Assembly: GCA_964535775.1 (NCBI GenBank) | Contig: CAZHTV010000002.1 | Location: 1-41,977, forward strand | Source: an uncultured Thermoplasmata archaeon | Lineage (GTDB): Archaea; Thermoplasmatota; Thermoplasmata; UBA10834 | Direction of reading: 5' to 3' | DNA length: 41,977 nucleotides | The notes under the pieces: generated by a model | What the model saw: only the letters and a program-made list of their open reading frames with translations | The model's database searches: none | What the model was told of the DNA's origin: nothing | Shown here: piece after piece, positions 1 to 41,977 of the stretch | Numbering within the stretch: position 1 is the stretch's first letter | Layout: each line of letters starts with the position of its first letter | Made by a program: the position numbers and the translations under genes

Positions 1-1116
1 TTGGACGTCCCCACCCAGGAGAAGGAGGTCGCAGAGCATCTCAACGAGTTCCTTCAGGACGAGGGTGTCGAATCAAAGCTCAGGAAGGTCGAGAAGGACA
101 GGCCAAACGTCATCGCGGCTGTGAGGGGTTCGCGCAGCGGAAAGAGCCTGATGCTGAACGGCCACACGGACACTGTGCCGGCCTACGACATGAACATACC
201 GCCGTTCCGGCCCGACGTGAGGAACGGCCGTCTGTACGGCCGCGGCTCGTTGGACATGAAGGGCGGCCTCGGGGCGATGGCGATGGCTTTGGTGGCCATC
301 GAGCGCTCGAAGGTCGAGCTGTATGGAAACCTCTATCTGGCCGCCGTCGTGGGCGAGGAGCGCAGGAGCGAGGGCACGGAGGATCTCATACTGAGAGGCC
401 CGAAAGCGGACATGGCTATTGTAGGCGAGCCGACGGGCCTTGAGATACAGCCGTCCCACAGGGGTCTGGAATGGCTCGAGGTGCATTTCTACGGAAAGGC
501 CGCTCACGGTGGACAGGCGGACAGAGGGGTCAATGCGATATCGATGGCTGCGAGGTTCGTGCGCGAGGTCGAGGACGAGCTGCTCCCGAAGCTGAGGGCG
601 CGCAAGGCGAAGCATACCCTGCCTCCGACCCTCAACCTGGGGGTCATCGAAGGCGGCCAGCAGCCGAGCTCCGTGGCCGACCACTGCGTGGTCAAGGTCG
701 ACAGGAGATGGGTGCCCGAGGAAACGCTGCAACAGGTTTTCGAGGAGATATACCAGATCTTCGACAAGCTGAAGAAAGAGGACCCGAGGTTCAGGGCGGA
801 GCTGAAGCGGGATCCCGCCAACATGAAGACGATGACGCACGTGCCGAACGTCGTCAGCACGGACCACAGGCTCGTGGTATCCCTTAGCCGGGCGGTCAGG
901 GATGTGACCAAGCGGCCCGCGAAGGTCACCACCTTCTGGGGATGGACGGATGCCGCGCTCATGACCCACTTCGGCAAGATGCCAACTGTCGTCTTCGGCC
1001 CTGGGGGCGCGGGCGCGCATTCAAGGGTGGAGTATGTCCTTGTCGATGATCTCGTGCGGTGCGCTCACGTCTATTCGATGACCGCCCTGGACATATGCAG
1101 GACAGGCGCTCGCTAG
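1..1116 (+). CDS. M20 family metallopeptidase/deacylase (ArgE/DapE/LysK-like), probably 5' truncated by the window edge
   Basis: The ORF runs from base 1. The translation carries M20 hallmarks: LNGHTDTVP, GRGSLDMKGG, VVGEE and an inserted dimerisation domain. Family members usually have more N-terminal residues, so the TTG at position 1 is unlikely to be a real start. Confidence 0.8.
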   Translation: MDVPTQEKEVAEHLNEFLQDEGVESKLRKVEKDRPNVIAAVRGSRSGKSLMLNGHTDTVPAYDMNIPPFRPDVRNGRLYGRGSLDMKGGLGAMAMALVAIERSKVELYGNLYLAAVVGEERRSEGTEDLILRGPKADMAIVGEPTGLEIQPSHRGLEWLEVHFYGKAAHGGQADRGVNAISMAARFVREVEDELLPKLRARKAKHTLPPTLNLGVIEGGQQPSSVADHCVVKVDRRWVPEETLQQVFEEIYQIFDKLKKEDPRFRAELKRDPANMKTMTHVPNVVSTDHRLVVSLSRAVRDVTKRPAKVTTFWGWTDAALMTHFGKMPTVVFGPGGAGAHSRVEYVLVDDLVRCAHVYSMTALDICRTGAR

Positions 1117-2723
1117 CAGACGCTCGGAGAATGCCTGAGGATTTGGCCCGCCCGCTCCTTGGTGTGTTTCCCGCGGTCTATCGTCAATGCCCCGTTCACC
1201 AGCACATGACTGATGCCTTCGGGATAGGCATGTGAATGTTCGAACGTGGCCTTGTCGCGCACCCGCTTCGGGTCGAAGACCACGATGTCAGCCCTCATGC
1301 CACGGGCTACTATGCCTCTGTCCTTCAGCCCGATCCTCTCCGCGGGCAGGGAGGTCATCTTCCTCACGGCCTCCTCCAACGAAATCAGCCCAGTTTCGAG
1401 CGCATAGCGTCTGAGGACTCTCGGGAATGTGCCGTAGGCTCTGGGGTGCGATGCGGTCTCGGCCATCGGGCCGTAGGGCGCCTCAGCCTCTCCGTCCGAG
1501 CCTATGGACGCCAGGGGGTGGGCGATGACCTTGGCGACGTCGTCCTCCGACATCTCATGGAAGACCGCGCCCGCTCTCAGCTCCTCATCGACCATGATGT
1601 CCAAGGCCGCTTCGGCGGGGTCGCTGCCAAGCTGGAGCGCTATTTCCGCCACCGACTTGTTCTCGAAACGCCGATACTTGTCGCTCCTGAGGCCTATCAC
1701 GCATATGTTCTCCCAACCGTCCTCGGCAGCGATTGCCTCCCAGTCATCGGAGGGGGTAATCATCTGCTCCTTCGCTTTCTCCCTCGTCTGCGAGTCTTTC
1801 AAGCGGGCGATGATCTCCTCCTTGCTCCCCTCCCTCACCCAGGGAGGCAGTATGGTGTCCAGGGTTGTGCAGGACGCAGTGTACGGATAGACGTCGAAGG
1901 CGACGTCGACGCCTGATCTCCTCGCATCCTCTATCATCCTGATAGTCTGCTGGACCATTCCCCAGCAGCTCTTCCCGCAGGCCTTGTGATGTGATATCTG
2001 GACGCGTGTGCATGCCTTGCGGCCGATGTCTATCGCCTCTGCGACCGCCTTCTGCAACGTCCTCCCCTCGCCTCTGATGTGGCTGGCATAGAACCCACCG
2101 AGGGATGCCGACACCGCAGCCAAGGCCACGAGTTCATCAGTATCAGCATAGCACCCAGGGGCGTAGATGAGTCCCGATGAGAGCCCAAAAGCGCCTTGGA
2201 GCATCGCATCCGCCAGCAGATGCTTCATCTCGGACATCTGGCCCTCGGAAGGTTTTCTGTCACAGCCACCCATCACCGACTCCCTCAGGTTGCTGGCGCC
2301 AACGAGACACGCGACATTGACCGAGGTCGGGAGGTTCGAGAGCCTCAGGAAGTACTCATCCAATGTGGTCCAGTCGACTCTCACATAGAGCGGCTTCGCC
2401 AGGTCGATGAGCGACTCGCGCGCCAAGCCGAGGGCAGGTGCGGGCGAGCCACCGCAGTTGCCCACGAGCTCGGTCGTCACGCCCTGCCTGATCTTGCTCT
2501 CGGCCAGCGGGTTCGCGAGAAGATGTATCTCCGAATGCGAGTGTATGTCTATGAACCCAGGACAGACCACCATATCTGACGCGTCAATCACGACGCTCGC
2601 CCTCGCCTCTGACTGCTTGTAGATGCCTGCGATCTTGGAATCGTCCACAGCGACGTCCCTGGGGACGCGCCTCGCGCCCGTTCCGTCTATGAGGGTGCCG
2701 CCCTTGATGAGAATGTCGTGCAT
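1113..2723 (-). CDS. N-acyl-D-amino-acid deacylase (D-aminoacylase) family amidohydrolase
   Basis: 536-aa ORF. The N-terminus (MHDILIKGGTLIDGTG...PGFIDIHSHSE) has the HxH metal motif, and length and layout fit the D-aminoacylase family. GAGGTGA lies 3 nt upstream of the ATG. Confidence 0.8.
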   Translation of the reverse strand: MHDILIKGGTLIDGTGARRVPRDVAVDDSKIAGIYKQSEARASVVIDASDMVVCPGFIDIHSHSEIHLLANPLAESKIRQGVTTELVGNCGGSPAPALGLARESLIDLAKPLYVRVDWTTLDEYFLRLSNLPTSVNVACLVGASNLRESVMGGCDRKPSEGQMSEMKHLLADAMLQGAFGLSSGLIYAPGCYADTDELVALAAVSASLGGFYASHIRGEGRTLQKAVAEAIDIGRKACTRVQISHHKACGKSCWGMVQQTIRMIEDARRSGVDVAFDVYPYTASCTTLDTILPPWVREGSKEEIIARLKDSQTREKAKEQMITPSDDWEAIAAEDGWENICVIGLRSDKYRRFENKSVAEIALQLGSDPAEAALDIMVDEELRAGAVFHEMSEDDVAKVIAHPLASIGSDGEAEAPYGPMAETASHPRAYGTFPRVLRRYALETGLISLEEAVRKMTSLPAERIGLKDRGIVARGMRADIVVFDPKRVRDKATFEHSHAYPEGISHVLVNGALTIDRGKHTKERAGQILRHSPSVC

Positions 2724-2850
2724 TCGTCACCTCTTGAAGGAAGCTGTCTTGGAGTGCAAGCCCGGGAAGGCCAGAGTGGCTATTGAAGGTTTCTGGTCTC
2801 ACGGCGTCACCGGTCACGGTTTATATCCCAAGCCGCCATTTGGGAATCGG

Positions 2851-3738
2851 ATGGCGCGCCAGTTCGTGTTCCAGAAGTACCACGGCTGCGGTAACGATTT
2901 CATCATCGCGGACGAGATGCACGGAAAGGTCACGCCTGACAAGGAGCGCAGCAGGCTCGCTAAGAGGCTAACAGACCGCAACTTCGGGATCGGAGCGGAT
3001 GGCGTCATATTCATCGAACGCGCAAAGGGTGCCGATGGGTCCATGCGCCTGTTCGAGCCCGCGGGCAACGAGGCCGACATGTGCGGCAACGGGATCCGAT
3101 GTGTCGGTGCGTATCTCATGGAGAAACTAGGGAAGAACTCAGTCAGTGTTCTCTCGAAGGATGGCGTGAAGAGCATCGGCAGAATAGGCCGCATGTACTC
3201 GGTCGAGATGGGCAAGGTGCGGACGACCGGCCGCCACCTGAAGGCATATTATGCGGGCGTGAAGCGCGATTCAGACTCTATGATGAACTTGCGCATCAGA
3301 GCAGGGGGAAGGACCTTGGTCGGGGCGCTTGTGAACTCCGGGGAACCCCACTTCGTGACCAGGACCCGAAGCCTCGGATCATTGAGGGTGTCTGAGATAG
3401 GGGACGCCGTCAACGCCAAGAAACACCTGTTTCCCCGAGGCGTCAACCTCAACTTCGTTCAGGTGATCGCTCCGCACGCGATAAGGATCAGAACCTATGA
3501 AAGGGGCGTTTATGACGAGACGCTCGCTTGCGGCACTGGCGCGACCGCGAGCGCTGCGGTGGCGGTCATGCTAGGATGGGTGCGCCAAGGACCCTTGACC
3601 GTGATCACCAAAGGAGGCGGCATCAAGATCAAGCTTGAGGATGACGGCACAGCCATCATGTCCGGCCCAGCTGTGCGCGTGTTCGAAGGCGTATCGGAGG
3701 AGCCACCCCGACGTGGACGACGCCTCAGCTGCCCATGA
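2851..3738 (+). CDS. dapF: Diaminopimelate epimerase
   Basis: From the ATG at 2851 (MARQFVFQKYHGCGNDFII). Both catalytic Cys motifs are present (MCGNGIRC and ACGTGATA), plus SGEPHFV. The upstream part of ORF 2623.. overlaps the divergent gene and is taken as spurious. A TATA-like GGTTTATATCCC sits at about 2816-2830. Confidence 0.85.
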   Translation: MARQFVFQKYHGCGNDFIIADEMHGKVTPDKERSRLAKRLTDRNFGIGADGVIFIERAKGADGSMRLFEPAGNEADMCGNGIRCVGAYLMEKLGKNSVSVLSKDGVKSIGRIGRMYSVEMGKVRTTGRHLKAYYAGVKRDSDSMMNLRIRAGGRTLVGALVNSGEPHFVTRTRSLGSLRVSEIGDAVNAKKHLFPRGVNLNFVQVIAPHAIRIRTYERGVYDETLACGTGATASAAVAVMLGWVRQGPLTVITKGGGIKIKLEDDGTAIMSGPAVRVFEGVSEEPPRRGRRLSCP

Positions 3739-5074
3739 GCTTCAGCACTTCCTCAGCGGTCTTGAGGGTCCCGTCGATCTCTTCTTCGGTGTGCGCTATT
3801 GAGGTGTAGAGTGGCTTGTCGGGGTGATAGTAGATCCCGCGGGCGAACATCCCGAAGTCGAACATCTCGCGCCTCTTGGTGTCGCACAGCAGAGCATCTC
3901 TGTAGTCGCATATCTTCAGCTCTCCAAACACGATGTTGAAGGTCGACCCAGGGCCAACAGCCTGCGCCGCGATGCCGAGCCGGGAGAACAGGTCGTTCAG
4001 GCCGTCCTGCAACCTGGCAGTTATCCGGTTCAGGTACGGGTAAGTCTCCGGCTCCTCGAGGACGTCCAGGGTCGCCATGCCCGCGGCGAGCACGGTCGGA
4101 TGCCCGTTGAAGGTGCCACCGTGGAACACCCTCTGGTCCTTGGCGCGCGTGGCGGGGTTCACCACGTCCATTATGTCCTTCCTGCCAAGGAACGCTCCGC
4201 ACGGAAACCCTCCGCCCATGATTTTCCCCACGCACATCATATCAGGCGTGACGCCGAACATGGTCTGCGCACCACCGAGCCTGTCCATCCTGAAGCCCGA
4301 CATGACCTCGTCGAAGATCAGTATGATGTCCAGCTCGTCCGTTACCTCGCGGATGGCCTTGAGGAACTCCGGGTCCGCGGCCACGAACCCCCTCTGCACC
4401 GGCTCCATGATGAGAGCCGCAAGGTCGTTCTTGTGCGCCTTGAGCAGCCTGACGGAGCTCTCGATGTCGTTGAAGGGCAGCACCTGCACGCTCTGGAGCG
4501 TGTAATCCGATGTGCCGAGGGAGCACGAGACAGACTGGGGGGCAACCTCCGGCCCGGCGACCTCCTCCGACGGCGTGAGGCTGACCAACGCCTCATCGTA
4601 GCAGCCGTGGTAGTGTCCCTCGAACTTCGCGACCCTGTTCTTCCGCTTATACCCTCTAGCAACCCTCAGCGCGTGCATCGTCGCCTCCAGGCCCGAGTTG
4701 GTGAACCGCGCCCTCTCCGCGCAGGGGAATATCCTGTTCAGGCGCGCGGCCATCTTGGCCTCGAGCTCGTGAGGGGGACCGAAGATCGTGGTGCCGTCCT
4801 TCTCGAGCTGGTCGTGGATCGCCTTGATCACCCTCGGATGGCCGTGCCCGAGGATCAGGGGCCCGAAACACAGCATGTAGTCTATGTACTCGTTCCCGTC
4901 CAGGTCCCAGAGGTGCGACCCCTTGGCCCTCGAGGCATAGATTGGGTAGGGCTTGTGGAACTTCACGTTGCCCGTGACGCCCCCGGGGAGGTGATCGCTC
5001 GCCTCATGGAACCACTGGCGGCTCTTCTTCGTCCTGGCCTCGTATTCGGCGATGGGGTTGAATCCGGCGCACAT
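3725..5074 (-). CDS. Class III PLP aminotransferase, glutamate-1-semialdehyde aminomutase-like (non-canonical HemL paralogue; candidate beta-amino-acid transaminase)
   Basis: 449 aa. It has DEVMSGFR, a PLP-lysine motif (CVGKIMGGGFPCGA) and FNGHP. The N-terminal motif PGGVTGNVKF differs from the HemL PGGVNSPVRAF motif as I recall it. It is the last gene of a tight operon, 7 nt after the CoA-transferase B gene. Confidence 0.8.
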   Translation of the reverse strand: MCAGFNPIAEYEARTKKSRQWFHEASDHLPGGVTGNVKFHKPYPIYASRAKGSHLWDLDGNEYIDYMLCFGPLILGHGHPRVIKAIHDQLEKDGTTIFGPPHELEAKMAARLNRIFPCAERARFTNSGLEATMHALRVARGYKRKNRVAKFEGHYHGCYDEALVSLTPSEEVAGPEVAPQSVSCSLGTSDYTLQSVQVLPFNDIESSVRLLKAHKNDLAALIMEPVQRGFVAADPEFLKAIREVTDELDIILIFDEVMSGFRMDRLGGAQTMFGVTPDMMCVGKIMGGGFPCGAFLGRKDIMDVVNPATRAKDQRVFHGGTFNGHPTVLAAGMATLDVLEEPETYPYLNRITARLQDGLNDLFSRLGIAAQAVGPGSTFNIVFGELKICDYRDALLCDTKRREMFDFGMFARGIYYHPDKPLYTSIAHTEEEIDGTLKTAEEVLKLMGS

Positions 5075-5081
5075 GCGATCC

Positions 5082-5849
5082 TCACCCCAGGTATATGCGC
5101 TCAGGGTCGAGAGCGCGCAGAGCCATTATCTCCCTCTCGGTGGGCGCAGGTGTCTGCTCCAGCTCGTCGGCGACCTTGAGCTTCCAGGGCGTGTTCTCCT
5201 GGACCTTCTCCACGGTCACACCCGGGTGAAGGGACACGAGGGTCATCTCGCCCGTGACATCGTCGAACCTGAGCGTGCCGAGGTTGGTGATGACAGCGTA
5301 AGGTCCCCCTCCCTGGAGCTTGAGCTGCCGCCACTTCTCCTTTCCGTCTATGAAGCCCGGGCTTGTGAGGAAATCAACCTTCTCGACGAACCTCCTCTTC
5401 TCGTGCGGGGTGATGACTATGATCTTCTTCACGTTCGATGCGATGTCGCACGCGCCCCCGCTCCCGGGGAGCCTGACCTTCGGCGTCTTGTAGTCGCCGA
5501 TCACGGTCGAGTTGATGTTCCCGTACTTGTCGATCTGCGCCCCTCCGAGGAACCCGACATCTATCCTGCCGCCCTGGAGGTAGTACGAGAACTGCTCGTA
5601 CATGGAGCACACGCTCTTCGCGCCCGTAACAAGGCACGGGTCGCCGATGGACAGGGGCATCCGGGTCGGGTTCGACCCGACGGCCCCGGACTCGTAGACC
5701 ATGTTCAGGTTCGGCGCCTGCAGCTTCCTGGCTAGGTTTGCCGCCAGGTTCGGAACCCCGACGCCGACCAGGACCGACTCGTGGTCCTTCAGTTCCCTTG
5801 CCGCTACAACGACCATCAGCTCGCTGGATGAGTAATCCACCATCATCAC
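5082..5849 (-). CDS. Family I CoA-transferase, subunit B (glutaconate/3-oxoacid CoA-transferase-like)
   Basis: 255 aa. The translation reads LVGVGVPNLAANLA...MVYESGAVG, with the ESG glutamate at residue 53 in the position of the catalytic Glu of beta subunits. Confidence 0.8.
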   Translation of the reverse strand: MMMVDYSSSELMVVVAARELKDHESVLVGVGVPNLAANLARKLQAPNLNMVYESGAVGSNPTRMPLSIGDPCLVTGAKSVCSMYEQFSYYLQGGRIDVGFLGGAQIDKYGNINSTVIGDYKTPKVRLPGSGGACDIASNVKKIIVITPHEKRRFVEKVDFLTSPGFIDGKEKWRQLKLQGGGPYAVITNLGTLRFDDVTGEMTLVSLHPGVTVEKVQENTPWKLKVADELEQTPAPTEREIMALRALDPERIYLG

Positions 5850-5856
5850 CGCCTCC

Positions 5857-6786
5857 TCACACGCTCCCGTAGTTCACGGGCGCGCTGTAAGCCGCCTTCG
5901 GGAGCAGCTTCAGCACCTTCTCCGTGGGCAGTCTCTTCACGTACTGCTGCCTGTCCTCGACGCCGTAGACCCACTCCTCCATCCATTTCACGGTGGAGTC
6001 GTGCTCCTTCGTTATCTCGTCCCACTGCATGTAGAACTCGTTATCCCTGTCGTAGTACCCCTGCACATATGAGGGATGGCACGCCCAGGGCTCACGGACG
6101 ACTGCGTGAACGACGAAATCCGGTATCAGCGTCCTGTTGGGATCCGACCTGATCAGGGACTCGTCCACGATTTCCTCTGCGCTTACTATGACCTTCTTGG
6201 AGGCGAAGGCCGTATCCTTCTGCTCCCCGATGATCCCCCAGACGTGCGAGTTGCCGTTCGCGTCGCATCTCTGCACGTGGACGACCGCAACATCCGGTTT
6301 GAGGGGAGGGACGACAGATATCTCGTCACCCGTGTAGGGGTCCTTGACAGTGCGTATATTCGGGTTCTGAGGAGGCAGGTCGGAGCCTGTGTTGGTCCTC
6401 ATCGGGAGGAATGGCATGTTGGTCGCGCCGGCAAAGAGCCTGCCCGACATCCCGAAGTGAGAGTACTCCTCTATCTCGATCTTGTTCGGCTGCCCCTTCT
6501 CGAAGGCGCGCCTGAAGCATCTCAGGGAACCAACTCCGGGATTGCCGGCATAGCTGAAGACGAGCTTCTTGCAGCAGCCCGCGGCGATCATCTGATCGTA
6601 GATTATGTCCGGTGTCGCCCTGCAGAGCGTCAGGTCCCTACGCTTCTGCCTGATTATCTCGTGCCCAGCTGCGAACGGTATCATGTGCGTGAACCCGGCG
6701 AGGTACACGGCATCCCCGTCCCTTACGAACCTGGACACGGCCTCCTTCATCGTTGTCAACTTGCCTGCTTCCATCTTCTCATCCAC
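5857..6786 (-). CDS. Family I CoA-transferase, subunit A (GctA-like)
   Basis: 309 aa. The N-terminus (KLTTMKEAVSRFVRDGDAVYLAGF...) and overall length fit the GctA-type alpha subunit. There is a 7-nt gap to the subunit B gene. Confidence 0.8.
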   Translation of the reverse strand: MDEKMEAGKLTTMKEAVSRFVRDGDAVYLAGFTHMIPFAAGHEIIRQKRRDLTLCRATPDIIYDQMIAAGCCKKLVFSYAGNPGVGSLRCFRRAFEKGQPNKIEIEEYSHFGMSGRLFAGATNMPFLPMRTNTGSDLPPQNPNIRTVKDPYTGDEISVVPPLKPDVAVVHVQRCDANGNSHVWGIIGEQKDTAFASKKVIVSAEEIVDESLIRSDPNRTLIPDFVVHAVVREPWACHPSYVQGYYDRDNEFYMQWDEITKEHDSTVKWMEEWVYGVEDRQQYVKRLPTEKVLKLLPKAAYSAPVNYGSV

Positions 6787-6791
6787 CGCAT

Positions 6792-7205
6792 CTATGCTGG
6801 AACGAACTTGAACCCGTACCTGATGACGTCTTCCTCGGTGTATATCTTCCTGAGCTCCGTCCTGACGGGCATGCCGATCTTGACCTCCTTGGGGTCGATG
6901 TCAGCTATCTGTCCTATGACCTTAGGGCCCTCCTCGAGCTCCACGATCGCGACGGGGTACTGTCCCCCTGCCTTCTCCTGCTCCGCGAACTCCGGGGGAG
7001 CCCCGCCTGCGCTTATCAGAACGAACGTGTGCACCTTCCCCTTGCCGCTGAGCTGCGTCTCCTCGAACTCAGAGGAGCCCTGGCACTGCTTGCACACGCC
7101 CTTTGGGGGGAAGTTCACGGCTCCGCACTTCTTGCACTTGTAGCCTATCATCTTGTATCGCTGGGGTATGGTCCTCCAGTACATCGGGACTGAAACATGC
7201 GCCAT
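6792..7205 (-). CDS. DUF35 OB-fold/zinc-ribbon protein (thiolase-associated scaffold)
   Basis: 137 aa. It has a C-x2-C-x10-C-x2-C ribbon (CKKCGAVNFPPKGVCKQC) followed by an OB-fold-like C-terminus. Its position after thiolase and HMGCS-like matches the archaeal trio. Confidence 0.85.
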   Translation of the reverse strand: MAHVSVPMYWRTIPQRYKMIGYKCKKCGAVNFPPKGVCKQCQGSSEFEETQLSGKGKVHTFVLISAGGAPPEFAEQEKAGGQYPVAIVELEEGPKVIGQIADIDPKEVKIGMPVRTELRKIYTEEDVIRYGFKFVPA

Positions 7206-7216
7206 CTGAACTCACC

Positions 7217-8233
7217 TCACCGGATAGCTCCCTTGAGCTTCAGGTACTTGACATAGTCAATGTACTCCTTCCTGTCGGTCTCTGTCTGAACCCTGACCGT
7301 GGCCTTCTTGTCGGTCACGACCGTGAAGCTCAGCGCGTCACTGCCGGCTCCCGAGCCGTATGATATGACCATGATCTTGTCTCCGACCTTCGCCGCGTCG
7401 AGTGCAGATGCCAGTGCGACGGGGACGGAGGCCGCTCCCAGATCCCCGAGGGATTTCGAAACCAGGCTCGAGGCGAGCTGTGCGTCTGTGAACTGGAGCC
7501 TGGCCGCAACCGTGGCCGGGACCCTTGCATCCGGCTGCTGGATGACCACATGCTGGTACTCGTCGGGCTTCCTGCCCAGCCTCTTCAGGAGCGCCAATCC
7601 TGCCCTGGTCGTGTTCAGGACGACGGAACCCTCGGCGAACTTCTTCACGTTCAGGTCGTGCACCAGGGGATCGTCCTTCGGCTTGAACCTCTCTCCGAAA
7701 TGCTCGCTGGCATACGAGACGTGTCCTTCGAGCTCGGCGATGAGGTCGTCAGATGACATCACAAACGCAGCCGCTCCGGCCCCGAATGCGTGTTCCACGG
7801 TATCCCACATGCTCGCCCTGGGCGCGTCGGCCGCTGCTGCCACGGCCTTTCCCGAGGTGGTCGCCAATACGTGTTCGAAGGCAGCCAGCATGGCCTCGGT
7901 ACCGGCCCTCGTTGAACTTGTGTGATCTGATGTGAAGGCGGTGCTGGGCATTCCAACGCTCACCAGAACGGTGCCGGAGAGCAGCTTCTCGAGATAGGGG
8001 GCGGACGTCGATGCCAGAGCGAATCTGGTCACCTTGTCCGCCGTCATCGGGACCGACTCGAGCGCCCGTCTGGTGACCTTGGTGACCGCGGTGAGAGCAT
8101 CCTCGTCAAAGCCGAGCACGGACTTCTCGTTAACGCCAGCTGCCGAGAACGACCCCCACGCCTTCATGTACTCTTCACGCTTTATCCTGAGCCTCGGTAT
8201 GTAGACGCCATATCCTGAGATCCCGACTGCCAT
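7217..8233 (-). CDS. HMG-CoA synthase homologue with degenerate active site (pseudo-HMGCS)
   Basis: 338 aa. Family signatures are present: VGISGYGVYIPRLRIK, SYGSGAGSDA and YIDYVKYLKLKG. At the positions aligned with the archaeal motifs GSES / FACKAGT / FHQPN it reads ASTS / SSTRAGT / IQQPD. Confidence 0.8.
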   Translation of the reverse strand: MAVGISGYGVYIPRLRIKREEYMKAWGSFSAAGVNEKSVLGFDEDALTAVTKVTRRALESVPMTADKVTRFALASTSAPYLEKLLSGTVLVSVGMPSTAFTSDHTSSTRAGTEAMLAAFEHVLATTSGKAVAAAADAPRASMWDTVEHAFGAGAAAFVMSSDDLIAELEGHVSYASEHFGERFKPKDDPLVHDLNVKKFAEGSVVLNTTRAGLALLKRLGRKPDEYQHVVIQQPDARVPATVAARLQFTDAQLASSLVSKSLGDLGAASVPVALASALDAAKVGDKIMVISYGSGAGSDALSFTVVTDKKATVRVQTETDRKEYIDYVKYLKLKGAIR

Positions 8234-8239
8234 CGTGCC

Positions 8240-9406
8240 TCACCTCCTCAGGATGGACACTGCGACAGTGCCGCCCGATCCGCCCACGTTGTGGATCAAT
8301 CCCACTTCCGCACCCTTGACCTGCCTGGCCGGCTTCTGGACGGTGCCTCGGAGCTGGTTGAACATCTCATAGGCCATGCCCGTCCCGGTCGAGCCGATCG
8401 GATGACCCTTCGATTTCAGTCCTCCGCTCGCGTTGACCGGTTTGTCGCCAGCTAGCTGCGTGTGTCCCTCCTCCATGAACTGACCGGCCTTGCCCTTCTC
8501 GCAGAACCCCAGGTCCTCGTAGGCAAGCAGCTCGGCAATGGTGAAGCAGTCATGGACCTCGGCGATTTGGACGTCCTTCGGTGAAAGGCCTGACATCTTG
8601 TACGCTGCAGCAGCTGCGCGCTTGGTGCCCTCAAGCGTCACCGTGCTTACCCTGTCGTGGATCGCGAGGAAATCGCTCGCGCCCCCGAAACCGGCGATGT
8701 AGACCGGCGTGTCCGTGTACTGCTTGGCGACCTCGGTGTCGCAGACGAGCACCGCGGACGCTCCGTCCGTCGTAGAACAGCAGTCGAACAGATTGAGGGG
8801 GTCCGCCACGATAGGCCCTTTGATCGCCTGCTCCATGGTGATTTCCCGCTGGAACTGCGCCTTGGGGTTCTGGGCGCCATTCTTGTGATTCTTCACGGCG
8901 ACCATTGACAGGTGTTCCCTCTTGGTGCCGAACTCGTGCATATGTCTCCGGGCCATGAGCGCGTATAGCCCGGCGAAGGTGGTGCCTGCGAGTCTCTCAT
9001 ATTCGGTGTCCCCTGAGACGCCCAGCCAATACTTCTGTTTCATGCCGGAGACGTCCGTCATCTTCTCGACGCCGCCCGCGATAACGACCTTGTGAGCGCC
9101 CGAGAGGATGTCCAAAGCAGCGGAAATGATTGCATATCCGCCAGAGGCACATGCGTTCTCTATCCTCATCGTGTTGATGTGTGTGAGCCCGCAGTACTCC
9201 GTAACGAGGGCAGACATGTTGCCCAGCTGAAACCCGCCAGAGCCGAGATTGCCTATGTACGCCGATCCGATCGACTTGGGGTCTACTCCCTTGTCTACGC
9301 TCGCGGTCATGTCCTTATAGGCCTCGAAGAAGAGCTCCTTGATTCCCTTGTCGGGGAAGTCGCCGTATCTGCTCTGCCCTGCGCCAACGATAGCCACTTT
9401 CTTCAT
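8240..9406 (-). CDS. Acetyl-CoA acetyltransferase / thiolase (archaeal SCP-x-like type)
   Basis: 388 aa. The nucleophile motif ENACASG (Cys86), GHPIGSTGTG and HNVGGSGG are present. GGGAGGT lies 8 nt upstream of the ATG. Confidence 0.85.
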   Translation of the reverse strand: MKKVAIVGAGQSRYGDFPDKGIKELFFEAYKDMTASVDKGVDPKSIGSAYIGNLGSGGFQLGNMSALVTEYCGLTHINTMRIENACASGGYAIISAALDILSGAHKVVIAGGVEKMTDVSGMKQKYWLGVSGDTEYERLAGTTFAGLYALMARRHMHEFGTKREHLSMVAVKNHKNGAQNPKAQFQREITMEQAIKGPIVADPLNLFDCCSTTDGASAVLVCDTEVAKQYTDTPVYIAGFGGASDFLAIHDRVSTVTLEGTKRAAAAAYKMSGLSPKDVQIAEVHDCFTIAELLAYEDLGFCEKGKAGQFMEEGHTQLAGDKPVNASGGLKSKGHPIGSTGTGMAYEMFNQLRGTVQKPARQVKGAEVGLIHNVGGSGGTVAVSILRR

Positions 9407-9680
9407 CCGAAAGACCTCCCGTCAGGCCCCCTCTCAGGACGCGATCGCCCGGACGCCTGCATGTGCGTTCCAGGCGGTCGATTCTGGATGTCTGGAACAG
9501 CGGTTGCTCGAATCAAGGTCAAGCTATTTAACGATTGGCGATTTACACGGGCCCCCAAGCTGCAAACAGACATGCGGTTACGAAAGGGTGCGCGCACAGG
9601 TCAGCGCCCATCCTCGAATCGTACCGCGCAATCCGAGTTCGTAACGCCGTCGCTTTCGACCTGACAAGATGCTAAATACG

Positions 9681-9695
9681 GAATCGTATAATGGG
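9681..9695 (+). promoter_or_regulatory. Candidate TATA box for kamA
   Basis: GAATCGTATAATGGG lies ~40 nt upstream of the ATG at 9732. Confidence 0.4.
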
Positions 9696-9731
9696 TATGA
9701 CCAGGCTGCGGATTGCGTGGAGGCAGTTGCG

Positions 9732-11006
9732 ATGCGCTCGTACAAGGAAGTATCCCTCTGGAAGAACGTCTTAGAGAAGGAATGGGACGATTGGAAGTGG
9801 CAGCTAAGGAACCGTGTCACCACCCTCGAGCAGCTCAAGGAAGTCATCAACCTCACTCCACAAGAGGAGCAAGGAGTCCGCAAGTCGCTCAGGGTCCTCA
9901 GGATGGCAATCAGCCCGTACTTCGCGATGCTGATGGATCCTGACGACCCACACTGCCCCATCAGGATGCAGGCCGTTCCGACCGTGAAGGAGATAGACTT
10001 CAGCGCTTCTGACATGGAGGACCCGCTCTTCGAGGACACGGACTCCCCTACGCACGGCGTCACTCACAGATATCCCGACAGGGTGCTCTTCCTGATCACG
10101 GACATGTGCGGCAACTATTGCAGGCACTGCACACGCAGGAGGTTCGCAGGCCACAAAGACAGACAGGCCGACAGGTCCGCTATCGACGCCTCCATCAAGT
10201 ACATCAAGGAGCACGAGGAGGTCAGAGACGTCCTCCTCTCCGGCGGAGACGGCCTGATGGTTTCAGACGCGATGCTGGAGGACATAATCGAGCGCCTGCA
10301 GGCCATAGACCATGTGGAGATCGTCAGGATAGGAAGCAGGGCTCCGTGCACGCTCCCACAGCGGATAACGCCTGAACTCTGCAAGATGCTGGCGAAACAT
10401 CATCCGATCTGGCTGAACACCCACTTCAATCACCCGAAGGAGATCACTCCTGAGTCCAAACGGGCCGTGGAGATGCTCGCCGACCACGGCATACCCGTCG
10501 GGAACCAATCCGTGCTGTTGAAGGGAATCAACGACTGCCCGACCATCATGAAGAAGTTGTCGCACGAACTCGTCAAGATCAGGTGCAGGCCCTACTACTA
10601 CTACCAGTGCGACCTCTCGAAGGGCATAGAGCACTTCAGGACCGATGTCGCGAAGGGCATCGAGATAGCAGAGGCCCTGAGAGGGCACACTTCTGGATTC
10701 TGCGTCCCGACCTTCATCATAGACGCTCCAGGCGGCGGTGGCAAGATACCAGTGGGTCCCAACTATCTCATCTCGATGTCGGACAAGAGGGTCGTCCTGA
10801 GGAACTACGAGGGGGGCACATTCACTTACCCTCAGCCGAAGGATCGCACGAGCGTCTGCCCGCCCAGCTGCAGGATGTGCGATGACTACAGCAACCTCGA
10901 GAGCAAGGAAGGCGTTGCAGGAGTACTCTCCGGGAACAAGTTGTGCCTCGTCCCCCAGGGCACGCTGCGTGAGGCCAGGCGCAAGGCGTACCGCAAGAAG
11001 AGGTAG
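9732..11006 (+). CDS. kamA: Lysine 2,3-aminomutase (radical SAM, PLP)
   Basis: It is collinear with clostridial KamA from MRSYKEVSLWKNV..WDDWKWQLRNR. It has the CGNYCRHCTRR radical-SAM cluster, HRYPDRVL, IVRIGSR, NTHFNHP and DAPGGGGK. I chose the ATG at 9732 over 9669 because a TATA-like box at 9681-9695 lies between them and the homology starts here. Confidence 0.9.
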   Translation: MRSYKEVSLWKNVLEKEWDDWKWQLRNRVTTLEQLKEVINLTPQEEQGVRKSLRVLRMAISPYFAMLMDPDDPHCPIRMQAVPTVKEIDFSASDMEDPLFEDTDSPTHGVTHRYPDRVLFLITDMCGNYCRHCTRRRFAGHKDRQADRSAIDASIKYIKEHEEVRDVLLSGGDGLMVSDAMLEDIIERLQAIDHVEIVRIGSRAPCTLPQRITPELCKMLAKHHPIWLNTHFNHPKEITPESKRAVEMLADHGIPVGNQSVLLKGINDCPTIMKKLSHELVKIRCRPYYYYQCDLSKGIEHFRTDVAKGIEIAEALRGHTSGFCVPTFIIDAPGGGGKIPVGPNYLISMSDKRVVLRNYEGGTFTYPQPKDRTSVCPPSCRMCDDYSNLESKEGVAGVLSGNKLCLVPQGTLREARRKAYRKKR

Positions 11007-11048
11007 CGTGACTGCTTCGTGACTGGCCTTCTCGGGGCCCTCGCTCCG

Positions 11049-11061
11049 AAAAGGTTAAAAG
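11049..11061 (+). promoter_or_regulatory. Candidate BRE/TATA for the SAM synthetase gene
   Basis: AAAAGGTTAAAAG lies ~45 nt upstream of the ATG at 11103. The same AAAAGG(A/T)T core is seen at the mvk and hmgA promoters. Confidence 0.45.
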
Positions 11062-11102
11062 CGGAAAAGGATTCTTCCGGCCGACCTTTGCGAGATGAGC
11101 CG

Positions 11103-12299
11103 ATGGCTAGGAATATTTTCATTGAGGAACTCAACCAGCTCCCGATCGAGAAGCAAGGTGTGGAATTCGTCGAAAGGAAGGGCGTTGGCCACCCTGACAG
11201 CATTGCGGACGGCCTTGCAGAGAACGTCAGCAGGGCCCTCTGCAAGATGTACATCAAGCTGTACGGGAGGATCCTGCATCACAACACAGACGAGGTGGAG
11301 GTCGTTGGCGGCCAGTCCGCCCCAAAGTTCGGAGGCGGGGCCATACTGGAGCCGTCCTACATACTCCTGGTCGGGAGGGCGACGACCGAGGTCAACGGGG
11401 AGAGACTCCCTTACAGGACCTGCGCCGTCAAGGCAGCGTACGACTACCTTGAGAGGAACTGCAAGCACCTCGACACCGAATGGGGCGTCACCATCGACTG
11501 CCGGATCGGACAGGGCAGCGTCGACCTCAGAGGGGTCTACGAGACCAAGCGCCTCCTGGCAAACGACACATCGTTCGGAGTCGGGTTCGCGCCTTTCAGC
11601 GAGACCGAGACGATCACGCTCGAAACCGAGAAGTACATCAACGGGAAGCTCGGCAGGACGATGCCGGAGCTCGGCGAGGACGTGAAGGTGATGGCCTGTC
11701 GTATGGAGGACCGAATCGACCTGACCATAGCGGTGGCTATGGTCGACTGCAGGCTGTCGAACAAGAACGAGTACAAGAGCTCCATAGAGCAGCTTACGGA
11801 GAGGGTCACAGACTTTGCCCAGAAGTTCACCGATAGGAAGCTGAGGGTTTTCGTGAACACCGCTGACGACTACAAGGGGGACATATTCTACCTGACCGTC
11901 TCCGGGCTGAGCATGGAGAACGGCGACGACGGCTCGGTGGGCAGAGGCAACAGGGCGAACGGTCTGATAACGCCGATGAGACCCATGAGCATGGAGGCCT
12001 CCGCGGGCAAGAACCCAGTGACGCATGTTGGCAAGCTCTACAACATACTGGCGAACCAGGTTGCGAACGACATAGTCAAGGCCGGAAGGGGGGACATCGT
12101 GGAGGTCCAAACGCGCATATTGTCTCAGATAGGGAAGCCGATAGACAGCCCACAGGCGGCGAGTGCGAGGATGATGTACGCCGACAACGTCAACCCGAGG
12201 AAATACGCAAGAGAGGTCGCCGCCCTGTTCGATGAGAAGCTGGCCAATATCACCGGGTTGACGGACAAGATAGTCGCTGGGAAGATATCCGTATTCTAG
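11103..12299 (+). CDS. metK: Archaeal-type S-adenosylmethionine synthetase
   Basis: From the ATG at 11103 ([37 protein letters not shown]), about 398 aa, which is typical of archaeal MAT. The upstream 28 codons of the track ORF are taken as spurious. Confidence 0.9.
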
Positions 12300-12328
12300 C
12301 CTAGGTCCGGTCAGTCGGCTCCGTCGGG

Positions 12329-15300
12329 CTACCTGACTTCCTCTTCCTTCGACTTAAGGATCTTGGCAAGGTCGGTGAGCTCCCCCTCTATGGACTGCAG
12401 CCTCGACCATTCGTCCTCCAGCCTCTGCTCGTCGCGGCGTATCTCCTCCTCCCTCTGAGAGAGCTTGAGATATAGTTCGTCGAGCTCTACCTTCCTGCGT
12501 TCAAGCTCTGTGATGGCCTTCTCGTCCAGTCCCTCGGCCAGTCCCTTCTTCGAGGCCTCGATGTTCTCCCAGAGGTCCTGCACCTCCGCGCGCTCCTTCT
12601 CAAGTTGCTCCATCTCGACAACAACAGTCCTCTCCCGGGTCTCGAGGTCCCTTTCTCGGTCCCTCATGCGTTCCTCAAGACTCTGCAACTCCAGCTCCCT
12701 CCGGACGAGATCGTCCTCGTTGATCTGAGCTGGCTGAGGCCTGGTGAGGGCCGCCGCGTCCCTCGACACCTCTGACACCCTGATCCTCACTTCCTCTTCG
12801 AGCTGCTCCCTCTTGCCCATGAGCTCGAGCCGCCACTTGTCCAGCTCTGCTCTCAGCTGTTCCAAACCTCTCTCCTTCTGGTCCAGGAGGCCCCGTTCCC
12901 TGTCGAGGTCCTCCTGCATGAGCTCGATCTCGGCAATGGTCTCTTCCAGGGCAGAAGTCCGGGCGAATATCTCTTTCTGCTGAGCCGCGAGGGCGTCCCG
13001 CTGTCGGGCGATCTCTTCAAGGACTTCCCCGTACTCACCCAAGGACTTCCCCGCCTCCTCCTCCTTGGTCCTGAAAGCTGCTCTCTGCTTCTCGAACCCC
13101 CTGATCTCCTGGCTCAGTCCGTCCTCACGCTGCTCGACTGCGACCACCCTCTTCTCGAGCTCGTTTGCGAGCTCGAGCGCTGAGGCCTCGTCCGCGCGCA
13201 GGATTTCCTCCTCCGCGACGAGCTTCGCCTCCCGGTCCTCCAGATCCTTCATGGACGCCGCTGTCCGCTCCCTGACAGCCTCCAGTTCCAACCGCAGCTT
13301 ATCGACATCAGCTCCTGCAGCGGCGACAGCTGCCTCCCGTTCGGCAAGAGCGATGTCCCTTCTCGACATCTCCTCCTGCAGCCGAGCTTGTTCGGAGGTC
13401 CTCTTCTCCAGCTCGTCTTTGGTCTTCTCAATCTCGGAAAATGACTGGGCGACCTCGCCTCGTTCGTCCTCAAGGCGCGCCTTCTCGTCCTCGAGCCGGC
13501 CTCTCTCGGTTTTGAGGGCCTCGAAATCACCCTGCAGTCTTGCAGCCCTTCTGTCCAGCTCGACCTGGGCTTCCTGGATGCTCTGTTCTGACTGCTCGGT
13601 TCTCTGACCAAGATCCACCTTCTGGACCTCGAGCGAATGCGCGATAGTCTTCAGCTCTTCGTCTCTGGCACGCAGATTCGTCTGTGATTCGGCGAGCCTG
13701 GATTCGAGGTCCCTGAGCTCCGACTCCTTCGCAGACAGTTGAGACTGAGACAGATTGAGCTCCTCCTTGACCTTCGCGAGGTTGGCTCTCTCCGCATCGA
13801 GGTCGGCGCGTGAGGCGGTGAGCTGTTCCTCCGTCGCACGAAGCTCGCCTTCCTTCGTCAGAAGCCCTGCCTCTGACTCCGCCAGGCGGGACTCCAGCTG
13901 ATTCAGCTGGAGGCCTTTGGACTCCAGGTCCGCCTGGGACTGCCCCAGCTCCTCCTCGGACCTCTTCAGTTCGGCCTCCTTGGTCATCAGTTGTGAATGT
14001 GATTGTGTCAGTTCTGATTCGAGCTTGCCCAGCTCGGACTCCCTCGTCCGCAGGCTGGCCTGGGACTCCTCCAGCTCCTTCTCCATCTTCTTGAGCTCGG
14101 CGCCGCGTTCGTTCAGCCTGGCCTGCGATTCGACGAGTTTCGCCTCGAGCTCCTTCAGCTGCGCCTCCCTTTCCTGAAGGCCAGCATGGGATGCCTTCAG
14201 CTCGGCCTCGGTTCTTCCCAGCTCGTCATGCTTCTTGCCAAGCTGCTGCTCAGCCCTAAGTAGACGGTCTTCTAGCTCCCCTAGCTCGACCTGCTTCGTG
14301 GAGACGCCTTTCGCGGAAGCTGCAACGGTGAGTTCCCTCGCTGAGACGTATTGGTCCTTCTCCTCCAGCTCCTTTGCCCTCTGTTCCAGCTGCGCTTTCG
14401 CCGCCTCGAGGTCCGACCACACGGCCTCGTTCTCCTTGAGGGTCTTGTCCCTCTCCTGCTGCAGATCCTCCCATTCCTTGGCAAGCGACTCGCGCTGCGA
14501 CTCGAGGGTCTGCTTCTCGGTCCTGAGGTTCTCCACCTGCTCAGCAACCGCCTTCTTGGCTGATTGGATGGCGCTCTCAGCATCTGCAAAGGCCTTCTGC
14601 TTCTCGGCTAGTGTGTTCTCCTCCTCGATAATCCTCTGCTCCCGAACGCTCGCCTCTTGCTCGGTGGAGGTCATCTTGCTCCGGAACGCCTCCAAGGATG
14701 CCGACTCCGCCTCGAGCGTCTTTCGCATCGCCTCGAGCTCGGCGAACTTGGACCCATAGTCGCTCTCCAATTTCGCCTTCTCGCTCCTCAGCGATTTGGA
14801 CAGAGCCTCGAGTTCGGACTTCCGCGATTCAAGCGTCGTCTCCCTTTGCCCGAGCTCCGCTGATTTCGATTTCAGTGATTCTGAGATATCATCAAGCTGG
14901 CCCTTCCATTCCTCGAGTTCCGACTGCTGCGAGGTTATCTCCTGTTCCTTCGCCTCGATCTCAGACTTGGATTTCTCCAATGCCTGCTCATGCTCCAAAA
15001 GTTCGCTCCTCTTGGCCTCCAGGGCGTCCCGCTCGCCCTCGGAAGTCGTGAGCTGTTCCTTCAGGAGCGCTTCCCTGTCCTCGAGGCCCGCCTTGGTTTC
15101 ACGCAGTTCCGCGGTAGCCTGGTCCATTCGCTCTTTCTTGACGGCGAGCTCCTTCTCGAGCTGCTCCAATTCCTCCTTCCTCTTGCCGAGATCCCGACGC
15201 ATTCCATCGATGGCGACGCGCTCCTCTGCCATCTTGAGCTCTGAAGCGGCCACATCGCTTGCGCGCTGGTTCAATATGCTCCTCATCTCGTCGACCGAGA

Positions 15301-17386
15301 TGGACTTCTCCTCTCCCTCCTTGCGCTCATCCTCCAGCTTCGCGAGCTTCTCGTCGATCTCCTTCTGAGCCTCGGTTATCTGCCTCTCGGCCTCCGCCCT
15401 CTCCTGCTCGAACGCCACCTTCTCCTGCTCGAAGGCGTTCCGCTCCTTGACCAGCTCCTCCTTCGCCTTCTGCGACTCTCGCTCGAAGGAGGACTTCTCG
15501 TCGTTGACCGCGGCCGCGTAGTCCTCCGCTTCGGCTCTTATCGATTCTATCTCCTGCTCGATCTTCTTGACAGCCGCTTCTCGCTTGTCCAGCGCGTCCC
15601 TCGTCTTCTGAATGCCGGCGCCGCTTTCCTTGAGCTGAGCCTCGAGCTCGGAAAGGGCCCTGTTTCTGGCCTCGCTCTCCGAGGAGAACCTGTCCTCGTC
15701 CGCCCTCAGCTTCTCCTCACGCCTCTGCAGCTCCGAAGTCTTCCTGGCGAGTTCGGTCCGAAGGGTCTCCATGTCCGTCTGGAACTTCTCGTGGTCTTTC
15801 CTGAGTTGCTCCTCCCTGGCCTTCGCCGCGGCATCGAGCATCGAGGCCTTCTCCAACGCCTGCTTGGAGTCCGTCTCGGAGGCGACGAGCGCCTTCTCCC
15901 TTCTGTCAAGGTCTTCCAGCTTCGATCCTATGGCCTTCTCACGTTCGTTCAGGGCCTGCTCCTGGGTGACAAGCTTTGACTTGAGGCTCTCCAGCTCATG
16001 CGTCAGCTTGGAGATGGATTCCTCACGCTGGTTGACCTCGACGGTCGCACGGTCGAGCGCCGACCTCGTCTGGGAGGCGCCCTCCTCGTGCGCCTTCTTC
16101 AGCCGTTCGAGCTCCTTCCGCTCTGTGTCTATGCCCGCACGGACCTTCTGCAGCTCCACATTTTCCAGGGCCAGCGCGTGCTCCTTCTCGGCGAGCCTCT
16201 TGTCGCGATCCTTCGCCTCCTGGGTTGTTCTCTCGAGCGCCTCCTCGTTCTCCTGTATCGCCTGGAGGCGCTCCCCCATCGCCCTCTTCTCGGCCTGTAC
16301 ATCTTCCATCAGGTCTGAGACCTTCTGCCTCTCCTGCTCAAGGCGTTTCTTCTCACCTTGGACCTCCACCATCCTCTGCTCCGTCTTGAGGCCGACTATC
16401 CTATCCAGCTGCTGATACCTCGACTCTATCTCCTTCTCCATCATCTCGAGGTTCGCTCTCTTCGAATCGAGTGACTGCATCTCCTTCGCCAGTTTCGCCC
16501 TTACCTTTGATGTGAGCTCCGCCTCCTCGCTCGTGAGCTTGATCCTGAAGTTCTCCAGCTCCTTTCGGGTCTGACGGACCCGGACCAGCGTCTGCCGAAC
16601 CTCCTGTCGCTCCTTCTCAAGCTCGGCTCTTTCCGCTGCATTCTTCTGTGACTCTCCTGCCAGCTTCGCTGCCAGAGCGGAAAGCTTCTTCTTCTCATGT
16701 TCGAGCTTCTCCACCTCGACCAGGATCTCATCCTGCTTCAGCTCAGCGACCGCTTCGGCCTCGGCTTCGCTCCTCTGCGGCAACGGCGCAGGCTTCTCGC
16801 CTGAGAACATCTCCAGCTCCCTCTGTATCGAGGCCAGCTTCGTGGGCTCGAGCGTCGAAGCCTTGAGCCCCACGAGCCCCACCGCCTTGTGTATGGCCAC
16901 GAGGTCCCTCACCGTCTGGATGAGCCTCAGGACGCTGACGAACTTGTTGTTGGTGATGACATACTCAAGCGAGTCTATGAGAACAAGCTGGCCCCCGCCC
17001 TCCTCGAGGAACCTCCTGATGTTGAGCGTCAGTCGCTCCAGGTCCTTGGGACCGATGGCATCCTCGCTCATAGCGTTGGTCAGCCAGTATATCGGGACGT
17101 CGGGCACGTTCAGGGACTTCCTCAGGTTCTTCGGGTAGGTCCTCGATATGATCATCCCGCGCATCCCGTTGCGCGTGGCGCTGACGAAGAGAGAGTAGAC
17201 GAGCTCGGGCTTCTCCTCCTCGACGAGATATGTGACACTGGACTCGAGCACAAGCTGCTGGGCCTCTGGCTCTTGCGGAGGCTGCTGTGCGGGGGACCTC
17301 TCCTCATCGCCCTCCTCTCGGGAGGGCGTCAGGGGCTCCGCTGTCTGCTTAAGAGCGGTCTCTCTGGCCTTGTCCCTCAGACCCAT
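12329..17386 (-). CDS. Giant (1685 aa) DUF835-domain / coiled-coil protein
   Basis: Residues ~46-190 (nt ~16817-17251) match my recollection of the DUF835 pattern: YLVEEEKPE..., GMIISRTYP, VPIYWLT, IGPKDLERL, LVLIDSLEYVITNNKF, LRLIQTVRDLV. The remaining ~1450 aa are E/K/L/A/R/Q/S-rich heptad-like sequence with almost no Pro, Gly or aromatic residues. Confidence 0.75.
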   Translation of the reverse strand: MGLRDKARETALKQTAEPLTPSREEGDEERSPAQQPPQEPEAQQLVLESSVTYLVEEEKPELVYSLFVSATRNGMRGMIISRTYPKNLRKSLNVPDVPIYWLTNAMSEDAIGPKDLERLTLNIRRFLEEGGGQLVLIDSLEYVITNNKFVSVLRLIQTVRDLVAIHKAVGLVGLKASTLEPTKLASIQRELEMFSGEKPAPLPQRSEAEAEAVAELKQDEILVEVEKLEHEKKKLSALAAKLAGESQKNAAERAELEKERQEVRQTLVRVRQTRKELENFRIKLTSEEAELTSKVRAKLAKEMQSLDSKRANLEMMEKEIESRYQQLDRIVGLKTEQRMVEVQGEKKRLEQERQKVSDLMEDVQAEKRAMGERLQAIQENEEALERTTQEAKDRDKRLAEKEHALALENVELQKVRAGIDTERKELERLKKAHEEGASQTRSALDRATVEVNQREESISKLTHELESLKSKLVTQEQALNEREKAIGSKLEDLDRREKALVASETDSKQALEKASMLDAAAKAREEQLRKDHEKFQTDMETLRTELARKTSELQRREEKLRADEDRFSSESEARNRALSELEAQLKESGAGIQKTRDALDKREAAVKKIEQEIESIRAEAEDYAAAVNDEKSSFERESQKAKEELVKERNAFEQEKVAFEQERAEAERQITEAQKEIDEKLAKLEDERKEGEEKSISVDEMRSILNQRASDVAASELKMAEERVAIDGMRRDLGKRKEELEQLEKELAVKKERMDQATAELRETKAGLEDREALLKEQLTTSEGERDALEAKRSELLEHEQALEKSKSEIEAKEQEITSQQSELEEWKGQLDDISESLKSKSAELGQRETTLESRKSELEALSKSLRSEKAKLESDYGSKFAELEAMRKTLEAESASLEAFRSKMTSTEQEASVREQRIIEEENTLAEKQKAFADAESAIQSAKKAVAEQVENLRTEKQTLESQRESLAKEWEDLQQERDKTLKENEAVWSDLEAAKAQLEQRAKELEEKDQYVSARELTVAASAKGVSTKQVELGELEDRLLRAEQQLGKKHDELGRTEAELKASHAGLQEREAQLKELEAKLVESQARLNERGAELKKMEKELEESQASLRTRESELGKLESELTQSHSQLMTKEAELKRSEEELGQSQADLESKGLQLNQLESRLAESEAGLLTKEGELRATEEQLTASRADLDAERANLAKVKEELNLSQSQLSAKESELRDLESRLAESQTNLRARDEELKTIAHSLEVQKVDLGQRTEQSEQSIQEAQVELDRRAARLQGDFEALKTERGRLEDEKARLEDERGEVAQSFSEIEKTKDELEKRTSEQARLQEEMSRRDIALAEREAAVAAAGADVDKLRLELEAVRERTAASMKDLEDREAKLVAEEEILRADEASALELANELEKRVVAVEQREDGLSQEIRGFEKQRAAFRTKEEEAGKSLGEYGEVLEEIARQRDALAAQQKEIFARTSALEETIAEIELMQEDLDRERGLLDQKERGLEQLRAELDKWRLELMGKREQLEEEVRIRVSEVSRDAAALTRPQPAQINEDDLVRRELELQSLEERMRDRERDLETRERTVVVEMEQLEKERAEVQDLWENIEASKKGLAEGLDEKAITELERRKVELDELYLKLSQREEEIRRDEQRLEDEWSRLQSIEGELTDLAKILKSKEEEVR
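13649..14203 (-). repeat. About 8-9 tandem 21-residue (63-nt, three-heptad) protein-level repeats inside the giant coiled-coil gene
   Basis: Successive 21-mers: ESQARLNERGAELKKMEKELE / ESQASLRTRESELGKLESELT / QSHSQLMTKEAELKRSEEELG / QSQADLESKGLQLNQLESRLA / ESEAGLLTKEGELRATEEQLT / ASRADLDAERANLAKVKEELN / LSQSQLSAKESELRDLESRLA / ESQTNLRARDEELK. The DNA copies have diverged. Confidence 0.6.
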
Positions 17387-17488
17387 TGTGGACTGGCTCC
17401 GTGTTCCTTTTGTGTTAGGGGGGTTTTCCGTCGTCTTCTGCTCTGAATCTGGTCAAGTAATATATCCGCTCATACATTTAATCGCTTC

Positions 17489-18760
17489 TCAGATCTTGAA
17501 CCGGTCGAGCACCCTCTCGTAGAGGGCGAAGTCCTCCGATTTGGAGAACCGGTCGATCGACTCCTCGGGCAACTGGCCGAGCATCTGGTCCAGCACCTTC
17601 AGCAGTTTCTTCAGGTCCTCGTCCACGATGGAGGCCTCCTCGATGTCAGTCTGGACCTTGATCTTCTCCATGATCAGGGCAGTCAGTTGCTCCTCCACAT
17701 GTGATATGGCCTCATCGAGATCGACCTCGGCTGCCTCGATCTCCTCCTTGGCGGTCTCCTTGCCGGTGCGGTGGAACTCGATTGTCGATTTGAGCACAAG
17801 CAGCTTCTTAGCCACGGACTTCTTCGTATCCTCCCACTCAGCTGCAGCGGACTCTCTCTCGGGTTCGGTCCGAGCGCCTTCGATCTGGGCCCTGAGCCTC
17901 TCCAGCCCCTCTCGGTCGGCCTCGAGCTTCGAAAGCCTTGCTTGGAGAGCAGCTTCTGCCCCATCGAGCTGCTTCTTCTTCTGCGCATAGGCCTGGATCT
18001 TTCGGTCGACCATCTCCTCGCGTTTGACCAGCTGCACCTCCCTGTTCCTGAGCTCGTCGACCTCCTTCTCTTTGGCGTCCAGCTTCTTCCTGAGCGCGCG
18101 CGCGGCGAGACCACGCTCCCTGACTGGAGCGCTCACATCGGCCGATTCGAGCAGGGAGGATATCTCGTCCGAAAGAGCGTCCATGTGAGCCTGAAGCATC
18201 GTTATGTCCGCCATCTCGTCAGCGAGCGACATGATCTCTGCCTCTATCTGTTGGGCGGCCGCGGCGCTGTCATGCACTTCAGATATCTGGGCCAGCCTGG
18301 ACTTCTGCTGCTCCAGTCTCTCCTCCATGCGGTCCAACATCTCGGACCTGTTCGCGGTCAGCTCGTTGATGCTCTGTTTGAGCTCGGCCAGCTTGCGAAG
18401 GCGCTCGATCTCGGGAGCGGCCCGTACTGCTGGCTCTGACGCCACAGCTCCCGTCTCAGATACTTGCTTCTCTGTCGCCTCGGGGCCCTTGCCACTCCAT
18501 TCCAGAAGCTTCATGAGGAATCGGTCGTCCTCCGCCTGTTCGACTGGCTTCACAGTCCTGACCTTGAACCTGAGACCGCATGTGGGGCACTGAGGATCGC
18601 CAAGAGCCATCACGGTCTTGCACTTCGGGCATGCGAAGGCCTTGACCTCCTCGGTGAGCTCAGAAAGACATCCCTCGCACCGTCTGGCGTCCCGCTCCAC
18701 CATCTGATGGCATGCCAGACAGTAGGCTTCTCCTGACCGGGTAATCCCTTTGGAGGCCAT
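17489..18760 (-). CDS. Double zinc-ribbon + coiled-coil protein, function unknown
   Basis: 423 aa. There are two N-terminal C-x2-C-x10-C-x2-C ribbons (CLACHQMVERDARRCEGC and CPKCKTVMALGDPQCPTC), then ~300 aa of coiled-coil-like sequence and a C-terminal motif LLKVLDQMLGQLPEESIDRFSKSEDFALYERVLDRF. Confidence 0.65.
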   Translation of the reverse strand: MASKGITRSGEAYCLACHQMVERDARRCEGCLSELTEEVKAFACPKCKTVMALGDPQCPTCGLRFKVRTVKPVEQAEDDRFLMKLLEWSGKGPEATEKQVSETGAVASEPAVRAAPEIERLRKLAELKQSINELTANRSEMLDRMEERLEQQKSRLAQISEVHDSAAAAQQIEAEIMSLADEMADITMLQAHMDALSDEISSLLESADVSAPVRERGLAARALRKKLDAKEKEVDELRNREVQLVKREEMVDRKIQAYAQKKKQLDGAEAALQARLSKLEADREGLERLRAQIEGARTEPERESAAAEWEDTKKSVAKKLLVLKSTIEFHRTGKETAKEEIEAAEVDLDEAISHVEEQLTALIMEKIKVQTDIEEASIVDEDLKKLLKVLDQMLGQLPEESIDRFSKSEDFALYERVLDRFKI

Positions 18761-18842
18761 GGGTCTACATCTCCTGAGCGGGGGTGATGTCGAAGGGTTT
18801 TGTTTTACCTTGAACGGATTGGAAGGTCCAGCAGGTCGATGG

Positions 18843-19361
18843 CTACTGATACTTCTCGAAGGTCACGAGCTCCTCGATGTTCTTCCTCGGGGTCTTGTCC
18901 GGGGTCTCGTCTGGATATCCGAGGGGGGTGAGCGCTATCACGCGGACGTCCTCGGGAATGCCGAGTATCTCCCTTACCTTGTCCTCCTTGAACCATGCGA
19001 TCCAACAGGTGCCCAAGCCCAGTGCGTGGGCCGCCAGTGTCAGATGATCCAGGGCTATGGTGGCATCCATCACGTGGCTGCTCATGTACCCGCCGACCGT
19101 CTGGAATGCCTCGTCAGGCAGCCCGCATGCGACAAGCACCAGGGGCGCCTGCGCGATGAACTTCTGGCCGTTGGAGGCCGCGGCGAGCCTGACCTTGATC
19201 TGCTCATCCCTCACGACCACCATCTTCCATGGCTGGGCATTGTCCGCGGATGGGGCCAGGCGAGCGGCGTTGAGGACCTCCTTCAGCACTGATTCCGGGA
19301 CAGGAGCCGGTTTGTACCTCCTTATGCTCCTTCTAGTCCTGATGGCATCCATCAAGTCCAT
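18843..19361 (-). CDS. Nitroreductase family protein
   Basis: 172 aa. The translation reads IRTRRSIRRYKPAPVPESVLKEVLNAARLAPSADNAQPWKMVVV. Confidence 0.85.
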   Translation of the reverse strand: MDLMDAIRTRRSIRRYKPAPVPESVLKEVLNAARLAPSADNAQPWKMVVVRDEQIKVRLAAASNGQKFIAQAPLVLVACGLPDEAFQTVGGYMSSHVMDATIALDHLTLAAHALGLGTCWIAWFKEDKVREILGIPEDVRVIALTPLGYPDETPDKTPRKNIEELVTFEKYQ

Positions 19362-19479
19362 TGGGTCACTGGGGCGCTAAACGGTCGGACGGAGTATTAA
19401 CCTTTGCCGGTGTTTCTCGGAGTTGATAAGTATCACACCAGCTGGCTGTCGAAAGTCCTCCGACCACAGGCTGAGATCA

Positions 19480-19875
19480 TCACTCGTTGAGTTTGACGAG
19501 GGTCGAAGTACGTATGACGCCCGGGAAGGCCCGGATCTCGTCCACCTTCTTGTTCAGCTCGTCCAACGAGTCGGCCCTCAACTTGGCGGCCACATCGAAC
19601 TCCCCCGTGCACTCGAACACGCTCTCGGACATCTGTCTGGCCTTCTCCTTCACTGCTGCCGTCATGCCGACGTTCGTGTCGATGAGCACGATGCCCTCGA
19701 CGCCCACTGGCGCTGTCTCGATTGTGAACTTCTTTACCGTGCCCTCACGGGTCAGTTTCTCGATCCTGGCCCTGACGGCCCTCTCGGTGAGGTTGACCCG
19801 TCTGGCGATCTCCGTATTCTTCATCCTGGAGTTCTGCCTGAGCAGGCTCAGGATCTTGATGTCGGTCTCATCCAT
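19480..19875 (-). CDS. Lrp/AsnC family transcriptional regulator
   Basis: From the ATG at 19875 (MDETDIKILSLLRQNSRMKNTEIARRVNLTERAVRARIEKL). It has an HTH followed by an RAM-like C-terminus. An AT-rich TATA-like sequence lies 25-35 nt upstream. Confidence 0.85.
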   Translation of the reverse strand: MDETDIKILSLLRQNSRMKNTEIARRVNLTERAVRARIEKLTREGTVKKFTIETAPVGVEGIVLIDTNVGMTAAVKEKARQMSESVFECTGEFDVAAKLRADSLDELNKKVDEIRAFPGVIRTSTLVKLNE

Positions 19876-19921
19876 GGAAGGCACGTATTACTGTTCCTAT
19901 TATCGTACCTTTCGATGGTTT

Positions 19922-20239
19922 CTATTCTTTCCTGTCCCTCCAAGCGGGCATCTCGGCCAACTTCTGCCTCGCCGCCCTCTCTGCCCCAGGCCTGTCCATC
20001 TTCATCTCCTGCATATAGTGCCTGGTAACGAGCCGCTCGAAGACCTCCTCGTAGCTCTTCAGATGCCCATGCTGGTCCGAACAGCCGGGACATATGTCCG
20101 CGATCTCGGATGCGACCTCGCGCTGGGTCCTCTTCATGGGCAGTCCGCAGCTCATGCACCCGACGACATCCTTGAGCTCCTCCCTGGCCTCACTAGCAGT
20201 GTGGCGTTTGTGCTTCAGTTTCTTTGGCATCTTTCTCAT
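19922..20239 (-). CDS. Small zinc-ribbon protein (resembles the 'putative zinc ribbon' Zn_ribbon_2 family)
   Basis: 105 aa. It has a C-x2-C-x18-C-x2-C ribbon (CMSCGLPM...ICPGC), then SYEEVFERL...M...AE...LAEMPAW, as in that family. This is from motif recall only. Confidence 0.55.
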   Translation of the reverse strand: MRKMPKKLKHKRHTASEAREELKDVVGCMSCGLPMKRTQREVASEIADICPGCSDQHGHLKSYEEVFERLVTRHYMQEMKMDRPGAERAARQKLAEMPAWRDRKE

Positions 20240-20418
20240 CCTCCCGAGACATCAACAGCTCGCACGTCGTGAGTAGTTGTTGACGTACATGTCATGCTCC
20301 TAAGGGGCCCCGGCCTCCGTGGTGAAGGCTTTATCTGCGAACAGTCATCGACCTTACGCCGGAGGGAGAATCCACGGACGAGAGAGGGTTCAGGTCTTTC
20401 CTAGGAGAGGGCAAGCGG

Positions 20419-21459
20419 GTGCCGAAGGGTCTCAAGGAAGATGTCATCCGGGACAACGTGAGGCTCGCCAAGCAGTTCGAAGAGTTCCTCGCGAAGACAT
20501 CCCCGCGACGGTCGGCAGTGAATGCCACTGACAACGACGTCAGGCTCTTCATCAAGCACCTTGCGAAGAGCGGGGATAACAGATTCGACAAGCTCATCGG
20601 ACTGCTGAGGTACTCGAGGTTCATCGGAAACAGAGCCATGGAGCTGGAACTCCTCGTCACGCTCGACGGCGTCGATGTCCTGGGCAAGCTCGTTGAGGCC
20701 GCCAAGGGACATCTCGGGAAGAAGGACCACGAGAGGATGTTCGCGGGGTTTGAGACTCCCTCGCTGGGCACGCCCCACAAGGAGATGCCAGCGTTCACGC
20801 AGGAGTTCATGAGTCGGTTGATGAAAGGGACCGATCGAGAGACATGGAGGGCGATACTCCTCACCGGCGTCCATGCAGGTCCCCCCGAGGCGTACGCTGA
20901 AGAGAAGGAGATGCTCCGAGGATCGAAGGACGTCGATGAGTATCTCGCGAAGAGAAGGCAGCAACTGATCGACCTGCTGGAAGAGCACTTCAGAAGCGGG
21001 ACCCTATTCTACACTCAGGAGATAGACGACCTGTCGTTGGAGTTCGTTCGCAACGACCCTGAGGTTGCCGGCGGGGTTCGGAAAGGGGACAGCATATACC
21101 AGACCAAGGTCCCCTACATGATGAAGGAGTATCTTCGCGAGAAGGACCCCACGATGAGGCGATACTACTACTGCCACTGCCCCCTTGCCAGGGAATCGAT
21201 TCTCACAGGGGCCACGATACCGCGTGACTTCTGCTATTGCAGCGCAGGCTATGAAAAGATGCCCTACGAGGTGGCGTTCGGCGTCCCGGTCAAGACCACG
21301 GTGCTCAAGTCGGTGTTGTGGGGGGACGACGTGTGCAGGTTCAGGATGGAAATACCTGAGGAGTATCGCATCAAGGCAAAGAGCCGGAACAGGCCGACTC
21401 GTAGCCGGAAGAAGCCGAAGAAGAAACGGTACCGGAAGCAATCCAGTCGCCGAGAGTGA
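20419..21459 (+). CDS. Hypothetical protein with a Cys-rich C-terminal module and a highly basic tail
   Basis: 346 aa with a GTG start and GGAGAGGG upstream. The C-terminal pattern is YYCHCPLAR...FCYCSAGYEK...VLWGDDVCRFRMEI, followed by KAKSRNRPTRSRKKPKKKRYRKQSSRRE. Confidence 0.55.
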   Translation: MPKGLKEDVIRDNVRLAKQFEEFLAKTSPRRSAVNATDNDVRLFIKHLAKSGDNRFDKLIGLLRYSRFIGNRAMELELLVTLDGVDVLGKLVEAAKGHLGKKDHERMFAGFETPSLGTPHKEMPAFTQEFMSRLMKGTDRETWRAILLTGVHAGPPEAYAEEKEMLRGSKDVDEYLAKRRQQLIDLLEEHFRSGTLFYTQEIDDLSLEFVRNDPEVAGGVRKGDSIYQTKVPYMMKEYLREKDPTMRRYYYCHCPLARESILTGATIPRDFCYCSAGYEKMPYEVAFGVPVKTTVLKSVLWGDDVCRFRMEIPEEYRIKAKSRNRPTRSRKKPKKKRYRKQSSRRE

Positions 21460-21515
21460 CGGGAATCGCTCTCTTTCCAAGCCTGGAGAAGAGCGTTGTG
21501 CGTCAGGAGCTTCCC

Positions 21516-22508
21516 TCACACTGCGTACGTCAAGACTCCGCTCGCGCTGCAGAAGACCCAGTACGCCTGTCCCACCGTCAGTTCGAAGTCCGTTGACAGA
21601 TCGAACACATAGAAGGGCTCGTACAGCCCAGCGTCATATGCGACCACTGCCATTATGCCGCCGGGCTCGCTATACATCGCGGGTACGTCGCTAGCGCGTC
21701 TGGTCGAGTTGAATCCCAGGAAGCCCAGGGCGACCCAGCCGCCTTGTGCAGGCACAGCGCACTGCACATGCTGCGTCGATGGAGGAGCTGTCCCGGATAT
21801 GACCAGGCTTCTCGCCGTGCTCGAATGAATCCAGTAGCCCACGCTCGGTTCCAATGCGAAGTCCGCGCTCTCCGGAGATATTCCGACGACGTAGGCACCA
21901 TCATAGCTCTGAGCGGAGGAGTCCCACCCGAAGATGGCATCGCCGAAGGCCAGACCCAGATTGCTTGCGAAGTAGTCGCATCTCGCCAGTGGAAGCGATA
22001 TGAAGTTCCAGCCTGCGACGAGTTCGGACTCGGAGGCCGTCTCCTCACCAATCGATATCAGCGTGGAATCCCCGGCCACAGGCGGATCTCCCTGATTGTA
22101 TCCCGCGACAAATCCCCATATCGTGTAGTCTCCAGGCACAGGGACATCCTCGCCATTGTCATCCTTCTGGTCCCAGGTGTAGTGGAAGTTCACGGTTGGC
22201 GGAGCGCCCAGATATGTCGGAATCTGCGCCCAGTACCAGTGCTTCCTCAGGTCATAGACGACTTCTCCTGACGCATTCTCAACGACGAAAAATGATTGGC
22301 AAGCCGAGCTGAAGCTGGCAGACAACGGTCCAACCACGGACACATTAACCTGCACCGCGTCTCCCGCGACGTACGCTTCCCTATCCGTGGTTACAATCAC
22401 TGGCTCTTCCCAAGTTGCTGAGTAGTTCACCGGCACCAGTGAAATGGAGGCCAGCATTACCACCAGGGCCGCCAGCAGCGAGGGGAGCCTCCCCGCGCCG
22501 ATCATCAC
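21516..22508 (-). CDS. Secreted or membrane-anchored hypothetical protein
   Basis: 330 aa. The N-terminal hydrophobic signal/anchor is RLPSLLAALVVMLASISLV. A GGAGG SD and a TATA-like box lie upstream. The rest is rich in beta-strand-like sequence, with GWNFISLPL and GQAYWVF motifs. Confidence 0.6.
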   Translation of the reverse strand: MMIGAGRLPSLLAALVVMLASISLVPVNYSATWEEPVIVTTDREAYVAGDAVQVNVSVVGPLSASFSSACQSFFVVENASGEVVYDLRKHWYWAQIPTYLGAPPTVNFHYTWDQKDDNGEDVPVPGDYTIWGFVAGYNQGDPPVAGDSTLISIGEETASESELVAGWNFISLPLARCDYFASNLGLAFGDAIFGWDSSAQSYDGAYVVGISPESADFALEPSVGYWIHSSTARSLVISGTAPPSTQHVQCAVPAQGGWVALGFLGFNSTRRASDVPAMYSEPGGIMAVVAYDAGLYEPFYVFDLSTDFELTVGQAYWVFCSASGVLTYAV

Positions 22509-22540
22509 TCATTCCTCCAATAGTCAAGTTGCACTTCCGC

Positions 22541-22553
22541 TAGATAAATGTTT
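22541..22553 (-). promoter_or_regulatory. Candidate BRE/TATA for the secreted-protein gene
   Basis: The minus strand reads AAACATTTATCTA, 33 nt upstream of the ATG at 22508. Confidence 0.45.
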
Positions 22554-22715
22554 CATTCCTCGAGGGTGGCAACTGAAGTAGAGTAGGCATGATGCGCTGC
22601 CGACCAGGATCGGCCCTGCGGTTGGCGAAACCCAACTGGGCGCAATCGAGGACTGTCTGCCCAGATAAGAGTGCAGAGGGAGACTTGCCGACTTCAACCG
22701 CACAAGGAGTGAGAG

Positions 22716-22790
22716 TGGGCCCAACCGGATTCGGACCGGTGACCTCCCGGTTATCAGCCGGGTGCTCCAACCATGCTAAGCTATGGGCCC
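22716..22790 (-). tRNA. tRNA-Ile (anticodon GAU)
   Basis: The reverse complement folds by hand into a cloverleaf: acceptor GGGCCCA/TGGGCCC, anticodon stem CCCGG/CCGGG with loop CUGAUAA, T arm ACCGG-TCCGAAT-CCGGT, discriminator A. There is no encoded CCA and no intron. Confidence 0.9.
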
Positions 22791-22854
22791 GTTAGGCTCT
22801 TGCGCAATACAGTGATGTGGATTAAATACTTTGCATAATGCACGTCTGACCCAG

Positions 22855-23922
22855 TCAACTCTTTAGCCGGAGCCGCGCGTACTCCCCCGCGCACGGCTTG
22901 CCCTTCACGACATGCGCCTCGAGCGCTGTCAAATCATATATCACTGAGAATATCGTCTCCGAGACGTCGAGAGGGTGCTTTCCCGGGTCAGCATGCCTGC
23001 AGATCGAACAGGGCTTGTTCACATGATCTCGCAGTATCTGCTTCAGCGATTCGGGCGTGACATCCCCCAGTTGATCTTCCAGGAGCCGAAGGGCTCTGTT
23101 GTACCTGAATCTCGAACAAGAGAGCGAATCCGGGTCCGACTCGAACCGCTCCATCTTGGGAGCGACGTAGTGGTTCGTGTGGACCATATATCCGTCGATA
23201 CCATACAAGTGGGCGCAGTCGGTAGCGGACCCCTCGAGCGAATACATCTCCCCGCTTCTGTCGGCAACTATGTTGTTGTAGCTCGATGCGCGCCCTGCTG
23301 GCATTGCATGTTCAATCGCCTCACCTATCCGTCTTGCCTCGAAAACCTTGCGCACGGGGAATATCCTGGGAACACCCAAACGCATATCGTTGGGGGAGAG
23401 CGCATTGCCAGTGAGGCTGACCCCAGAACTGTTCATCCCGCACGATGGAAGTATGCCTGCATAGGCTGTCGCGAAGAACTCCGGCTTGCCTTTCGGTTTT
23501 GCGTGCAGCAGCACCACCGTCTCCAGCGCATCGAAGGACCAATCCTCGTTGTGCGCGGCGAGTACTTTCCCGTCTCTGGAGACGTCTGCATTGACCACCA
23601 GGTCCGTGCAGCCCTTGAAACCCTGTTCTGACAGCAGCTCGTGACAGCAAAACGCGAACACGTCCTCGAAAGGCAGCCTGGCGCCCTCCGCATAACCCCG
23701 AAGCTCCTCGACGTAGTCCCCATAGAAGTCCTCCCCGAACGGGACATAGAACCGCGATCGAGCGACAGCCTCCGTCCAGCTCTTCCCCGTGTAGTGTAGT
23801 ATCGAGTCGGCTATGCTCTTCCTGTACTTGACCGCCCTCGCGGCGCACTTCCTGCCGACGGCCCTGCCCAGCTCGTAGGGCCTTCCAGACGCTTCGACAA
23901 CCGGGAGCGTTATCGTCCTCAT
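22855..23922 (-). CDS. Peptidase C45 / acyl-CoA:6-aminopenicillanic-acid acyltransferase-like Ntn hydrolase
   Basis: The translation has GRPYELGRAVG, a putative Gly-Cys autoprocessing site (FKGCTDLV), AAHNEDW and SSYNNIV. I chose the ATG at 23922 because a TATA-like GGTTATTTAGAC (23951-23962, minus strand) lies just upstream. Confidence 0.75.
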   Translation of the reverse strand: MRTITLPVVEASGRPYELGRAVGRKCAARAVKYRKSIADSILHYTGKSWTEAVARSRFYVPFGEDFYGDYVEELRGYAEGARLPFEDVFAFCCHELLSEQGFKGCTDLVVNADVSRDGKVLAAHNEDWSFDALETVVLLHAKPKGKPEFFATAYAGILPSCGMNSSGVSLTGNALSPNDMRLGVPRIFPVRKVFEARRIGEAIEHAMPAGRASSYNNIVADRSGEMYSLEGSATDCAHLYGIDGYMVHTNHYVAPKMERFESDPDSLSCSRFRYNRALRLLEDQLGDVTPESLKQILRDHVNKPCSICRHADPGKHPLDVSETIFSVIYDLTALEAHVVKGKPCAGEYARLRLKS

Positions 23923-23982
23923 CCTGACCGAAAACACCGAAGCGCGTTTCTGTCTAAATAACCTAGTGAGGGCCGAAATCGG

Positions 23983-24813
23983 CTACCTGGCGAACTGGGT
24001 GAACGCCTGGAGTGCGCGCATCGAGTTCTTCGGTATCTTCTTGCTGGAATCCACAGACAAACCCGTCTCGGATATCGTGATCGGTCTTGGAACCGTGTCA
24101 TGAGCCGATCCGCGGAACTTCTCGACCGTGATCCACCTATCGATCTTGTTCGAGACCAGCCGCTTGTGGAGCCGGACCTCGCCCCTGCATATGAATATCT
24201 CGGCCTCCAGCTCGGTGGGGTCGGGCAGGTCCGTGATGACAAGGGCTGTCACGCACGACTCCGATATGAAGCGCAGCAGCGACATGATGGGCGAGGACTG
24301 GTCATCCATCGTCTCGGAGAGCTTCCTGAGCGAAGTGAGCGAATCTATGACCAGACGGTCATAGCGCGCATCCTGGAACTCCTGCTTGAGCATCAGCTGC
24401 AACGACTGGATAGATATCTCCGGTGCGGCCTGCTTTATCGCCTCCGCCCTGCCACCGCCACCCATCTCTCTCAGAACCCCGACGGTCCTCTGCGCGGCAA
24501 CCTCCACAAGCGAGACCCTCTTGCTGAACGCCTTGGCGGCGGGGTGCACGTCCAATATCCTTATCTTCCCCACATCCCAGCCCAGCGCGCGGAAGTTCTC
24601 CCTGATCTCCGTCGGGGGCTCATCGACGGCGACCAGGAGAGACCGCTCGCCGGCCTTCACGCCTTGGTGCAGGAACTGGATCCCCAGAGTGGTCTTGCCG
24701 CTGCCTGTCGTCCCCGACACGACATACGGCCTGCCGACGATCAGCCCTCCCCTCAGCATCTCGTCCAGACCTTCTATGCCCGTGCTCATCCTGCCCTCGC
24801 GTGCCCCGCTCAT
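23983..24813 (-). CDS. Single-domain KaiC-like / RecA-superfamily ATPase
   Basis: 276 aa. It has GIEGLDEMLRGGL, Walker A GTTGSGKTT and Walker B LVIDSLTS. Its ATG overlaps the upstream gene's TGA (ATGA at 24810-24813). Confidence 0.8.
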   Translation of the reverse strand: MSGAREGRMSTGIEGLDEMLRGGLIVGRPYVVSGTTGSGKTTLGIQFLHQGVKAGERSLLVAVDEPPTEIRENFRALGWDVGKIRILDVHPAAKAFSKRVSLVEVAAQRTVGVLREMGGGGRAEAIKQAAPEISIQSLQLMLKQEFQDARYDRLVIDSLTSLRKLSETMDDQSSPIMSLLRFISESCVTALVITDLPDPTELEAEIFICRGEVRLHKRLVSNKIDRWITVEKFRGSAHDTVPRPITISETGLSVDSSKKIPKNSMRALQAFTQFAR

Positions 24814-25760
24814 ATGCCACCCCCGGAATGTGGGTCAGGATTTCCCTGTCCCGCGGGCGACTCGGCCGACTGCTCTGGAGGCTTCTCGGCGGAGCCGGCC
24901 TCCGGCGGCTCGGGCACTTCGTCAGGAGGCGGCGGAGGCTCTTCCTCCCCTTTGCCCTCAGAATGCGCCTTCGCATGGATAGCTGACCTCTTCTTCTCCT
25001 GGGCCGCGCTCTTGACAACGAGCCCCCCGGACCCTATTTTGACCATGCGCAGGGTGTGGTCGTGAGTCGAGCCTCTGTATTTCTCGACTGTGACACCCCT
25101 CATCAGCCCGCGTCCGTCGACCCACTTGTGGAGCCTGATCTCCCCTCGGGCCATATGCATCTCAACGTCCGGCTTGGAGACCTCGGGGAGATGCACGGTC
25201 AGGAGACACGTGACGCCGAGGTCCGAGAGCAGCCTCAGGAAAGATATCAGGTTCGCGCTCTCCTCACTGGTCCGAATGTAGAAGTACCTCAGAGATGTAA
25301 GGGAGTCCACGACCACACGTGAGTATTTCCGGACCTTCATCTCCTGTCTGAGGAGCTCCTGGATCGTGTTGACGGTCATGTCCACGGGGCTCCGTTCCGA
25401 AGTCTGGCGTATGCCCTTCGGCAGGTCCTTGAAGTAGACCACCCTTCTCTCGGTGGACACGTCCCTGACCGGGGTCTTGTCATAGCTCATCACGTCCGGG
25501 GTCGCATCGAATACCTGGATGCGGCCGATGTCCCAACCGTAGGAGAGCATGTTGCTGCTGACTTCATTGGGCGGCTCGTCCAGGGAGACGTAGATGGTCC
25601 TCTCGCCTGCCTTGGAGCCCTCGAGAAGGAACTGCATGGCGAGCGTTGTCTTGCCCGTGCCTGAGGTGCCGGACACGAGGTACACTCTCCCTGGGATGAG
25701 CCCGCCATACAGCATCTCGTCAAGGCCAGGCACCCCGGTCTTGACTTTGTCCTTGATCAT
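24810..25760 (-). CDS. Single-domain KaiC-like / RecA-superfamily ATPase with an acidic Pro/Glu-rich C-terminal tail
   Basis: From the ATG at 25760 (MIKDKVKTGVPGLDEMLYGGL). It has Walker A GTSGTGKTT and Walker B VVVDSLTS, with a ~65-aa low-complexity tail (EEEPPPPPDEVPEPPEAGSAEKPPEQ...). The 44 upstream codons of the track ORF are taken as spurious. Confidence 0.8.
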   Translation of the reverse strand: MIKDKVKTGVPGLDEMLYGGLIPGRVYLVSGTSGTGKTTLAMQFLLEGSKAGERTIYVSLDEPPNEVSSNMLSYGWDIGRIQVFDATPDVMSYDKTPVRDVSTERRVVYFKDLPKGIRQTSERSPVDMTVNTIQELLRQEMKVRKYSRVVVDSLTSLRYFYIRTSEESANLISFLRLLSDLGVTCLLTVHLPEVSKPDVEMHMARGEIRLHKWVDGRGLMRGVTVEKYRGSTHDHTLRMVKIGSGGLVVKSAAQEKKRSAIHAKAHSEGKGEEEPPPPPDEVPEPPEAGSAEKPPEQSAESPAGQGNPDPHSGGGI

Positions 25761-25843
25761 CTGACGCCACCAATCATGCGATGCCTGGAGTTCACACGGC
25801 CTGGCACTTGATTCAGATTGGATATGCTTATATTTTTGCCTGC

Positions 25844-25891
25844 GATGGCCATGCCCTGTAACTGTGGCCATCGAACAGTCACAAGTGGCCA
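25844..25891. promoter_or_regulatory. Candidate operator: three palindromic TGGCCA hexamers, the first two within an 8-bp inverted repeat
   Basis: GATGGCCA (25844-25851) and TGGCCATC (25865-25872) are perfect reverse complements. A third TGGCCA lies at 25886-25891. Spacings are 19 and 21 bp. The sites lie between an AT-rich TATA-like GCTTATATTTTTGC (~25826-25839) and the MFS start at 25907. Confidence 0.3.
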
Positions 25892-25906
25892 ATCAGGAGT
25901 ACACCT

Positions 25907-27232
25907 ATGACCACGGATGTCACTGCCGGTGATGATTCGCCAGCGTCTCCGAAAGGCCTCACAAAGCCAGGCAGTATCCTCTCCTCACTGGCAATATCCA
26001 GGGACTTCTCGATTCTGCTGGCATCCCTTGCGGTCGTGACATTGGGGTTCGGCATACTGACGCCGATTATCCCGAAGTTCGCAGTGGACAATCTGGAGAT
26101 GACCGAATCAGAGATAGGGTTGGTCTACTCTCTGTTCGCAATCACCTTCGCGTTCTTCATGCTGCCTGCCGGCTACTGGGCCGATAAGGTCGGCAGGAAG
26201 CCCATGATCATCTCGGGAATACTCCTCTTCGCGGTGACGACCTTTCTTCTGGCGTTCATCACCGACAAGTACCAGTTCGCGGTTCTGAGAGCGCTCGAAG
26301 GAGTGGGTGCGGCCATGGTTACCCCGGCAGCATTCGCCCTCACCGTCGACCTGGTCCCTGAGAGCAAGAGGGGCATCGCCATGGGGGCGGAGGGGACGGC
26401 GCAGCTGCTGGGTGGACTTGGCGGCCCCGGCTTGGGAGGCTTCCTGGCCGGCGAGATAGGATTCTACTACCCGTTCTATGTGGCTGCGGCGCTTGCCGTC
26501 GCGTGCGCGATTCTGACGGGATTCATAAGATCACCTTTGGCGAGGGTGTCCGACGAGAGACCCTCGCTGTTCTCCATGTTCCGGTCGTGGAAGAGGAACG
26601 CCGCTCAGAACAGGGCTCTTTGGGCGGTCACCACGCGAGGGTTCGTCATGGGCATCGTCCAGGGACTCTGGAACCTCGGCCTCATCCTCTTCTGGTATGA
26701 ACGGCTCGATATGACCACGACCGAACTGGGCTTCGCCATGACCGTCGGCATGTTGGTGATGGTCCTGGCGACGATTCCCTTCGGGGCGATGTCCGACAGG
26801 CACGGCAGACGGCCCTTCATGATCATAGGCGGGGCCACAATGGTGCTCGGTCTGGGACTGAACGTCTTCATCACTGAGGTGTGGCACGTCTTCGTCCTTG
26901 TATCTATAGAGATGTTCGGCGCCGCGATGTCCAACCCTTCGGTCGGTGCGATGCTTGCCGATGTGATGCTCGAAAAGGAGCGCGGCAGGGTGATGGGCGC
27001 CTATCAGATGATCGTGGGGTTCGGGAACATCATCGGGTTCGCGCTGCTTGGATGGGCGTACACTGCAATCAGCCCAGAGGCGCCCATCATAATGTGCACC
27101 TTCGCGCTCGTTGTCGCGACCTCGATCATCGTGCTGTTCGTCGGGGAGACGCGCAAAGCGCCGGCACAAGCTCCGGCAACCGGAGCTGGCAAGGCCGATT
27201 CGGAATGGGTTACCGGTTCGGAGAACAAATGA
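25907..27232 (+). CDS. MFS transporter
   Basis: 441 aa with about 12 hydrophobic segments and a GYWADKVGRKP loop motif between TM2 and TM3. Confidence 0.85.
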   Translation: MTTDVTAGDDSPASPKGLTKPGSILSSLAISRDFSILLASLAVVTLGFGILTPIIPKFAVDNLEMTESEIGLVYSLFAITFAFFMLPAGYWADKVGRKPMIISGILLFAVTTFLLAFITDKYQFAVLRALEGVGAAMVTPAAFALTVDLVPESKRGIAMGAEGTAQLLGGLGGPGLGGFLAGEIGFYYPFYVAAALAVACAILTGFIRSPLARVSDERPSLFSMFRSWKRNAAQNRALWAVTTRGFVMGIVQGLWNLGLILFWYERLDMTTTELGFAMTVGMLVMVLATIPFGAMSDRHGRRPFMIIGGATMVLGLGLNVFITEVWHVFVLVSIEMFGAAMSNPSVGAMLADVMLEKERGRVMGAYQMIVGFGNIIGFALLGWAYTAISPEAPIIMCTFALVVATSIIVLFVGETRKAPAQAPATGAGKADSEWVTGSENK

Positions 27233-27252
27233 CGCACACGCCGAATCCTGAC

Positions 27253-27268
27253 AAGCTTATTATATCGG
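27253..27268 (+). promoter_or_regulatory. Candidate TATA box for pheT
   Basis: AAGCTTATTATATCGG lies ~39 nt upstream of the ATG at 27300. Confidence 0.45.
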
Positions 27269-27299
27269 CAACCGTTTCCTTTTCCCGGGCCAGAGAGAG

Positions 27300-28967
27300 A
27301 TGCCAGTCATAAACTTCAGCTACTCTGACCTTGTCGAGCTGATCGGCAGGGAGGTGAGCAGGGATGTCATGCGGGAGCGGCTCCCGATGATGGGCGCGGA
27401 CATGAAGTCGGCGCCCGACGACTCAGATGACTTCTCTTTCGAGTTCTTCCCTGACAGGCCAGACCTCTACTCCGTTGAGGGCATAGCGAGAGCATTGAGG
27501 GCATTCTTGGACATCGAGCCGGGGCTGCGATCCTATGCGGTTGGCGAGTCCGATGTGGACCTTCTTGTGGACCCATCGGTCAATCACGTGAGGCCGTACA
27601 TCTGGTCGGCACTGGTCGAGGGCAACGAATTCACCGACCCTCTCATACGGTCGATGATGGACCTCCAGGAGAAACTGCATCTGACCCTGGGGCGGAACAG
27701 GAAGAAGGTCGCCATCGGGATACACGATTTCTCCACCGTGAAGCCACCTTTCACATACAAGGCAGTCCTGCCTGACGAGGTGTCGTTCACACCTCTCCAG
27801 GGTTCGAGACGTATGACCCCCGCAGAGATCCTGAAGGAGCACGAGAAAGGGATCGCCTACGCGTTCGTGCTCGAGGGCAAGGAGAGGTACCCGCTCATCG
27901 TCGACAGAGAGGGTGAGGTCCTGTCGCTTCCTCCGATCATCAACGGGACCACCACCGCCCTGACAGAGGATACGAGGGACATACTCGTCGACTGCACGGG
28001 CACCGACCTCGACGCGGTCAAGGCGGCAGTGAACATACTGACGACCGCCTTGGCCGAGCGGGGAGGGAAGGCCAGGACCGTCCGGATACATCAGGGTGGC
28101 GAGGTCATGCTCGCCCCGGACCTGAGGCCGAGAGAACTGCGACTGGACCCGAAGCTCGTGAACAGATGGAACGGCACCAGCCACTCGGAGGAGGAGCTCG
28201 CGCGGTGCATGAGGAGGATGGGGTACGGGGCATCCGTGAGAGGAGACTGCTTGGACATCCTGGTCCCTGCCTACAGATCTGACATCCTGCATCCAGTCGA
28301 CCTGGCGGAGGACGCCGCGATAGGCTACGGCTTCGACAACTTCGGGGAGTCTCTTCCCAGGATGGCCACGTTCGGCACCGAGGATCCGTTGACCACATAT
28401 TCCCAGGCGGTCAAGACCATGATGGTCGGCCTCGGGTACTCCGAGGTGGTCACACTGTCACTGTCCTGTCCAGAGGAGCAGTTCGACGCGATGAACCTTC
28501 CCCATGATAAGCACGCAGTAGTTGTCAAGAACCCAGTGAGCGAGGCGCACGTGCTCCTCAGGACGTCCCTTCTGCCGAGCCTGATGACCATCCTGAGGAA
28601 GAACAAGCATCGGGATCTGCCCCAAAGGCTGTTCGAGGTGGGAGATGTGGTGTCGAAAACCAGGAACAGGACACTGCTATCTGGTGTCGCCATACATTCC
28701 AAGGCCAGCTTCACAGAGGTCAAGTCCTTGGCCCAGGCTGTCATGGGCGGCCTGGCAGTCAGCTCGTCAATCAGCGCCAGGGATCATGCCAGCTTCGTAG
28801 AGGGCAGGTGTGCGGAAGTCGTGGTCTCTGGCGAACCCGTGGGGGTGTTCGGCGAGCTGAAGCCGTCCACGATAGAGGCCTTCGAGCTCAAGTACCCTGT
28901 CGTTGGGTTCGAATTCGATATCGAGACCCTGTTCGGTCTCTCTGTTTCTCGCGAGCGTCCTTCATGA
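27300..28967 (+). CDS. pheT: Phenylalanine--tRNA ligase beta subunit (archaeal type)
   Basis: 555 aa. The N-terminus (MPVINFSYSDLVELIGR...RLPMMGADM) is typical of archaeal PheT and the B3/4 and B5 layout fits. A TATA-like box lies ~39 nt upstream. Confidence 0.9.
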   Translation: MPVINFSYSDLVELIGREVSRDVMRERLPMMGADMKSAPDDSDDFSFEFFPDRPDLYSVEGIARALRAFLDIEPGLRSYAVGESDVDLLVDPSVNHVRPYIWSALVEGNEFTDPLIRSMMDLQEKLHLTLGRNRKKVAIGIHDFSTVKPPFTYKAVLPDEVSFTPLQGSRRMTPAEILKEHEKGIAYAFVLEGKERYPLIVDREGEVLSLPPIINGTTTALTEDTRDILVDCTGTDLDAVKAAVNILTTALAERGGKARTVRIHQGGEVMLAPDLRPRELRLDPKLVNRWNGTSHSEEELARCMRRMGYGASVRGDCLDILVPAYRSDILHPVDLAEDAAIGYGFDNFGESLPRMATFGTEDPLTTYSQAVKTMMVGLGYSEVVTLSLSCPEEQFDAMNLPHDKHAVVVKNPVSEAHVLLRTSLLPSLMTILRKNKHRDLPQRLFEVGDVVSKTRNRTLLSGVAIHSKASFTEVKSLAQAVMGGLAVSSSISARDHASFVEGRCAEVVVSGEPVGVFGELKPSTIEAFELKYPVVGFEFDIETLFGLSVSRERPS

Positions 28968-29021
28968 TCCTCCAACGCGTCCGAAATCATGATATCGGCG
29001 GATGCGATGTTTACCCGACCT

Positions 29022-29108
29022 GCTGAGGTAGCTAAGCCCGGTTCACGGCGCCAGCCTTGAGAGTTGGTGGTACTCCGTACCTCGGGAGTTCAAATCTCCC
29101 CCTCAGCG
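29022..29108 (+). tRNA. tRNA-Ser (anticodon UGA), class II with long variable arm
   Basis: Hand fold: acceptor GCTGAGG/CCTCAGC, anticodon stem CCAGC/GTTGG with loop CUUGAGA, variable arm GGTAC-TCC-GTACC, T arm GGGAG-TTCAAAT-CTCCC, discriminator G. There is no CCA and no intron. Confidence 0.85.
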
Positions 29109-29109
29109 C

Positions 29110-30045
29110 TCATCGCCCTCGCCCCGGGTCCGCCTGTAGCCTCCTCGGGTTGCTCTCCAGGATGTAGACGCCAGCGAATGCGACGATGCCGCCGAGCACG
29201 GCGAGAACAACGGTCCTCGGTAGCATGATCTCCGCATCAGGGAAGACCAGCAGCACGAGGAGCTGTACACCCACTGTCATTATTCCGGTGAGCGCGAACA
29301 GGACCGATGTCATTGACGCCCCTATCTTCGGCAGGCCAGCATTGTATGTGAGCAATCCCGCTGCGGGGAAGAGGCCGATGAGGACCAGTATCAGCCAACC
29401 ATACATGTCAGGCCAGGTGACCAACCCAGAGGCAACGCCGACAGCAAGGAGCATGAATCCGGAGAGCAGGAGCTCCAGGCCTGAGAACGGAGTCAGTCTG
29501 TACCTCCTCAGAAGCACAGTCGTGAGGACGACTGAAGTCCCGAGAACAAAGGAGCTCAGTATGGCCTCGACCTCCCCGAGCCCCATGTCGAGGCTGATGG
29601 TGTCTACATCAGCGAGGACCAGGAACACGCCGACCACGATCATGACACCCCCAACTGCTTCGAACCTGCCAAGGCGCTCGCGGAGGAATATTGCAGACAG
29701 CAGGACGACGAAGAGCACCTCGGACGACCCTCCGCCCAAGAGCGCTTCTTTCCCCGCGCCGATCCTGCCAACCGAATCGAACCACAGGAGCACGCCCACA
29801 GCTACTATCGCGCAGAGGATGAACATCGACCCCCAGCCCTTCCTTCCGAGGGTCTTGACGAAGGCTGCAGAGCCTCGCGGCCTGAGCGATAGGAGGACCA
29901 GCCCGCCCACTATCGAAGGGAATGACGACACGAGAAAGATGTTGATGTCTGCGATGTTCAGGGCGCCCTCGATAGCGACGGTTTCAAAGGCCACGATGAG
30001 AGCGGAGAGCAGAACGACCACGATGTACTTTGTCCTGACGTCCAA
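29110..30045 (-). CDS. EamA/DMT-family transporter
   Basis: 311 aa with about 10 hydrophobic helices in two repeated halves. The stop codon lies 1 nt from the tRNA-Ser 3' end. Confidence 0.8.
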   Translation of the reverse strand: MDVRTKYIVVVLLSALIVAFETVAIEGALNIADINIFLVSSFPSIVGGLVLLSLRPRGSAAFVKTLGRKGWGSMFILCAIVAVGVLLWFDSVGRIGAGKEALLGGGSSEVLFVVLLSAIFLRERLGRFEAVGGVMIVVGVFLVLADVDTISLDMGLGEVEAILSSFVLGTSVVLTTVLLRRYRLTPFSGLELLLSGFMLLAVGVASGLVTWPDMYGWLILVLIGLFPAAGLLTYNAGLPKIGASMTSVLFALTGIMTVGVQLLVLLVFPDAEIMLPRTVVLAVLGGIVAFAGVYILESNPRRLQADPGRGR

Positions 30046-30113
30046 GGGCTCCCTCGCCGCTCAATGGCCGGATACTATTGATACCTTTTGCAGGTCAAAA
30101 GCGACGTTCCCTC

Positions 30114-30125
30114 AACATTTATCTG
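30114..30125 (+). promoter_or_regulatory. Candidate BRE/TATA for the Cys-rich gene pair
   Basis: The sequence is AACATTTATCTG. Near-identical AAACATTTAT(C/A)T elements occur on the minus strand at 22541-22553 and 38761-38773, each ~30 nt upstream of a start codon. Confidence 0.45.
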
Positions 30126-30163
30126 CGCGCATGCGAATGTTGATGTTCGCAGAAGGGAACGGG

Positions 30164-30460
30164 ATGGGGTCTTCCTGTAGATACAGCTACCTCAGCGGAG
30201 CTTGCGCGAACAAGCATGTGGACAGCCTCCAGTGTGTCGGAGAGGACAAGTGCGAGTTCGCGGGACTGAACGTCATGACGGCGAAGAAGGCCGAGTCAAG
30301 GGTCGACGGATCTGGGTTTGACAGGTGGCTTGGCCTCTACTGCGAGAAACACAGGAGGTTTCACGCGCCCGGCGGGGAGGACTGTCTGGGCACGAGCGGC
30401 CATACTGTGACGCCTTCAGTCCTCCAGAAGCGGCCTTCCGCCTTCGGCGAGGAGCCGTGA
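30164..30460 (+). CDS. Small Cys-rich protein (paralogue 1)
   Basis: This is the 3' part of track ORF 29186..30460; the rest of that ORF is antisense to the EamA gene. The translation reads MGSSCRYSYLSGACANKHVDSLQCVGEDKC...YCEKHRRFHAPGGEDC. A TATA-like AACATTTATCTG at 30114-30125 favours the ATG at 30164 over 30131. Confidence 0.5.
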   Translation: MGSSCRYSYLSGACANKHVDSLQCVGEDKCEFAGLNVMTAKKAESRVDGSGFDRWLGLYCEKHRRFHAPGGEDCLGTSGHTVTPSVLQKRPSAFGEEP

Positions 30461-30464
30461 CAAG

Positions 30465-30686
30465 ATGAAGTGCAGATTCCGGACAGCGGACAGCCTGTGC
30501 ACGGGCAAGTACAATGGTTTTGCGTGCATCGGCAGACAGTGCTCGTATTACATGGAATCGCTCAAGTGCGAGCATCACGAGGAGACCGGGGACTACTGCA
30601 GGAAGTACGCGCGGTTCGGATGCGTCGGCAAGGACAGCTGCGGAACCCTTGCTGACTACCTCGCTGCAACTGCGGAAGAGGCCTGA
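30465..30686 (+). CDS. Small Cys-rich protein (paralogue 2; 8 Cys in 73 aa)
   Basis: It starts 4 nt after the previous stop. It carries two internal copies of a C-x8/9-C-x7/8-C-[IV]G-x2/3-C motif. Confidence 0.55.
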   Translation: MKCRFRTADSLCTGKYNGFACIGRQCSYYMESLKCEHHEETGDYCRKYARFGCVGKDSCGTLADYLAATAEEA

Positions 30687-31666
30687 GACGGCCGGTCGTA
30701 CAACTCGGGCCTGATCCGCGGGATGAGCGCCATCAGGACGGCTATCTCAGTAAGAGAGGTCCTGTCGATCAGTCCATCCGAAAGGTATCCTACAGAGCCC
30801 ATCTTGTGGCCTATTCCCTCTATCTCTGTCATCCTGCTCATAGTGTCGCCGACCGTGGCCCCTTCCAGGACCGCGGTGATGACCTCTGGCGGGTATTCGA
30901 ATCCGGGTCCGTGACCGACTGTCATGCGGCCGGACGAGTCGACGATCGCACAGTACTGTATGTCGAGGTACCTTCCGAGGATTCTGTTGTGGAACAGCCC
31001 GGCCTCTATTCCGACCCCGAAATCTGTCTTCTCCCTGCTCAGCGCCTGCCGGGCTCTGCGGACCGCACCCTCGATGGTCTTCTCCCCGAGCGGCTGCTTG
31101 TTCCCGCTCTGGTCGGTCTCGATGCCGCGAACATCGACCAGGCCGAACGCCTGGGTGAAGATGTTCCTGACCGCATCGACCTTGACCTTGTTCGTTGAGC
31201 CGACTGCCACGCTGATCGCGCGTAGCAACCTGCCCTCCTTGTCGATCTCCCCTTTCACGATCCTCGATGCGCTGATGAGGAACGAGTCGTCCGCCCGCAC
31301 CTCTTTTATTGAGAACACCTTCAAGGGCTTCAGGCCGTTCCTGCGCCTGAGCTCGTTGATCCTGTCTGCCTGATCGCGTGTCTCGGGGGATACGACTATG
31401 GCGTCCAGGATCTCCGATGTGGCGGCCGTGCCTGCGCTGTCCGAGATCATGATTATGTCGAAGGGCTTCCCGAACCTGCCCAGGTACTTCGCGAGGCTCT
31501 TCTTCCTCTGAAAGTACGGCGCCACGGGTACGCTCTTGATACTCTTGGCGAACTCGTCGGAAGTCAATCCGACTTCCACTGAGTCGCCTACTGTGAAGGC
31601 CGTCTCGAAGAGCAGCTCGTGGCCCTTATGGAGTACGTTGAAGGTGCCGCCGACACCAACTCTCAT
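30656..31666 (-). CDS. coaD: Fusion: archaeal phosphopantetheine adenylyltransferase (N-terminal) + YjjX/DUF84-type inosine/xanthosine triphosphatase (C-terminal)
   Basis: From the ATG at 31666. The N-terminal half (MRVGVGGTFNVLHKGHELL...GLTSDEF) is archaeal PPAT-like. The C-terminal half is collinear with E. coli YjjX: VAVGSTNKVKVDAV, NKQPLGEKTIEGAVRRA, DFGVGIEAGL, GSVGYLSDGLIDRTS, ALIP. The track's N-terminal extension (31667-31840) is spurious. Confidence 0.75.
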   Translation of the reverse strand: MRVGVGGTFNVLHKGHELLFETAFTVGDSVEVGLTSDEFAKSIKSVPVAPYFQRKKSLAKYLGRFGKPFDIIMISDSAGTAATSEILDAIVVSPETRDQADRINELRRRNGLKPLKVFSIKEVRADDSFLISASRIVKGEIDKEGRLLRAISVAVGSTNKVKVDAVRNIFTQAFGLVDVRGIETDQSGNKQPLGEKTIEGAVRRARQALSREKTDFGVGIEAGLFHNRILGRYLDIQYCAIVDSSGRMTVGHGPGFEYPPEVITAVLEGATVGDTMSRMTEIEGIGHKMGSVGYLSDGLIDRTSLTEIAVLMALIPRIRPELYDRPSQASSAVAAR

Positions 31667-31668
31667 CA

Positions 31669-31869
31669 CTAACTCCCCATGAACACAAGTACCATCGCCC
31701 CGATGAATACCGCGACCATCAGCCCGTAGAAGTAGATGAGCTGGCGCTTCTTGGCCAGCATCTTGCCCTTGAACTCCCCCTCGCACTTGTCGTCGCAGAA
31801 CTTGTCCTTGTAGGGGATGGCCTTGTCGCAGTTCTGGCAATGCCTGTGCTGGCCGACGCGCTCTACCAG
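31669..31869 (-). CDS. Possible small zinc-ribbon membrane protein (DUF2116-like) with no canonical start codon; CTG start proposed
   Basis: The frame reads (L/M)VERVGQHRHCQNCDKAIPYKDKFCDDKCEGEFKGKMLAKKRQLIYFYGLMVAVFIGAMVLVFMGS*. It has a C-x2-C-x10-C-x3-C ribbon, a basic stretch and a TM helix. GGTGA lies 4 nt upstream of the CTG at 31869 and a TATA-like ACGATATATCC at ~31901-31912. The only in-frame ATG would remove the ribbon. Confidence 0.4.
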   Translation of the reverse strand: MVERVGQHRHCQNCDKAIPYKDKFCDDKCEGEFKGKMLAKKRQLIYFYGLMVAVFIGAMVLVFMGS

Positions 31870-31925
31870 ATGCTCACCGACCAGGTCAAGACCCTGCCGG
31901 GATATATCGTTTGTCCAATCGACGG

Positions 31926-32852
31926 TCAGTCCTCGCGCCTGACGCCTTCAGACCCCACTCTGACAACTATCGGCTCCCCGCCCGAGTTCCTGATCGCCTC
32001 TGCGACCGACCCGACGTCGTCCGTCAACGCGATCATACTGCCCCCGCCTCCTGCGCCTGTGAGCTTCGCACCGTATGAATGAGGCTTGACAGCGCCCACG
32101 AGTTCATCCAGCGCGGGATGCCCGACCCCGAGTGAGTTCAAGAGCCCTTGGTTCTCGTCCATGAGCTTCCCGAGCCTCCTCTTGTCCCTGGCCTTGAGTG
32201 CGTCGACGCCCTCGAGGACTATCTCCCCTATCCTGTCGACGGCAGTTCCGGCCTCAGGGTTCTGGTCGACCAGCTTCTTCACCTTCGCGACGAGAGGCCC
32301 GGTTGAGGCGTGAATGCCCGTGTATCCGACTACGAAATCGAGCTTGGGAACTTCGCAGTGATGCATGTTCCAGACGCTGCCTCCGTGCTCGATCCTCCAG
32401 AGGAACCCATCCTTCTCTTCCGGCGAGACGAGAACACCGTTTCCGTGCGTGGAGATTGAGGTGTCTGTTGGGCTCGCGCGTCCCTGGACCTTGAGCTCGA
32501 CCGCGAAGGACTTCTTGGCAACGGCTTCCGGGCTGAGCCTCCCCTTCGAACTCAGCATAGCGGCAACAGACGACACGGTCACCGCCGCGGATGACCCGAG
32601 ACCCGAGCCGGAAGGGATCTCGGAGACAGTGTCGACGTTGATCGGCGGGCCTCCCCACGCCTCGTCGAGAGCTGCGGAGATGTAGGCATGGTGCTTCTTC
32701 CTCATCGGCCGTCCGTTGACGCTGTACTCGTGCGACTTGCAGACGGAAGCGGAAATCCTCAGGTCTATCGCCAGGCCCAGCGCGGGCTTCCCGAAGACGA
32801 CCGCGTGTTCGCCGAACAGAATCATCTTCCCCGGCGCCGAGCACTTCGTCAT
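31926..32852 (-). CDS. mvk: Mevalonate kinase
   Basis: From the ATG at 32852 (MTKCSAPGKMILFGEHAVVFGKPALG). It has the GHMP motif IPSGSGLGSSAAV and GAKLTGAGGGGSMIAL. GGAGGAG lies upstream of this ATG. Confidence 0.85.
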   Translation of the reverse strand: MTKCSAPGKMILFGEHAVVFGKPALGLAIDLRISASVCKSHEYSVNGRPMRKKHHAYISAALDEAWGGPPINVDTVSEIPSGSGLGSSAAVTVSSVAAMLSSKGRLSPEAVAKKSFAVELKVQGRASPTDTSISTHGNGVLVSPEEKDGFLWRIEHGGSVWNMHHCEVPKLDFVVGYTGIHASTGPLVAKVKKLVDQNPEAGTAVDRIGEIVLEGVDALKARDKRRLGKLMDENQGLLNSLGVGHPALDELVGAVKPHSYGAKLTGAGGGGSMIALTDDVGSVAEAIRNSGGEPIVVRVGSEGVRRED

Positions 32853-32876
32853 CAATACTCCTCCAGCCCCGAATCC

Positions 32877-32890
32877 GGTTATATCCTTTT
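32877..32890 (-). promoter_or_regulatory. Candidate BRE/TATA for mvk
   Basis: The minus strand reads AAAAGGATATAACC, ~30 nt upstream of the ATG at 32852. Confidence 0.45.
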
Positions 32891-32940
32891 CCATGAGCTT
32901 CAGCCACCTCGCTCTTCTGTCATTGCCGATTGACCCCTGC

Positions 32941-32953
32941 AAAAGGATTAAGA
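32941..32953 (+). promoter_or_regulatory. Candidate BRE/TATA for hmgA
   Basis: AAAAGGATTAAGA lies ~48 nt upstream of the ATG at 32995. Confidence 0.45.
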
Positions 32954-32994
32954 CCGCAGTACGGGGTTCGGCATACCAGCACCGGTGTTGACTC

Positions 32995-34278
32995 ATGGTA
33001 CGCAGTTCGAGGATAGAGGGTTTCTACAAGCTGACGATTGCCGAACGCCTCAGAATCGTGAAGGAGTTCGGGGACCTCACTGACGAAGAGGCACTTGCTC
33101 TAGCAGGCTTCGGGGGGATCGACCCGACCATCCCGGACAGGATGGTGGAGAACGCGGTCGGGTCTTTCCAGATGCCGCTTGGAATAGCGGTCAACTTCAG
33201 GATAAATGACAAGGACTACCTGATACCGATGGCGATCGAGGAGCCTTCCGTCGTGGCTGCGGCCTCGAACGCCGCGAAGATGGCGCGGGGATCGGGTGGG
33301 TTCTCCGCCAGCAGTACTCCGCCGATGATGATCGGCCAGGTCCAGGTCACAAGGATTTCCGAGCCCGCGAGCGCCAAGGAGGCTTTGCTCCGCAGGAAGG
33401 ATGAGATACTGGCGCTTGCCAACATGCAGGACCCGATGCTGGTTGATATGGGCGGAGGGGCAAAGGACATGGAGGTAAGGGTGATCGAGACCAAGCACGG
33501 CCCCAATGTAATCCTTCACCTCCATGTCGACGTGAGGGACGCCATGGGCGCGAACGCGGTCAACACGATGGCGGAATCGATAGCACCCATGGTGGAGGAC
33601 ATAACGGGGGGGAAGGTGTTACTCAGAATCCTGTCGAACCTGGCATCGCTCCGGCTCGCGCGTGCGAGCGCACTGTGGACAAAGGAAGCGATAGGCGGGG
33701 AGGACGCTGTGGACGGCATCGTAGAGGCGTTTCTGTTCGCGGAGGCAGACCCTTACAGATGCGCGACGCACAACAAAGGGATAATGAACGGTATCGATTC
33801 AGTGGTGATCGCGACAGGAAACGATTGGCGAGCCATCGAGGCAGGAGCCCATGCATATGCCGCAAGGACCGGCAGCTACAAACCCCTCACAAGTTTCGAG
33901 AAGACGAAGGACGGTGACCTCGCAGGCTCGATAGAGCTGCCAATGGCGGTCGGCCTGGTGGGAGGGGCGACGAAGGTGCACCCGACTGCCAGGGCATGCA
34001 TCAAGCTTCTGGGCGTGAAGAAGGCGGGCGAGCTTGCGGAGATAGTGGCCGCTGTGGGCCTCGCGCAGAACTTCGCGGCCCTGAGAGCGTTGGCGACTGT
34101 TGGCATACAGAAGGGGCACATGACCCTGCACGCGAAGAACATAGTCGCTTCTGTCGGATGCCCTCCGGAGTTGGTTGACGAGGTCGTCAGGATCATAGTA
34201 TCTGAAAAGAAGATACGTATGGACCGTGCGCAGGAGGTCATCCGAGACCTCGAACGCAAGAGAGGTACCACGCGGTAG
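32995..34278 (+). CDS. hmgA: HMG-CoA reductase, class II type
   Basis: 427 aa with no membrane domain. It has ENAVGSFQMPLGIAVNFRIN, PMAIEEPSVVAAASNAAK, DAMGANAVNTMAE and VGLVGGATKVHP, which fit class II. Confidence 0.9.
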   Translation: MVRSSRIEGFYKLTIAERLRIVKEFGDLTDEEALALAGFGGIDPTIPDRMVENAVGSFQMPLGIAVNFRINDKDYLIPMAIEEPSVVAAASNAAKMARGSGGFSASSTPPMMIGQVQVTRISEPASAKEALLRRKDEILALANMQDPMLVDMGGGAKDMEVRVIETKHGPNVILHLHVDVRDAMGANAVNTMAESIAPMVEDITGGKVLLRILSNLASLRLARASALWTKEAIGGEDAVDGIVEAFLFAEADPYRCATHNKGIMNGIDSVVIATGNDWRAIEAGAHAYAARTGSYKPLTSFEKTKDGDLAGSIELPMAVGLVGGATKVHPTARACIKLLGVKKAGELAEIVAAVGLAQNFAALRALATVGIQKGHMTLHAKNIVASVGCPPELVDEVVRIIVSEKKIRMDRAQEVIRDLERKRGTTR

Positions 34279-34332
34279 CAGTCGGTTCCGGGCTTTCGCA
34301 AAAGTATAACTCACCGAGAGCAATCCAGAGCC

Positions 34333-35025
34333 GTGGGCGCTCCTACGACAGGCGACCTCCTTGGGCTGGCAGGCGTGTACGGATACGTGCTATGCGTTGT
34401 CATCATATCCTGGGCGCTCAGGAATCGCGTCCGAAACCCCCGCAAGATCGTCCACATACTCGTGGGAGGCATCGTGTTCTTCTGGTGGAGCTTCGACTCG
34501 AGGCTGATCATGGCTGGGCTCGCTGCGCTCCCGTTCGTCCCACTTCTGCTCCTGGCTTCTCCGCGTTCGCCCGTGGACTTCCTGAAGAACAGCCCGCTCG
34601 GCGCGCGGTCATCCGAAGGACATCCTTACGGCCTGGTCTTCTATGCGATCTCGTGGACCATAATCGCCTGCTTCCTCTTCGATGACCTGTATGCAGCATC
34701 GATAGCGATAGCCGCCATGTCTTTCGGCGATGGGATGGGCGAGTTCGTCGGCAGGAGTGTGGGCAAATTGACCTATCTGCCCAACAGAACCGTGGAGGGC
34801 TCTGCTGCGGTCTTCCTCGCAACATCGGTCAGCATACTCGTCCTGACGTGGTTCTATTTCGACGTGATCGGATACTGCGGGAGCACGATCCCAGCACTTG
34901 TGGTCCCCTTCGCGTTTGTCGTCGGAGGACTCGTAGCATCCCTGGAGGCCATCACACCTGGTTCAGTGGACAACCTCGTCATACCTCTCGCATGTGCGGG
35001 CATTCTCCACGTCATAGGGGTGTGA
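34333..35025 (+). CDS. Polytopic membrane protein, CTP-dependent polyprenol (dolichol/phytol) kinase / CdsA-superfamily-like
   Basis: 230 aa with about 6-7 TM segments. The motif AMSFGDGMGEFVGRSVGK resembles the GDxxAxxxGxxxGK signature. It uses a GTG start. Confidence 0.5.
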   Translation: MGAPTTGDLLGLAGVYGYVLCVVIISWALRNRVRNPRKIVHILVGGIVFFWWSFDSRLIMAGLAALPFVPLLLLASPRSPVDFLKNSPLGARSSEGHPYGLVFYAISWTIIACFLFDDLYAASIAIAAMSFGDGMGEFVGRSVGKLTYLPNRTVEGSAAVFLATSVSILVLTWFYFDVIGYCGSTIPALVVPFAFVVGGLVASLEAITPGSVDNLVIPLACAGILHVIGV

Positions 35026-35612
35026 GCGTGAGGTTCTTCGCCGTAGATGGGCTCGATGGCTGCGGCAAGGACACGCACGCTGAGAGAATACGAGCCCTCT
35101 TTGAGGCAGAGGGGCAGAGAGTGACCATCATCTCGCATCCGTCCCGCTCGCGGCCGGGCAGGCTCTCGAAGAGGTTCCTGGAGGGCAGTGGACCGGTGTC
35201 ACAGCTCTTCGCCACCTTCTTCTACACCACCGATGTGCTCATGTCTGTTCGATGGCTCACCACCAAGGGAGAGGGGACCGTGATCTTTGTGAGGTACCTG
35301 CTGGGCAGTGCGTATCTCCCCAGGCGTCTCGCACCGGTCGCTTACGGGTTCTTCAGCCGCCTCCTCCCGTTCCCCGATCTGGCTCTGTTCATAGACATCG
35401 ATCCCGAGGTGGCCGTCAGGCGCATAGCCTCGCGCGGCCACAAGCCTGAGATGTTCGAGACCACATACAGGCTGGCGAAGGCGAGGTCCGTCGCGAAGGA
35501 GCTCGTCCGCGAGGGTTGGACCACGGTCGACAACAGCGAGGACGGAGAGGCTCCCTTCCGAGAGGTCGAGAGGATCCTCAGAGAACGATCATTTCTTCGG
35601 CCTGCAGTCTGA
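35022..35612 (+). CDS. Thymidylate-kinase-family P-loop kinase
   Basis: From the GTG at 35022, which overlaps the upstream TGA (GTGA). It has the P-loop FFAVDGLDGCGKDT, VRYLLGSAY and PDLALFIDIDPEVAVRRI. The upstream part of track ORF 34848.. overlaps the previous gene in another frame. Confidence 0.65.
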   Translation: MSVRFFAVDGLDGCGKDTHAERIRALFEAEGQRVTIISHPSRSRPGRLSKRFLEGSGPVSQLFATFFYTTDVLMSVRWLTTKGEGTVIFVRYLLGSAYLPRRLAPVAYGFFSRLLPFPDLALFIDIDPEVAVRRIASRGHKPEMFETTYRLAKARSVAKELVREGWTTVDNSEDGEAPFREVERILRERSFLRPAV

Positions 35613-36551
35613 GGTCTCGTCGGGTACCTTCTGGATCTGACCTGAGGAGGCGTGTGGGGCCATCTTGCATTTCACGCAACGCGCGTCGCAGGGCTCTATG
35701 TGCACTATCACCGACGCATGCGCCAAGGCGGCCTTGATCTCCTTCTCCAGCTCGTCCACGAGGTCGTGGCTCTGCTTCACGCTCTGGTAACGTGGAACCA
35801 CCAGATGAAGGTCGATCTGCCTGTCCGAACCCATCTTGCGCGCCCTCAGCTTGTGGAAATCCAGCACATCCGATTCGTGCCTCCTTATGACCAGCTCTAT
35901 CAGTCTCAGCTCTGGTTCGGGGAGGCTTTTGTCGAGCAGACCCTCCGTAGAGCGCTTGGTGATGTCGAAAGCCGTGCGGATGATGAACACAGCGACCAGC
36001 ATCGCTACCGCGGGGTCCAGCCGTTGATAGCCTGTGAAGTGTATCAGAACGAGGGCCATCATGACACCGACCGAAGTCCAGACGTCCGTCAACAGGTGGT
36101 ACGCATCGGCCTCGAGTGCCAGAGAGTCCGTCTTCTTCGCCACCCTCTTGAGCCTGGTTCCGACGTAGAGGTTCAGGACCGTGGACGCCGCCATCACGAC
36201 TATGCCAGCTGCGAGAAGCTCGACCTCGGCCTCCCTCCCGAACAACCTCCTGCCTGCCTCGTATATGATCCAGCCTGCCGCTACGAATATCAGAACCCCT
36301 TCGACCATGCCCGACAGGTTCTCATACTTGCCATGACCGAAGTGGTGCTCCTTGTCCGCCGGCTCAGCGGACATGGCGACGGAGAACCTGGCCATGAGCG
36401 CCGCCAGGAGGTCCATGCCCGAATGGATCGCCTCAGAGATCACCGCGACGGAGCCCATGAGGACCCCGACCACGAGCTTGAGCGCTACCAGGATTGTGTT
36501 CGAGACGACCGAAAGCTTCGCGACCGCGATCTTCTCCTCGGCGGCTCCCAT
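35589..36551 (-). CDS. Cation diffusion facilitator (CDF) family metal efflux transporter
   Basis: 320 aa. It has AIHSGMDLLAA, HHFGHGKYE, HLLTDVW and a C-terminal cytoplasmic domain with an extra Cys-rich tail (EPCDARCVKCK). Confidence 0.85.
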   Translation of the reverse strand: MGAAEEKIAVAKLSVVSNTILVALKLVVGVLMGSVAVISEAIHSGMDLLAALMARFSVAMSAEPADKEHHFGHGKYENLSGMVEGVLIFVAAGWIIYEAGRRLFGREAEVELLAAGIVVMAASTVLNLYVGTRLKRVAKKTDSLALEADAYHLLTDVWTSVGVMMALVLIHFTGYQRLDPAVAMLVAVFIIRTAFDITKRSTEGLLDKSLPEPELRLIELVIRRHESDVLDFHKLRARKMGSDRQIDLHLVVPRYQSVKQSHDLVDELEKEIKAALAHASVIVHIEPCDARCVKCKMAPHASSGQIQKVPDETSDCRPKK

Positions 36552-36628
36552 CGACGGGTTCGATGATATAGCCAGTACTTAGGTCTTGTTGCAGCTCGTA
36601 CCCACCACACCCGCAATTCGAAAGCATT

Positions 36629-38230
36629 ATGGCGGATAAGCCGGATAACTCGGCTGGAACGGCAGGAATGCACATGACGAAGGACCCGAGCCATTTCCTC
36701 AATGAGCTCCCGATCTGGAAACTGAAATTGGTTGCGGAGGAGTACAGGATCGACATCTCGACCTGCAAGTACAAGAGGGACTATGTCGAGAAGATAGGAG
36801 CCAAGAAACTGACCGAAGAACAGGTCAGACAGGTGCTCAGCAAATCCAAGAAGGAGCCGGTCAAGGCACAGACAGAGGACGCCTCAGAGGAGATAAAGGA
36901 GATCGGCAGGGACATCCAGAAAATAGCTGAGAGGCCGGCCGAGCCCAAGGACATCCCAGGCGAGGACGAGAAGATACTTGACCGACACTTGGACGAAGCG
37001 CTCACTATGAAGCCGCAGTTCTTCCAAGTCGACTCGGCGAATGAGGAAGCCTTCAACAGGATGCTTCTCGGGGACTACCATGACGCGATCAAGGCCAACA
37101 GGGAGGCCCGGATCAGGTGTCTGGACCTGTTCTCCAGCTTCCAGGTCTATTCCGCTGCGGTGTCGATCCGCGCAGCCGACGAGCTTCTGGCCAAGCTCCC
37201 TGCGGACAGAGCCGACGTTCGGTCCGGACTCAAGACCTCGCTCGCGGCGGCGAAGATGGCTTTCGTCCACGGGACACCAAGGCAGAGGGAGGAGACCATA
37301 GAGAACCTGGAGGCTCTGGCTACGAGGGCGTATGAGACGTATTGGGGGGAGTCCAACCGCGCGGAAAGCGAACTCCTTGAACTCCTTCGTGACTACGAGT
37401 CATTCGGCACCAGGACAGAGGAAGCGAGAAGATACCTTGAGATAGCGGCCAGCGCCAAGCGCTCTCACAACCTCGAGGAACATTCGCGCATGCTGGCCCA
37501 GGCACGCAAGGCCGCGGAGAAGGCCAAGTCGGACAGGGCCGTCGAACTCGAAGGCATCTACCACATCGTCCGCGCAGCAGCTGCGGAGGCACAGGAGAGC
37601 GGCGCGGCTCTTGCCGATGTGGAGAAGGGCCTTGCCGATGCGAGGGAGGCGATGGAGGCCGGTTCGTTCGTGCAGGCAGTTAGGCTGATGGCCGACATCG
37701 AACGCGCGGCAGATGCGGCCCACATCGAAAGACTGAAGGCCGACAAGGAGCTCGAGAAGGCGAAAGTAGAGCTTGCCAGGTCTGTGGAGGCCAACTACGG
37801 ACCGGTCATGAATGAGGCGGCATCCTACGGGTTAGACGTTCGCGAGCCGATCTTCCACGCAGGAAACGTGAGAGCGGCCCTTGACCGAGAGGACGTTGTG
37901 AATGCCACTAAGTTCGCCCGAAGGGTCAAGGAGATAATGGACGGGATGGAGAAGGACCTCGACCGGAAACGAATAGAGGTTGGCGTTGCTGTCAGAATAC
38001 CCAACGCGAAGTGCGGCAAGTGCAAGAAGAAGTCCTTGTACGCCTTCCCGGGCTCGGTACGGAAATGCATGTCATGTGGCCACTCCTTCAGCGTCTCCGA
38101 AGTCAAGGCCGAATCGGAAACGGCCGTTGATGCTAGCCGGCAGGTGAAGCCAGCGGAGCAGCCGCCCAAGCCCGTTCCGGAAGAGAAGACGAAGCCTCCG
38201 GAGGGGAAGAAGCGTTGGTTCAGGTGGTAG
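36629..38230 (+). CDS. HeH/SAP-like N-terminus + long alpha-helical/coiled-coil region + C-terminal zinc ribbon, function unknown
   Basis: 533 aa. The N-terminal LNELPIWKLKLVAEEYRIDISTCKYKRDYVEKIG resembles Rho-N/HeH motifs. The middle is A/E/R-rich and helical. The C-terminus has CGKCKKK...CMSCGH (C-x2-C-x14-C-x2-C) and a K/P-rich tail. Confidence 0.6.
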   Translation: MADKPDNSAGTAGMHMTKDPSHFLNELPIWKLKLVAEEYRIDISTCKYKRDYVEKIGAKKLTEEQVRQVLSKSKKEPVKAQTEDASEEIKEIGRDIQKIAERPAEPKDIPGEDEKILDRHLDEALTMKPQFFQVDSANEEAFNRMLLGDYHDAIKANREARIRCLDLFSSFQVYSAAVSIRAADELLAKLPADRADVRSGLKTSLAAAKMAFVHGTPRQREETIENLEALATRAYETYWGESNRAESELLELLRDYESFGTRTEEARRYLEIAASAKRSHNLEEHSRMLAQARKAAEKAKSDRAVELEGIYHIVRAAAAEAQESGAALADVEKGLADAREAMEAGSFVQAVRLMADIERAADAAHIERLKADKELEKAKVELARSVEANYGPVMNEAASYGLDVREPIFHAGNVRAALDREDVVNATKFARRVKEIMDGMEKDLDRKRIEVGVAVRIPNAKCGKCKKKSLYAFPGSVRKCMSCGHSFSVSEVKAESETAVDASRQVKPAEQPPKPVPEEKTKPPEGKKRWFRW

Positions 38231-38732
38231 CCGGCGGAGTCTCCTGGAGCTGCTTCTGCTCCACTGCCTCCTTGGCGAGACCCCGGATGACGTCAGCGCG
38301 TGTCACTATGCCGACTACCTCGTTCCCGTCCACCACGGGCAGCCTGTTTATCCCGCGCTGGACCATCCTCATGACGGCCTCGCTAACGGTGATATCAGGC
38401 CCGACCACCTCCACATGCCTGGACATGACCTCTCGGACGGGCATGTGGCCTATCTCTCCGTAAGCCTCGATTATCTCCCTCTGGGTCACCTCCTCCTGGA
38501 ACGCTATCCCGAGGGACGAGATTGACGGATAGATGAGTCTCAGGTCCTTCTTCTGTGTCTTGATCGACCTGAGGACGTCCGCCTCGCTGAAGATGCCGAC
38601 TATCTGACCGCTCTCCACTACAGGCAGCCCTGATATGTTGTTCTGGGCAAGCATCGCGGAGGCGTCCTTCACCTGCGTGTCTGGCTTCACGGTGATGACA
38701 GGCTTGCTCATGATATCCTTGACTTTCAACAT
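38220..38732 (-). CDS. CBS-domain pair protein
   Basis: From the ATG at 38732 (MLKVKDIMSKPVITVKPDT...). It has two CBS repeats (ISGLPVV.. and INRLPVV..). GGTGA lies 5 nt upstream and a TATA-like box at 38761-38773. Confidence 0.85.
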   Translation of the reverse strand: MLKVKDIMSKPVITVKPDTQVKDASAMLAQNNISGLPVVESGQIVGIFSEADVLRSIKTQKKDLRLIYPSISSLGIAFQEEVTQREIIEAYGEIGHMPVREVMSRHVEVVGPDITVSEAVMRMVQRGINRLPVVDGNEVVGIVTRADVIRGLAKEAVEQKQLQETPPATT

Positions 38733-38760
38733 CTTTATCACCTTGATGATTGGTGGGAAA

Positions 38761-38773
38761 GCTATAAATGTTT
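38761..38773 (-). promoter_or_regulatory. Candidate BRE/TATA for the CBS gene
   Basis: The minus strand reads AAACATTTATAGC, 29 nt upstream of the ATG at 38732. Confidence 0.45.
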
Positions 38774-38818
38774 CCACAGGCAGTCCCACGGATGCCGACG
38801 CATATCCAGGTGTGACCT

Positions 38819-39772
38819 ATGCACATGAAGCTCAGACCGATATCAGACATCGAGATCGATGAGAACACGAAGGTCCGCGACCTGACCTCCCAGATGCTCG
38901 CCTCAGGCGGGTTCACCGCCAAGAAGCTCGGGCTGGCATGCGACATCGTGAAGAGGATGCTGCAAGACCGGCAGTGCACCATATTCCTGTCCTTCCCCGC
39001 ATGCATAGTCTCCACGGGCACGCGGGGGGTCATCAGGAGACTCGTTCAGGACAGGCTGGTTGACACGATAGTCACGACCTGCGGGACGCTCGACCACGAC
39101 CTTGCGAGAGTCTGGAAGAAGTACTACCATGGGGATTTCCTCATGGACGACGCGGACCTCCACAGGAAGGGCATCAACAGGCTGGGGAACATACTCATTC
39201 CGAACGAGAGCTACGGGGTGGTCCTCGAACAGAAGATACAGCCCATCCTGGACGAGCTCTACAGGGGCGGCAGGAAGACCATGTCGAGCAGGCAGCTCGC
39301 TCACGAGTTCGGGATCAGGGTGCGGGACAAGAAGTCCATACTGTATTGGGCAGCGAAGAACGAGGTCCCGGTGTATGTCCCTGGGATAACGGACGGAGCC
39401 TTCGGGTCACAGCTCTGGCTCTTCAAACAGCAGCACAGCGATTTCAACTTGGACGTGATGAAGGACGAGCAGGAACTGGCGGACATCGTCTTCTCGGCCA
39501 AGAAGACAGGGGCCATCATGGTCGGCGGGGGAATATCGAAGCATCATGTGATCTGGTGGAACCAGTTCAGAGGGGGACTCGAGTACGCCGTCTACCTGAC
39601 CACCGCTGAGGAATGGGACGGGTCGCTCTCAGGCGCAAGGATACGCGAGGCCGTCAGCTGGGGCAAGGTGAAGGAGAACGCGCAATACACGACGGTTGAG
39701 GGGGATGCTACAATCACCCTTCCGATGCTGGCGGCATCGGTCTTGCCGGTGGGGCGGCCAGGAAGACATTAA
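38819..39772 (+). CDS. dys: Deoxyhypusine synthase
   Basis: 317 aa. The translation has ASGGFTAKKLG, IFLSFPA, VTTCGTLDHD, VGGGISKHHVIWWN and SWGKV. Confidence 0.9.
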   Translation: MHMKLRPISDIEIDENTKVRDLTSQMLASGGFTAKKLGLACDIVKRMLQDRQCTIFLSFPACIVSTGTRGVIRRLVQDRLVDTIVTTCGTLDHDLARVWKKYYHGDFLMDDADLHRKGINRLGNILIPNESYGVVLEQKIQPILDELYRGGRKTMSSRQLAHEFGIRVRDKKSILYWAAKNEVPVYVPGITDGAFGSQLWLFKQQHSDFNLDVMKDEQELADIVFSAKKTGAIMVGGGISKHHVIWWNQFRGGLEYAVYLTTAEEWDGSLSGARIREAVSWGKVKENAQYTTVEGDATITLPMLAASVLPVGRPGRH

Positions 39773-39820
39773 TAGCGTGTACGAAAATACTCTATACCCT
39801 AGCCACAGGCGGATGATGTG

Positions 39821-40888
39821 ATGACGCCCAAAGACATAGGCCCGGAGATACCCTCGCCTCAGGACCTAATGGCTTTTACCAAGGAGTACTTCAAGGCCTA
39901 CATGGACACCATTGAGGAGAAGAAACCGCAGGCCTACCCGAGGTTCGCTCAGGATGCGCCATACGACATCAAGAGCTACCTCCTTCCCAACGGCTGCATA
40001 TGCATGATATTCAACTCGTCCCAGGAACTGAAGGTGGAAGGGGGTTCGAGGGACTGGGACCAGGCCCAGGAGATCATCGTGAAGGGCGTGGACCACTTCG
40101 CGGGTTTCTTCCCCTTCGAGGGCAGGTCACTGGGAGACTGGAACAAGAGGGGCAAGAGAGACGCGCACAGGGACATGAGGCTTCTCGACAAATCGGACCT
40201 CGGCAGGTGCGGCGCTGACCTGGAGGGCATGGTGGACAACATCACCAAAATGGTCAAGGCCAACCCCTGGCTGGGCAGGTCCGGCACGGAGATGATATCC
40301 ACGCTCAGAGGCATCGAGGGCAGGGTGAAAGGAGGCTTCCCGACAGTCGACGCCATCGCGACCCTTCAGTTCCTGAAGTCGTACAATCCAGGGGCGGAAA
40401 GCGTCACCATTGAGTTCCCCGACAAAGAGCTCCTGCAGGACATCTCCGATGGCATCAGGAATATCTCCGAGCTCGAGGGAAAGCTCGATATGATAGAGAA
40501 CCGCATATTCGAGATCGAGAAGTTGGCCAGCTCGCCTGAGAAGGACTCGCAGGTCGCGGACGCGGCCGACAGGATTGAGAGGCTTGAGAAGCAGCTTGAG
40601 AAGGTCTCGAACATACTCACGATGCTCAACTCGAAGGTTGAGAACTACTTCTCTAAGAGTGCGGAGAAAGAGCGCCAGGCGGACCTCGAACGCCAGATAG
40701 ACGAACACATGTCCAAGTCGCTCTCGCACGATACGAAGATAACCGATCTGGAGAAGGAGGCGGAGAAACTCGTCGAGGAGATGCGCAAGATGGCCGCCAA
40801 AATGGAGAAGGACATCCACGACAGCAGGAAGAGGATCGCGCGCATGGAGAAGCACTTCGTCGACTTCGCCAAGATGGTCCAAGAGTAG
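39821..40888 (+). CDS. Hypothetical protein: ~210-aa globular N-terminus + ~140-aa C-terminal coiled coil
   Basis: The start is the ATG at 39821, or the GTG at 39818. I recognise no motif in the N-terminal part. The C-terminus is heptad-like (LEKQLEKVSNILTMLNSKVE...EKEAEKLVEEMRKMAAKMEKD). Confidence 0.6.
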   Translation: MTPKDIGPEIPSPQDLMAFTKEYFKAYMDTIEEKKPQAYPRFAQDAPYDIKSYLLPNGCICMIFNSSQELKVEGGSRDWDQAQEIIVKGVDHFAGFFPFEGRSLGDWNKRGKRDAHRDMRLLDKSDLGRCGADLEGMVDNITKMVKANPWLGRSGTEMISTLRGIEGRVKGGFPTVDAIATLQFLKSYNPGAESVTIEFPDKELLQDISDGIRNISELEGKLDMIENRIFEIEKLASSPEKDSQVADAADRIERLEKQLEKVSNILTMLNSKVENYFSKSAEKERQADLERQIDEHMSKSLSHDTKITDLEKEAEKLVEEMRKMAAKMEKDIHDSRKRIARMEKHFVDFAKMVQE

Positions 40889-40894
40889 TGTGCA

Positions 40895-41887
40895 ATGAAG
40901 CGAATATGCGTTCTGCCAGGAGACGGCATCGGGCCCGAAGTGGTCGGGTGCGCGGTGGATGTCCTCAAATCCACCACGGGAGAACTCGAGTTCGAGTACG
41001 CAGAGATCGGGGAGAGGGCATACGGCATGGTTGGGGCCCACCTCCCCGATGAAACGCTCGAGATGATGAGGTCCTGTGACAGCTGCCTGTTCGGGGCCGT
41101 GACCAGCAGCGACCTGCCCGACTACGAATCGCCCGTCCTGAAGTTCAGAAAGGTTCTGGACCTCTACGCCAGCGTAAGACCCGTCCGAACGCTGGTCAGG
41201 CGGACCGGCAGAGGCCCTATAGATGCAGTCATAGTCCGGGAGAGCTCCGAGGGGATGTACACTCAGAACGAGGTATTCGACGACACTGGTGTGACCACGC
41301 TCCGACGGGTGACAAGAAGGGCTTCGGAAAGGATAGTGGACTACGCCATAGACTATGCCCTCTCCCACAGGCGAAAGAGCGTCTGTTGCGTACACAAGTC
41401 GAACGTCTTACGGTCCTCCGATGGACTGTTCCTAGAGGTATTCAGAGATGAAGCGAAGAGGAAGGGCGGAGGGCTCCAGTTCGAGGATCAGCTCGTGGAC
41501 TCCGCAGCAATGAAGCTCGTGACCAATCCGGAGGCATTCGATGTCATTGTCACCCTCAACTTGTACGGCGACATCCTGTCAGATATCGCAGCCGGGGTCG
41601 CAGGAGGGCTCGGTTTCGCGCCGTCCGCGGCCATCGGCCCGAAACACTCCGTGTTCGAGCCGGCACACGGCTCTGCACCTGACATCGCTGGCAAGGCGAT
41701 AGCGAACCCCACGGCTGCCATACTCGCGGGTGCGATGATGCTGGAGCATCTGGGAATGCTGGAGCCGGCCGAACGTGTCCGCAGGGCGATCACGGAGGTG
41801 TACGCTTCGGGCCACCTGACGGTCGACGTCGGGGGCAGGCACGGCTCACGATCGTTCTCAGATCTCGTGGTCGCAGCGCTCAGATGA
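40895..41887 (+). CDS. Isopropylmalate/homoisocitrate/isocitrate dehydrogenase family (short archaeal type)
   Basis: 330 aa. It has ICVLPGDGIGPEV, RESSEGMY, NLYGDILSD and EPAHGSAPDIAGK. Substrate specificity cannot be assigned from sequence alone. Confidence 0.85.
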   Translation: MKRICVLPGDGIGPEVVGCAVDVLKSTTGELEFEYAEIGERAYGMVGAHLPDETLEMMRSCDSCLFGAVTSSDLPDYESPVLKFRKVLDLYASVRPVRTLVRRTGRGPIDAVIVRESSEGMYTQNEVFDDTGVTTLRRVTRRASERIVDYAIDYALSHRRKSVCCVHKSNVLRSSDGLFLEVFRDEAKRKGGGLQFEDQLVDSAAMKLVTNPEAFDVIVTLNLYGDILSDIAAGVAGGLGFAPSAAIGPKHSVFEPAHGSAPDIAGKAIANPTAAILAGAMMLEHLGMLEPAERVRRAITEVYASGHLTVDVGGRHGSRSFSDLVVAALR

Positions 41888-41977
41888 GCACCGTTTGGAA
41901 GTGTCACCAGACCGACGGCCGGAAAATGCTTCTCAGGCCCGACAACTCGCTCCGCACATATGCGAGCAAACCCCTCG

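Follow-up and report, generated by a model that had tools for sequence, protein, structure and literature searches.

A candidate beta-amino acid degradation operon divergent from lysine 2,3-aminomutase in an uncultured Thermoplasmata archaeon

The window analyzed here, a stretch of 41,977 nucleotides of contig CAZHTV010000002.1 from an uncultured Thermoplasmata archaeon, carries a compact block of six minus-strand genes that lies head to head with a lysine 2,3-aminomutase gene. The features of the locus are as follows.

1..1116, (+): M20 deacylase of the ArgE/DapE family, truncated at the window start, 71% identical to a full-length protein in a relative (L001)
1113..2723, (-): metallohydrolase of the Pfam Amidohydro_3 family
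2623..3738, (+): DapF-like epimerase (TIGR00652 DapF, 229 bits, residues 82-358)
3725..5074, (-): GSAM-like class-III aminotransferase (AT), 449 aa (Pfam Aminotran_3, 216 bits)
5082..5849, (-): GctB-like CoA-transferase beta subunit (ctB), 255 aa (171 bits to 1POI_B, glutaconate CoA-transferase)
5857..6786, (-): GctA-like CoA-transferase alpha subunit (ctA), 309 aa (Pfam CoA_trans, 88.6 bits)
6792..7205, (-): DUF35 scaffold protein with zinc ribbon and OB fold, 137 aa (Pfam zf-ChsH2 and OB_ChsH2_C)
7217..8233, (-): tetrad-less HMG-CoA-synthase-like subunit (pseudo-HMGS), 338 aa (homology to 6ESQ HMGS and PhlA)
8240..9406, (-): SCP2/archaeal-type thiolase (thl), 388 aa (304 bits to 6ESQ thiolase)
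9407..9668: shared divergent control region (conserved motifs in an alignment of 16 loci)
9669..11006, (+): lysine 2,3-aminomutase (kamA), KamA/AblA type (TIGR03820 AblA, 598.6 bits against a cutoff of 525.4)
11019..12299, (+): archaeal methionine adenosyltransferase (MAT, SAM synthetase), co-directional with kamA (NF003364, 589 bits against a cutoff of 553)

The six open reading frames span 3725-9406 with successive gaps of 7, 7, 5, 11, and 6 nt, the same values that the sequence-only reading had listed from the other end, and Pfam and NCBIfam matches give the order from the 3725 end as class-III aminotransferase, two CoA_trans subunits, DUF35, HMGS-like protein, and thiolase. Shine-Dalgarno-like GGAGG/GGTGA motifs precede five of the six starts by 4 to 10 nt, and gaps of 5-11 nt are kept in about 20 genomes. 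The divergent arrangement with kamA, followed by SAM synthetase, was likewise confirmed. In scans of the larger open reading frames of the 42-kb window, GNAT/ablB, B12-binding domains, KamDE, and BKACE/Kce were all absent, and there was no candidate for Kdd or Kal; this agrees with the earlier statement that the window lacks KamDE, Kdd, Kce, and Kal and has no ablB beside kamA. The same window also carries an HMG-CoA reductase and a GHMP kinase.

KamA matches 2A5H with 575 bits and conserves Asp293, Asp330, and Lys337, the two aspartates being lysine-binding residues. Its CxxxCxxC cluster and its QCD and DAPGGGGK motifs are kept in orthologs, and from its sequence we assign it as a genuine lysine 2,3-aminomutase supplying beta-lysine; the actual start may be Met22, at 9732. 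The longest frame for MAT, which accompanies kamA in 15/15 kamA-linked loci, is over-extended, and gene lengths in relatives point to 11103 as the likely start; the NF003364 match covers residues 29-426. MAT may have a part in the pathway. Within the control region, a TATA-like TATWTAAC element is conserved in the 16-locus alignment and TTCGTAAC occurs as an inverted pair, at 9577-9584 (-) and 9638-9645 (+), and nowhere else in the window (two sites observed against 0.2 expected by chance). The exact pair is present in 13 kamA-linked loci and is missing upstream of thl in three loci that lack an adjacent kamA (L020-L022). An Rfam search of the control region returned no match.

The thiolase, HMGS-like, and DUF35 genes had been read as the mevalonate-entry trio joined to new genes, a view that did not survive closer inspection, as these proteins belong to a tetrad-less paralogue class that forms a large separate family. 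The HMGS-like subunit (148 bits to 6ESQ HMGS, 140 bits to PhlA) has T, T/S, Q, and D at the E-C-H-N positions in 20/20 orthologs, and none of its 73 nearest 50%-cluster representatives carries ECHN. We therefore rejected a mevalonate-entry complex, and the "pseudo-HMGS" label is upheld in that HMGS catalysis is lost; its role is probably structural or CoA-binding. The thiolase, on the other hand, is catalytically intact and is proposed to be a 3-oxoacyl-CoA thiolase: VHDCF (HDxF) and KGHPIG (GHx) are kept in 19/19 orthologs, with the CxS motif as NACASGG in 17 and NACGSGG in 2. Both CxxC pairs of the DUF35 protein are kept in 22/22 orthologs. The pattern of motifs in the HMGS-like subunit and the thiolase is exactly that of the experimentally thiolytic PfACAT/HMGS-DUF35 complex, which forms neither HMG-CoA nor acetoacetyl-CoA but cleaves acetoacetyl-CoA (Liao et al. 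2026, PMC12960953).

The aminotransferase was examined against the HemL family. It scores 382 bits on hemL TIGR00713, under the cutoff of 527, and compared to GSAM 2HOY it shows Arg32 replaced by Lys, Ser29 by Gly, and Trp67 by Phe, with the Glu406 segment deleted; Arg32 and Glu406 are typical of GSAM. A typical HemL was rejected on these grounds, which supports the earlier reading of a GSAM-like class III aminotransferase. All 24 orthologs keep the PLP-lysine GK motif, K38, MLCFGP, and HPDKP, and among its nearest non-GSAM relatives of solved structure are beta-transaminases and the aminotransferase domain of a beta-ketoacyl type (4AO9, 2YKU, 6KFM). The proposed function is that of a beta-amino acid (beta-lysine):2-oxoacid transaminase. 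Of the CoA-transferase claimed earlier, the two subunits are indeed present, but their class is glutaconate (GctAB), with SCOT/Ato ruled out: the alpha subunit matches 1POI_A with 155 bits over residues 9-300, and 24/24 beta-subunit orthologs keep the ESG motif, which contains the catalytic Glu. Since this characterized relative favors C5 dicarboxylates, 3-oxoadipate or 3-oxoglutarate would be no poorer a fit than an amino-keto acid.

Among the Thermoplasmata relatives, every main-clade locus of sufficient length carries the whole block. The expected association with kamA held in 15 GTDB species genomes, in which kamA-MAT is divergent and adjacent as it is in the window (16 loci in all), but not in L020-L022, where the block stands without an adjacent kamA. 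Adjacency to kamA marks one fairly narrow clade (aminotransferases 67-92% identical), and because this clade also conserves unrelated neighbors, the synteny may in part be inherited. In L020-L022, the genes run thl-pHMGS-DUF35-ctA-ctB-AT behind a left flank composed of an Amidohydro_3 paralogue, a second GSAM-like aminotransferase (AT2), and a methyltransferase. Behind the same flank, L030, L036, L038, L065, L083, and L163 hold instead an aminotransferase orthologue, ∼50% identical to that of the block, and a Kce-like BKACE; the short contig L084 has the same pair, and in 7/7 of these sister loci it comes without CoA-transferase or thiolase. The BKACE scores 327 bits on NF052387, under the cutoff of 382, and matches 2Y7D with 201 bits, with Kce as its best family match and 3-oxoadipate:acetyl-CoA acetyltransferase as second best. 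The BKACE variant also has AT2 and an aldehyde dehydrogenase nearby, and kamA was not seen in any BKACE-variant locus within the sequence available around each. BKACE enzymes convert a free beta-keto acid and acetyl-CoA to acetoacetate and a shortened acyl-CoA, a task equivalent to that of CoA-transferase plus thiolase. Displacement of the latter pair by BKACE at the same chromosomal position speaks for an aminotransferase that yields a free beta-keto acid, which would then lose C2.

The flanking genes differ in how closely they follow the block. The Amidohydro_3 neighbor, to which the sequence-only reading gave no attention, is found in 24/25 related main-clade loci, being missing from the short contig L018 only. 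A paralogue (∼39% identity) occurs in most sister BKACE-type loci of sufficient length, and, for either pathway variant, most loci long enough include one. It is co-directional with BKACE in L164, and it may be an accessory deacylase, lactam hydrolase, or thioester hydrolase. The M20 neighbor is kept in most main-clade loci (TIGR01910 DapE-ArgE, 274 bits against a cutoff of 218 for the full-length L001 protein) and is possibly a deacylase or peptidase supplying the pathway. An S58 (DmpA/BapA-family) peptidase, M20 deacylase, and oligopeptide ABC transporter are conserved next to the aminotransferase of either variant, and this holds even for Thalassobacillus. The DapF-like frame is convergent with the aminotransferase and shares 14 nt with its 3' end; it is over-extended, and gene lengths in relatives point to 2851 as the likely start. 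L007, L010, L023, and L054 retain the block but not the DapF-like gene at this place, and it is probably a neighbor with no part in the pathway.

From these data, we tentatively propose, giving the full scheme slightly less than an even chance, that the block is a catabolic operon for a beta-amino acid, most likely the beta-lysine produced by KamA. KamA, whose identity comes from its sequence, would convert L-lysine to beta-lysine, and the aminotransferase would pass the 3-amino group to a 2-oxoacid, freeing 3-oxo-6-aminohexanoate; the free beta-keto acid is suggested by the BKACE displacement and the substrate by synteny. The GctAB-type CoA-transferase, which has its catalytic Glu, would turn this labile acid into its CoA ester, which the thiolase, DUF35, and dead HMGS-like subunit would cleave to acetyl-CoA and 4-aminobutyryl-CoA, the HMGS-like subunit probably completing the CoA-binding interface; the substrates of both steps are predicted. 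If 4-aminobutyryl-CoA donates its CoA to the next round, as it may, the net reaction becomes beta-lysine + 2-oxoacid + CoA → acetyl-CoA + GABA + amino acid. The Amidohydro_3 and M20 neighbors could, speculatively, deacylate precursors or rescue 4-aminobutyryl-CoA and its cyclization product 2-pyrrolidone. Of the short route put forward earlier, transamination followed by C2 cleavage is backed by the BKACE displacement, while beta-lysine as the substrate has synteny as its evidence. We regard the beta-keto acid logic of the operon as well supported and the choice of beta-lysine as evenly balanced.

The same module and chemistry could act on another beta-amino acid, such as 3-aminoadipate or beta-glutamate (giving 3-oxoadipate or 3-oxoglutarate), 3-aminobutyrate, or one derived from imported peptides, with the kamA adjacency inherited or regulatory. 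The kamA-less blocks of L020-L022, BKACE variants without kamA in the available sequence, the resemblance of the CoA-transferase to a dicarboxylate enzyme, the second-best BKACE family, and the conserved S58 peptidase, M20 deacylase, and oligopeptide transporter all favor this reading. We nevertheless consider it rather unlikely, given that kamA is adjacent in 16 loci with operator-like motifs conserved in the shared promoter region, that the best BKACE match, Kce, acts on an amino-keto-hexanoate, and that AT2 and aldehyde dehydrogenase fit a diamino substrate passing through GABA to succinate. Free amines raise another difficulty, as 3-oxo-6-aminohexanoate should cyclize to 1-pyrroline and 4-aminobutyryl-CoA to 2-pyrrolidone, which counts against the free-amine route. 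Barker's Pseudomonas B4 beta-lysine route, one step away from the chemistry proposed here, reportedly avoids cyclization by N6-acetylation. In a route of this type, N6-acetyl- (or otherwise acylated) beta-lysine would proceed through 3-oxo-6-acetamidohexanoate to 4-acetamidobutyryl-CoA, to be deacylated by Amidohydro_3 and/or M20, with the acyltransferase encoded elsewhere or N-epsilon-acetyl-beta-lysine scavenged from methanogens. Such protection would remove the cyclization difficulty. Two deacylase-family enzymes are conserved beside the operon, the L164 Amidohydro_3 is co-directional with BKACE, and AT, BKACE, Amidohydro_3, and AT2 of the sister cluster correspond one-to-one to the B4 transaminase, cleavage enzyme, deacetylase-thiolesterase, and GABA transaminase. 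The Bacillus subtilis yodT-yodS-yodR-yodQ-yodP-kamA operon, close to the block in gene content, encodes besides KamA a GNAT and an M20 deacetylase together with a CoA-transferase and a class-III aminotransferase. Unlike the B4 route, however, the archaeal loci compared here have no conserved acetyltransferase: the scanned frames of the window include no GNAT/ablB, the sole GNAT near a relative (L001) recurs in no other locus, and the small gene conserved in sister genomes encodes a SAM methyltransferase, making amine protection improbable in our view. The two known systems also make the description of the pathway as "undescribed" too strong, although the function of the yod operon is still unknown (PMC6522883, PMC12361552).

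Two further explanations carry very little weight. Public annotations (HMG-CoA synthase, glutamate-1-semialdehyde aminomutase), family scores (NF003274, 256 bits against a cutoff of 244; NF000818, 397 against 398), and the HMG-CoA reductase and GHMP kinase of the window would suit a chance string of housekeeping genes with no shared pathway, comprising mevalonate-entry thiolase/HMGS/DUF35, tetrapyrrole HemL, and acetoacetate CoA-transferase. This is highly improbable, as the tetrad, whose mutation abolishes HMG-CoA synthesis (PMC12960953), is gone in all 20 orthologs, the GSAM signature residues are absent, the short gaps are conserved in ∼20 genomes, and a BKACE in place of CoA-transferase and thiolase beside an aminotransferase orthologue would be hard to explain. 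We give equally little credence to a PhlACB/MucABC-like C-acyltransferase or biosynthetic condensing complex working in the anabolic direction, with the aminotransferase making a beta-amino acid. The HMGS-like subunit does share the loss pattern of PhlA, with Q and D likewise in place of H and N, and the thiolase, CoA-transferase, and aminotransferase reactions are reversible in principle. But the thiolase keeps the HDxF motif lost in Friedel-Crafts acylases and resembles archaeal ACAT (304 bits) much more than PhlC (114 bits), the BKACE that performs the equivalent function is a cleavage enzyme, PKS or NRPS genes were not found nearby, and the neighborhood consists of peptidases and transporters.

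If the beta-lysine operon proposed here is real, it would constitute a short, vitamin-B12-independent route of lysine breakdown in an uncultured archaeon, and it would give a role to the widespread "dead HMG-CoA synthase" thiolase complex.

The six close-packed minus-strand genes that the sequence-only reading had placed divergent from kamA and a SAM synthetase gene were described accurately, as judged from the ORF list and from Pfam and NCBIfam matches. The genes of this block and the two that diverge from it are as follows.

3725-5074, minus strand: class-III aminotransferase, glutamate-1-semialdehyde aminomutase (GSAM)-like, here AT (Pfam/NCBIfam)
5082-5849, minus strand: CoA-transferase subunit, beta, GctB-like (Pfam/NCBIfam)
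5857-6786, minus strand: CoA-transferase subunit, alpha, GctA-like (Pfam/NCBIfam)
6792-7205, minus strand: DUF35 protein with zinc ribbon and OB fold (Pfam/NCBIfam)
7217-8233, minus strand: HMG-CoA-synthase (HMGS)-like protein (Pfam/NCBIfam)
8240-9406, minus strand: thiolase (Pfam/NCBIfam)
9669-11006, plus strand: kamA, lysine 2,3-aminomutase (TIGR03820, 598.6 bits)
11019-12299, plus strand, 3' of kamA: archaeal methionine adenosyltransferase, MAT (family models)

Counted from the AT end, the genes of the block are separated in the ORF list by 7, 7, 5, 11, and 6 nt, and GGAGG- or GGTGA-like motifs precede five of the six starts. A spacer of 262 nt lies between the thiolase gene and the divergent kamA, and to the left of the block are a convergent DapF-like epimerase, Amidohydro_3 hydrolase, and truncated M20 enzyme. 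[quoted passage not shown] No tetrapyrrole genes were found in the window.

For three window genes the longest-ORF start lies too far upstream. The DapF profile match begins at residue 82 of the ORF at 2623-3738, the DapF proteins of relatives are 286-287 aa long, and the true start is likely 2851; the MAT match begins at residue 29 of 11019-12299, with a likely true start at 11103; and kamA orthologs align from residues 17-22 of 9669-11006, with a true start perhaps at 9732. Directly after MAT, a gene at 12329-17386 (minus strand) encodes a 1685-aa protein whose sole domain is an N-terminal DUF835, and this protein is kept at the same position in L003, L012, L017, L005, L006, and L011 with 34-79% identity. 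Farther along, a protein of the acyl-CoA:6-aminopenicillanic-acid acyltransferase family (PF03417) adjoins two tandem KaiC-like ATPases (22855-25892, minus strand), and no link of the PF03417 protein to the operon was seen in relatives.

KamA scores 598.6 bits against the AblA-type equivalog TIGR03820 (cutoff, 525.4) and 575 bits against the Clostridium subterminale enzyme (2A5H). Alignment with the latter shows that the PLP lysine Lys337 is kept together with Asp293 and Asp330, the ligands of the lysine epsilon-ammonium group, and the radical-SAM CxxxCxxC motif is kept in KamA orthologs. By these sequence features KamA is a real lysine 2,3-aminomutase. The spacer between the thiolase gene and kamA is conserved in 16 loci, with a TATA-like box and copies of TTCGTA. 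The element TTCGTAAC occurs twice in the whole 42-kb window (9577-9584, minus strand, and 9638-9645, plus strand; 0.2 expected by chance), and both copies sit in the spacer (9407-9668) as an inverted pair; a further, degenerate copy lies near 9620. An exact TTCGTA-N14-TTCGTA is found in 13 kamA-linked loci, and none lies upstream of the thiolase gene in the kamA-less loci L020-L022. The inverted TTCGTAAC pair is probably the operator of a putative regulator. No Rfam riboswitch match was obtained in the kamA leader or spacer.

Over its full length the HMGS-like protein matches the archaeal 6ESQ HMGS (148 bits), with PhlA close behind (140 bits). The positions of the catalytic tetrad of true HMGS (E-C-H-N) hold T, T, Q, and D in the window and T, T/S, Q, and D across all 20 sequences compared, the window protein and 19 recovered orthologs. 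Glu82 and Cys114 are essential residues of HMGS, whose CoA site lies at the interface of all three subunits of the complex (PMC6392133), and replacement of the tetrad abolishes HMG-CoA synthesis (PMC12960953). The block had been thought to carry the mevalonate-entry trio of thiolase, HMGS, and DUF35; with the tetrad replaced in 20 of 20 sequences no HMG-CoA can be made, and we reject that assignment.

The thiolase, by its conserved motifs, is catalytically intact: the HDxF motif (VHDCF) and the GHx motif (KGHPIG) are present in 19 of 19 orthologs, and the CxS motif reads NACASGG in 17 of these and NACGSGG in 2. The CxxC pairs of the DUF35 protein are kept in 22 of 22 sequences, and the thiolase, HMGS-like, and DUF35 genes stand side by side. 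A Friedel-Crafts acylase of the PhlACB type was also weighed. PhlACB and MucABC additionally lose HDxF (PMC12960953), and the acceptor pocket of the thiolase-like subunit is remodelled in such acylases. This reading was rejected, as HDxF is kept in all 19 thiolases and the window protein scores 304 bits against the thiolase (ACAT) of 6ESQ and 114 bits against PhlC. The same combination of a dead HMGS-like subunit and a thiolase keeping CxS, HDxF, and GHx has been described for PfACAT/HMGS-DUF35 of Pseudomonas fluorescens (Liao et al. 2026, PMC12960953), which makes neither HMG-CoA nor acetoacetyl-CoA and cleaves acetoacetyl-CoA (PMC12960953). Since the motif pattern of the window trio is that of a complex shown to be thiolytic, we predict by analogy that the trio is a degradative thiolase complex. 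The window proteins are three separate chains in an archaeal host, in contrast to the HMGS-DUF35 fusion of P. fluorescens, and their genes share an operon with those of a CoA-transferase and aminotransferase, which provides a candidate pathway. They likewise share three families in adjacent genes with the archaeal mevalonate-entry complex of 6ESQ, but the catalytic residues of HMGS are replaced and thiolysis is predicted rather than condensation.

When 1.84 billion cluster representatives (50% clusters) were searched in full with HMMER, 756 relatives of the HMGS-like protein were obtained at E<=1e-10. Of the top 150 (P0361-P0510), only ∼17 carry E-C-H-N and roughly 130 are tetrad-less; the first relative with E-C-H-N stands at rank 74 with 32% identity, and all 73 nearer representatives are tetrad-less. 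Many of the tetrad-less relatives are 470-500 aa long and look like HMGS-DUF35 fusions. The tetrad-less HMGS-like family is thus large and old, and ∼1,000 bacterial HMGS-ACAT-DUF35 loci have been found with their pathway undefined (Liao et al. 2026, PMC12960953). A GHMP kinase, probably mevalonate kinase, and an HMG-CoA reductase are encoded divergently from each other at 31926-34278, ∼20 kb from the trio. Their presence indicates that the organism uses the mevalonate pathway, and since the trio is tetrad-less, a functional HMGS must be encoded outside the window.

AT reaches 382.5 bits against the HemL equivalog TIGR00713, below the cutoff of 527.3, and 397.2 bits against the subfamily model NF000818 (cutoff, 398). 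Compared with the GSAM of Synechococcus, Arg32 is replaced by Lys, Ser29 by Gly, and Trp67 by Phe, and the Phe-Glu segment with Glu406 is deleted; we take these four residues (Synechococcus numbering) to be part of the GSAM substrate site. With the score below the equivalog cutoff and these residues replaced or deleted, AT departs from a typical HemL. Throughout the clade, K38, MLCFGP, and HPDKP stand in their place without variation. Besides GSAMs, the solved relatives of AT include 4AO9 and 2YKU (beta-phenylalanine and other beta-transaminases), 6KFM (the beta-ketoacyl aminotransferase domain of mycosubtilin synthase), and D-phenylglycine aminotransferase, and in sister genomes two GSAM-like paralogues lie side by side. 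The public names of these proteins among the matches P0001-P0240 are "hydroxymethylglutaryl-CoA synthase" for 7217-8233 and "glutamate-1-semialdehyde 2,1-aminomutase" for 3725-5074. Because the first protein lacks the whole tetrad and the second the GSAM signature residues, both names are probably a systematic over-annotation across many Thermoplasmata MAGs.

The CoA-transferase subunits (∼310 and 255 aa) are GctA and GctB homologs, far closer to GctAB than to SCOT/Ato, with 155 bits against chain A and 171 bits against chain B of glutaconate CoA-transferase (1POI). The catalytic Glu in the ESG motif of the beta subunit is kept in 24 of 24 orthologs.

AT has hundreds of relatives with 67-93% identity, the named ones being Thermoplasmata or Thermoplasmatota MAGs, and the host MAGs come from spring (Zodletone), aquifer-sediment (Rifle), and soil metagenomes; in view of these sources a Marine Group II origin, suggested by the GC content and by Thermoplasmatota matches, was rejected. 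Protein searches were filled by close relatives with at least 66% identity, and the more distant contexts described below come from scans of genomes and metagenomes. We scanned one genome per GTDB species with the AT alignment as query and then mapped the window proteins by tblastn; longest-ORF calling gave spurious antisense ORFs in loci of 65-70% GC, and tblastn mapping with Pfam was used instead. Identities and counts given here accordingly rest on tblastn mapping of fetched loci and not on curated annotation. The scan yielded 25 Thermoplasmata loci of the window type (65-92% identity), 4 Thermoplasmata loci at ∼50%, and ∼50 Bacillales loci, mostly Bacillaceae, at ∼45%; the nearest genome locus is L003, a Zodletone-spring Thermoplasmatota MAG, with 92% identity.

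The six-gene block is complete in every main-clade locus with a long enough contig. The expectation that kamA accompanies the block in relatives held in part: kamA and MAT are divergent and adjacent in 15 relatives (L001, L002, L003, L005, L006, L009, L010, L011, L012, L013 (partial), L015, L016, L017, L023, and L054), but L020, L021, and L022 have the full block with no kamA within 5.6 kb upstream. In L007 the kamA position falls in a gap of 100 N, and the kamA link is known from a single clade. A GNAT gene in L001, four genes or ∼2.7 kb beyond kamA, was rejected as an ablB candidate, having no counterpart in any other locus. The operon is flanked by peptidase and peptide-transporter genes. 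A peptidase of the S58 (DmpA/BapA) family, members of which can release N-terminal beta- or D-amino acids, lies within a few kilobases of the AT subfamily in L001 (15285-16379), L163 (5544-6644), and L020 (11370-12458), and also near it in the two Bacillaceae loci L070 and L080 (Thalassobacillus), usually with oligopeptide ABC transporter genes alongside.

Ahead of the block, L020-L022 carry genes for an Amidohydro_3 paralogue, another GSAM-like aminotransferase (AT2), and a small SAM methyltransferase. Those three genes, 62-85% identical, also precede an AT of ∼50% identity in L030, L036, and L038, and in L065 AT2 and the methyltransferase gene likewise precede such an AT; neither the CoA-transferase nor the thiolase trio is present in the L030, L036, L038, and L065 loci. 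The three-gene set spans about 1000-5300 in L020-L022, 5326-9201 in L036, and 12249-16146 in L163; AT2 is ∼36% identical to AT, and the methyltransferase is a UbiE-like protein of 180 aa. In the sister genomes the AT orthologue is paired instead with BKACE, encoded in L036 at 11273-12103. A metagenome scan found two further AT-BKACE pairs (L083 and L084), and the 1-Mb contig L163 is arranged likewise and also encodes a peptide ABC transporter, S58 peptidase, and aldehyde dehydrogenase.

The nearest match of BKACE is Kce, with 327 bits on NF052387 (cutoff, 382) and 201 bits to 2Y7D; at the position of Kce Glu14, presumably the amine-binding residue of that enzyme, BKACE has Val. Enzymes of the BKACE type convert a free beta-keto acid and acetyl-CoA to acetoacetate and an acyl-CoA two carbons shorter. 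A CoA-transferase followed by a thiolase would give the same shortened acyl-CoA, plus acetyl-CoA, and the two non-homologous solutions occupy one chromosomal position beside orthologous ATs. This displacement argues for a free beta-keto acid as the product of AT and for action in the order transaminase, CoA-transferase, thiolase. The Amidohydro_3 enzyme is present with both versions, is co-directional with BKACE in L164, and probably belongs to the system.

More distant AT homologues were weighed separately. Those of Bacillaceae (∼45%) were rejected as a functional guide, being paired with an RpiR regulator and having as neighbouring KamA-family gene only a distant paralogue. That distant gene stands beside the AT homologue in two Bacillaceae loci, L075 and L076, and in L076 this radical-SAM gene lies upstream, next to a B12-radical-SAM gene. 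An RpiR/MurR-family regulator is found 3' of the AT homologue, which shares the MLCF motif, in both loci examined (L028, 9980-12217; L076, 9956-12216). AT-like genes (38%) beside a thiolase and DUF35 in L130, L142, and L148 were not counted, since they appear no closer than solved GSAMs and may be true HemL. In L085 (1510-7838), an AT homologue (51%) lies between two MttB-superfamily methyltransferases with a corrinoid protein, on a contig that also encodes an M20 enzyme, an Amidohydro_3 enzyme, a peptide-binding protein, and Gct-like CoA-transferase subunits; this neighbourhood may be a link to quaternary-amine metabolism.

In the pathway that we propose, KamA would convert lysine to beta-lysine, AT would transaminate beta-lysine at C3 to 3-oxo-6-aminohexanoate, the Gct-type transferase would form the CoA ester of this product, and the thiolase complex would cleave the ester to acetyl-CoA and 4-aminobutyryl-CoA, which may donate its CoA for the next cycle and leave GABA. 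We observe the enzyme families, catalytic residues, operon structure, synteny, and displacement directly, and every pathway substrate is inferred from them. The general chemistry, in which a beta-amino acid becomes a beta-keto acid that then undergoes C2 cleavage, is likely to be right, and for free beta-lysine as the substrate we would put the chances at even. The free-beta-lysine pathway is weakened by the occurrence of both the block and the BKACE variant without adjacent kamA, by the preference of characterised Gct enzymes for dicarboxylates, and by the tendency of the free gamma-amino ketone and of 4-aminobutyryl-CoA to cyclise, given that no acetyltransferase is conserved.

The last of these points bears on a variant in which the substrate would be N6-acylated beta-lysine and the Amidohydro_3 or M20 neighbours would act as deacylases. 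Amidohydro_3 and ArgE/DapE-type M20 enzymes, candidate deacylases, are indeed conserved beside the operon, but no acetyltransferase is conserved among the loci and none is present in the window, and we consider this variant unlikely. A reductive pyrimidine pathway, in which the neighbours would be a dihydropyrimidinase, an M20 beta-ureidopropionase, and a beta-alanine aminotransferase, was rejected because the M20 protein is of the ArgE/DapE type and the hydantoinase/dihydropyrimidinase model gives the amidohydrolase no more than ∼45 bits. Returning to the free-beta-lysine pathway, its fullest form would be a B12-independent lysine shunt of Thermoplasmata with three enzyme steps after KamA (a beta-lysine 3-transaminase, a Gct-type CoA-transferase that recycles the CoA of the product, and a thiolytic ACAT/pseudo-HMGS/DUF35 complex) yielding acetyl-CoA and GABA. 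One chromosomal position would hold either of its two interchangeable versions, CoA-transferase with thiolase or else BKACE, and Amidohydro_3 would handle self-cyclising 4-aminobutyryl-CoA or 2-pyrrolidone. In all these particulars together we put it forward tentatively, as a possibility with the odds somewhat against it.

The closest known system in chemistry is the L-beta-lysine catabolism of Pseudomonas B4, reportedly worked out by Barker and co-workers in the 1970s-80s (EC 2.6.1.65 and later steps). There beta-lysine is said to be N6-acetylated first, which avoids cyclisation, and then to be acted on by N6-acetyl-beta-lysine transaminase; an acetyl-CoA-dependent cleavage of the BKACE type reportedly follows, giving 4-acetamidobutyryl-CoA and acetoacetate, and a deacetylase-thiolesterase and GABA transaminase are said to finish the pathway. 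To our knowledge, its genes have never been firmly assigned. In both routes transamination at the 3-amino group gives a 3-oxo-hexanoate derivative, from which removal of C2 leaves the CoA ester of a 4-aminobutyrate derivative, and the sister cluster of AT, BKACE, Amidohydro_3, and AT2 maps onto the enzyme list of that pathway. The window differs in having no acetyltransferase, in using a Gct-type CoA-transferase with thiolase, DUF35, and pseudo-HMGS, and in its archaeal host of an anaerobic lineage. The literature searched held nothing relevant on 3-oxo-6-aminohexanoate, 6-acetamido-3-oxohexanoate, 4-acetamidobutyryl-CoA, or 4-aminobutyryl-CoA, and nothing on an aminomutase in Thermoprofundales.

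The closest system in gene content is the sigma-E operon yodT-yodS-yodR-yodQ-yodP-kamA of Bacillus subtilis, which we take to encode a class-III aminotransferase, a two-subunit CoA-transferase, an M20 ArgE-like deacylase, and a GNAT (YodP) besides KamA. Like the window, it links kamA to genes for a class-III aminotransferase and both subunits of a CoA-transferase and has an M20 deacylase gene nearby; it is an independent instance of this gene combination, in a different domain of life. By gene content and synteny, the window has the trait common to the Barker and yod systems, a class-III transaminase and predicted CoA-dependent C2 removal linked to kamA. YodT is BioA-like and YodSR is of the SCOT/Ato type, whereas the window has a GSAM-like AT and a Gct-type transferase; the yod operon also has a GNAT, no thiolase trio, and a co-transcribed kamA, whereas that of the window is divergent. 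The functions of KamA and YodT are given as unknown (PMC6522883, PMC12361552).

Clostridial and Fusobacterium lysine fermentation likewise starts with KamA, uses a CoA-transferase and a thiolase, and cleaves an amino-beta-keto-hexanoate to a C2/C4 unit and aminobutyryl-CoA, and the BKACE of the sister loci is closest to its Kce. The window, however, lacks the B12-dependent KamDE as well as Kdd, Kce, and Kal; the transaminase would act straight on the 3-amino group, so that acetyl-CoA and 4-aminobutyryl-CoA would be expected in place of acetoacetate and 3-aminobutyryl-CoA. The ablA-ablB synthesis of the osmolyte N-epsilon-acetyl-beta-lysine differs in having the ablB GNAT that is missing beside the window aminomutase. 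The pathway had been called undescribed, and this needs narrowing: its chemistry is near that of Pseudomonas B4 and its genes are near the yod operon, but the archaeal host is new and so is the proposed enzyme set, in which a GSAM-like enzyme serves as transaminase, a Gct-type one as CoA-transferase, and a recruited tetrad-less HMGS/ACAT/DUF35 complex as thiolase, with BKACE as the alternative.

These comparisons supply candidate genes for activities of Pseudomonas B4 known only from enzymology, the (N6-acetyl-)beta-lysine transaminase and the cleavage of the 3-oxo-hexanoate, and offer a testable function for the long-unexplained yodT-kamA operon of B. subtilis. The probable mis-annotations as "HMG-CoA synthase" and "glutamate-1-semialdehyde aminomutase" would mislead MAG-based reconstructions of isoprenoid and haem metabolism. 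For tetrad-less HMGS/ACAT/DUF35 complexes the operon offers a concrete metabolic context and, if the proposal is true, this very large family would gain its first assigned physiological pathway. The proposal, if true, would also mean that lysine can be degraded anaerobically without the B12-dependent beta-lysine 5,6-aminomutase, Kdd, Kce, or Kal.

Follow-up and report, generated by a model that had tools for sequence, protein, structure and literature searches.

The window, a 41,977-nucleotide stretch of DNA from an uncultured Thermoplasmata archaeon, encodes a protein of the hydroxymethylglutaryl-CoA synthase (HMGCS) family that has lost its entire catalytic tetrad. All sequence-level tests agree in identifying this protein, hereafter called pseudo-HMGCS, as a tetrad-less paralogue with the HMGCS fold, and its gene lies between an apparently intact thiolase gene and a DUF35 gene. 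We consider it probable that pseudo-HMGCS is a structural subunit, making no HMG-CoA, of a degradative thiolase complex encoded in an operon for the breakdown of lysine via beta-lysine. The features of the region are as follows.

1-1116, plus strand: M20 ArgE/DapE-family deacylase, its 5' end truncated at the window edge; a conserved neighbour
1113-2723, minus strand: Amidohydro_3 (D-aminoacylase-like) hydrolase; a conserved neighbour
2851-3738, plus strand: DapF-like epimerase, convergent with the aminotransferase gene (Pfam DAP_epimerase, 151 bits)
3725-5074, minus strand: HemL-like class-III aminotransferase, 449 aa, PLP Lys284 (Pfam Aminotran_3)
5082-5849, minus strand: CoA-transferase subunit B, 255 aa (Pfam CoA_trans; 171 bits to 1poi_B)
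5857-6786, minus strand: CoA-transferase subunit A of the glutaconate-CoA-transferase type, 309 aa (Pfam CoA_trans; 155 bits to GctA, 1poi_A)
6792-7205, minus strand: DUF35 protein, 137 aa (Pfam zf-ChsH2 and OB_ChsH2_C)
7217-8233, minus strand: pseudo-HMGCS, 338 aa, ATG start
8240-9406, minus strand: SCP2/archaeal-type thiolase, 388 aa (Pfam Thiolase_N/Thiolase_C_1)
9407-9668, no strand: divergent intergenic region between the thiolase and KamA genes, 262 bp, with presumed promoters
9669-11006, plus strand: lysine 2,3-aminomutase (KamA/AblA type), a radical SAM enzyme, divergent from the operon (TIGR03820, 599 against a cutoff of 525)
11019-12299, plus strand: archaeal S-adenosylmethionine synthetase (MetK), directly downstream of KamA (Pfam AdoMet_Synthase, 544 bits)

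The top phmmer match of pseudo-HMGCS in the PDB is the HMGCS of M. thermolithotrophicus (6esq_I; E 2.7e-42, 148 bits), to which residues 3-337 can be aligned. Comparison by hhalign of a 23-sequence alignment of the pseudo-HMGCS family with 14 bona fide HMGCS gives prob 100 and an E value of 4e-84. An AF2 model of the protein (pLDDT 90.5) is matched by Foldseek to 6et9_I with a TM of 0.91, to a PhlA-type protein with 0.88 and to MucA with 0.86. These three methods together establish the HMGCS fold, of the thiolase superfamily, and full-length homology, and they bear out the family membership that the first-pass annotation had asserted.

The active-site motifs GSESHPY, FACKAGT and CVFHQPN of 6esq_I stand opposite ASTSAPY, SSTRAGT and VVIQQPD in the phmmer alignment. 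Thr76 (codon 8006-8008, ACG) occupies the column of the general-base Glu, Thr108 (7910-7912, ACG) that of the acyl-accepting Cys and Gln232 (7538-7540, CAG) that of the catalytic His. The fourth tetrad residue is also gone, with Asp264 (7442-7444, GAT) in the Asn column, and E-C-H-N has become T/T/Q/D. The first-pass annotation had located the first three replacements at these codons and named a profile alignment as the way to check them. The codons read the same on re-inspection, pairwise, multiple and profile-profile alignments agree on the Glu, Cys and His columns, and the hhalign pairs (T76/E80, T108/C112, Q232/H234) are completed by D264/N266.

That pseudo-HMGCS is the organism's sole and real HMG-CoA synthase, working with unconventional residues, is hardly credible. 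The window does contain genes for HMG-CoA reductase and mevalonate kinase and no other HMGCS, and NF003274, the NCBIfam HMGCS equivalog, scores the protein at 256, above its cutoff of 244. A scan of genome contigs with a single peptide pattern found at least five orthologues (64-75% identity) and at least 74 true HMGCS among the matches listed, and these 74 true-HMGCS loci share no assembly with the five orthologue loci. Against this, all four catalytic residues are replaced, the acyl-accepting Cys included, and an archaeal HMGS with the equivalent four residues replaced forms no HMG-CoA (PMC12960953). The TIGR00748 score is 172, far short of the cutoff of 353, and Pfam HMG_CoA_synt_C reaches 25.0 against a cutoff of 25.1. 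The Pfam scan of pseudo-HMGCS gives no HMG_CoA_synt_N match, whereas bona fide HMGCS carry PF01154. Of 17 sequences with both Glu and Cys, a NJ tree groups 16 in an exclusive clade, and pseudo-HMGCS falls outside it. Its gene, moreover, sits inside an amino-acid/CoA-transferase operon.

The thiolase keeps its catalytic motifs, with Cys86 in ENACASG, His285 in HDCF and His335 in GHP (at 334), as well as NVGGSGG. It is presumed to be the sole catalytic centre of the complex. The DUF35 protein, encoded by its own gene 11 bp downstream of pseudo-HMGCS, has a zinc ribbon (C24/C27/C38/C41, CKKC...CKQC) and an OB fold, and is the bridging subunit of the predicted complex. The thiolase nucleophile, its GHP motif and the adjoining DUF35 partner had all been recognized in the first-pass annotation, to which the HDCF histidine can now be added. 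The complex of M. thermolithotrophicus (6ESQ/6ET9) has the same three-gene order, has thiolase motifs that are identical in kind, and is the best match in sequence and fold for all three window subunits: beside the values given above for pseudo-HMGCS, the thiolase scores 304 bits to 6esq_A versus 114 to PhlC, and the DUF35 protein 108 bits to 6esq_E versus 44 to PhlB. The HMGCS of 6ESQ/6ET9, however, is active (Glu82/Cys114/His238/Asn270) and pulls the condensation in the mevalonate pathway, whereas the T/T/Q/D of the window allows no second reaction. The word "channeling", applied to the window complex at first pass, is probably wrong, since the single remaining active site leaves no intermediate to channel.

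Tetrad-less HMGS-like proteins also serve as non-catalytic partners in PhlACB (PpATase) and MucABC (SmaATase), where all three subunits are required; the tetrad of PhlA reads C/G/Q/D. It is very unlikely that the window trio is a Friedel-Crafts C-acyltransferase of the PhlACB/MucABC type, independent of CoA thiolysis, even though the scores of pseudo-HMGCS against PhlA (139 and 132 bits) fall little short of that against HMGCS (148 bits) and, like PhlA, it has Gln as the third and Asp as the fourth tetrad residue. The thiolase-like subunit of PhlACB and MucABC, which acylates phenolic or tetramic-acid acceptors, is defined by its loss of HDxF, a motif that the window thiolase retains as HDCF, and both the thiolase and the DUF35 protein are far nearer to the archaeal complex. 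PhlACB and MucABC sit in secondary-metabolite gene clusters, unlike the window trio, and no PKS or NRPS domain turned up in the window ORFs that were scanned.

The PfACAT/HMGS-DUF35 complex of P. fluorescens (Liao et al., Nat Commun 2026) likewise combines an HMGS-like part without E-C-H-N, a thiolase with Cys, HDxF and GHx, and a DUF35 module. It depends on that DUF35 module, only thiolyses acetoacetyl-CoA and forms no HMG-CoA, and it has been called an "evolutionary intermediate". Bacteria have about 1,000 such trios, which lack an assigned physiological role (PMC12960953). PfACAT/HMGS-DUF35 is bacterial, has HMGS and DUF35 fused and has no assigned pathway. The window trio, in contrast, is archaeal, is encoded by separate genes and is joined to genes for a CoA-transferase, an aminotransferase and KamA, a linkage that points to a defined catabolic job. 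Other thiolases of the SCP2 type with HDxF, such as the benzoylsuccinyl-CoA thiolase BbsAB and the Sulfolobus KT/DUF35 pair (Saci_1121/1120), also need DUF35 and work in specialised CoA-ester pathways, but they are two-component systems with no HMGCS-like third subunit. The Sulfolobus pair is a fatty-acid synthase operating in the condensing direction.

With its tetrad lost, and with a published tetrad-less complex that only thiolyses, pseudo-HMGCS is best read as a synthase that has probably been reduced to a non-catalytic subunit, as was suggested at first pass. We infer that it is an architectural subunit of a thiolase/pseudo-HMGCS/DUF35 complex, that it makes no HMG-CoA and that the thiolase is the only catalyst, so that the complex would act as a degradative 3-oxoacyl-CoA thiolase. 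Pseudo-HMGCS probably also contributes to the CoA-binding site. The CoA site of the archaeal complex is at the interface of all three proteins (PMC6392133), and when their partners are missing MucB and the archaeal ACAT are either insoluble or without activity (PMC12960953).

It is improbable that the complex instead runs in the condensing, biosynthetic direction, for example by building a 3-oxoacyl-CoA that is then aminated. Thiolase reactions are reversible, and condensation is what 6ESQ and the Saci_1121/1120 complex, its nearest relatives in structure, carry out. The condensation is endergonic, however, and in known cases is pulled by a coupled active HMGCS or reductase; in the window complex that pull is absent, the HMGCS site being dead. 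The KamA reaction and thiolysis both have equilibria on the catabolic side. PfACAT/HMGS-DUF35, for its part, thiolysed acetoacetyl-CoA and made none from acetyl-CoA (PMC12960953).

Pseudo-HMGCS is under purifying selection. Its dN/dS is 0.10-0.18, compared with 0.045-0.08 for the adjacent thiolase, a constraint about two times looser. A decaying pseudogene is ruled out by this ratio, by the intact ORF and by a length of 338 aa that almost all of its 120 nearest homologues in the database share. In those 120 proteins, position 76 is always T and position 232 always Q, while position 108 is T in 110, S in 8 and A and G in one each. The survey of homologues and neighbourhoods that had been proposed with the first-pass annotation finds Thr76 and Gln232 kept in all 120, and finds the thiolase-pseudo-HMGCS-DUF35 gene order conserved as well. 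Every sequence of the pseudo-HMGCS family, to as low as about 37% identity, has Thr76, and more than 90% have Asp264. A mere scaffold would not call for so much conservation, which could reflect a remaining role in ligand binding or catalysis. We would nonetheless give a low probability to a pseudo-HMGCS that is not inert, one whose remodelled pocket (Thr76, Ser107/Thr108, Gln232 and Asp264) binds or acts on part of the substrate, such as a cationic amino tail, or has acquired a new activity. The cavity of PhlA is continuous with the active site of PhlC, which would suit such a role, but PhlC residues alone contact the substrate in PhlACB. In pseudo-HMGCS no nucleophile or general base is kept, and in the wider tetrad-less group two of the pocket positions vary freely (T/S/A/P/L/G at 108 and Q/P/H/Y/D/S at 232).

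Judged from sequences and gene neighbourhoods, tetrad-less HMGCS-like proteins are a large and old group found in thiolase-X-DUF35 trios and in catabolic contexts. Within the nearest 150 sequence clusters, true HMGCS are far rarer than these tetrad-less proteins. A DUF35 gene directly follows the tetrad-less gene in all nine distant homologues looked up, and a thiolase is annotated directly upstream in six of them; in two others the upstream gene, at a contig end, has no Pfam data, and the last has no listed upstream gene. Genes for CoA-transferases, 3-hydroxyacyl-CoA dehydrogenase, enoyl-CoA hydratase and MaoC occur around these distant homologues, which are degradative contexts. The matches listed from the contig scan include at least one Helarchaeota variant that reads S/E/Q/D. 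An E-C-H-N HMGCS at a locus with a G+C content of 59%, labelled "Methanobacteriota archaeon" and similar to the window in both respects, was followed as a lead to an intact HMGCS in the same genome and turned out to belong to Methanomicrobiales.

The six genes from the thiolase to the aminotransferase are spaced by 5-11 bp, with SD-like GGAGG/GGTGA sequences. The trio, the two CoA-transferase subunits and the HemL-like aminotransferase would form one transcription unit, opposite the lysine 2,3-aminomutase gene. Their order is kept in seven of eight orthologous loci, namely all that extend that far, the eighth stopping after DUF35. KamA and MetK are found upstream, divergent and adjacent, in six of the eight loci, at 64-79% identity. 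The DapF-like epimerase is a conserved neighbour that holds the same position in three loci (L001-L003), and the Amidohydro_3 hydrolase might, speculatively, be a deacylase or lactamase of the pathway. An Rfam scan of the intergenic region between KamA and the operon revealed no riboswitch or other RNA.

The enzymes encoded around the trio also retain their catalytic motifs. Glu53 of CoA-transferase subunit B lies in a YESG motif and is aligned with the ESG of GctB. The aminotransferase scores 382 with the hemL model TIGR00713, below the cutoff of 527, and its best PDB matches are GSAM structures (313 bits), with beta-transaminases and the MycA AMT domain also listed; it is a candidate beta-aminoacyl(-CoA) transaminase. 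KamA matches 2a5h_A with 575 bits and keeps CxxxCxxC, QCDLS and IDAPGGGGK, and by its sequence it is a genuine lysine enzyme. The glutaconate type of the CoA-transferase prompted us to consider a glutamate 2,3-aminomutase and a beta-glutamate route. This was rejected, as KamA passes the lysine model, scores 486 with the glutamate model, whose cutoff is 650, and retains both of the Asp residues that bind the lysine epsilon-amino group. The S-adenosylmethionine synthetase next to KamA would supply the radical-SAM cofactor.

The gene set suggests thiolysis of a 3-oxoacyl-CoA derived from beta-lysine, a route that we did not find described. Lysine would first be converted to beta-lysine, which the CoA-transferase would turn into beta-lysyl-CoA. 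In the next step, a Kat-like reaction on a beta-aminoacyl-CoA, the aminotransferase would produce 6-amino-3-oxohexanoyl-CoA, and the thiolase complex would cleave this with CoA into acetyl-CoA and 4-aminobutyryl-CoA. The CoA of the latter could be recycled by the CoA-transferase, releasing GABA. In possible variants, transamination precedes CoA transfer or the 6-amino group is acetylated. Since 6-amino-3-oxo compounds should cyclise to a 1-pyrroline, chemistry argues for the N-acetylated variant or for tight coupling. The gene cluster contains no downstream GABA-metabolism gene and no acetyltransferase. As a tentative proposal, to which we assign somewhat less than an even chance, the operon encodes an undescribed, B12-independent anaerobic catabolism of lysine in uncultured Thermoplasmata, with the pseudo-HMGCS complex as its C-C-cleaving enzyme. 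A literature search returned no publication on the proposed intermediates, on a beta-lysine aminotransferase or on lysine, aminomutase or thiolase in Thermoplasmata.

The proposed route differs from the known ones. Lysine 2,3-aminomutase is the member of the classical lysine fermentation set (KamA-KamDE-Kdd-Kce-Kal/Kat) that is present in the window, and the Pfam families of beta-lysine 5,6-aminomutase, 3,5-diaminohexanoate dehydrogenase and Kce are found neither in the window nor in the 20-kb orthologous loci. Kat, the 3-aminobutyryl-CoA aminotransferase of a variant lysine fermentation (Perret et al. 2011; PMC3149608), is the one acyl-CoA beta-transaminase known so far. Like the window aminotransferase, Kat is a HemL-like class-III enzyme; it is mis-annotated as GSA aminomutase, its substrate is a beta-aminoacyl-CoA, and a thiolase gene adjoins its own. 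Kat, however, takes a C4 substrate and follows KamDE, Kdd and Kce, whose genes are all absent from the window. In Pseudomonas B4, studied by the Barker laboratory (EC 2.6.1.65, 3.5.1.51, 3.5.1.63), beta-lysine is reportedly acetylated at N6 first and transaminated at C3 to 3-keto-6-(acetamido)hexanoate. An acetyl-CoA-dependent cleavage enzyme is then said to split C2 from C3, giving acetoacetate and 4-(acetamido)butyryl-CoA, and deacylases to finish the route. This pathway does without the CoA-transferase and thiolase of the route proposed here, and we know of no assignment of its genes.

It is also conceivable, though rather unlikely, that the operon serves another beta-amino or 3-oxo acid, for instance one from imported peptides or another C5/C6 substrate, and that KamA is unrelated to it, being of the AblA type and making the compatible solute N-epsilon-acetyl-beta-lysine. 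The best match of KamA is indeed the AblA equivalog TIGR03820, and peptidases, deacylases and an oligopeptide ABC transporter are encoded nearby. Two of the eight orthologous loci (L005 and L006) keep the operon without a nearby KamA, and the CoA-transferase is nearest to the glutaconate enzyme, a characterised relative that acts on C5 dicarboxylates; we count both observations against the lysine route. On the other hand, no ablB-type acetyltransferase is found beside KamA or among the window ORFs scanned, and the divergent adjacency of KamA and MetK is maintained in the remaining six loci over their range of identity. Moreover, the beta-amino acid that would be required by a HemL-like beta-transaminase working with a CoA-transferase and a thiolase is precisely what beta-lysine provides.

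Bacteria have already yielded dead synthase subunits (PhlA in 2018; MucA and the P. fluorescens ACAT/HMGS-DUF35 in 2026), and the first-pass treatment of pseudo-HMGCS as highly unusual does not hold for a protein of this known kind and very large family. What is new is a clade of Thermoplasmata in which the trio shares a six-gene operon with a CoA-transferase of the glutaconate type and an aminotransferase resembling HemL, and in which KamA lies divergently upstream. Hundreds of archaeal and bacterial proteins of the pseudo-HMGCS group carry the label "hydroxymethylglutaryl-CoA synthase", likely because NF003274 accepts tetrad-less proteins. As a result of this mislabelling, pathway reconstructions from MAGs may count a dead paralogue as an enzyme of the mevalonate pathway.

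The arrangement of KamA, CoA-transferase, HemL-like aminotransferase and thiolase is a testable candidate for a new degradation of lysine via beta-lysine in archaea that are abundant in sediments and the subsurface, and the window trio is a natural system for learning what a dead subunit gives to a thiolase. According to the 2026 model, the archaeal complex was repurposed by bacteria that had been freed by the MEP pathway. A mevalonate-using archaeon, with HMG-CoA reductase and mevalonate kinase in the window, that also has a degenerate paralogous trio bears on this model. If the tentative proposal of a new lysine route is true, repurposing would have occurred within the Archaea too, beyond the mevalonate-independent bacteria, and the operon would provide the first physiological role for a large class of "orphan" tetrad-less HMGS/thiolase/DUF35 complexes.

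The first-pass annotation placed the protein encoded at 7217-8233 in the HMG-CoA synthase (HMGCS) family and read Thr76, Thr108 and Gln232 at its catalytic columns; we refer to it as pseudo-HMGCS. It lies between the genes of a thiolase and a DUF35 protein, with which it forms a trio:

8240-9406, minus strand: thiolase, 388 aa, 6 bp upstream of pseudo-HMGCS
7217-8233, minus strand: pseudo-HMGCS, 338 aa
6792-7205, minus strand: DUF35 protein, 137 aa, 11 bp downstream of pseudo-HMGCS

The family assignment is borne out. Among all PDB chains searched with phmmer, the best match (E 2.7e-42, residues 3-337) is 6esq_I, the HMGCS of the Methanothermococcus thermolithotrophicus thiolase/HMGCS/DUF35 complex. 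The alignment pairs ASTSAPY with GSESHPY, SSTRAGT with FACKAGT and VVIQQPD with CVFHQPN, and the codons cited earlier for Thr76 (ACG, 8006-8008), Thr108 (ACG, 7910-7912) and Gln232 (CAG, 7538-7540) are correct on the nucleotide sequence. A profile-profile alignment (hhalign, probability 100, E 4e-84) of 23 members of the pseudo-HMGCS family with 14 bona fide HMGCS recovered the same column pairs, upholding the Glu, Cys and His assignments, and added a fourth replacement, Asp264 (codon 7442-7444) opposite Asn. The AlphaFold2 model (pLDDT 90.5) superposes best on archaeal HMGCS (TM 0.91), followed by PhlA-type proteins (0.88) and MucA (0.86). True and dead family members share the N-terminal GYGxYIPxxRI, EKSV..DED, SYGSGAGSDA and C-terminal YIDY blocks; their retention despite loss of the tetrad would fit conserved structural or quaternary contacts.

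The Glu-Cys-His-Asn (E-C-H-N) tetrad was defined in January 2026 by Liao et al., who found that its replacement in an archaeal enzyme abolishes HMG-CoA formation (PMC12960953). The organism does need HMG-CoA, since the window encodes two further enzymes of the mevalonate pathway, whose adjacent, divergent genes overlap by 2 bp:

31926-32996, minus strand: mevalonate kinase
32995-34278, plus strand: HMG-CoA reductase

An HMGCS trio whose tetrad is intact is absent from the window, and pseudo-HMGCS might then be taken as the sole working HMGCS. Its lost tetrad and the published mutant data make this very unlikely, and the genome is expected to encode an intact enzyme elsewhere. Other features of the window include a 394-aa ORF at 30656-31840(-), in which a cytidylyltransferase-like domain is fused to NTPase_I-T (DUF84, inosine/xanthosine triphosphatase), and a tandem pair of KaiC-like ATPase genes (23983-25892(-), 4-bp overlap) for proteins of 276 and 360 aa. 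The only Rfam matches are two tRNA genes, at 22716-22790(-) and 29022-29108(+).

Pseudo-HMGCS is a conserved protein and not a decaying gene. It matches 602 protein database clusters at E <= 1e-10, the best 120 of which are 66-100% identical to it and almost all 338 aa long; those with a named source come from Thermoplasmata, Thermoplasmatota or unclassified 'Euryarchaeota' MAGs. Among these 120, position 76 is always Thr and position 232 always Gln, and position 108 is Thr in 110, Ser in 8, Ala in 1 and Gly in 1. Against three orthologues it has a dN/dS of 0.10-0.18 and the thiolase one of 0.045-0.08, values that are approximate because dS is 1.0-1.8. The protein is thus under constraint, albeit with about twice the relaxation seen in its catalytic neighbor. 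It evolves fastest in the trio (orthologue identity 64-79%; thiolase, 78-86%; DUF35, 79-88%). Even so, the former catalytic positions Thr76 and Asp264 stay fixed.

The thiolase was earlier described as keeping its nucleophile and its GHP histidine motif, and Cys86 (ACASG), His285 (HDCF), His335 (GHP) and the NVGGSGG motif were all located. Its match to the archaeal thiolase reaches 304 bits and that to PhlC 114; the DUF35 protein scores 108 bits to the archaeal subunit versus 44 to PhlB. Tetrad-less HMGS-like subunits of thiolase/DUF35 complexes have been described before. Work from 2018 on the PhlACB acyltransferase, which needs all three of its subunits, established that PhlA has neither the catalytic Cys nor the Glu and is not involved in catalysis (PMC6392133); the structure of MucABC has also been solved (Liao et al., PMC12960953). 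A PhlACB-type reading of the window trio was rejected, as the defining loss of HDxF is absent. Exactly alike in make-up is the P. fluorescens ACAT/HMGS-DUF35, with a tetrad-less HMGS and a thiolase keeping Cys, HDxF and GHx; it thiolyses acetoacetyl-CoA and forms neither HMG-CoA nor acetoacetyl-CoA (PMC12960953). Some 1,000 such bacterial loci, with no obvious pathway, were termed evolutionary intermediates (Liao et al., PMC12960953). In the P. fluorescens complex HMGS and DUF35 are fused. The window trio, archaeal and encoded by separate genes, adds a new member to this kind, and its operon context is unusually informative. The proposal of a non-catalytic subunit is therefore supported by the sequence and the published tetrad mutants, although the kind is not new. 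Pseudo-HMGCS is best seen as a putative architectural and CoA-site subunit, because only the thiolase site remains, because all characterized relatives need partner subunits for solubility and activity (PMC12960953, PMC6392133), and because the CoA site in 6ESQ is a three-protein interface (PMC6392133).

When 1.84 billion cluster representatives were searched exhaustively with phmmer, 756 proteins matched at E <= 1e-10. Only about 17 of the best 150 keep E-C-H-N; in the remainder the Glu column is mostly Thr and the Asn column mostly Asp, with the Cys and His columns free to vary. Many of these 150 are 470-500 aa long, a length consistent with DUF35 fusions like the Pseudomonas protein. In a neighbor-joining tree, 16 of the 17 sequences keeping Glu and Cys form an exclusive clade, and all tetrad-less proteins fall outside it. 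Nine distant tetrad-less homologues (38-53% identity) were examined in their own contigs. DUF35 directly follows the gene in all nine; directly upstream is an annotated thiolase in six and a contig-end gene without Pfam data in two, and no upstream gene is listed for the ninth. Further neighbors of five of them are:

P0123: CoA-transferase A and B
P0134: CoA-transferase, ABC transporter
P0124: 3-hydroxyacyl-CoA dehydrogenase, enoyl-CoA hydratase
P0130: enoyl-CoA hydratase, SDR, BcrAD-type activator
P0126: MaoC dehydratases, alcohol dehydrogenase, FAD oxidases

These gene contexts thus mark the tetrad-less protein as the usual middle subunit in a family of thiolase complexes with degradative roles. 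A tetrad-less HMGCS-like gene, with S/E/Q/D at the four columns, also occurs in a Candidatus Helarchaeota (Asgard) MAG (L009, 3964-4962).

The window trio makes up the first three genes of a six-gene unit, which has spacers of 5-11 bp and SD-like sequences. The genes that follow DUF35, in order, and the divergent gene across a 262-bp spacer are:

5857-6786, minus strand: CoA-transferase A, closest to glutaconate CoA-transferase 1POI (155 bits)
5082-5849, minus strand: CoA-transferase B (171 bits to 1POI), catalytic Glu53 (YESG) kept
3725-5074, minus strand: HemL-like class-III aminotransferase, PLP lysine kept
9669-11006, plus strand: KamA, lysine 2,3-aminomutase

The aminotransferase scores 313 bits to glutamate-1-semialdehyde aminomutase and falls below the hemL equivalog cutoff (382 versus 527). 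KamA scores above the TIGR03820 cutoff and 575 bits to 2A5H, keeps the radical-SAM cysteines and both Asp of QCDLS and IDAPGGGGK, and is followed by an archaeal S-adenosylmethionine synthetase gene (MetK). Eight orthologous loci (pseudo-HMGCS identity 64-79%) were compared, from Thermoplasmata MAGs of sediment, groundwater and mine samples. All seven that reach far enough keep the six-gene order (L007 stops after DUF35), and six of the eight have KamA and MetK upstream. The two without a nearby KamA carry, further upstream, a second Amidohydro_3 paralogue and another HemL-like aminotransferase, which shares about 35% identity with that of the operon (L005, 4629-5921; L006, 5073-6437); in L006, upstream ORFs resemble methyltransferases by eye. 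A giant 1685-aa ORF with an N-terminal DUF835 as its sole Pfam match (window, 12329-17386(-)) adjoins the SAM synthetase in L001-L004 too (44-56% identity).

This context suggests that the substrate of the thiolase complex is a beta-lysine-derived 3-oxoacyl-CoA. KamA would convert lysine to beta-lysine, the family-I CoA-transferase would activate it, and the HemL-like enzyme would transaminate the beta-amino group to give the 3-oxoacyl-CoA, which the thiolase complex would cleave to acetyl-CoA and 4-aminobutyryl-CoA, whose CoA could pass to the next beta-lysine. Each step is thermodynamically easy in the direction drawn. The transaminase step has a precedent in Kat, a 'HemL-like' beta-aminoacyl-CoA aminotransferase of a variant lysine fermentation that acts only on beta-aminoacyl thioesters and whose gene adjoins a thiolase gene (PMC3149608). 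Neither the window nor the orthologous loci contain the B12-dependent 5,6-aminomutase, Kdd or Kce, which the proposed route would bypass. Literature searches for its intermediates found nothing. Two further caveats on the route are that KamA is missing near the operon in L005 and L006 and that the nearest relative of the operon CoA-transferase prefers dicarboxylates. The 6-amino-3-oxo intermediate should cyclize, which favors tight coupling or an N6-acetylated variant resembling the Pseudomonas B4 pathway. In such a variant the neighboring M20 and Amidohydro_3 hydrolases could remove the acetyl group; no acetyltransferase gene lies near the operon.

These two hydrolases, an M20 ArgE/DapE-type deacylase and a D-aminoacylase-like Amidohydro_3 protein, belong to a conserved flanking set (window 1-3738; L001, 14545-21017; L003, 14503-21017) with a further conserved neighbor:

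2851-3738: DapF-like epimerase

Other orthologous loci add S58 (DmpA-type) peptidase and oligopeptide ABC transporter (ATPase) genes. The set resembles a module that handles imported peptides or peptides containing D-amino acids, and it may supply the operon with DAP or lysine.

Most source-named members of the best 120 of the 602 clusters carry the label 'hydroxymethylglutaryl-CoA synthase'. The label is misleading and has an identifiable cause: pseudo-HMGCS passes the NCBIfam equivalog NF003274 of that name (256 bits, cutoff 244). It falls well below the stricter TIGR00748 (172, cutoff 353), and Pfam does not report for it the HMG_CoA_synt_N domain (PF01154) present in true HMGCS. What remains of interest lies apart from the surprise singled out in the first-pass annotation: a candidate beta-lysine catabolic route, and a probably systematic mis-annotation of tetrad-less proteins that would affect mevalonate-pathway calls in MAGs.

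Follow-up and report, generated by a model that had tools for sequence, protein, structure and literature searches.

A giant protein conserved in uncultured Thermoplasmata combines a DUF835 head with a long coiled-coil rod

The window analyzed is a stretch of 41,977 nucleotides from an uncultured Thermoplasmata archaeon, in agreement with the initial annotation, which had envisaged a host from a Thermoplasmatota lineage. The single 1685-aa open reading frame that it had claimed at 12329-17386 is indeed present on the minus strand, and encodes a protein in which a DUF835 domain (the head) precedes an extended coiled coil (the rod). The gene, the elements upstream of it and the parts of its product are listed below in the direction of transcription.

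17489..18760, minus strand: upstream neighbor of 423 aa, with a double zinc ribbon (weak Pfam DZR match) and a coiled coil of ~300 aa
17457..17482, minus strand: AT-rich promoter-like boxes ATTAAATGTAT ... ATATATTAC, right after the upstream gene's stop codon
17397..17400, minus strand: GGAG, Shine-Dalgarno-like element (-14 to -11), conserved across the aligned upstream sequences
12329..17386, minus strand: giant protein with DUF835 head and coiled-coil rod, 1685 aa plus stop, ATG start (open reading frame list and translation)
17348..17386, minus strand: invariant N-terminal peptide MGLRDKARETALK, residues 1-13, candidate tethered short linear motif
17240..17347, minus strand: disordered linker rich in Pro, Glu and Gln, residues 14-49, pLDDT 49-57, variable in length
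16811..17239, minus strand: DUF835 (iKaiC) head with a predicted RecA/KaiC-like alpha/beta fold, residues 50-192 (Pfam, AlphaFold2, Foldseek)
16769..16810, minus strand: flexible, Pro-rich hinge joining head to rod, residues 193-206, pLDDT <50 at 199-205, Pro at 199, 201 and 203
12749..16768, minus strand: main coiled-coil rod, residues 207-1546 (heptad statistics, no Pro, AlphaFold2 helices at its ends)
16352..16624, minus strand: most conserved rod stretch ELEKERQEVRQTLVRVRQTRKELENFRIKLTSEEAELTSKVRAKLAKEMQSLDSK..., residues 255-345, candidate dimerization trigger or partner site
13595..14224, minus strand: ten tandem 21-residue (three-heptad) repeats ELxxxExxLxxSQxxLxxxxx, residues 1055-1264 (protein autocorrelation)
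12719..12748, minus strand: LTRPQPAQIN, the sole definite helix break of the rod, residues 1547-1556, with P1550 and P1552
12332..12718, minus strand: conserved C-terminal helical module, residues 1557-1685, with invariant Trp, Tyr and Gly positions

Five of the features described here (the N-terminal peptide, the C-terminal module, a rod segment of fixed length of 715 aa, the 21-residue repeats and the single-copy locus) go beyond what the initial annotation had noticed.

An exact-sequence look-up of the 1685-aa protein returned no record, and 23 of 23 relatives in a large protein database were truncated fragments, as might be seen if the gene were an artefact arising from misassembled repeats or from a spurious open reading frame in GC-rich DNA. 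Misassembly of repetitive sequence had already been raised as a concern in the initial annotation. This reading is refuted, its remaining probability being practically nil, by the recovery of 22 complete orthologues of similar length (1602-1762 aa) from Thermoplasmata MAGs, originating from independent assemblies, among them two complete chromosomes and contigs as long as 906 kb. It is further contradicted by the scarcity of repeats in the DNA (TRF detected no strong tandem repeats in the gene, only weak and short ones with scores <=60), by Ka/Ks values of 0.03-0.32 across the head and rod regions, which are well under 1 for each segment of the gene, and by the conservation of the start, the promoter-like box and the Shine-Dalgarno-like motif. 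The giant protein is thus a real, conserved archaeal protein, encoded by a conserved single-copy locus in ~30 Thermoplasmata species, the gene being truncated in short-read assemblies. No published account of a giant DUF835-rod family was found in the literature searched, and the protein defines an undescribed family in uncultured Thermoplasmata. Fragments of this family carry the automatic pipeline names ZipA, FlaH, chromosome segregation ATPase and SbcCD, which should be disregarded. PF28052 appears as a precomputed match on one orthologue fragment (P0001), and a Pfam search (E<=10) with the conserved proximal rod returned noise only.

The presence of an N-terminal DUF835 domain, described in the initial annotation as a P-loop-less RecA/KaiC-like domain normally found at the C-terminus of proteins, was confirmed on each of these counts. 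Residues 59-191 match Pfam DUF835 (PF05763) over profile positions 4-136 of 136 (E 7.1e-28; score 97.5 bits, gathering cutoff 33.1 bits), and the head contains the signature residues Y53, L54, P60, Y64, R82, P85, P98, W101, L102 and P113. Its length is exactly 143 aa in 23 of 23 sequences, with Ka/Ks of 0.03-0.05. An AlphaFold2 model of residues 1-345 (mean pLDDT 86) comprised an alpha/beta domain at 50-192 (pLDDT 87-98) and a single helix at 207-344, with low confidence at 1-45 and 193-206. When the head was compared to the PDB with Foldseek, matches were obtained to KaiC, FlaH/ArlH, RecA, PH0284 and DnaB (E 4e-6 to 1e-4, probability 1.0; rmsd 3.2-4.3 Å over ~150-165 columns), the best one being KaiC-RS (8fwj), and target-normalized TM scores of 0.45-0.50 were found with FlaH (4yds) and PH0284 (2dr3). 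On the other hand, a sequence search of the PDB with the head produced only chance matches to designed repeat proteins, and hhalign of the DUF835 alignment against a KaiC-like ATPase encoded nearby gave just a weak local match without significance (E 0.09), in which the head segment LVLIDSLEY is paired with the Walker B strand LVIDSLTS of the ATPase; given the weakness of this match, the superfamily link rests on fold and not on sequence. The Walker-B-like strand VLIDSLEY is conserved in the orthologues, and an acidic loop (YLVEEEKPE) sits at the position of the P-loop after strand 1. The Walker A patterns [AG]x4GK[ST] and GxxxxGK[ST] are absent from the giant protein and from the heads of its 22 orthologues; a single chance match to the first of them lies in the disordered linker of one orthologue (L018). 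The head therefore shares its core fold with the KaiC, ArlH(FlaH), RadA and RecA ATPases but lacks the Walker A motif that active KaiC, RadA and RecA possess, so that canonical ATP binding is not expected, and a RecA/KaiC fold without P-loop cannot act as a canonical motor or ATPase. With this fold and no P-loop, we consider the head to be an ATPase-dead member of the RecA/KaiC fold. Galperin et al. (2018) list the domain as "DUF835 (iKaiC)", placing it among the inactivated KaiC domains that signaling proteins contain (PMC5847659).

An exhaustive phmmer search with the DUF835 domain yielded 2263 representatives at E<=1e-3. Among the best 150 of these cluster representatives, the domain is C-terminal in 112, where it follows sensors, REC/PAS domains or IleRS-HhH, and only 10 of the 150 have an N-terminal DUF835 followed by more than 60 aa, at least three of which (P0001, P0009 and P0048) are fragments of the giant family (76-82% identity). 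As position is not a defining trait of the Pfam family, the giant protein remains a DUF835 member, sharing with the others the Pfam family, the RecA/KaiC fold, the absence of the P-loop and the signature residues. It is atypical in architecture alone, with the domain at the N-terminus, ~1480 aa of rod after it and no sensor or enzymatic partner domain.

In front of the head, the ~45 aa that had been taken as a disordered N-terminus do show low AlphaFold2 confidence over residues 1-45, although they are not simply disordered, as their first 9-13 residues are invariant across 32 orthologous starts. The motif MGLRD[KR]A[RK]E opens 32 of 32 orthologous genes and is absent elsewhere in the ~0.5 Mb of retrieved loci. 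The pLDDT of this peptide is ~50, which argues against independent folding. The linker behind it measures 47-144 aa depending on the orthologue and has the highest Ka/Ks of the gene (0.19-0.43). Such a combination, a fixed peptide at the terminus and a linker whose length varies, is what a tethered binding motif would be expected to show. MGLRDK also resembles MGLFD, the N-terminus of PspA, Vipp1 and ESCRT-III, a likeness that was set aside because the architecture downstream is unrelated. On the other side of the head, the low confidence and Pro-rich composition of the hinge argue against mechanical coupling to the rod and in favor of a docking module.

The rod is composed of 20% Glu, 12% Leu and 0.1% Pro, and no proline occurs from residue 204 to 1549. 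Its heptad score exceeds the 95th percentile of shuffled sequences at 51% of positions, and a Viterbi assignment on the orthologue-averaged hydrophobicity profile resolved 13 segments of continuous register, the longest of 323 aa, with Leu at 42% of a and 29% of d positions and Glu at 32-34% of e and g positions, which are rich in Arg as well. Over long stretches, the heptads thus have hydrophobic residues at a and d and contain no helix breakers, as in canonical coiled coils, and residues 345-1440 are predicted on these grounds to be a helical coiled coil. The ~1450 aa of uninterrupted coiled coil put forward in the initial annotation hold as regards a long heptad rod, but "uninterrupted" was a slight overstatement, given 12 register discontinuities and the Pro-containing break at 1547-1556.

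Residues 216-930 (715 aa) align without gaps in 19 of 23 sequences (identity 39-55%), with a majority-residue conservation of 0.5-0.7, and within them the stretch 255-345 reaches a column conservation of 0.83-0.87, near that of the head, with pLDDT of 96-98. Ka/Ks is 0.07-0.3 throughout the rod, which indicates that the rod sequence itself is under purifying selection. As it is better conserved than typical pure spacers, binding or self-assembly along the rod is possible. Larger length changes all fall within the region of the 21-residue repeats (~1050-1360), which produce protein autocorrelation peaks at lags of 21, 42 and 63 and lie in the family's sole indel hotspot (gap fraction up to 0.91 over 1050-1350), while residues 1361-1545 differ among orthologues in steps of seven (171, 178, 185, 213 and 234). 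A length change in one region would spare the pairing of the others only if the chains were parallel and in register, pointing to a parallel arrangement.

The break at 1547-1556 is non-helical in the AlphaFold2 model (pLDDT <50, model positions 108-117) and is also present in orthologue fragments. The model of residues 1440-1685 (pLDDT 88) contains helices at 1441-1546 and 1557-1684, with a dip in pLDDT at a conserved GLxxxxDE within the C-terminal helix. Beyond the break, the motifs DLW, KKG, YLK and EW are invariant (alignment A3), with a conservation of 0.68-0.73. Searching with residues 1496-1685, the last 190, retrieved only fragments of the giant family, and comparison of the C-terminal model to the PDB with Foldseek gave no matches. 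The 1557-1685 module is contained within these conserved C-terminal 190 aa.

SMC, Rad50, SbcC and MukB were the largest prokaryotic coiled coils in a survey of 22 proteomes (PMC1322226), and the giant rod is comparable to them in length or longer, has a similar composition and gives weak matches to profiles of their arms. It could therefore be imagined that the giant protein organizes chromosomes or associates with DNA as an SMC, Rad50 or MukB arm with a degenerate head would. SMC, Rad50 and JetC/LmuB profiles do match the rod (TIGR02168 at 108 bits), JGI automatically names C-terminal fragments "chromosome segregation ATPase" or "SbcCD", and the closest paralogous DUF835 heads adjoin helix-hairpin-helix modules, generally classed as a DNA-binding domain type. 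However, the NCBIfam SMC and Rad50 models match at arm positions only, with 12-108 bits against cutoffs of 567-1087, and the PADLOC defense models gave only weak JetC and LmuB matches to the arm region (<=34 bits). SMC, Rad50, SbcC and MukB possess an ABC head, a C-terminal head half and a hinge or zinc hook, whereas the giant head has a RecA fold and the protein lacks a C-terminal head half, hinge, CxxC hook, Walker A and signature motif: the ABC signature [LFY]SGG[QEK] and CxxC are absent from it and from 22 orthologues, no Cys is present in the giant protein, and an SMC-type central non-helical domain is absent, the C-terminus being purely helical in the AlphaFold2 model. Furthermore, indels confined to 1050-1360 together with a length-invariant 216-930 would be inconsistent with a conserved antiparallel fold-back, and the rod is strongly acidic with no DNA-binding domain in the protein. 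A DNA-associated role is accordingly regarded as highly improbable, and the statements of the initial annotation that the protein is not SMC, Rad50 or MukB and has no Walker A, ABC signature, hinge or transmembrane segment proved right for the giant protein and its 22 orthologues, in which no transmembrane segment was predicted (maximum Kyte-Doolittle 19-residue mean 1.0-1.3).

A cytoskeletal or scaffolding role, as the initial annotation proposed, is a reasonable inference, whereas the membrane-shaping role suggested with it found no support, given the lack of a transmembrane segment or amphipathic anchor and the net charge of -99 of the rod. One version of a cytoskeletal role would be a self-assembling filament like the bacterial coiled-coil-rich proteins crescentin, FilP and Scy or like the myosin-II rod, whose dimers would join side by side and end to end into cables that give the cell its shape or stiffness. 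In favor of it, the rod is of great length and conserved in sequence from end to end, its conserved ends could make head-to-tail contacts, and its seven single-residue heptad insertions recall the skip residues that myosin rods contain; moreover, the Thermoplasmata class includes wall-less members. Yet no significant long-range periodicity of net charge was detected (strongest Fourier peak 7.0; shuffles with a mean of 6.6 and a 95th percentile of 9.2), so that the staggered electrostatic zones driving the packing of myosin rods and intermediate filaments are absent, and a net charge of -99 disfavors lateral bundling without counter-ions or partners. We regard such a filament as unlikely, though by no means negligible.

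Upstream of the gene, the AT-rich boxes are kept in nearly all orthologous regions and may constitute an archaeal TATA/BRE element. Hairpins with a C-rich loop appeared in single-sequence folds of the 5' UTR in about half of the orthologues, with z-scores that were not significant, and were not retained; RNAalifold gave no consensus structure for the 5' UTR. The product of the zinc-ribbon gene ends in a conserved SEDFxLYE[RK]VLDRFKI; this gene, found beside the giant one at 29 of 31 informative loci, encodes a possible partner. Two KaiC-like ATPases with intact Walker A (GTTGSGKT, GTSGTGKT) and Walker B motifs are encoded 6.6 kb from the giant gene. However, the locus occupies a conserved place in the core genome, between housekeeping genes, the 25-kb region is collinear across the clade, and in the only non-syntenic genome (L013) the zinc-ribbon gene is not beside the giant gene, making proximity to either type of gene uninformative. 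Inference of partners from gene neighborhood was thus rejected.

These KaiC-like genes nonetheless bear on a further explanation, in which the protein would be a component of a KaiC signaling hub, its iKaiC head joining a ring of active KaiC-like ATPases and its coil transmitting or integrating a conformational signal. DUF835 typically serves REC and PAS sensors as an output or partner domain (PMC5847659), and the top Foldseek match, the Rhodobacter KaiC (KaiC-RS; PDB 8fwj, 8dba), likewise has a RecA-like domain followed by a C-terminal coiled coil, which bridges two hexamers and changes register according to their phosphorylation state (PMC10076222). Its coil measures ~115 Å (PMC10076222), and that of the giant protein is more than 10 times longer; indeed, a rod of 1470 residues far exceeds any known signaling coiled coil. 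A flexible hinge between head and rod would decouple conformational transmission, and the protein contains no sensor, kinase or output domain. A signaling hub is therefore considered very unlikely.

The candidate function that we favor, with a probability put somewhat short of even, is that of a cytoplasmic parallel coiled-coil rod serving as spacer or tether, with dead heads as docking modules. Two chains, possibly more, would pair in parallel and in register through ~1470 heptad-repeat residues, forming a rod of ~205-230 nm (about 0.2 micrometers). At one end, each chain would carry an ATPase-dead RecA/KaiC-like head on a flexible hinge and, past it, the invariant N-terminal peptide on a disordered leash, while the opposite end would bear the conserved, jointed helical module. 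The rod, constrained in length, would then act as a spacer or tether, and the heads and end modules as docking sites. The heads would most plausibly bind one another or nucleotide-competent KaiC-like ATPases, as has been proposed for iKaiC generally, and the N-terminal peptide and C-terminal module would bind further partners. Coiled coils that conserve length over sequence have been interpreted as molecular spacers or rulers (PMC5082667). The design of a globular or peptide element for binding at both ends of a long, length-constrained coiled coil is shared with golgins (giantin), Ndc80 and SAS-6, the last of which combines an oligomerizing N-terminal head with a dimeric coiled-coil spoke (PMC5082667). 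The resemblance is one of analogy only, as the giant protein shows no sequence or fold kinship to these proteins and lacks a membrane anchor, and its archaeal host has no known endomembrane system or centriole.

A bolder extension of the spacer or tether reading, quite unlikely in our estimation, is that the dead heads oligomerize, by themselves or together with active KaiC-like ATPases, to form a hub radiating spokes of 0.2 µm, as a new cytoskeletal or tethering system. If so, a SAS-6-like or golgin-like array could span much of a small cell with its spokes, and could position the envelope, the nucleoid or DUF835-tagged translation factors such as IleRS-HhH-DUF835 fusions; this would represent a new way to build long-range intracellular architecture in prokaryotes.

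Long coiled coils other than SMC proteins are rare in prokaryotes, and a length-constrained rod of ~1470 residues conserved in ~30 species implies a structure operating over 0.2 µm, a distance comparable to a small cell. The giant protein also places DUF835/iKaiC in a new context, as the terminal module of a rod. As DUF835 is also appended to isoleucyl-tRNA synthetase in related archaea, both contexts suggest that it is a general docking or localization tag, beyond its use as a signaling output.

A parallel exists within the same archaeal class: in the Thermoplasmata proteins P0147 and P0157, DUF835 is likewise N-terminal, and behind it a very long stretch of helical repeats (~1000 aa) leads to a transmembrane segment and an extracellular domain. 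They differ from the giant protein in ending in a membrane anchor and in the nature of the stalk, built of Pro-containing repeats of ~88 aa (2.5-2.8% Pro after the head, compared to 0.1% in the giant rod) instead of one continuous run of heptads, and their heads are 33-36% identical to that of the giant protein. These two proteins suggest that a head at the end of a long stalk is a recurrent design.

On the reverse strand of the window, positions 12329-17386 hold one ORF, the giant gene, which starts with ATG and runs for 1685 codons, in agreement with the initial annotation of a 1685-aa protein at this position. A search with its residues 43-235 retrieved 47 relatives, the 14 closest of which (64-82% identity) were all fragments of at most 319 aa from Thermoplasmata metagenome bins, and a query with the last 190 residues gave nine matches, fragments only. 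A scan of one genome per GTDB species yielded 32 loci, all labelled as Thermoplasmata, Thermoplasmatota or Euryarchaeota MAGs; the source habitats include the Rifle aquifer, Microflora Danica soils and mud samples. When the frame was followed across these loci, 22 complete orthologues of 1602-1762 aa emerged, among them some from two complete chromosomes (CP070736.1 and OY970070.1) and from contigs as long as 906 kb; the closest of them (locus L027) is also 1685 aa long and 82% identical. The database fragments are the product of short-read assemblies breaking inside the gene. No strong DNA repeats were detected within it by TRF, and Nei-Gojobori estimates from four close pairs gave Ka/Ks ratios of 0.03-0.05 for the head, 0.07-0.15 for rod residues 216-930, 0.07-0.32 for the rest of the rod and 0.19-0.43 for the N-terminal linker. 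The complete orthologues, the TRF result and the low Ka/Ks values rule out a spurious ORF or the misassembly of repetitive sequence that the initial annotation had raised as an objection, and the probability that the protein is an artefact is negligible. Truncated copies (database proteins P0014, P0017 and P0191 to P0199) carry misleading automatic names such as "FtsZ-interacting cell division protein ZipA", "archaellum biogenesis ATPase FlaH", "chromosome segregation ATPase", "SbcCD ATPase subunit" and "DUF3084"; otherwise family members bear no annotation beyond "DUF835 domain-containing" or "hypothetical".

The protein is organized as follows.

Residues 1-13: opening peptide, MGLRDKARETALK
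Residues 14-49: Pro/Glu/Gln-rich linker, pLDDT ~50
Residues 50-192: DUF835 head
Residues 193-206: Pro-rich hinge, pLDDT <50
Residues 207-1546 and 1557-1685: helical rod
Residues 1055-1264: ten 21-residue (three-heptad) repeats
Residues 1547-1556: helix break LTRPQPAQIN, the one definite interruption of the rod

The N-terminus had been described as some 45 disordered residues, which holds for the linker, whereas the opening peptide is highly constrained: MGLRD[KR]A[RK]E opens all 32 orthologous genes without variation and has no further occurrence in the DNA retrieved for these loci. Linker length differs between orthologues, from 47 to 144 aa. A constant end peptide carried on such a variable leash is the arrangement expected of a tethered linear motif, which makes the peptide a candidate for one. 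In one sub-clade (loci L013, L016, L018, L021, L023 and L028) the disordered acidic linker has grown from ~50 to 118-144 aa, and its members have some of the shortest rods (1366-1379 aa).

A Pfam HMM search confirmed the proposed N-terminal DUF835 domain, with PF05763 matching residues 59-191 over its whole profile (E 7.1e-28, 97.5 bits vs a gathering score of 33.1) and no other Pfam family reaching its cutoff in the protein. Among the output domains of archaeal response regulators, DUF835 has been listed as an inactivated KaiC, or iKaiC (PMC5847659). The head is exactly 143 aa long in all 23 sequences, and its AlphaFold2 model, built from a 45-sequence alignment with a mean pLDDT of 86, shows an alternating beta/alpha core with Foldseek matches to KaiC (8fwj, 7s65), FlaH/ArlH (4yds), PH0284 (2dr3), RecA and DnaB/Twinkle (E 4e-6 to 1e-4). 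A conserved acidic loop, YLVEEE[KR]PE, stands in place of the P-loop, and a Walker-B-like strand, VLIDSLEY, is kept; because the head lacks a P-loop, canonical ATPase action is excluded. As anticipated, neither a Walker A motif, an ABC signature nor a TM segment is present anywhere in the protein, which is also devoid of CxxC motifs and of cysteine. Half of the orthologues (11/22) likewise contain no cysteine, and the remainder have one to three.

An SMC-like chromosome protein is very unlikely, as its defining features were looked for and not found. The NCBIfam SMC, Rad50 and ASRP models matched at arm positions only (12-108 bits vs cutoffs of 300-1087), and the PADLOC JetC and LmuB models were likewise weak and confined to the arms. 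These below-cutoff matches, together with the missing Walker A and ABC signature, uphold the earlier assertion that the protein is not an SMC, Rad50 or MukB-like ATPase.

An exhaustive phmmer search with the head returned 2263 cluster representatives at E<=1e-3. Among the 150 nearest, DUF835 was C-terminal in 112, the placement presumed to be usual, roughly stand-alone in 23, N-terminal with >60 aa following in 10 and otherwise placed in 5. Identities of 76-82% mark at least three of the ten with an N-terminal domain (P0001, P0009 and P0048) as fragments of the giant-protein family. A separate Thermoplasmata family known from MAGs (P0147 and P0157) has its N-terminal DUF835 at the tip of a long stalk built of ~1000 aa of ~88-residue helical repeats; after these come a TM segment and then an extracellular domain. 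The paralogues whose heads are closest (42-50% identity) are isoleucyl-tRNA synthetases (IleRS) from Thermoplasmatota that end in an HhH+DUF835 extension. Of the 150 nearest representatives, at least 16 look like such fusions, seven of which (P0051, P0053, P0058, P0061, P0064, P0073 and P0076) measure 1379-2329 aa, and many short "HhH-DUF835" entries on ~1-kb contigs may be fragments of them; no mention of this fusion was found in the literature searched.

The rod is rich in Glu (20%), Leu (12%) and Ala (11%), carries a net charge of -99 and is free of proline between residues 204 and 1549. Leucine occupies 42% of a and 29% of d positions, and Glu 32-34% of e and g positions. Viterbi register assignment on an orthologue-averaged hydrophobicity profile divided the rod into 13 heptad-continuous segments (323, 221, 217 and 203 aa, plus shorter ones) separated by 12 discontinuities, among them seven single-residue insertions, two stutters and two stammers. 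The initial annotation was thus correct as to a long heptad rod, but not as to ~1450 aa of uninterrupted coiled coil, given these discontinuities and the Pro-containing break at 1547-1556. The rise of a coiled coil is 0.1485 nm per residue, which for 1366-1538 rod residues corresponds to a length of ~203-228 nm.

Toward the C-terminus, residues 1496-1685 reach a conservation of 0.52-0.77 per 30-residue block, and the orthologue alignment over residues 1440-1685 has columns in this stretch where Trp, Tyr or Gly never varies. It is predicted as long helices (pTM 0.29), and the model had no fold match in the PDB. The orthologue fragment P0001 has a precomputed Pfam match to PF28052.1 besides DUF835; PF28052, of which no mention was found in the literature searched, may cover the conserved proximal rod.

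Among 23 full-length sequences the alignment is free of gaps over residues 200-930, at pairwise identities of 39-55%. The length-constrained rod segment is 715 aa long in 19 of them, 711 in three and 722 in one. Residues 1361-1545 vary in steps of seven (171, 178, 185, 213 and 234), and the larger length changes all fall within residues 1050-1360, the repeat region. In an antiparallel hairpin of the SMC type, or an antiparallel dimer, an 87-residue indel would give every residue of the 715-aa segment a different partner and shift its register; only in a parallel homo-oligomer paired in register would such changes be neutral elsewhere. A parallel rod is therefore preferred, mainly because indels are confined to one region and the 715-aa segment is invariant.

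The surroundings of the gene include the following features.

17397-17400, reverse strand: GGAG at -14 to -11 of the giant gene
17418-17423, reverse strand: C6 tract within the intergenic region 17387-17488
17457-17482, reverse strand: conserved AT-rich promoter-like boxes, right after the upstream gene's stop codon
17489-18760, reverse strand: zinc-ribbon neighbour (423 aa), N-terminal double zinc ribbon and ~300 aa of coiled coil
23983-24813 and 24810-25892, reverse strand: two tandem KaiC-like ATPase genes with a 4-nt overlap

Both KaiC-like ATPases have intact Walker A (GTTGSGKT and GTSGTGKT) and Walker B motifs; the second bears a Pro/Glu-rich C-terminal tail. The pair lies 6.6 kb upstream of the giant gene and is syntenic in most orthologous loci, but a linkage is not demonstrated, as the region is collinear. 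The zinc-ribbon neighbour, which ends in a conserved SEDFxLYE[RK]VLDRFKI and has no family assignment, lies directly upstream of the giant gene at 29 of 31 loci; here too linkage is not demonstrated, because the entire region is collinear and the two genes are not adjacent in the non-syntenic locus L013. In an unrelated uncultured archaeon (locus L031, 779-2042), the gene of a 417-aa protein that ends in DUF835 (35% identity) directly adjoins a KaiC-like ATPase gene in divergent orientation, an anecdotal iKaiC-KaiC pairing.

The protein is plainly genuine and, for a prokaryote, unusual; its function we wholly infer. Tentatively, we favor a parallel coiled-coil spacer or tether of constrained length, with ATPase-dead RecA/KaiC heads as docking modules. 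The heads would dock on each other or on KaiC-like ATPases, and further binding elements would sit at both extreme ends. Length-conserved coiled coils have been read as spacers or rulers (PMC5082667); SAS-6, with its oligomerising head and coiled-coil spoke, and KaiC-RS, with a RecA-like domain and a ring-joining C-terminal coiled coil (PMC10076222), are mechanistic analogies and not relatives. The flexible hinge argues for a head that is a docking module rather than a mechanically coupled motor or lever; together with the rod length, it renders a KaiC-hub signalling element improbable. A self-assembling filament, somewhat less improbable but still unlikely, is weakened by the charge statistics of the rod: its Fourier spectrum showed no long-range charge periodicity above shuffles, which, with the strong negative charge, leaves lateral packing of the myosin-rod or IF type unsupported. 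The DUF835 domain is already known, and so, as a general kind, are long coiled-coil proteins capped by a globular module; the literature searched gave no description of a DUF835 head and a long coiled coil in one protein, nor of a family of such proteins conserved in an uncultured Thermoplasmata clade, its length-invariant 715-aa segment or its conserved terminal motifs.

Upstream of the giant gene, the C-rich tract and GGAG are kept even in L013, where the promoter-box region is masked as N. The C-tract falls in the loop of a predicted hairpin in about half of the orthologues, on differing stems (GCATC/GATGC, GCGCC/GGCGC, CCACGC/GCGTGG); the hairpin is absent from the window, RNAalifold gave no consensus and z-scores were not significant. 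The window has a G+C content of ~59-60% and contains housekeeping genes typical of archaea, for an archaeal-type AdoMet synthetase, thiolase and HMG-CoA synthase, HMG-CoA reductase, PheRS beta and deoxyhypusine synthase. Its mevalonate genes (HMG-CoA-synthase-like, thiolase, GHMP kinase and HMG-CoA reductase) are scattered at 7217-9406 (reverse), 31926-32996 (reverse) and 32995-34278 (forward), and a lysine-2,3-aminomutase-like radical SAM gene (9669-11006) lies directly upstream of that for the archaeal AdoMet synthetase (11019-12299).
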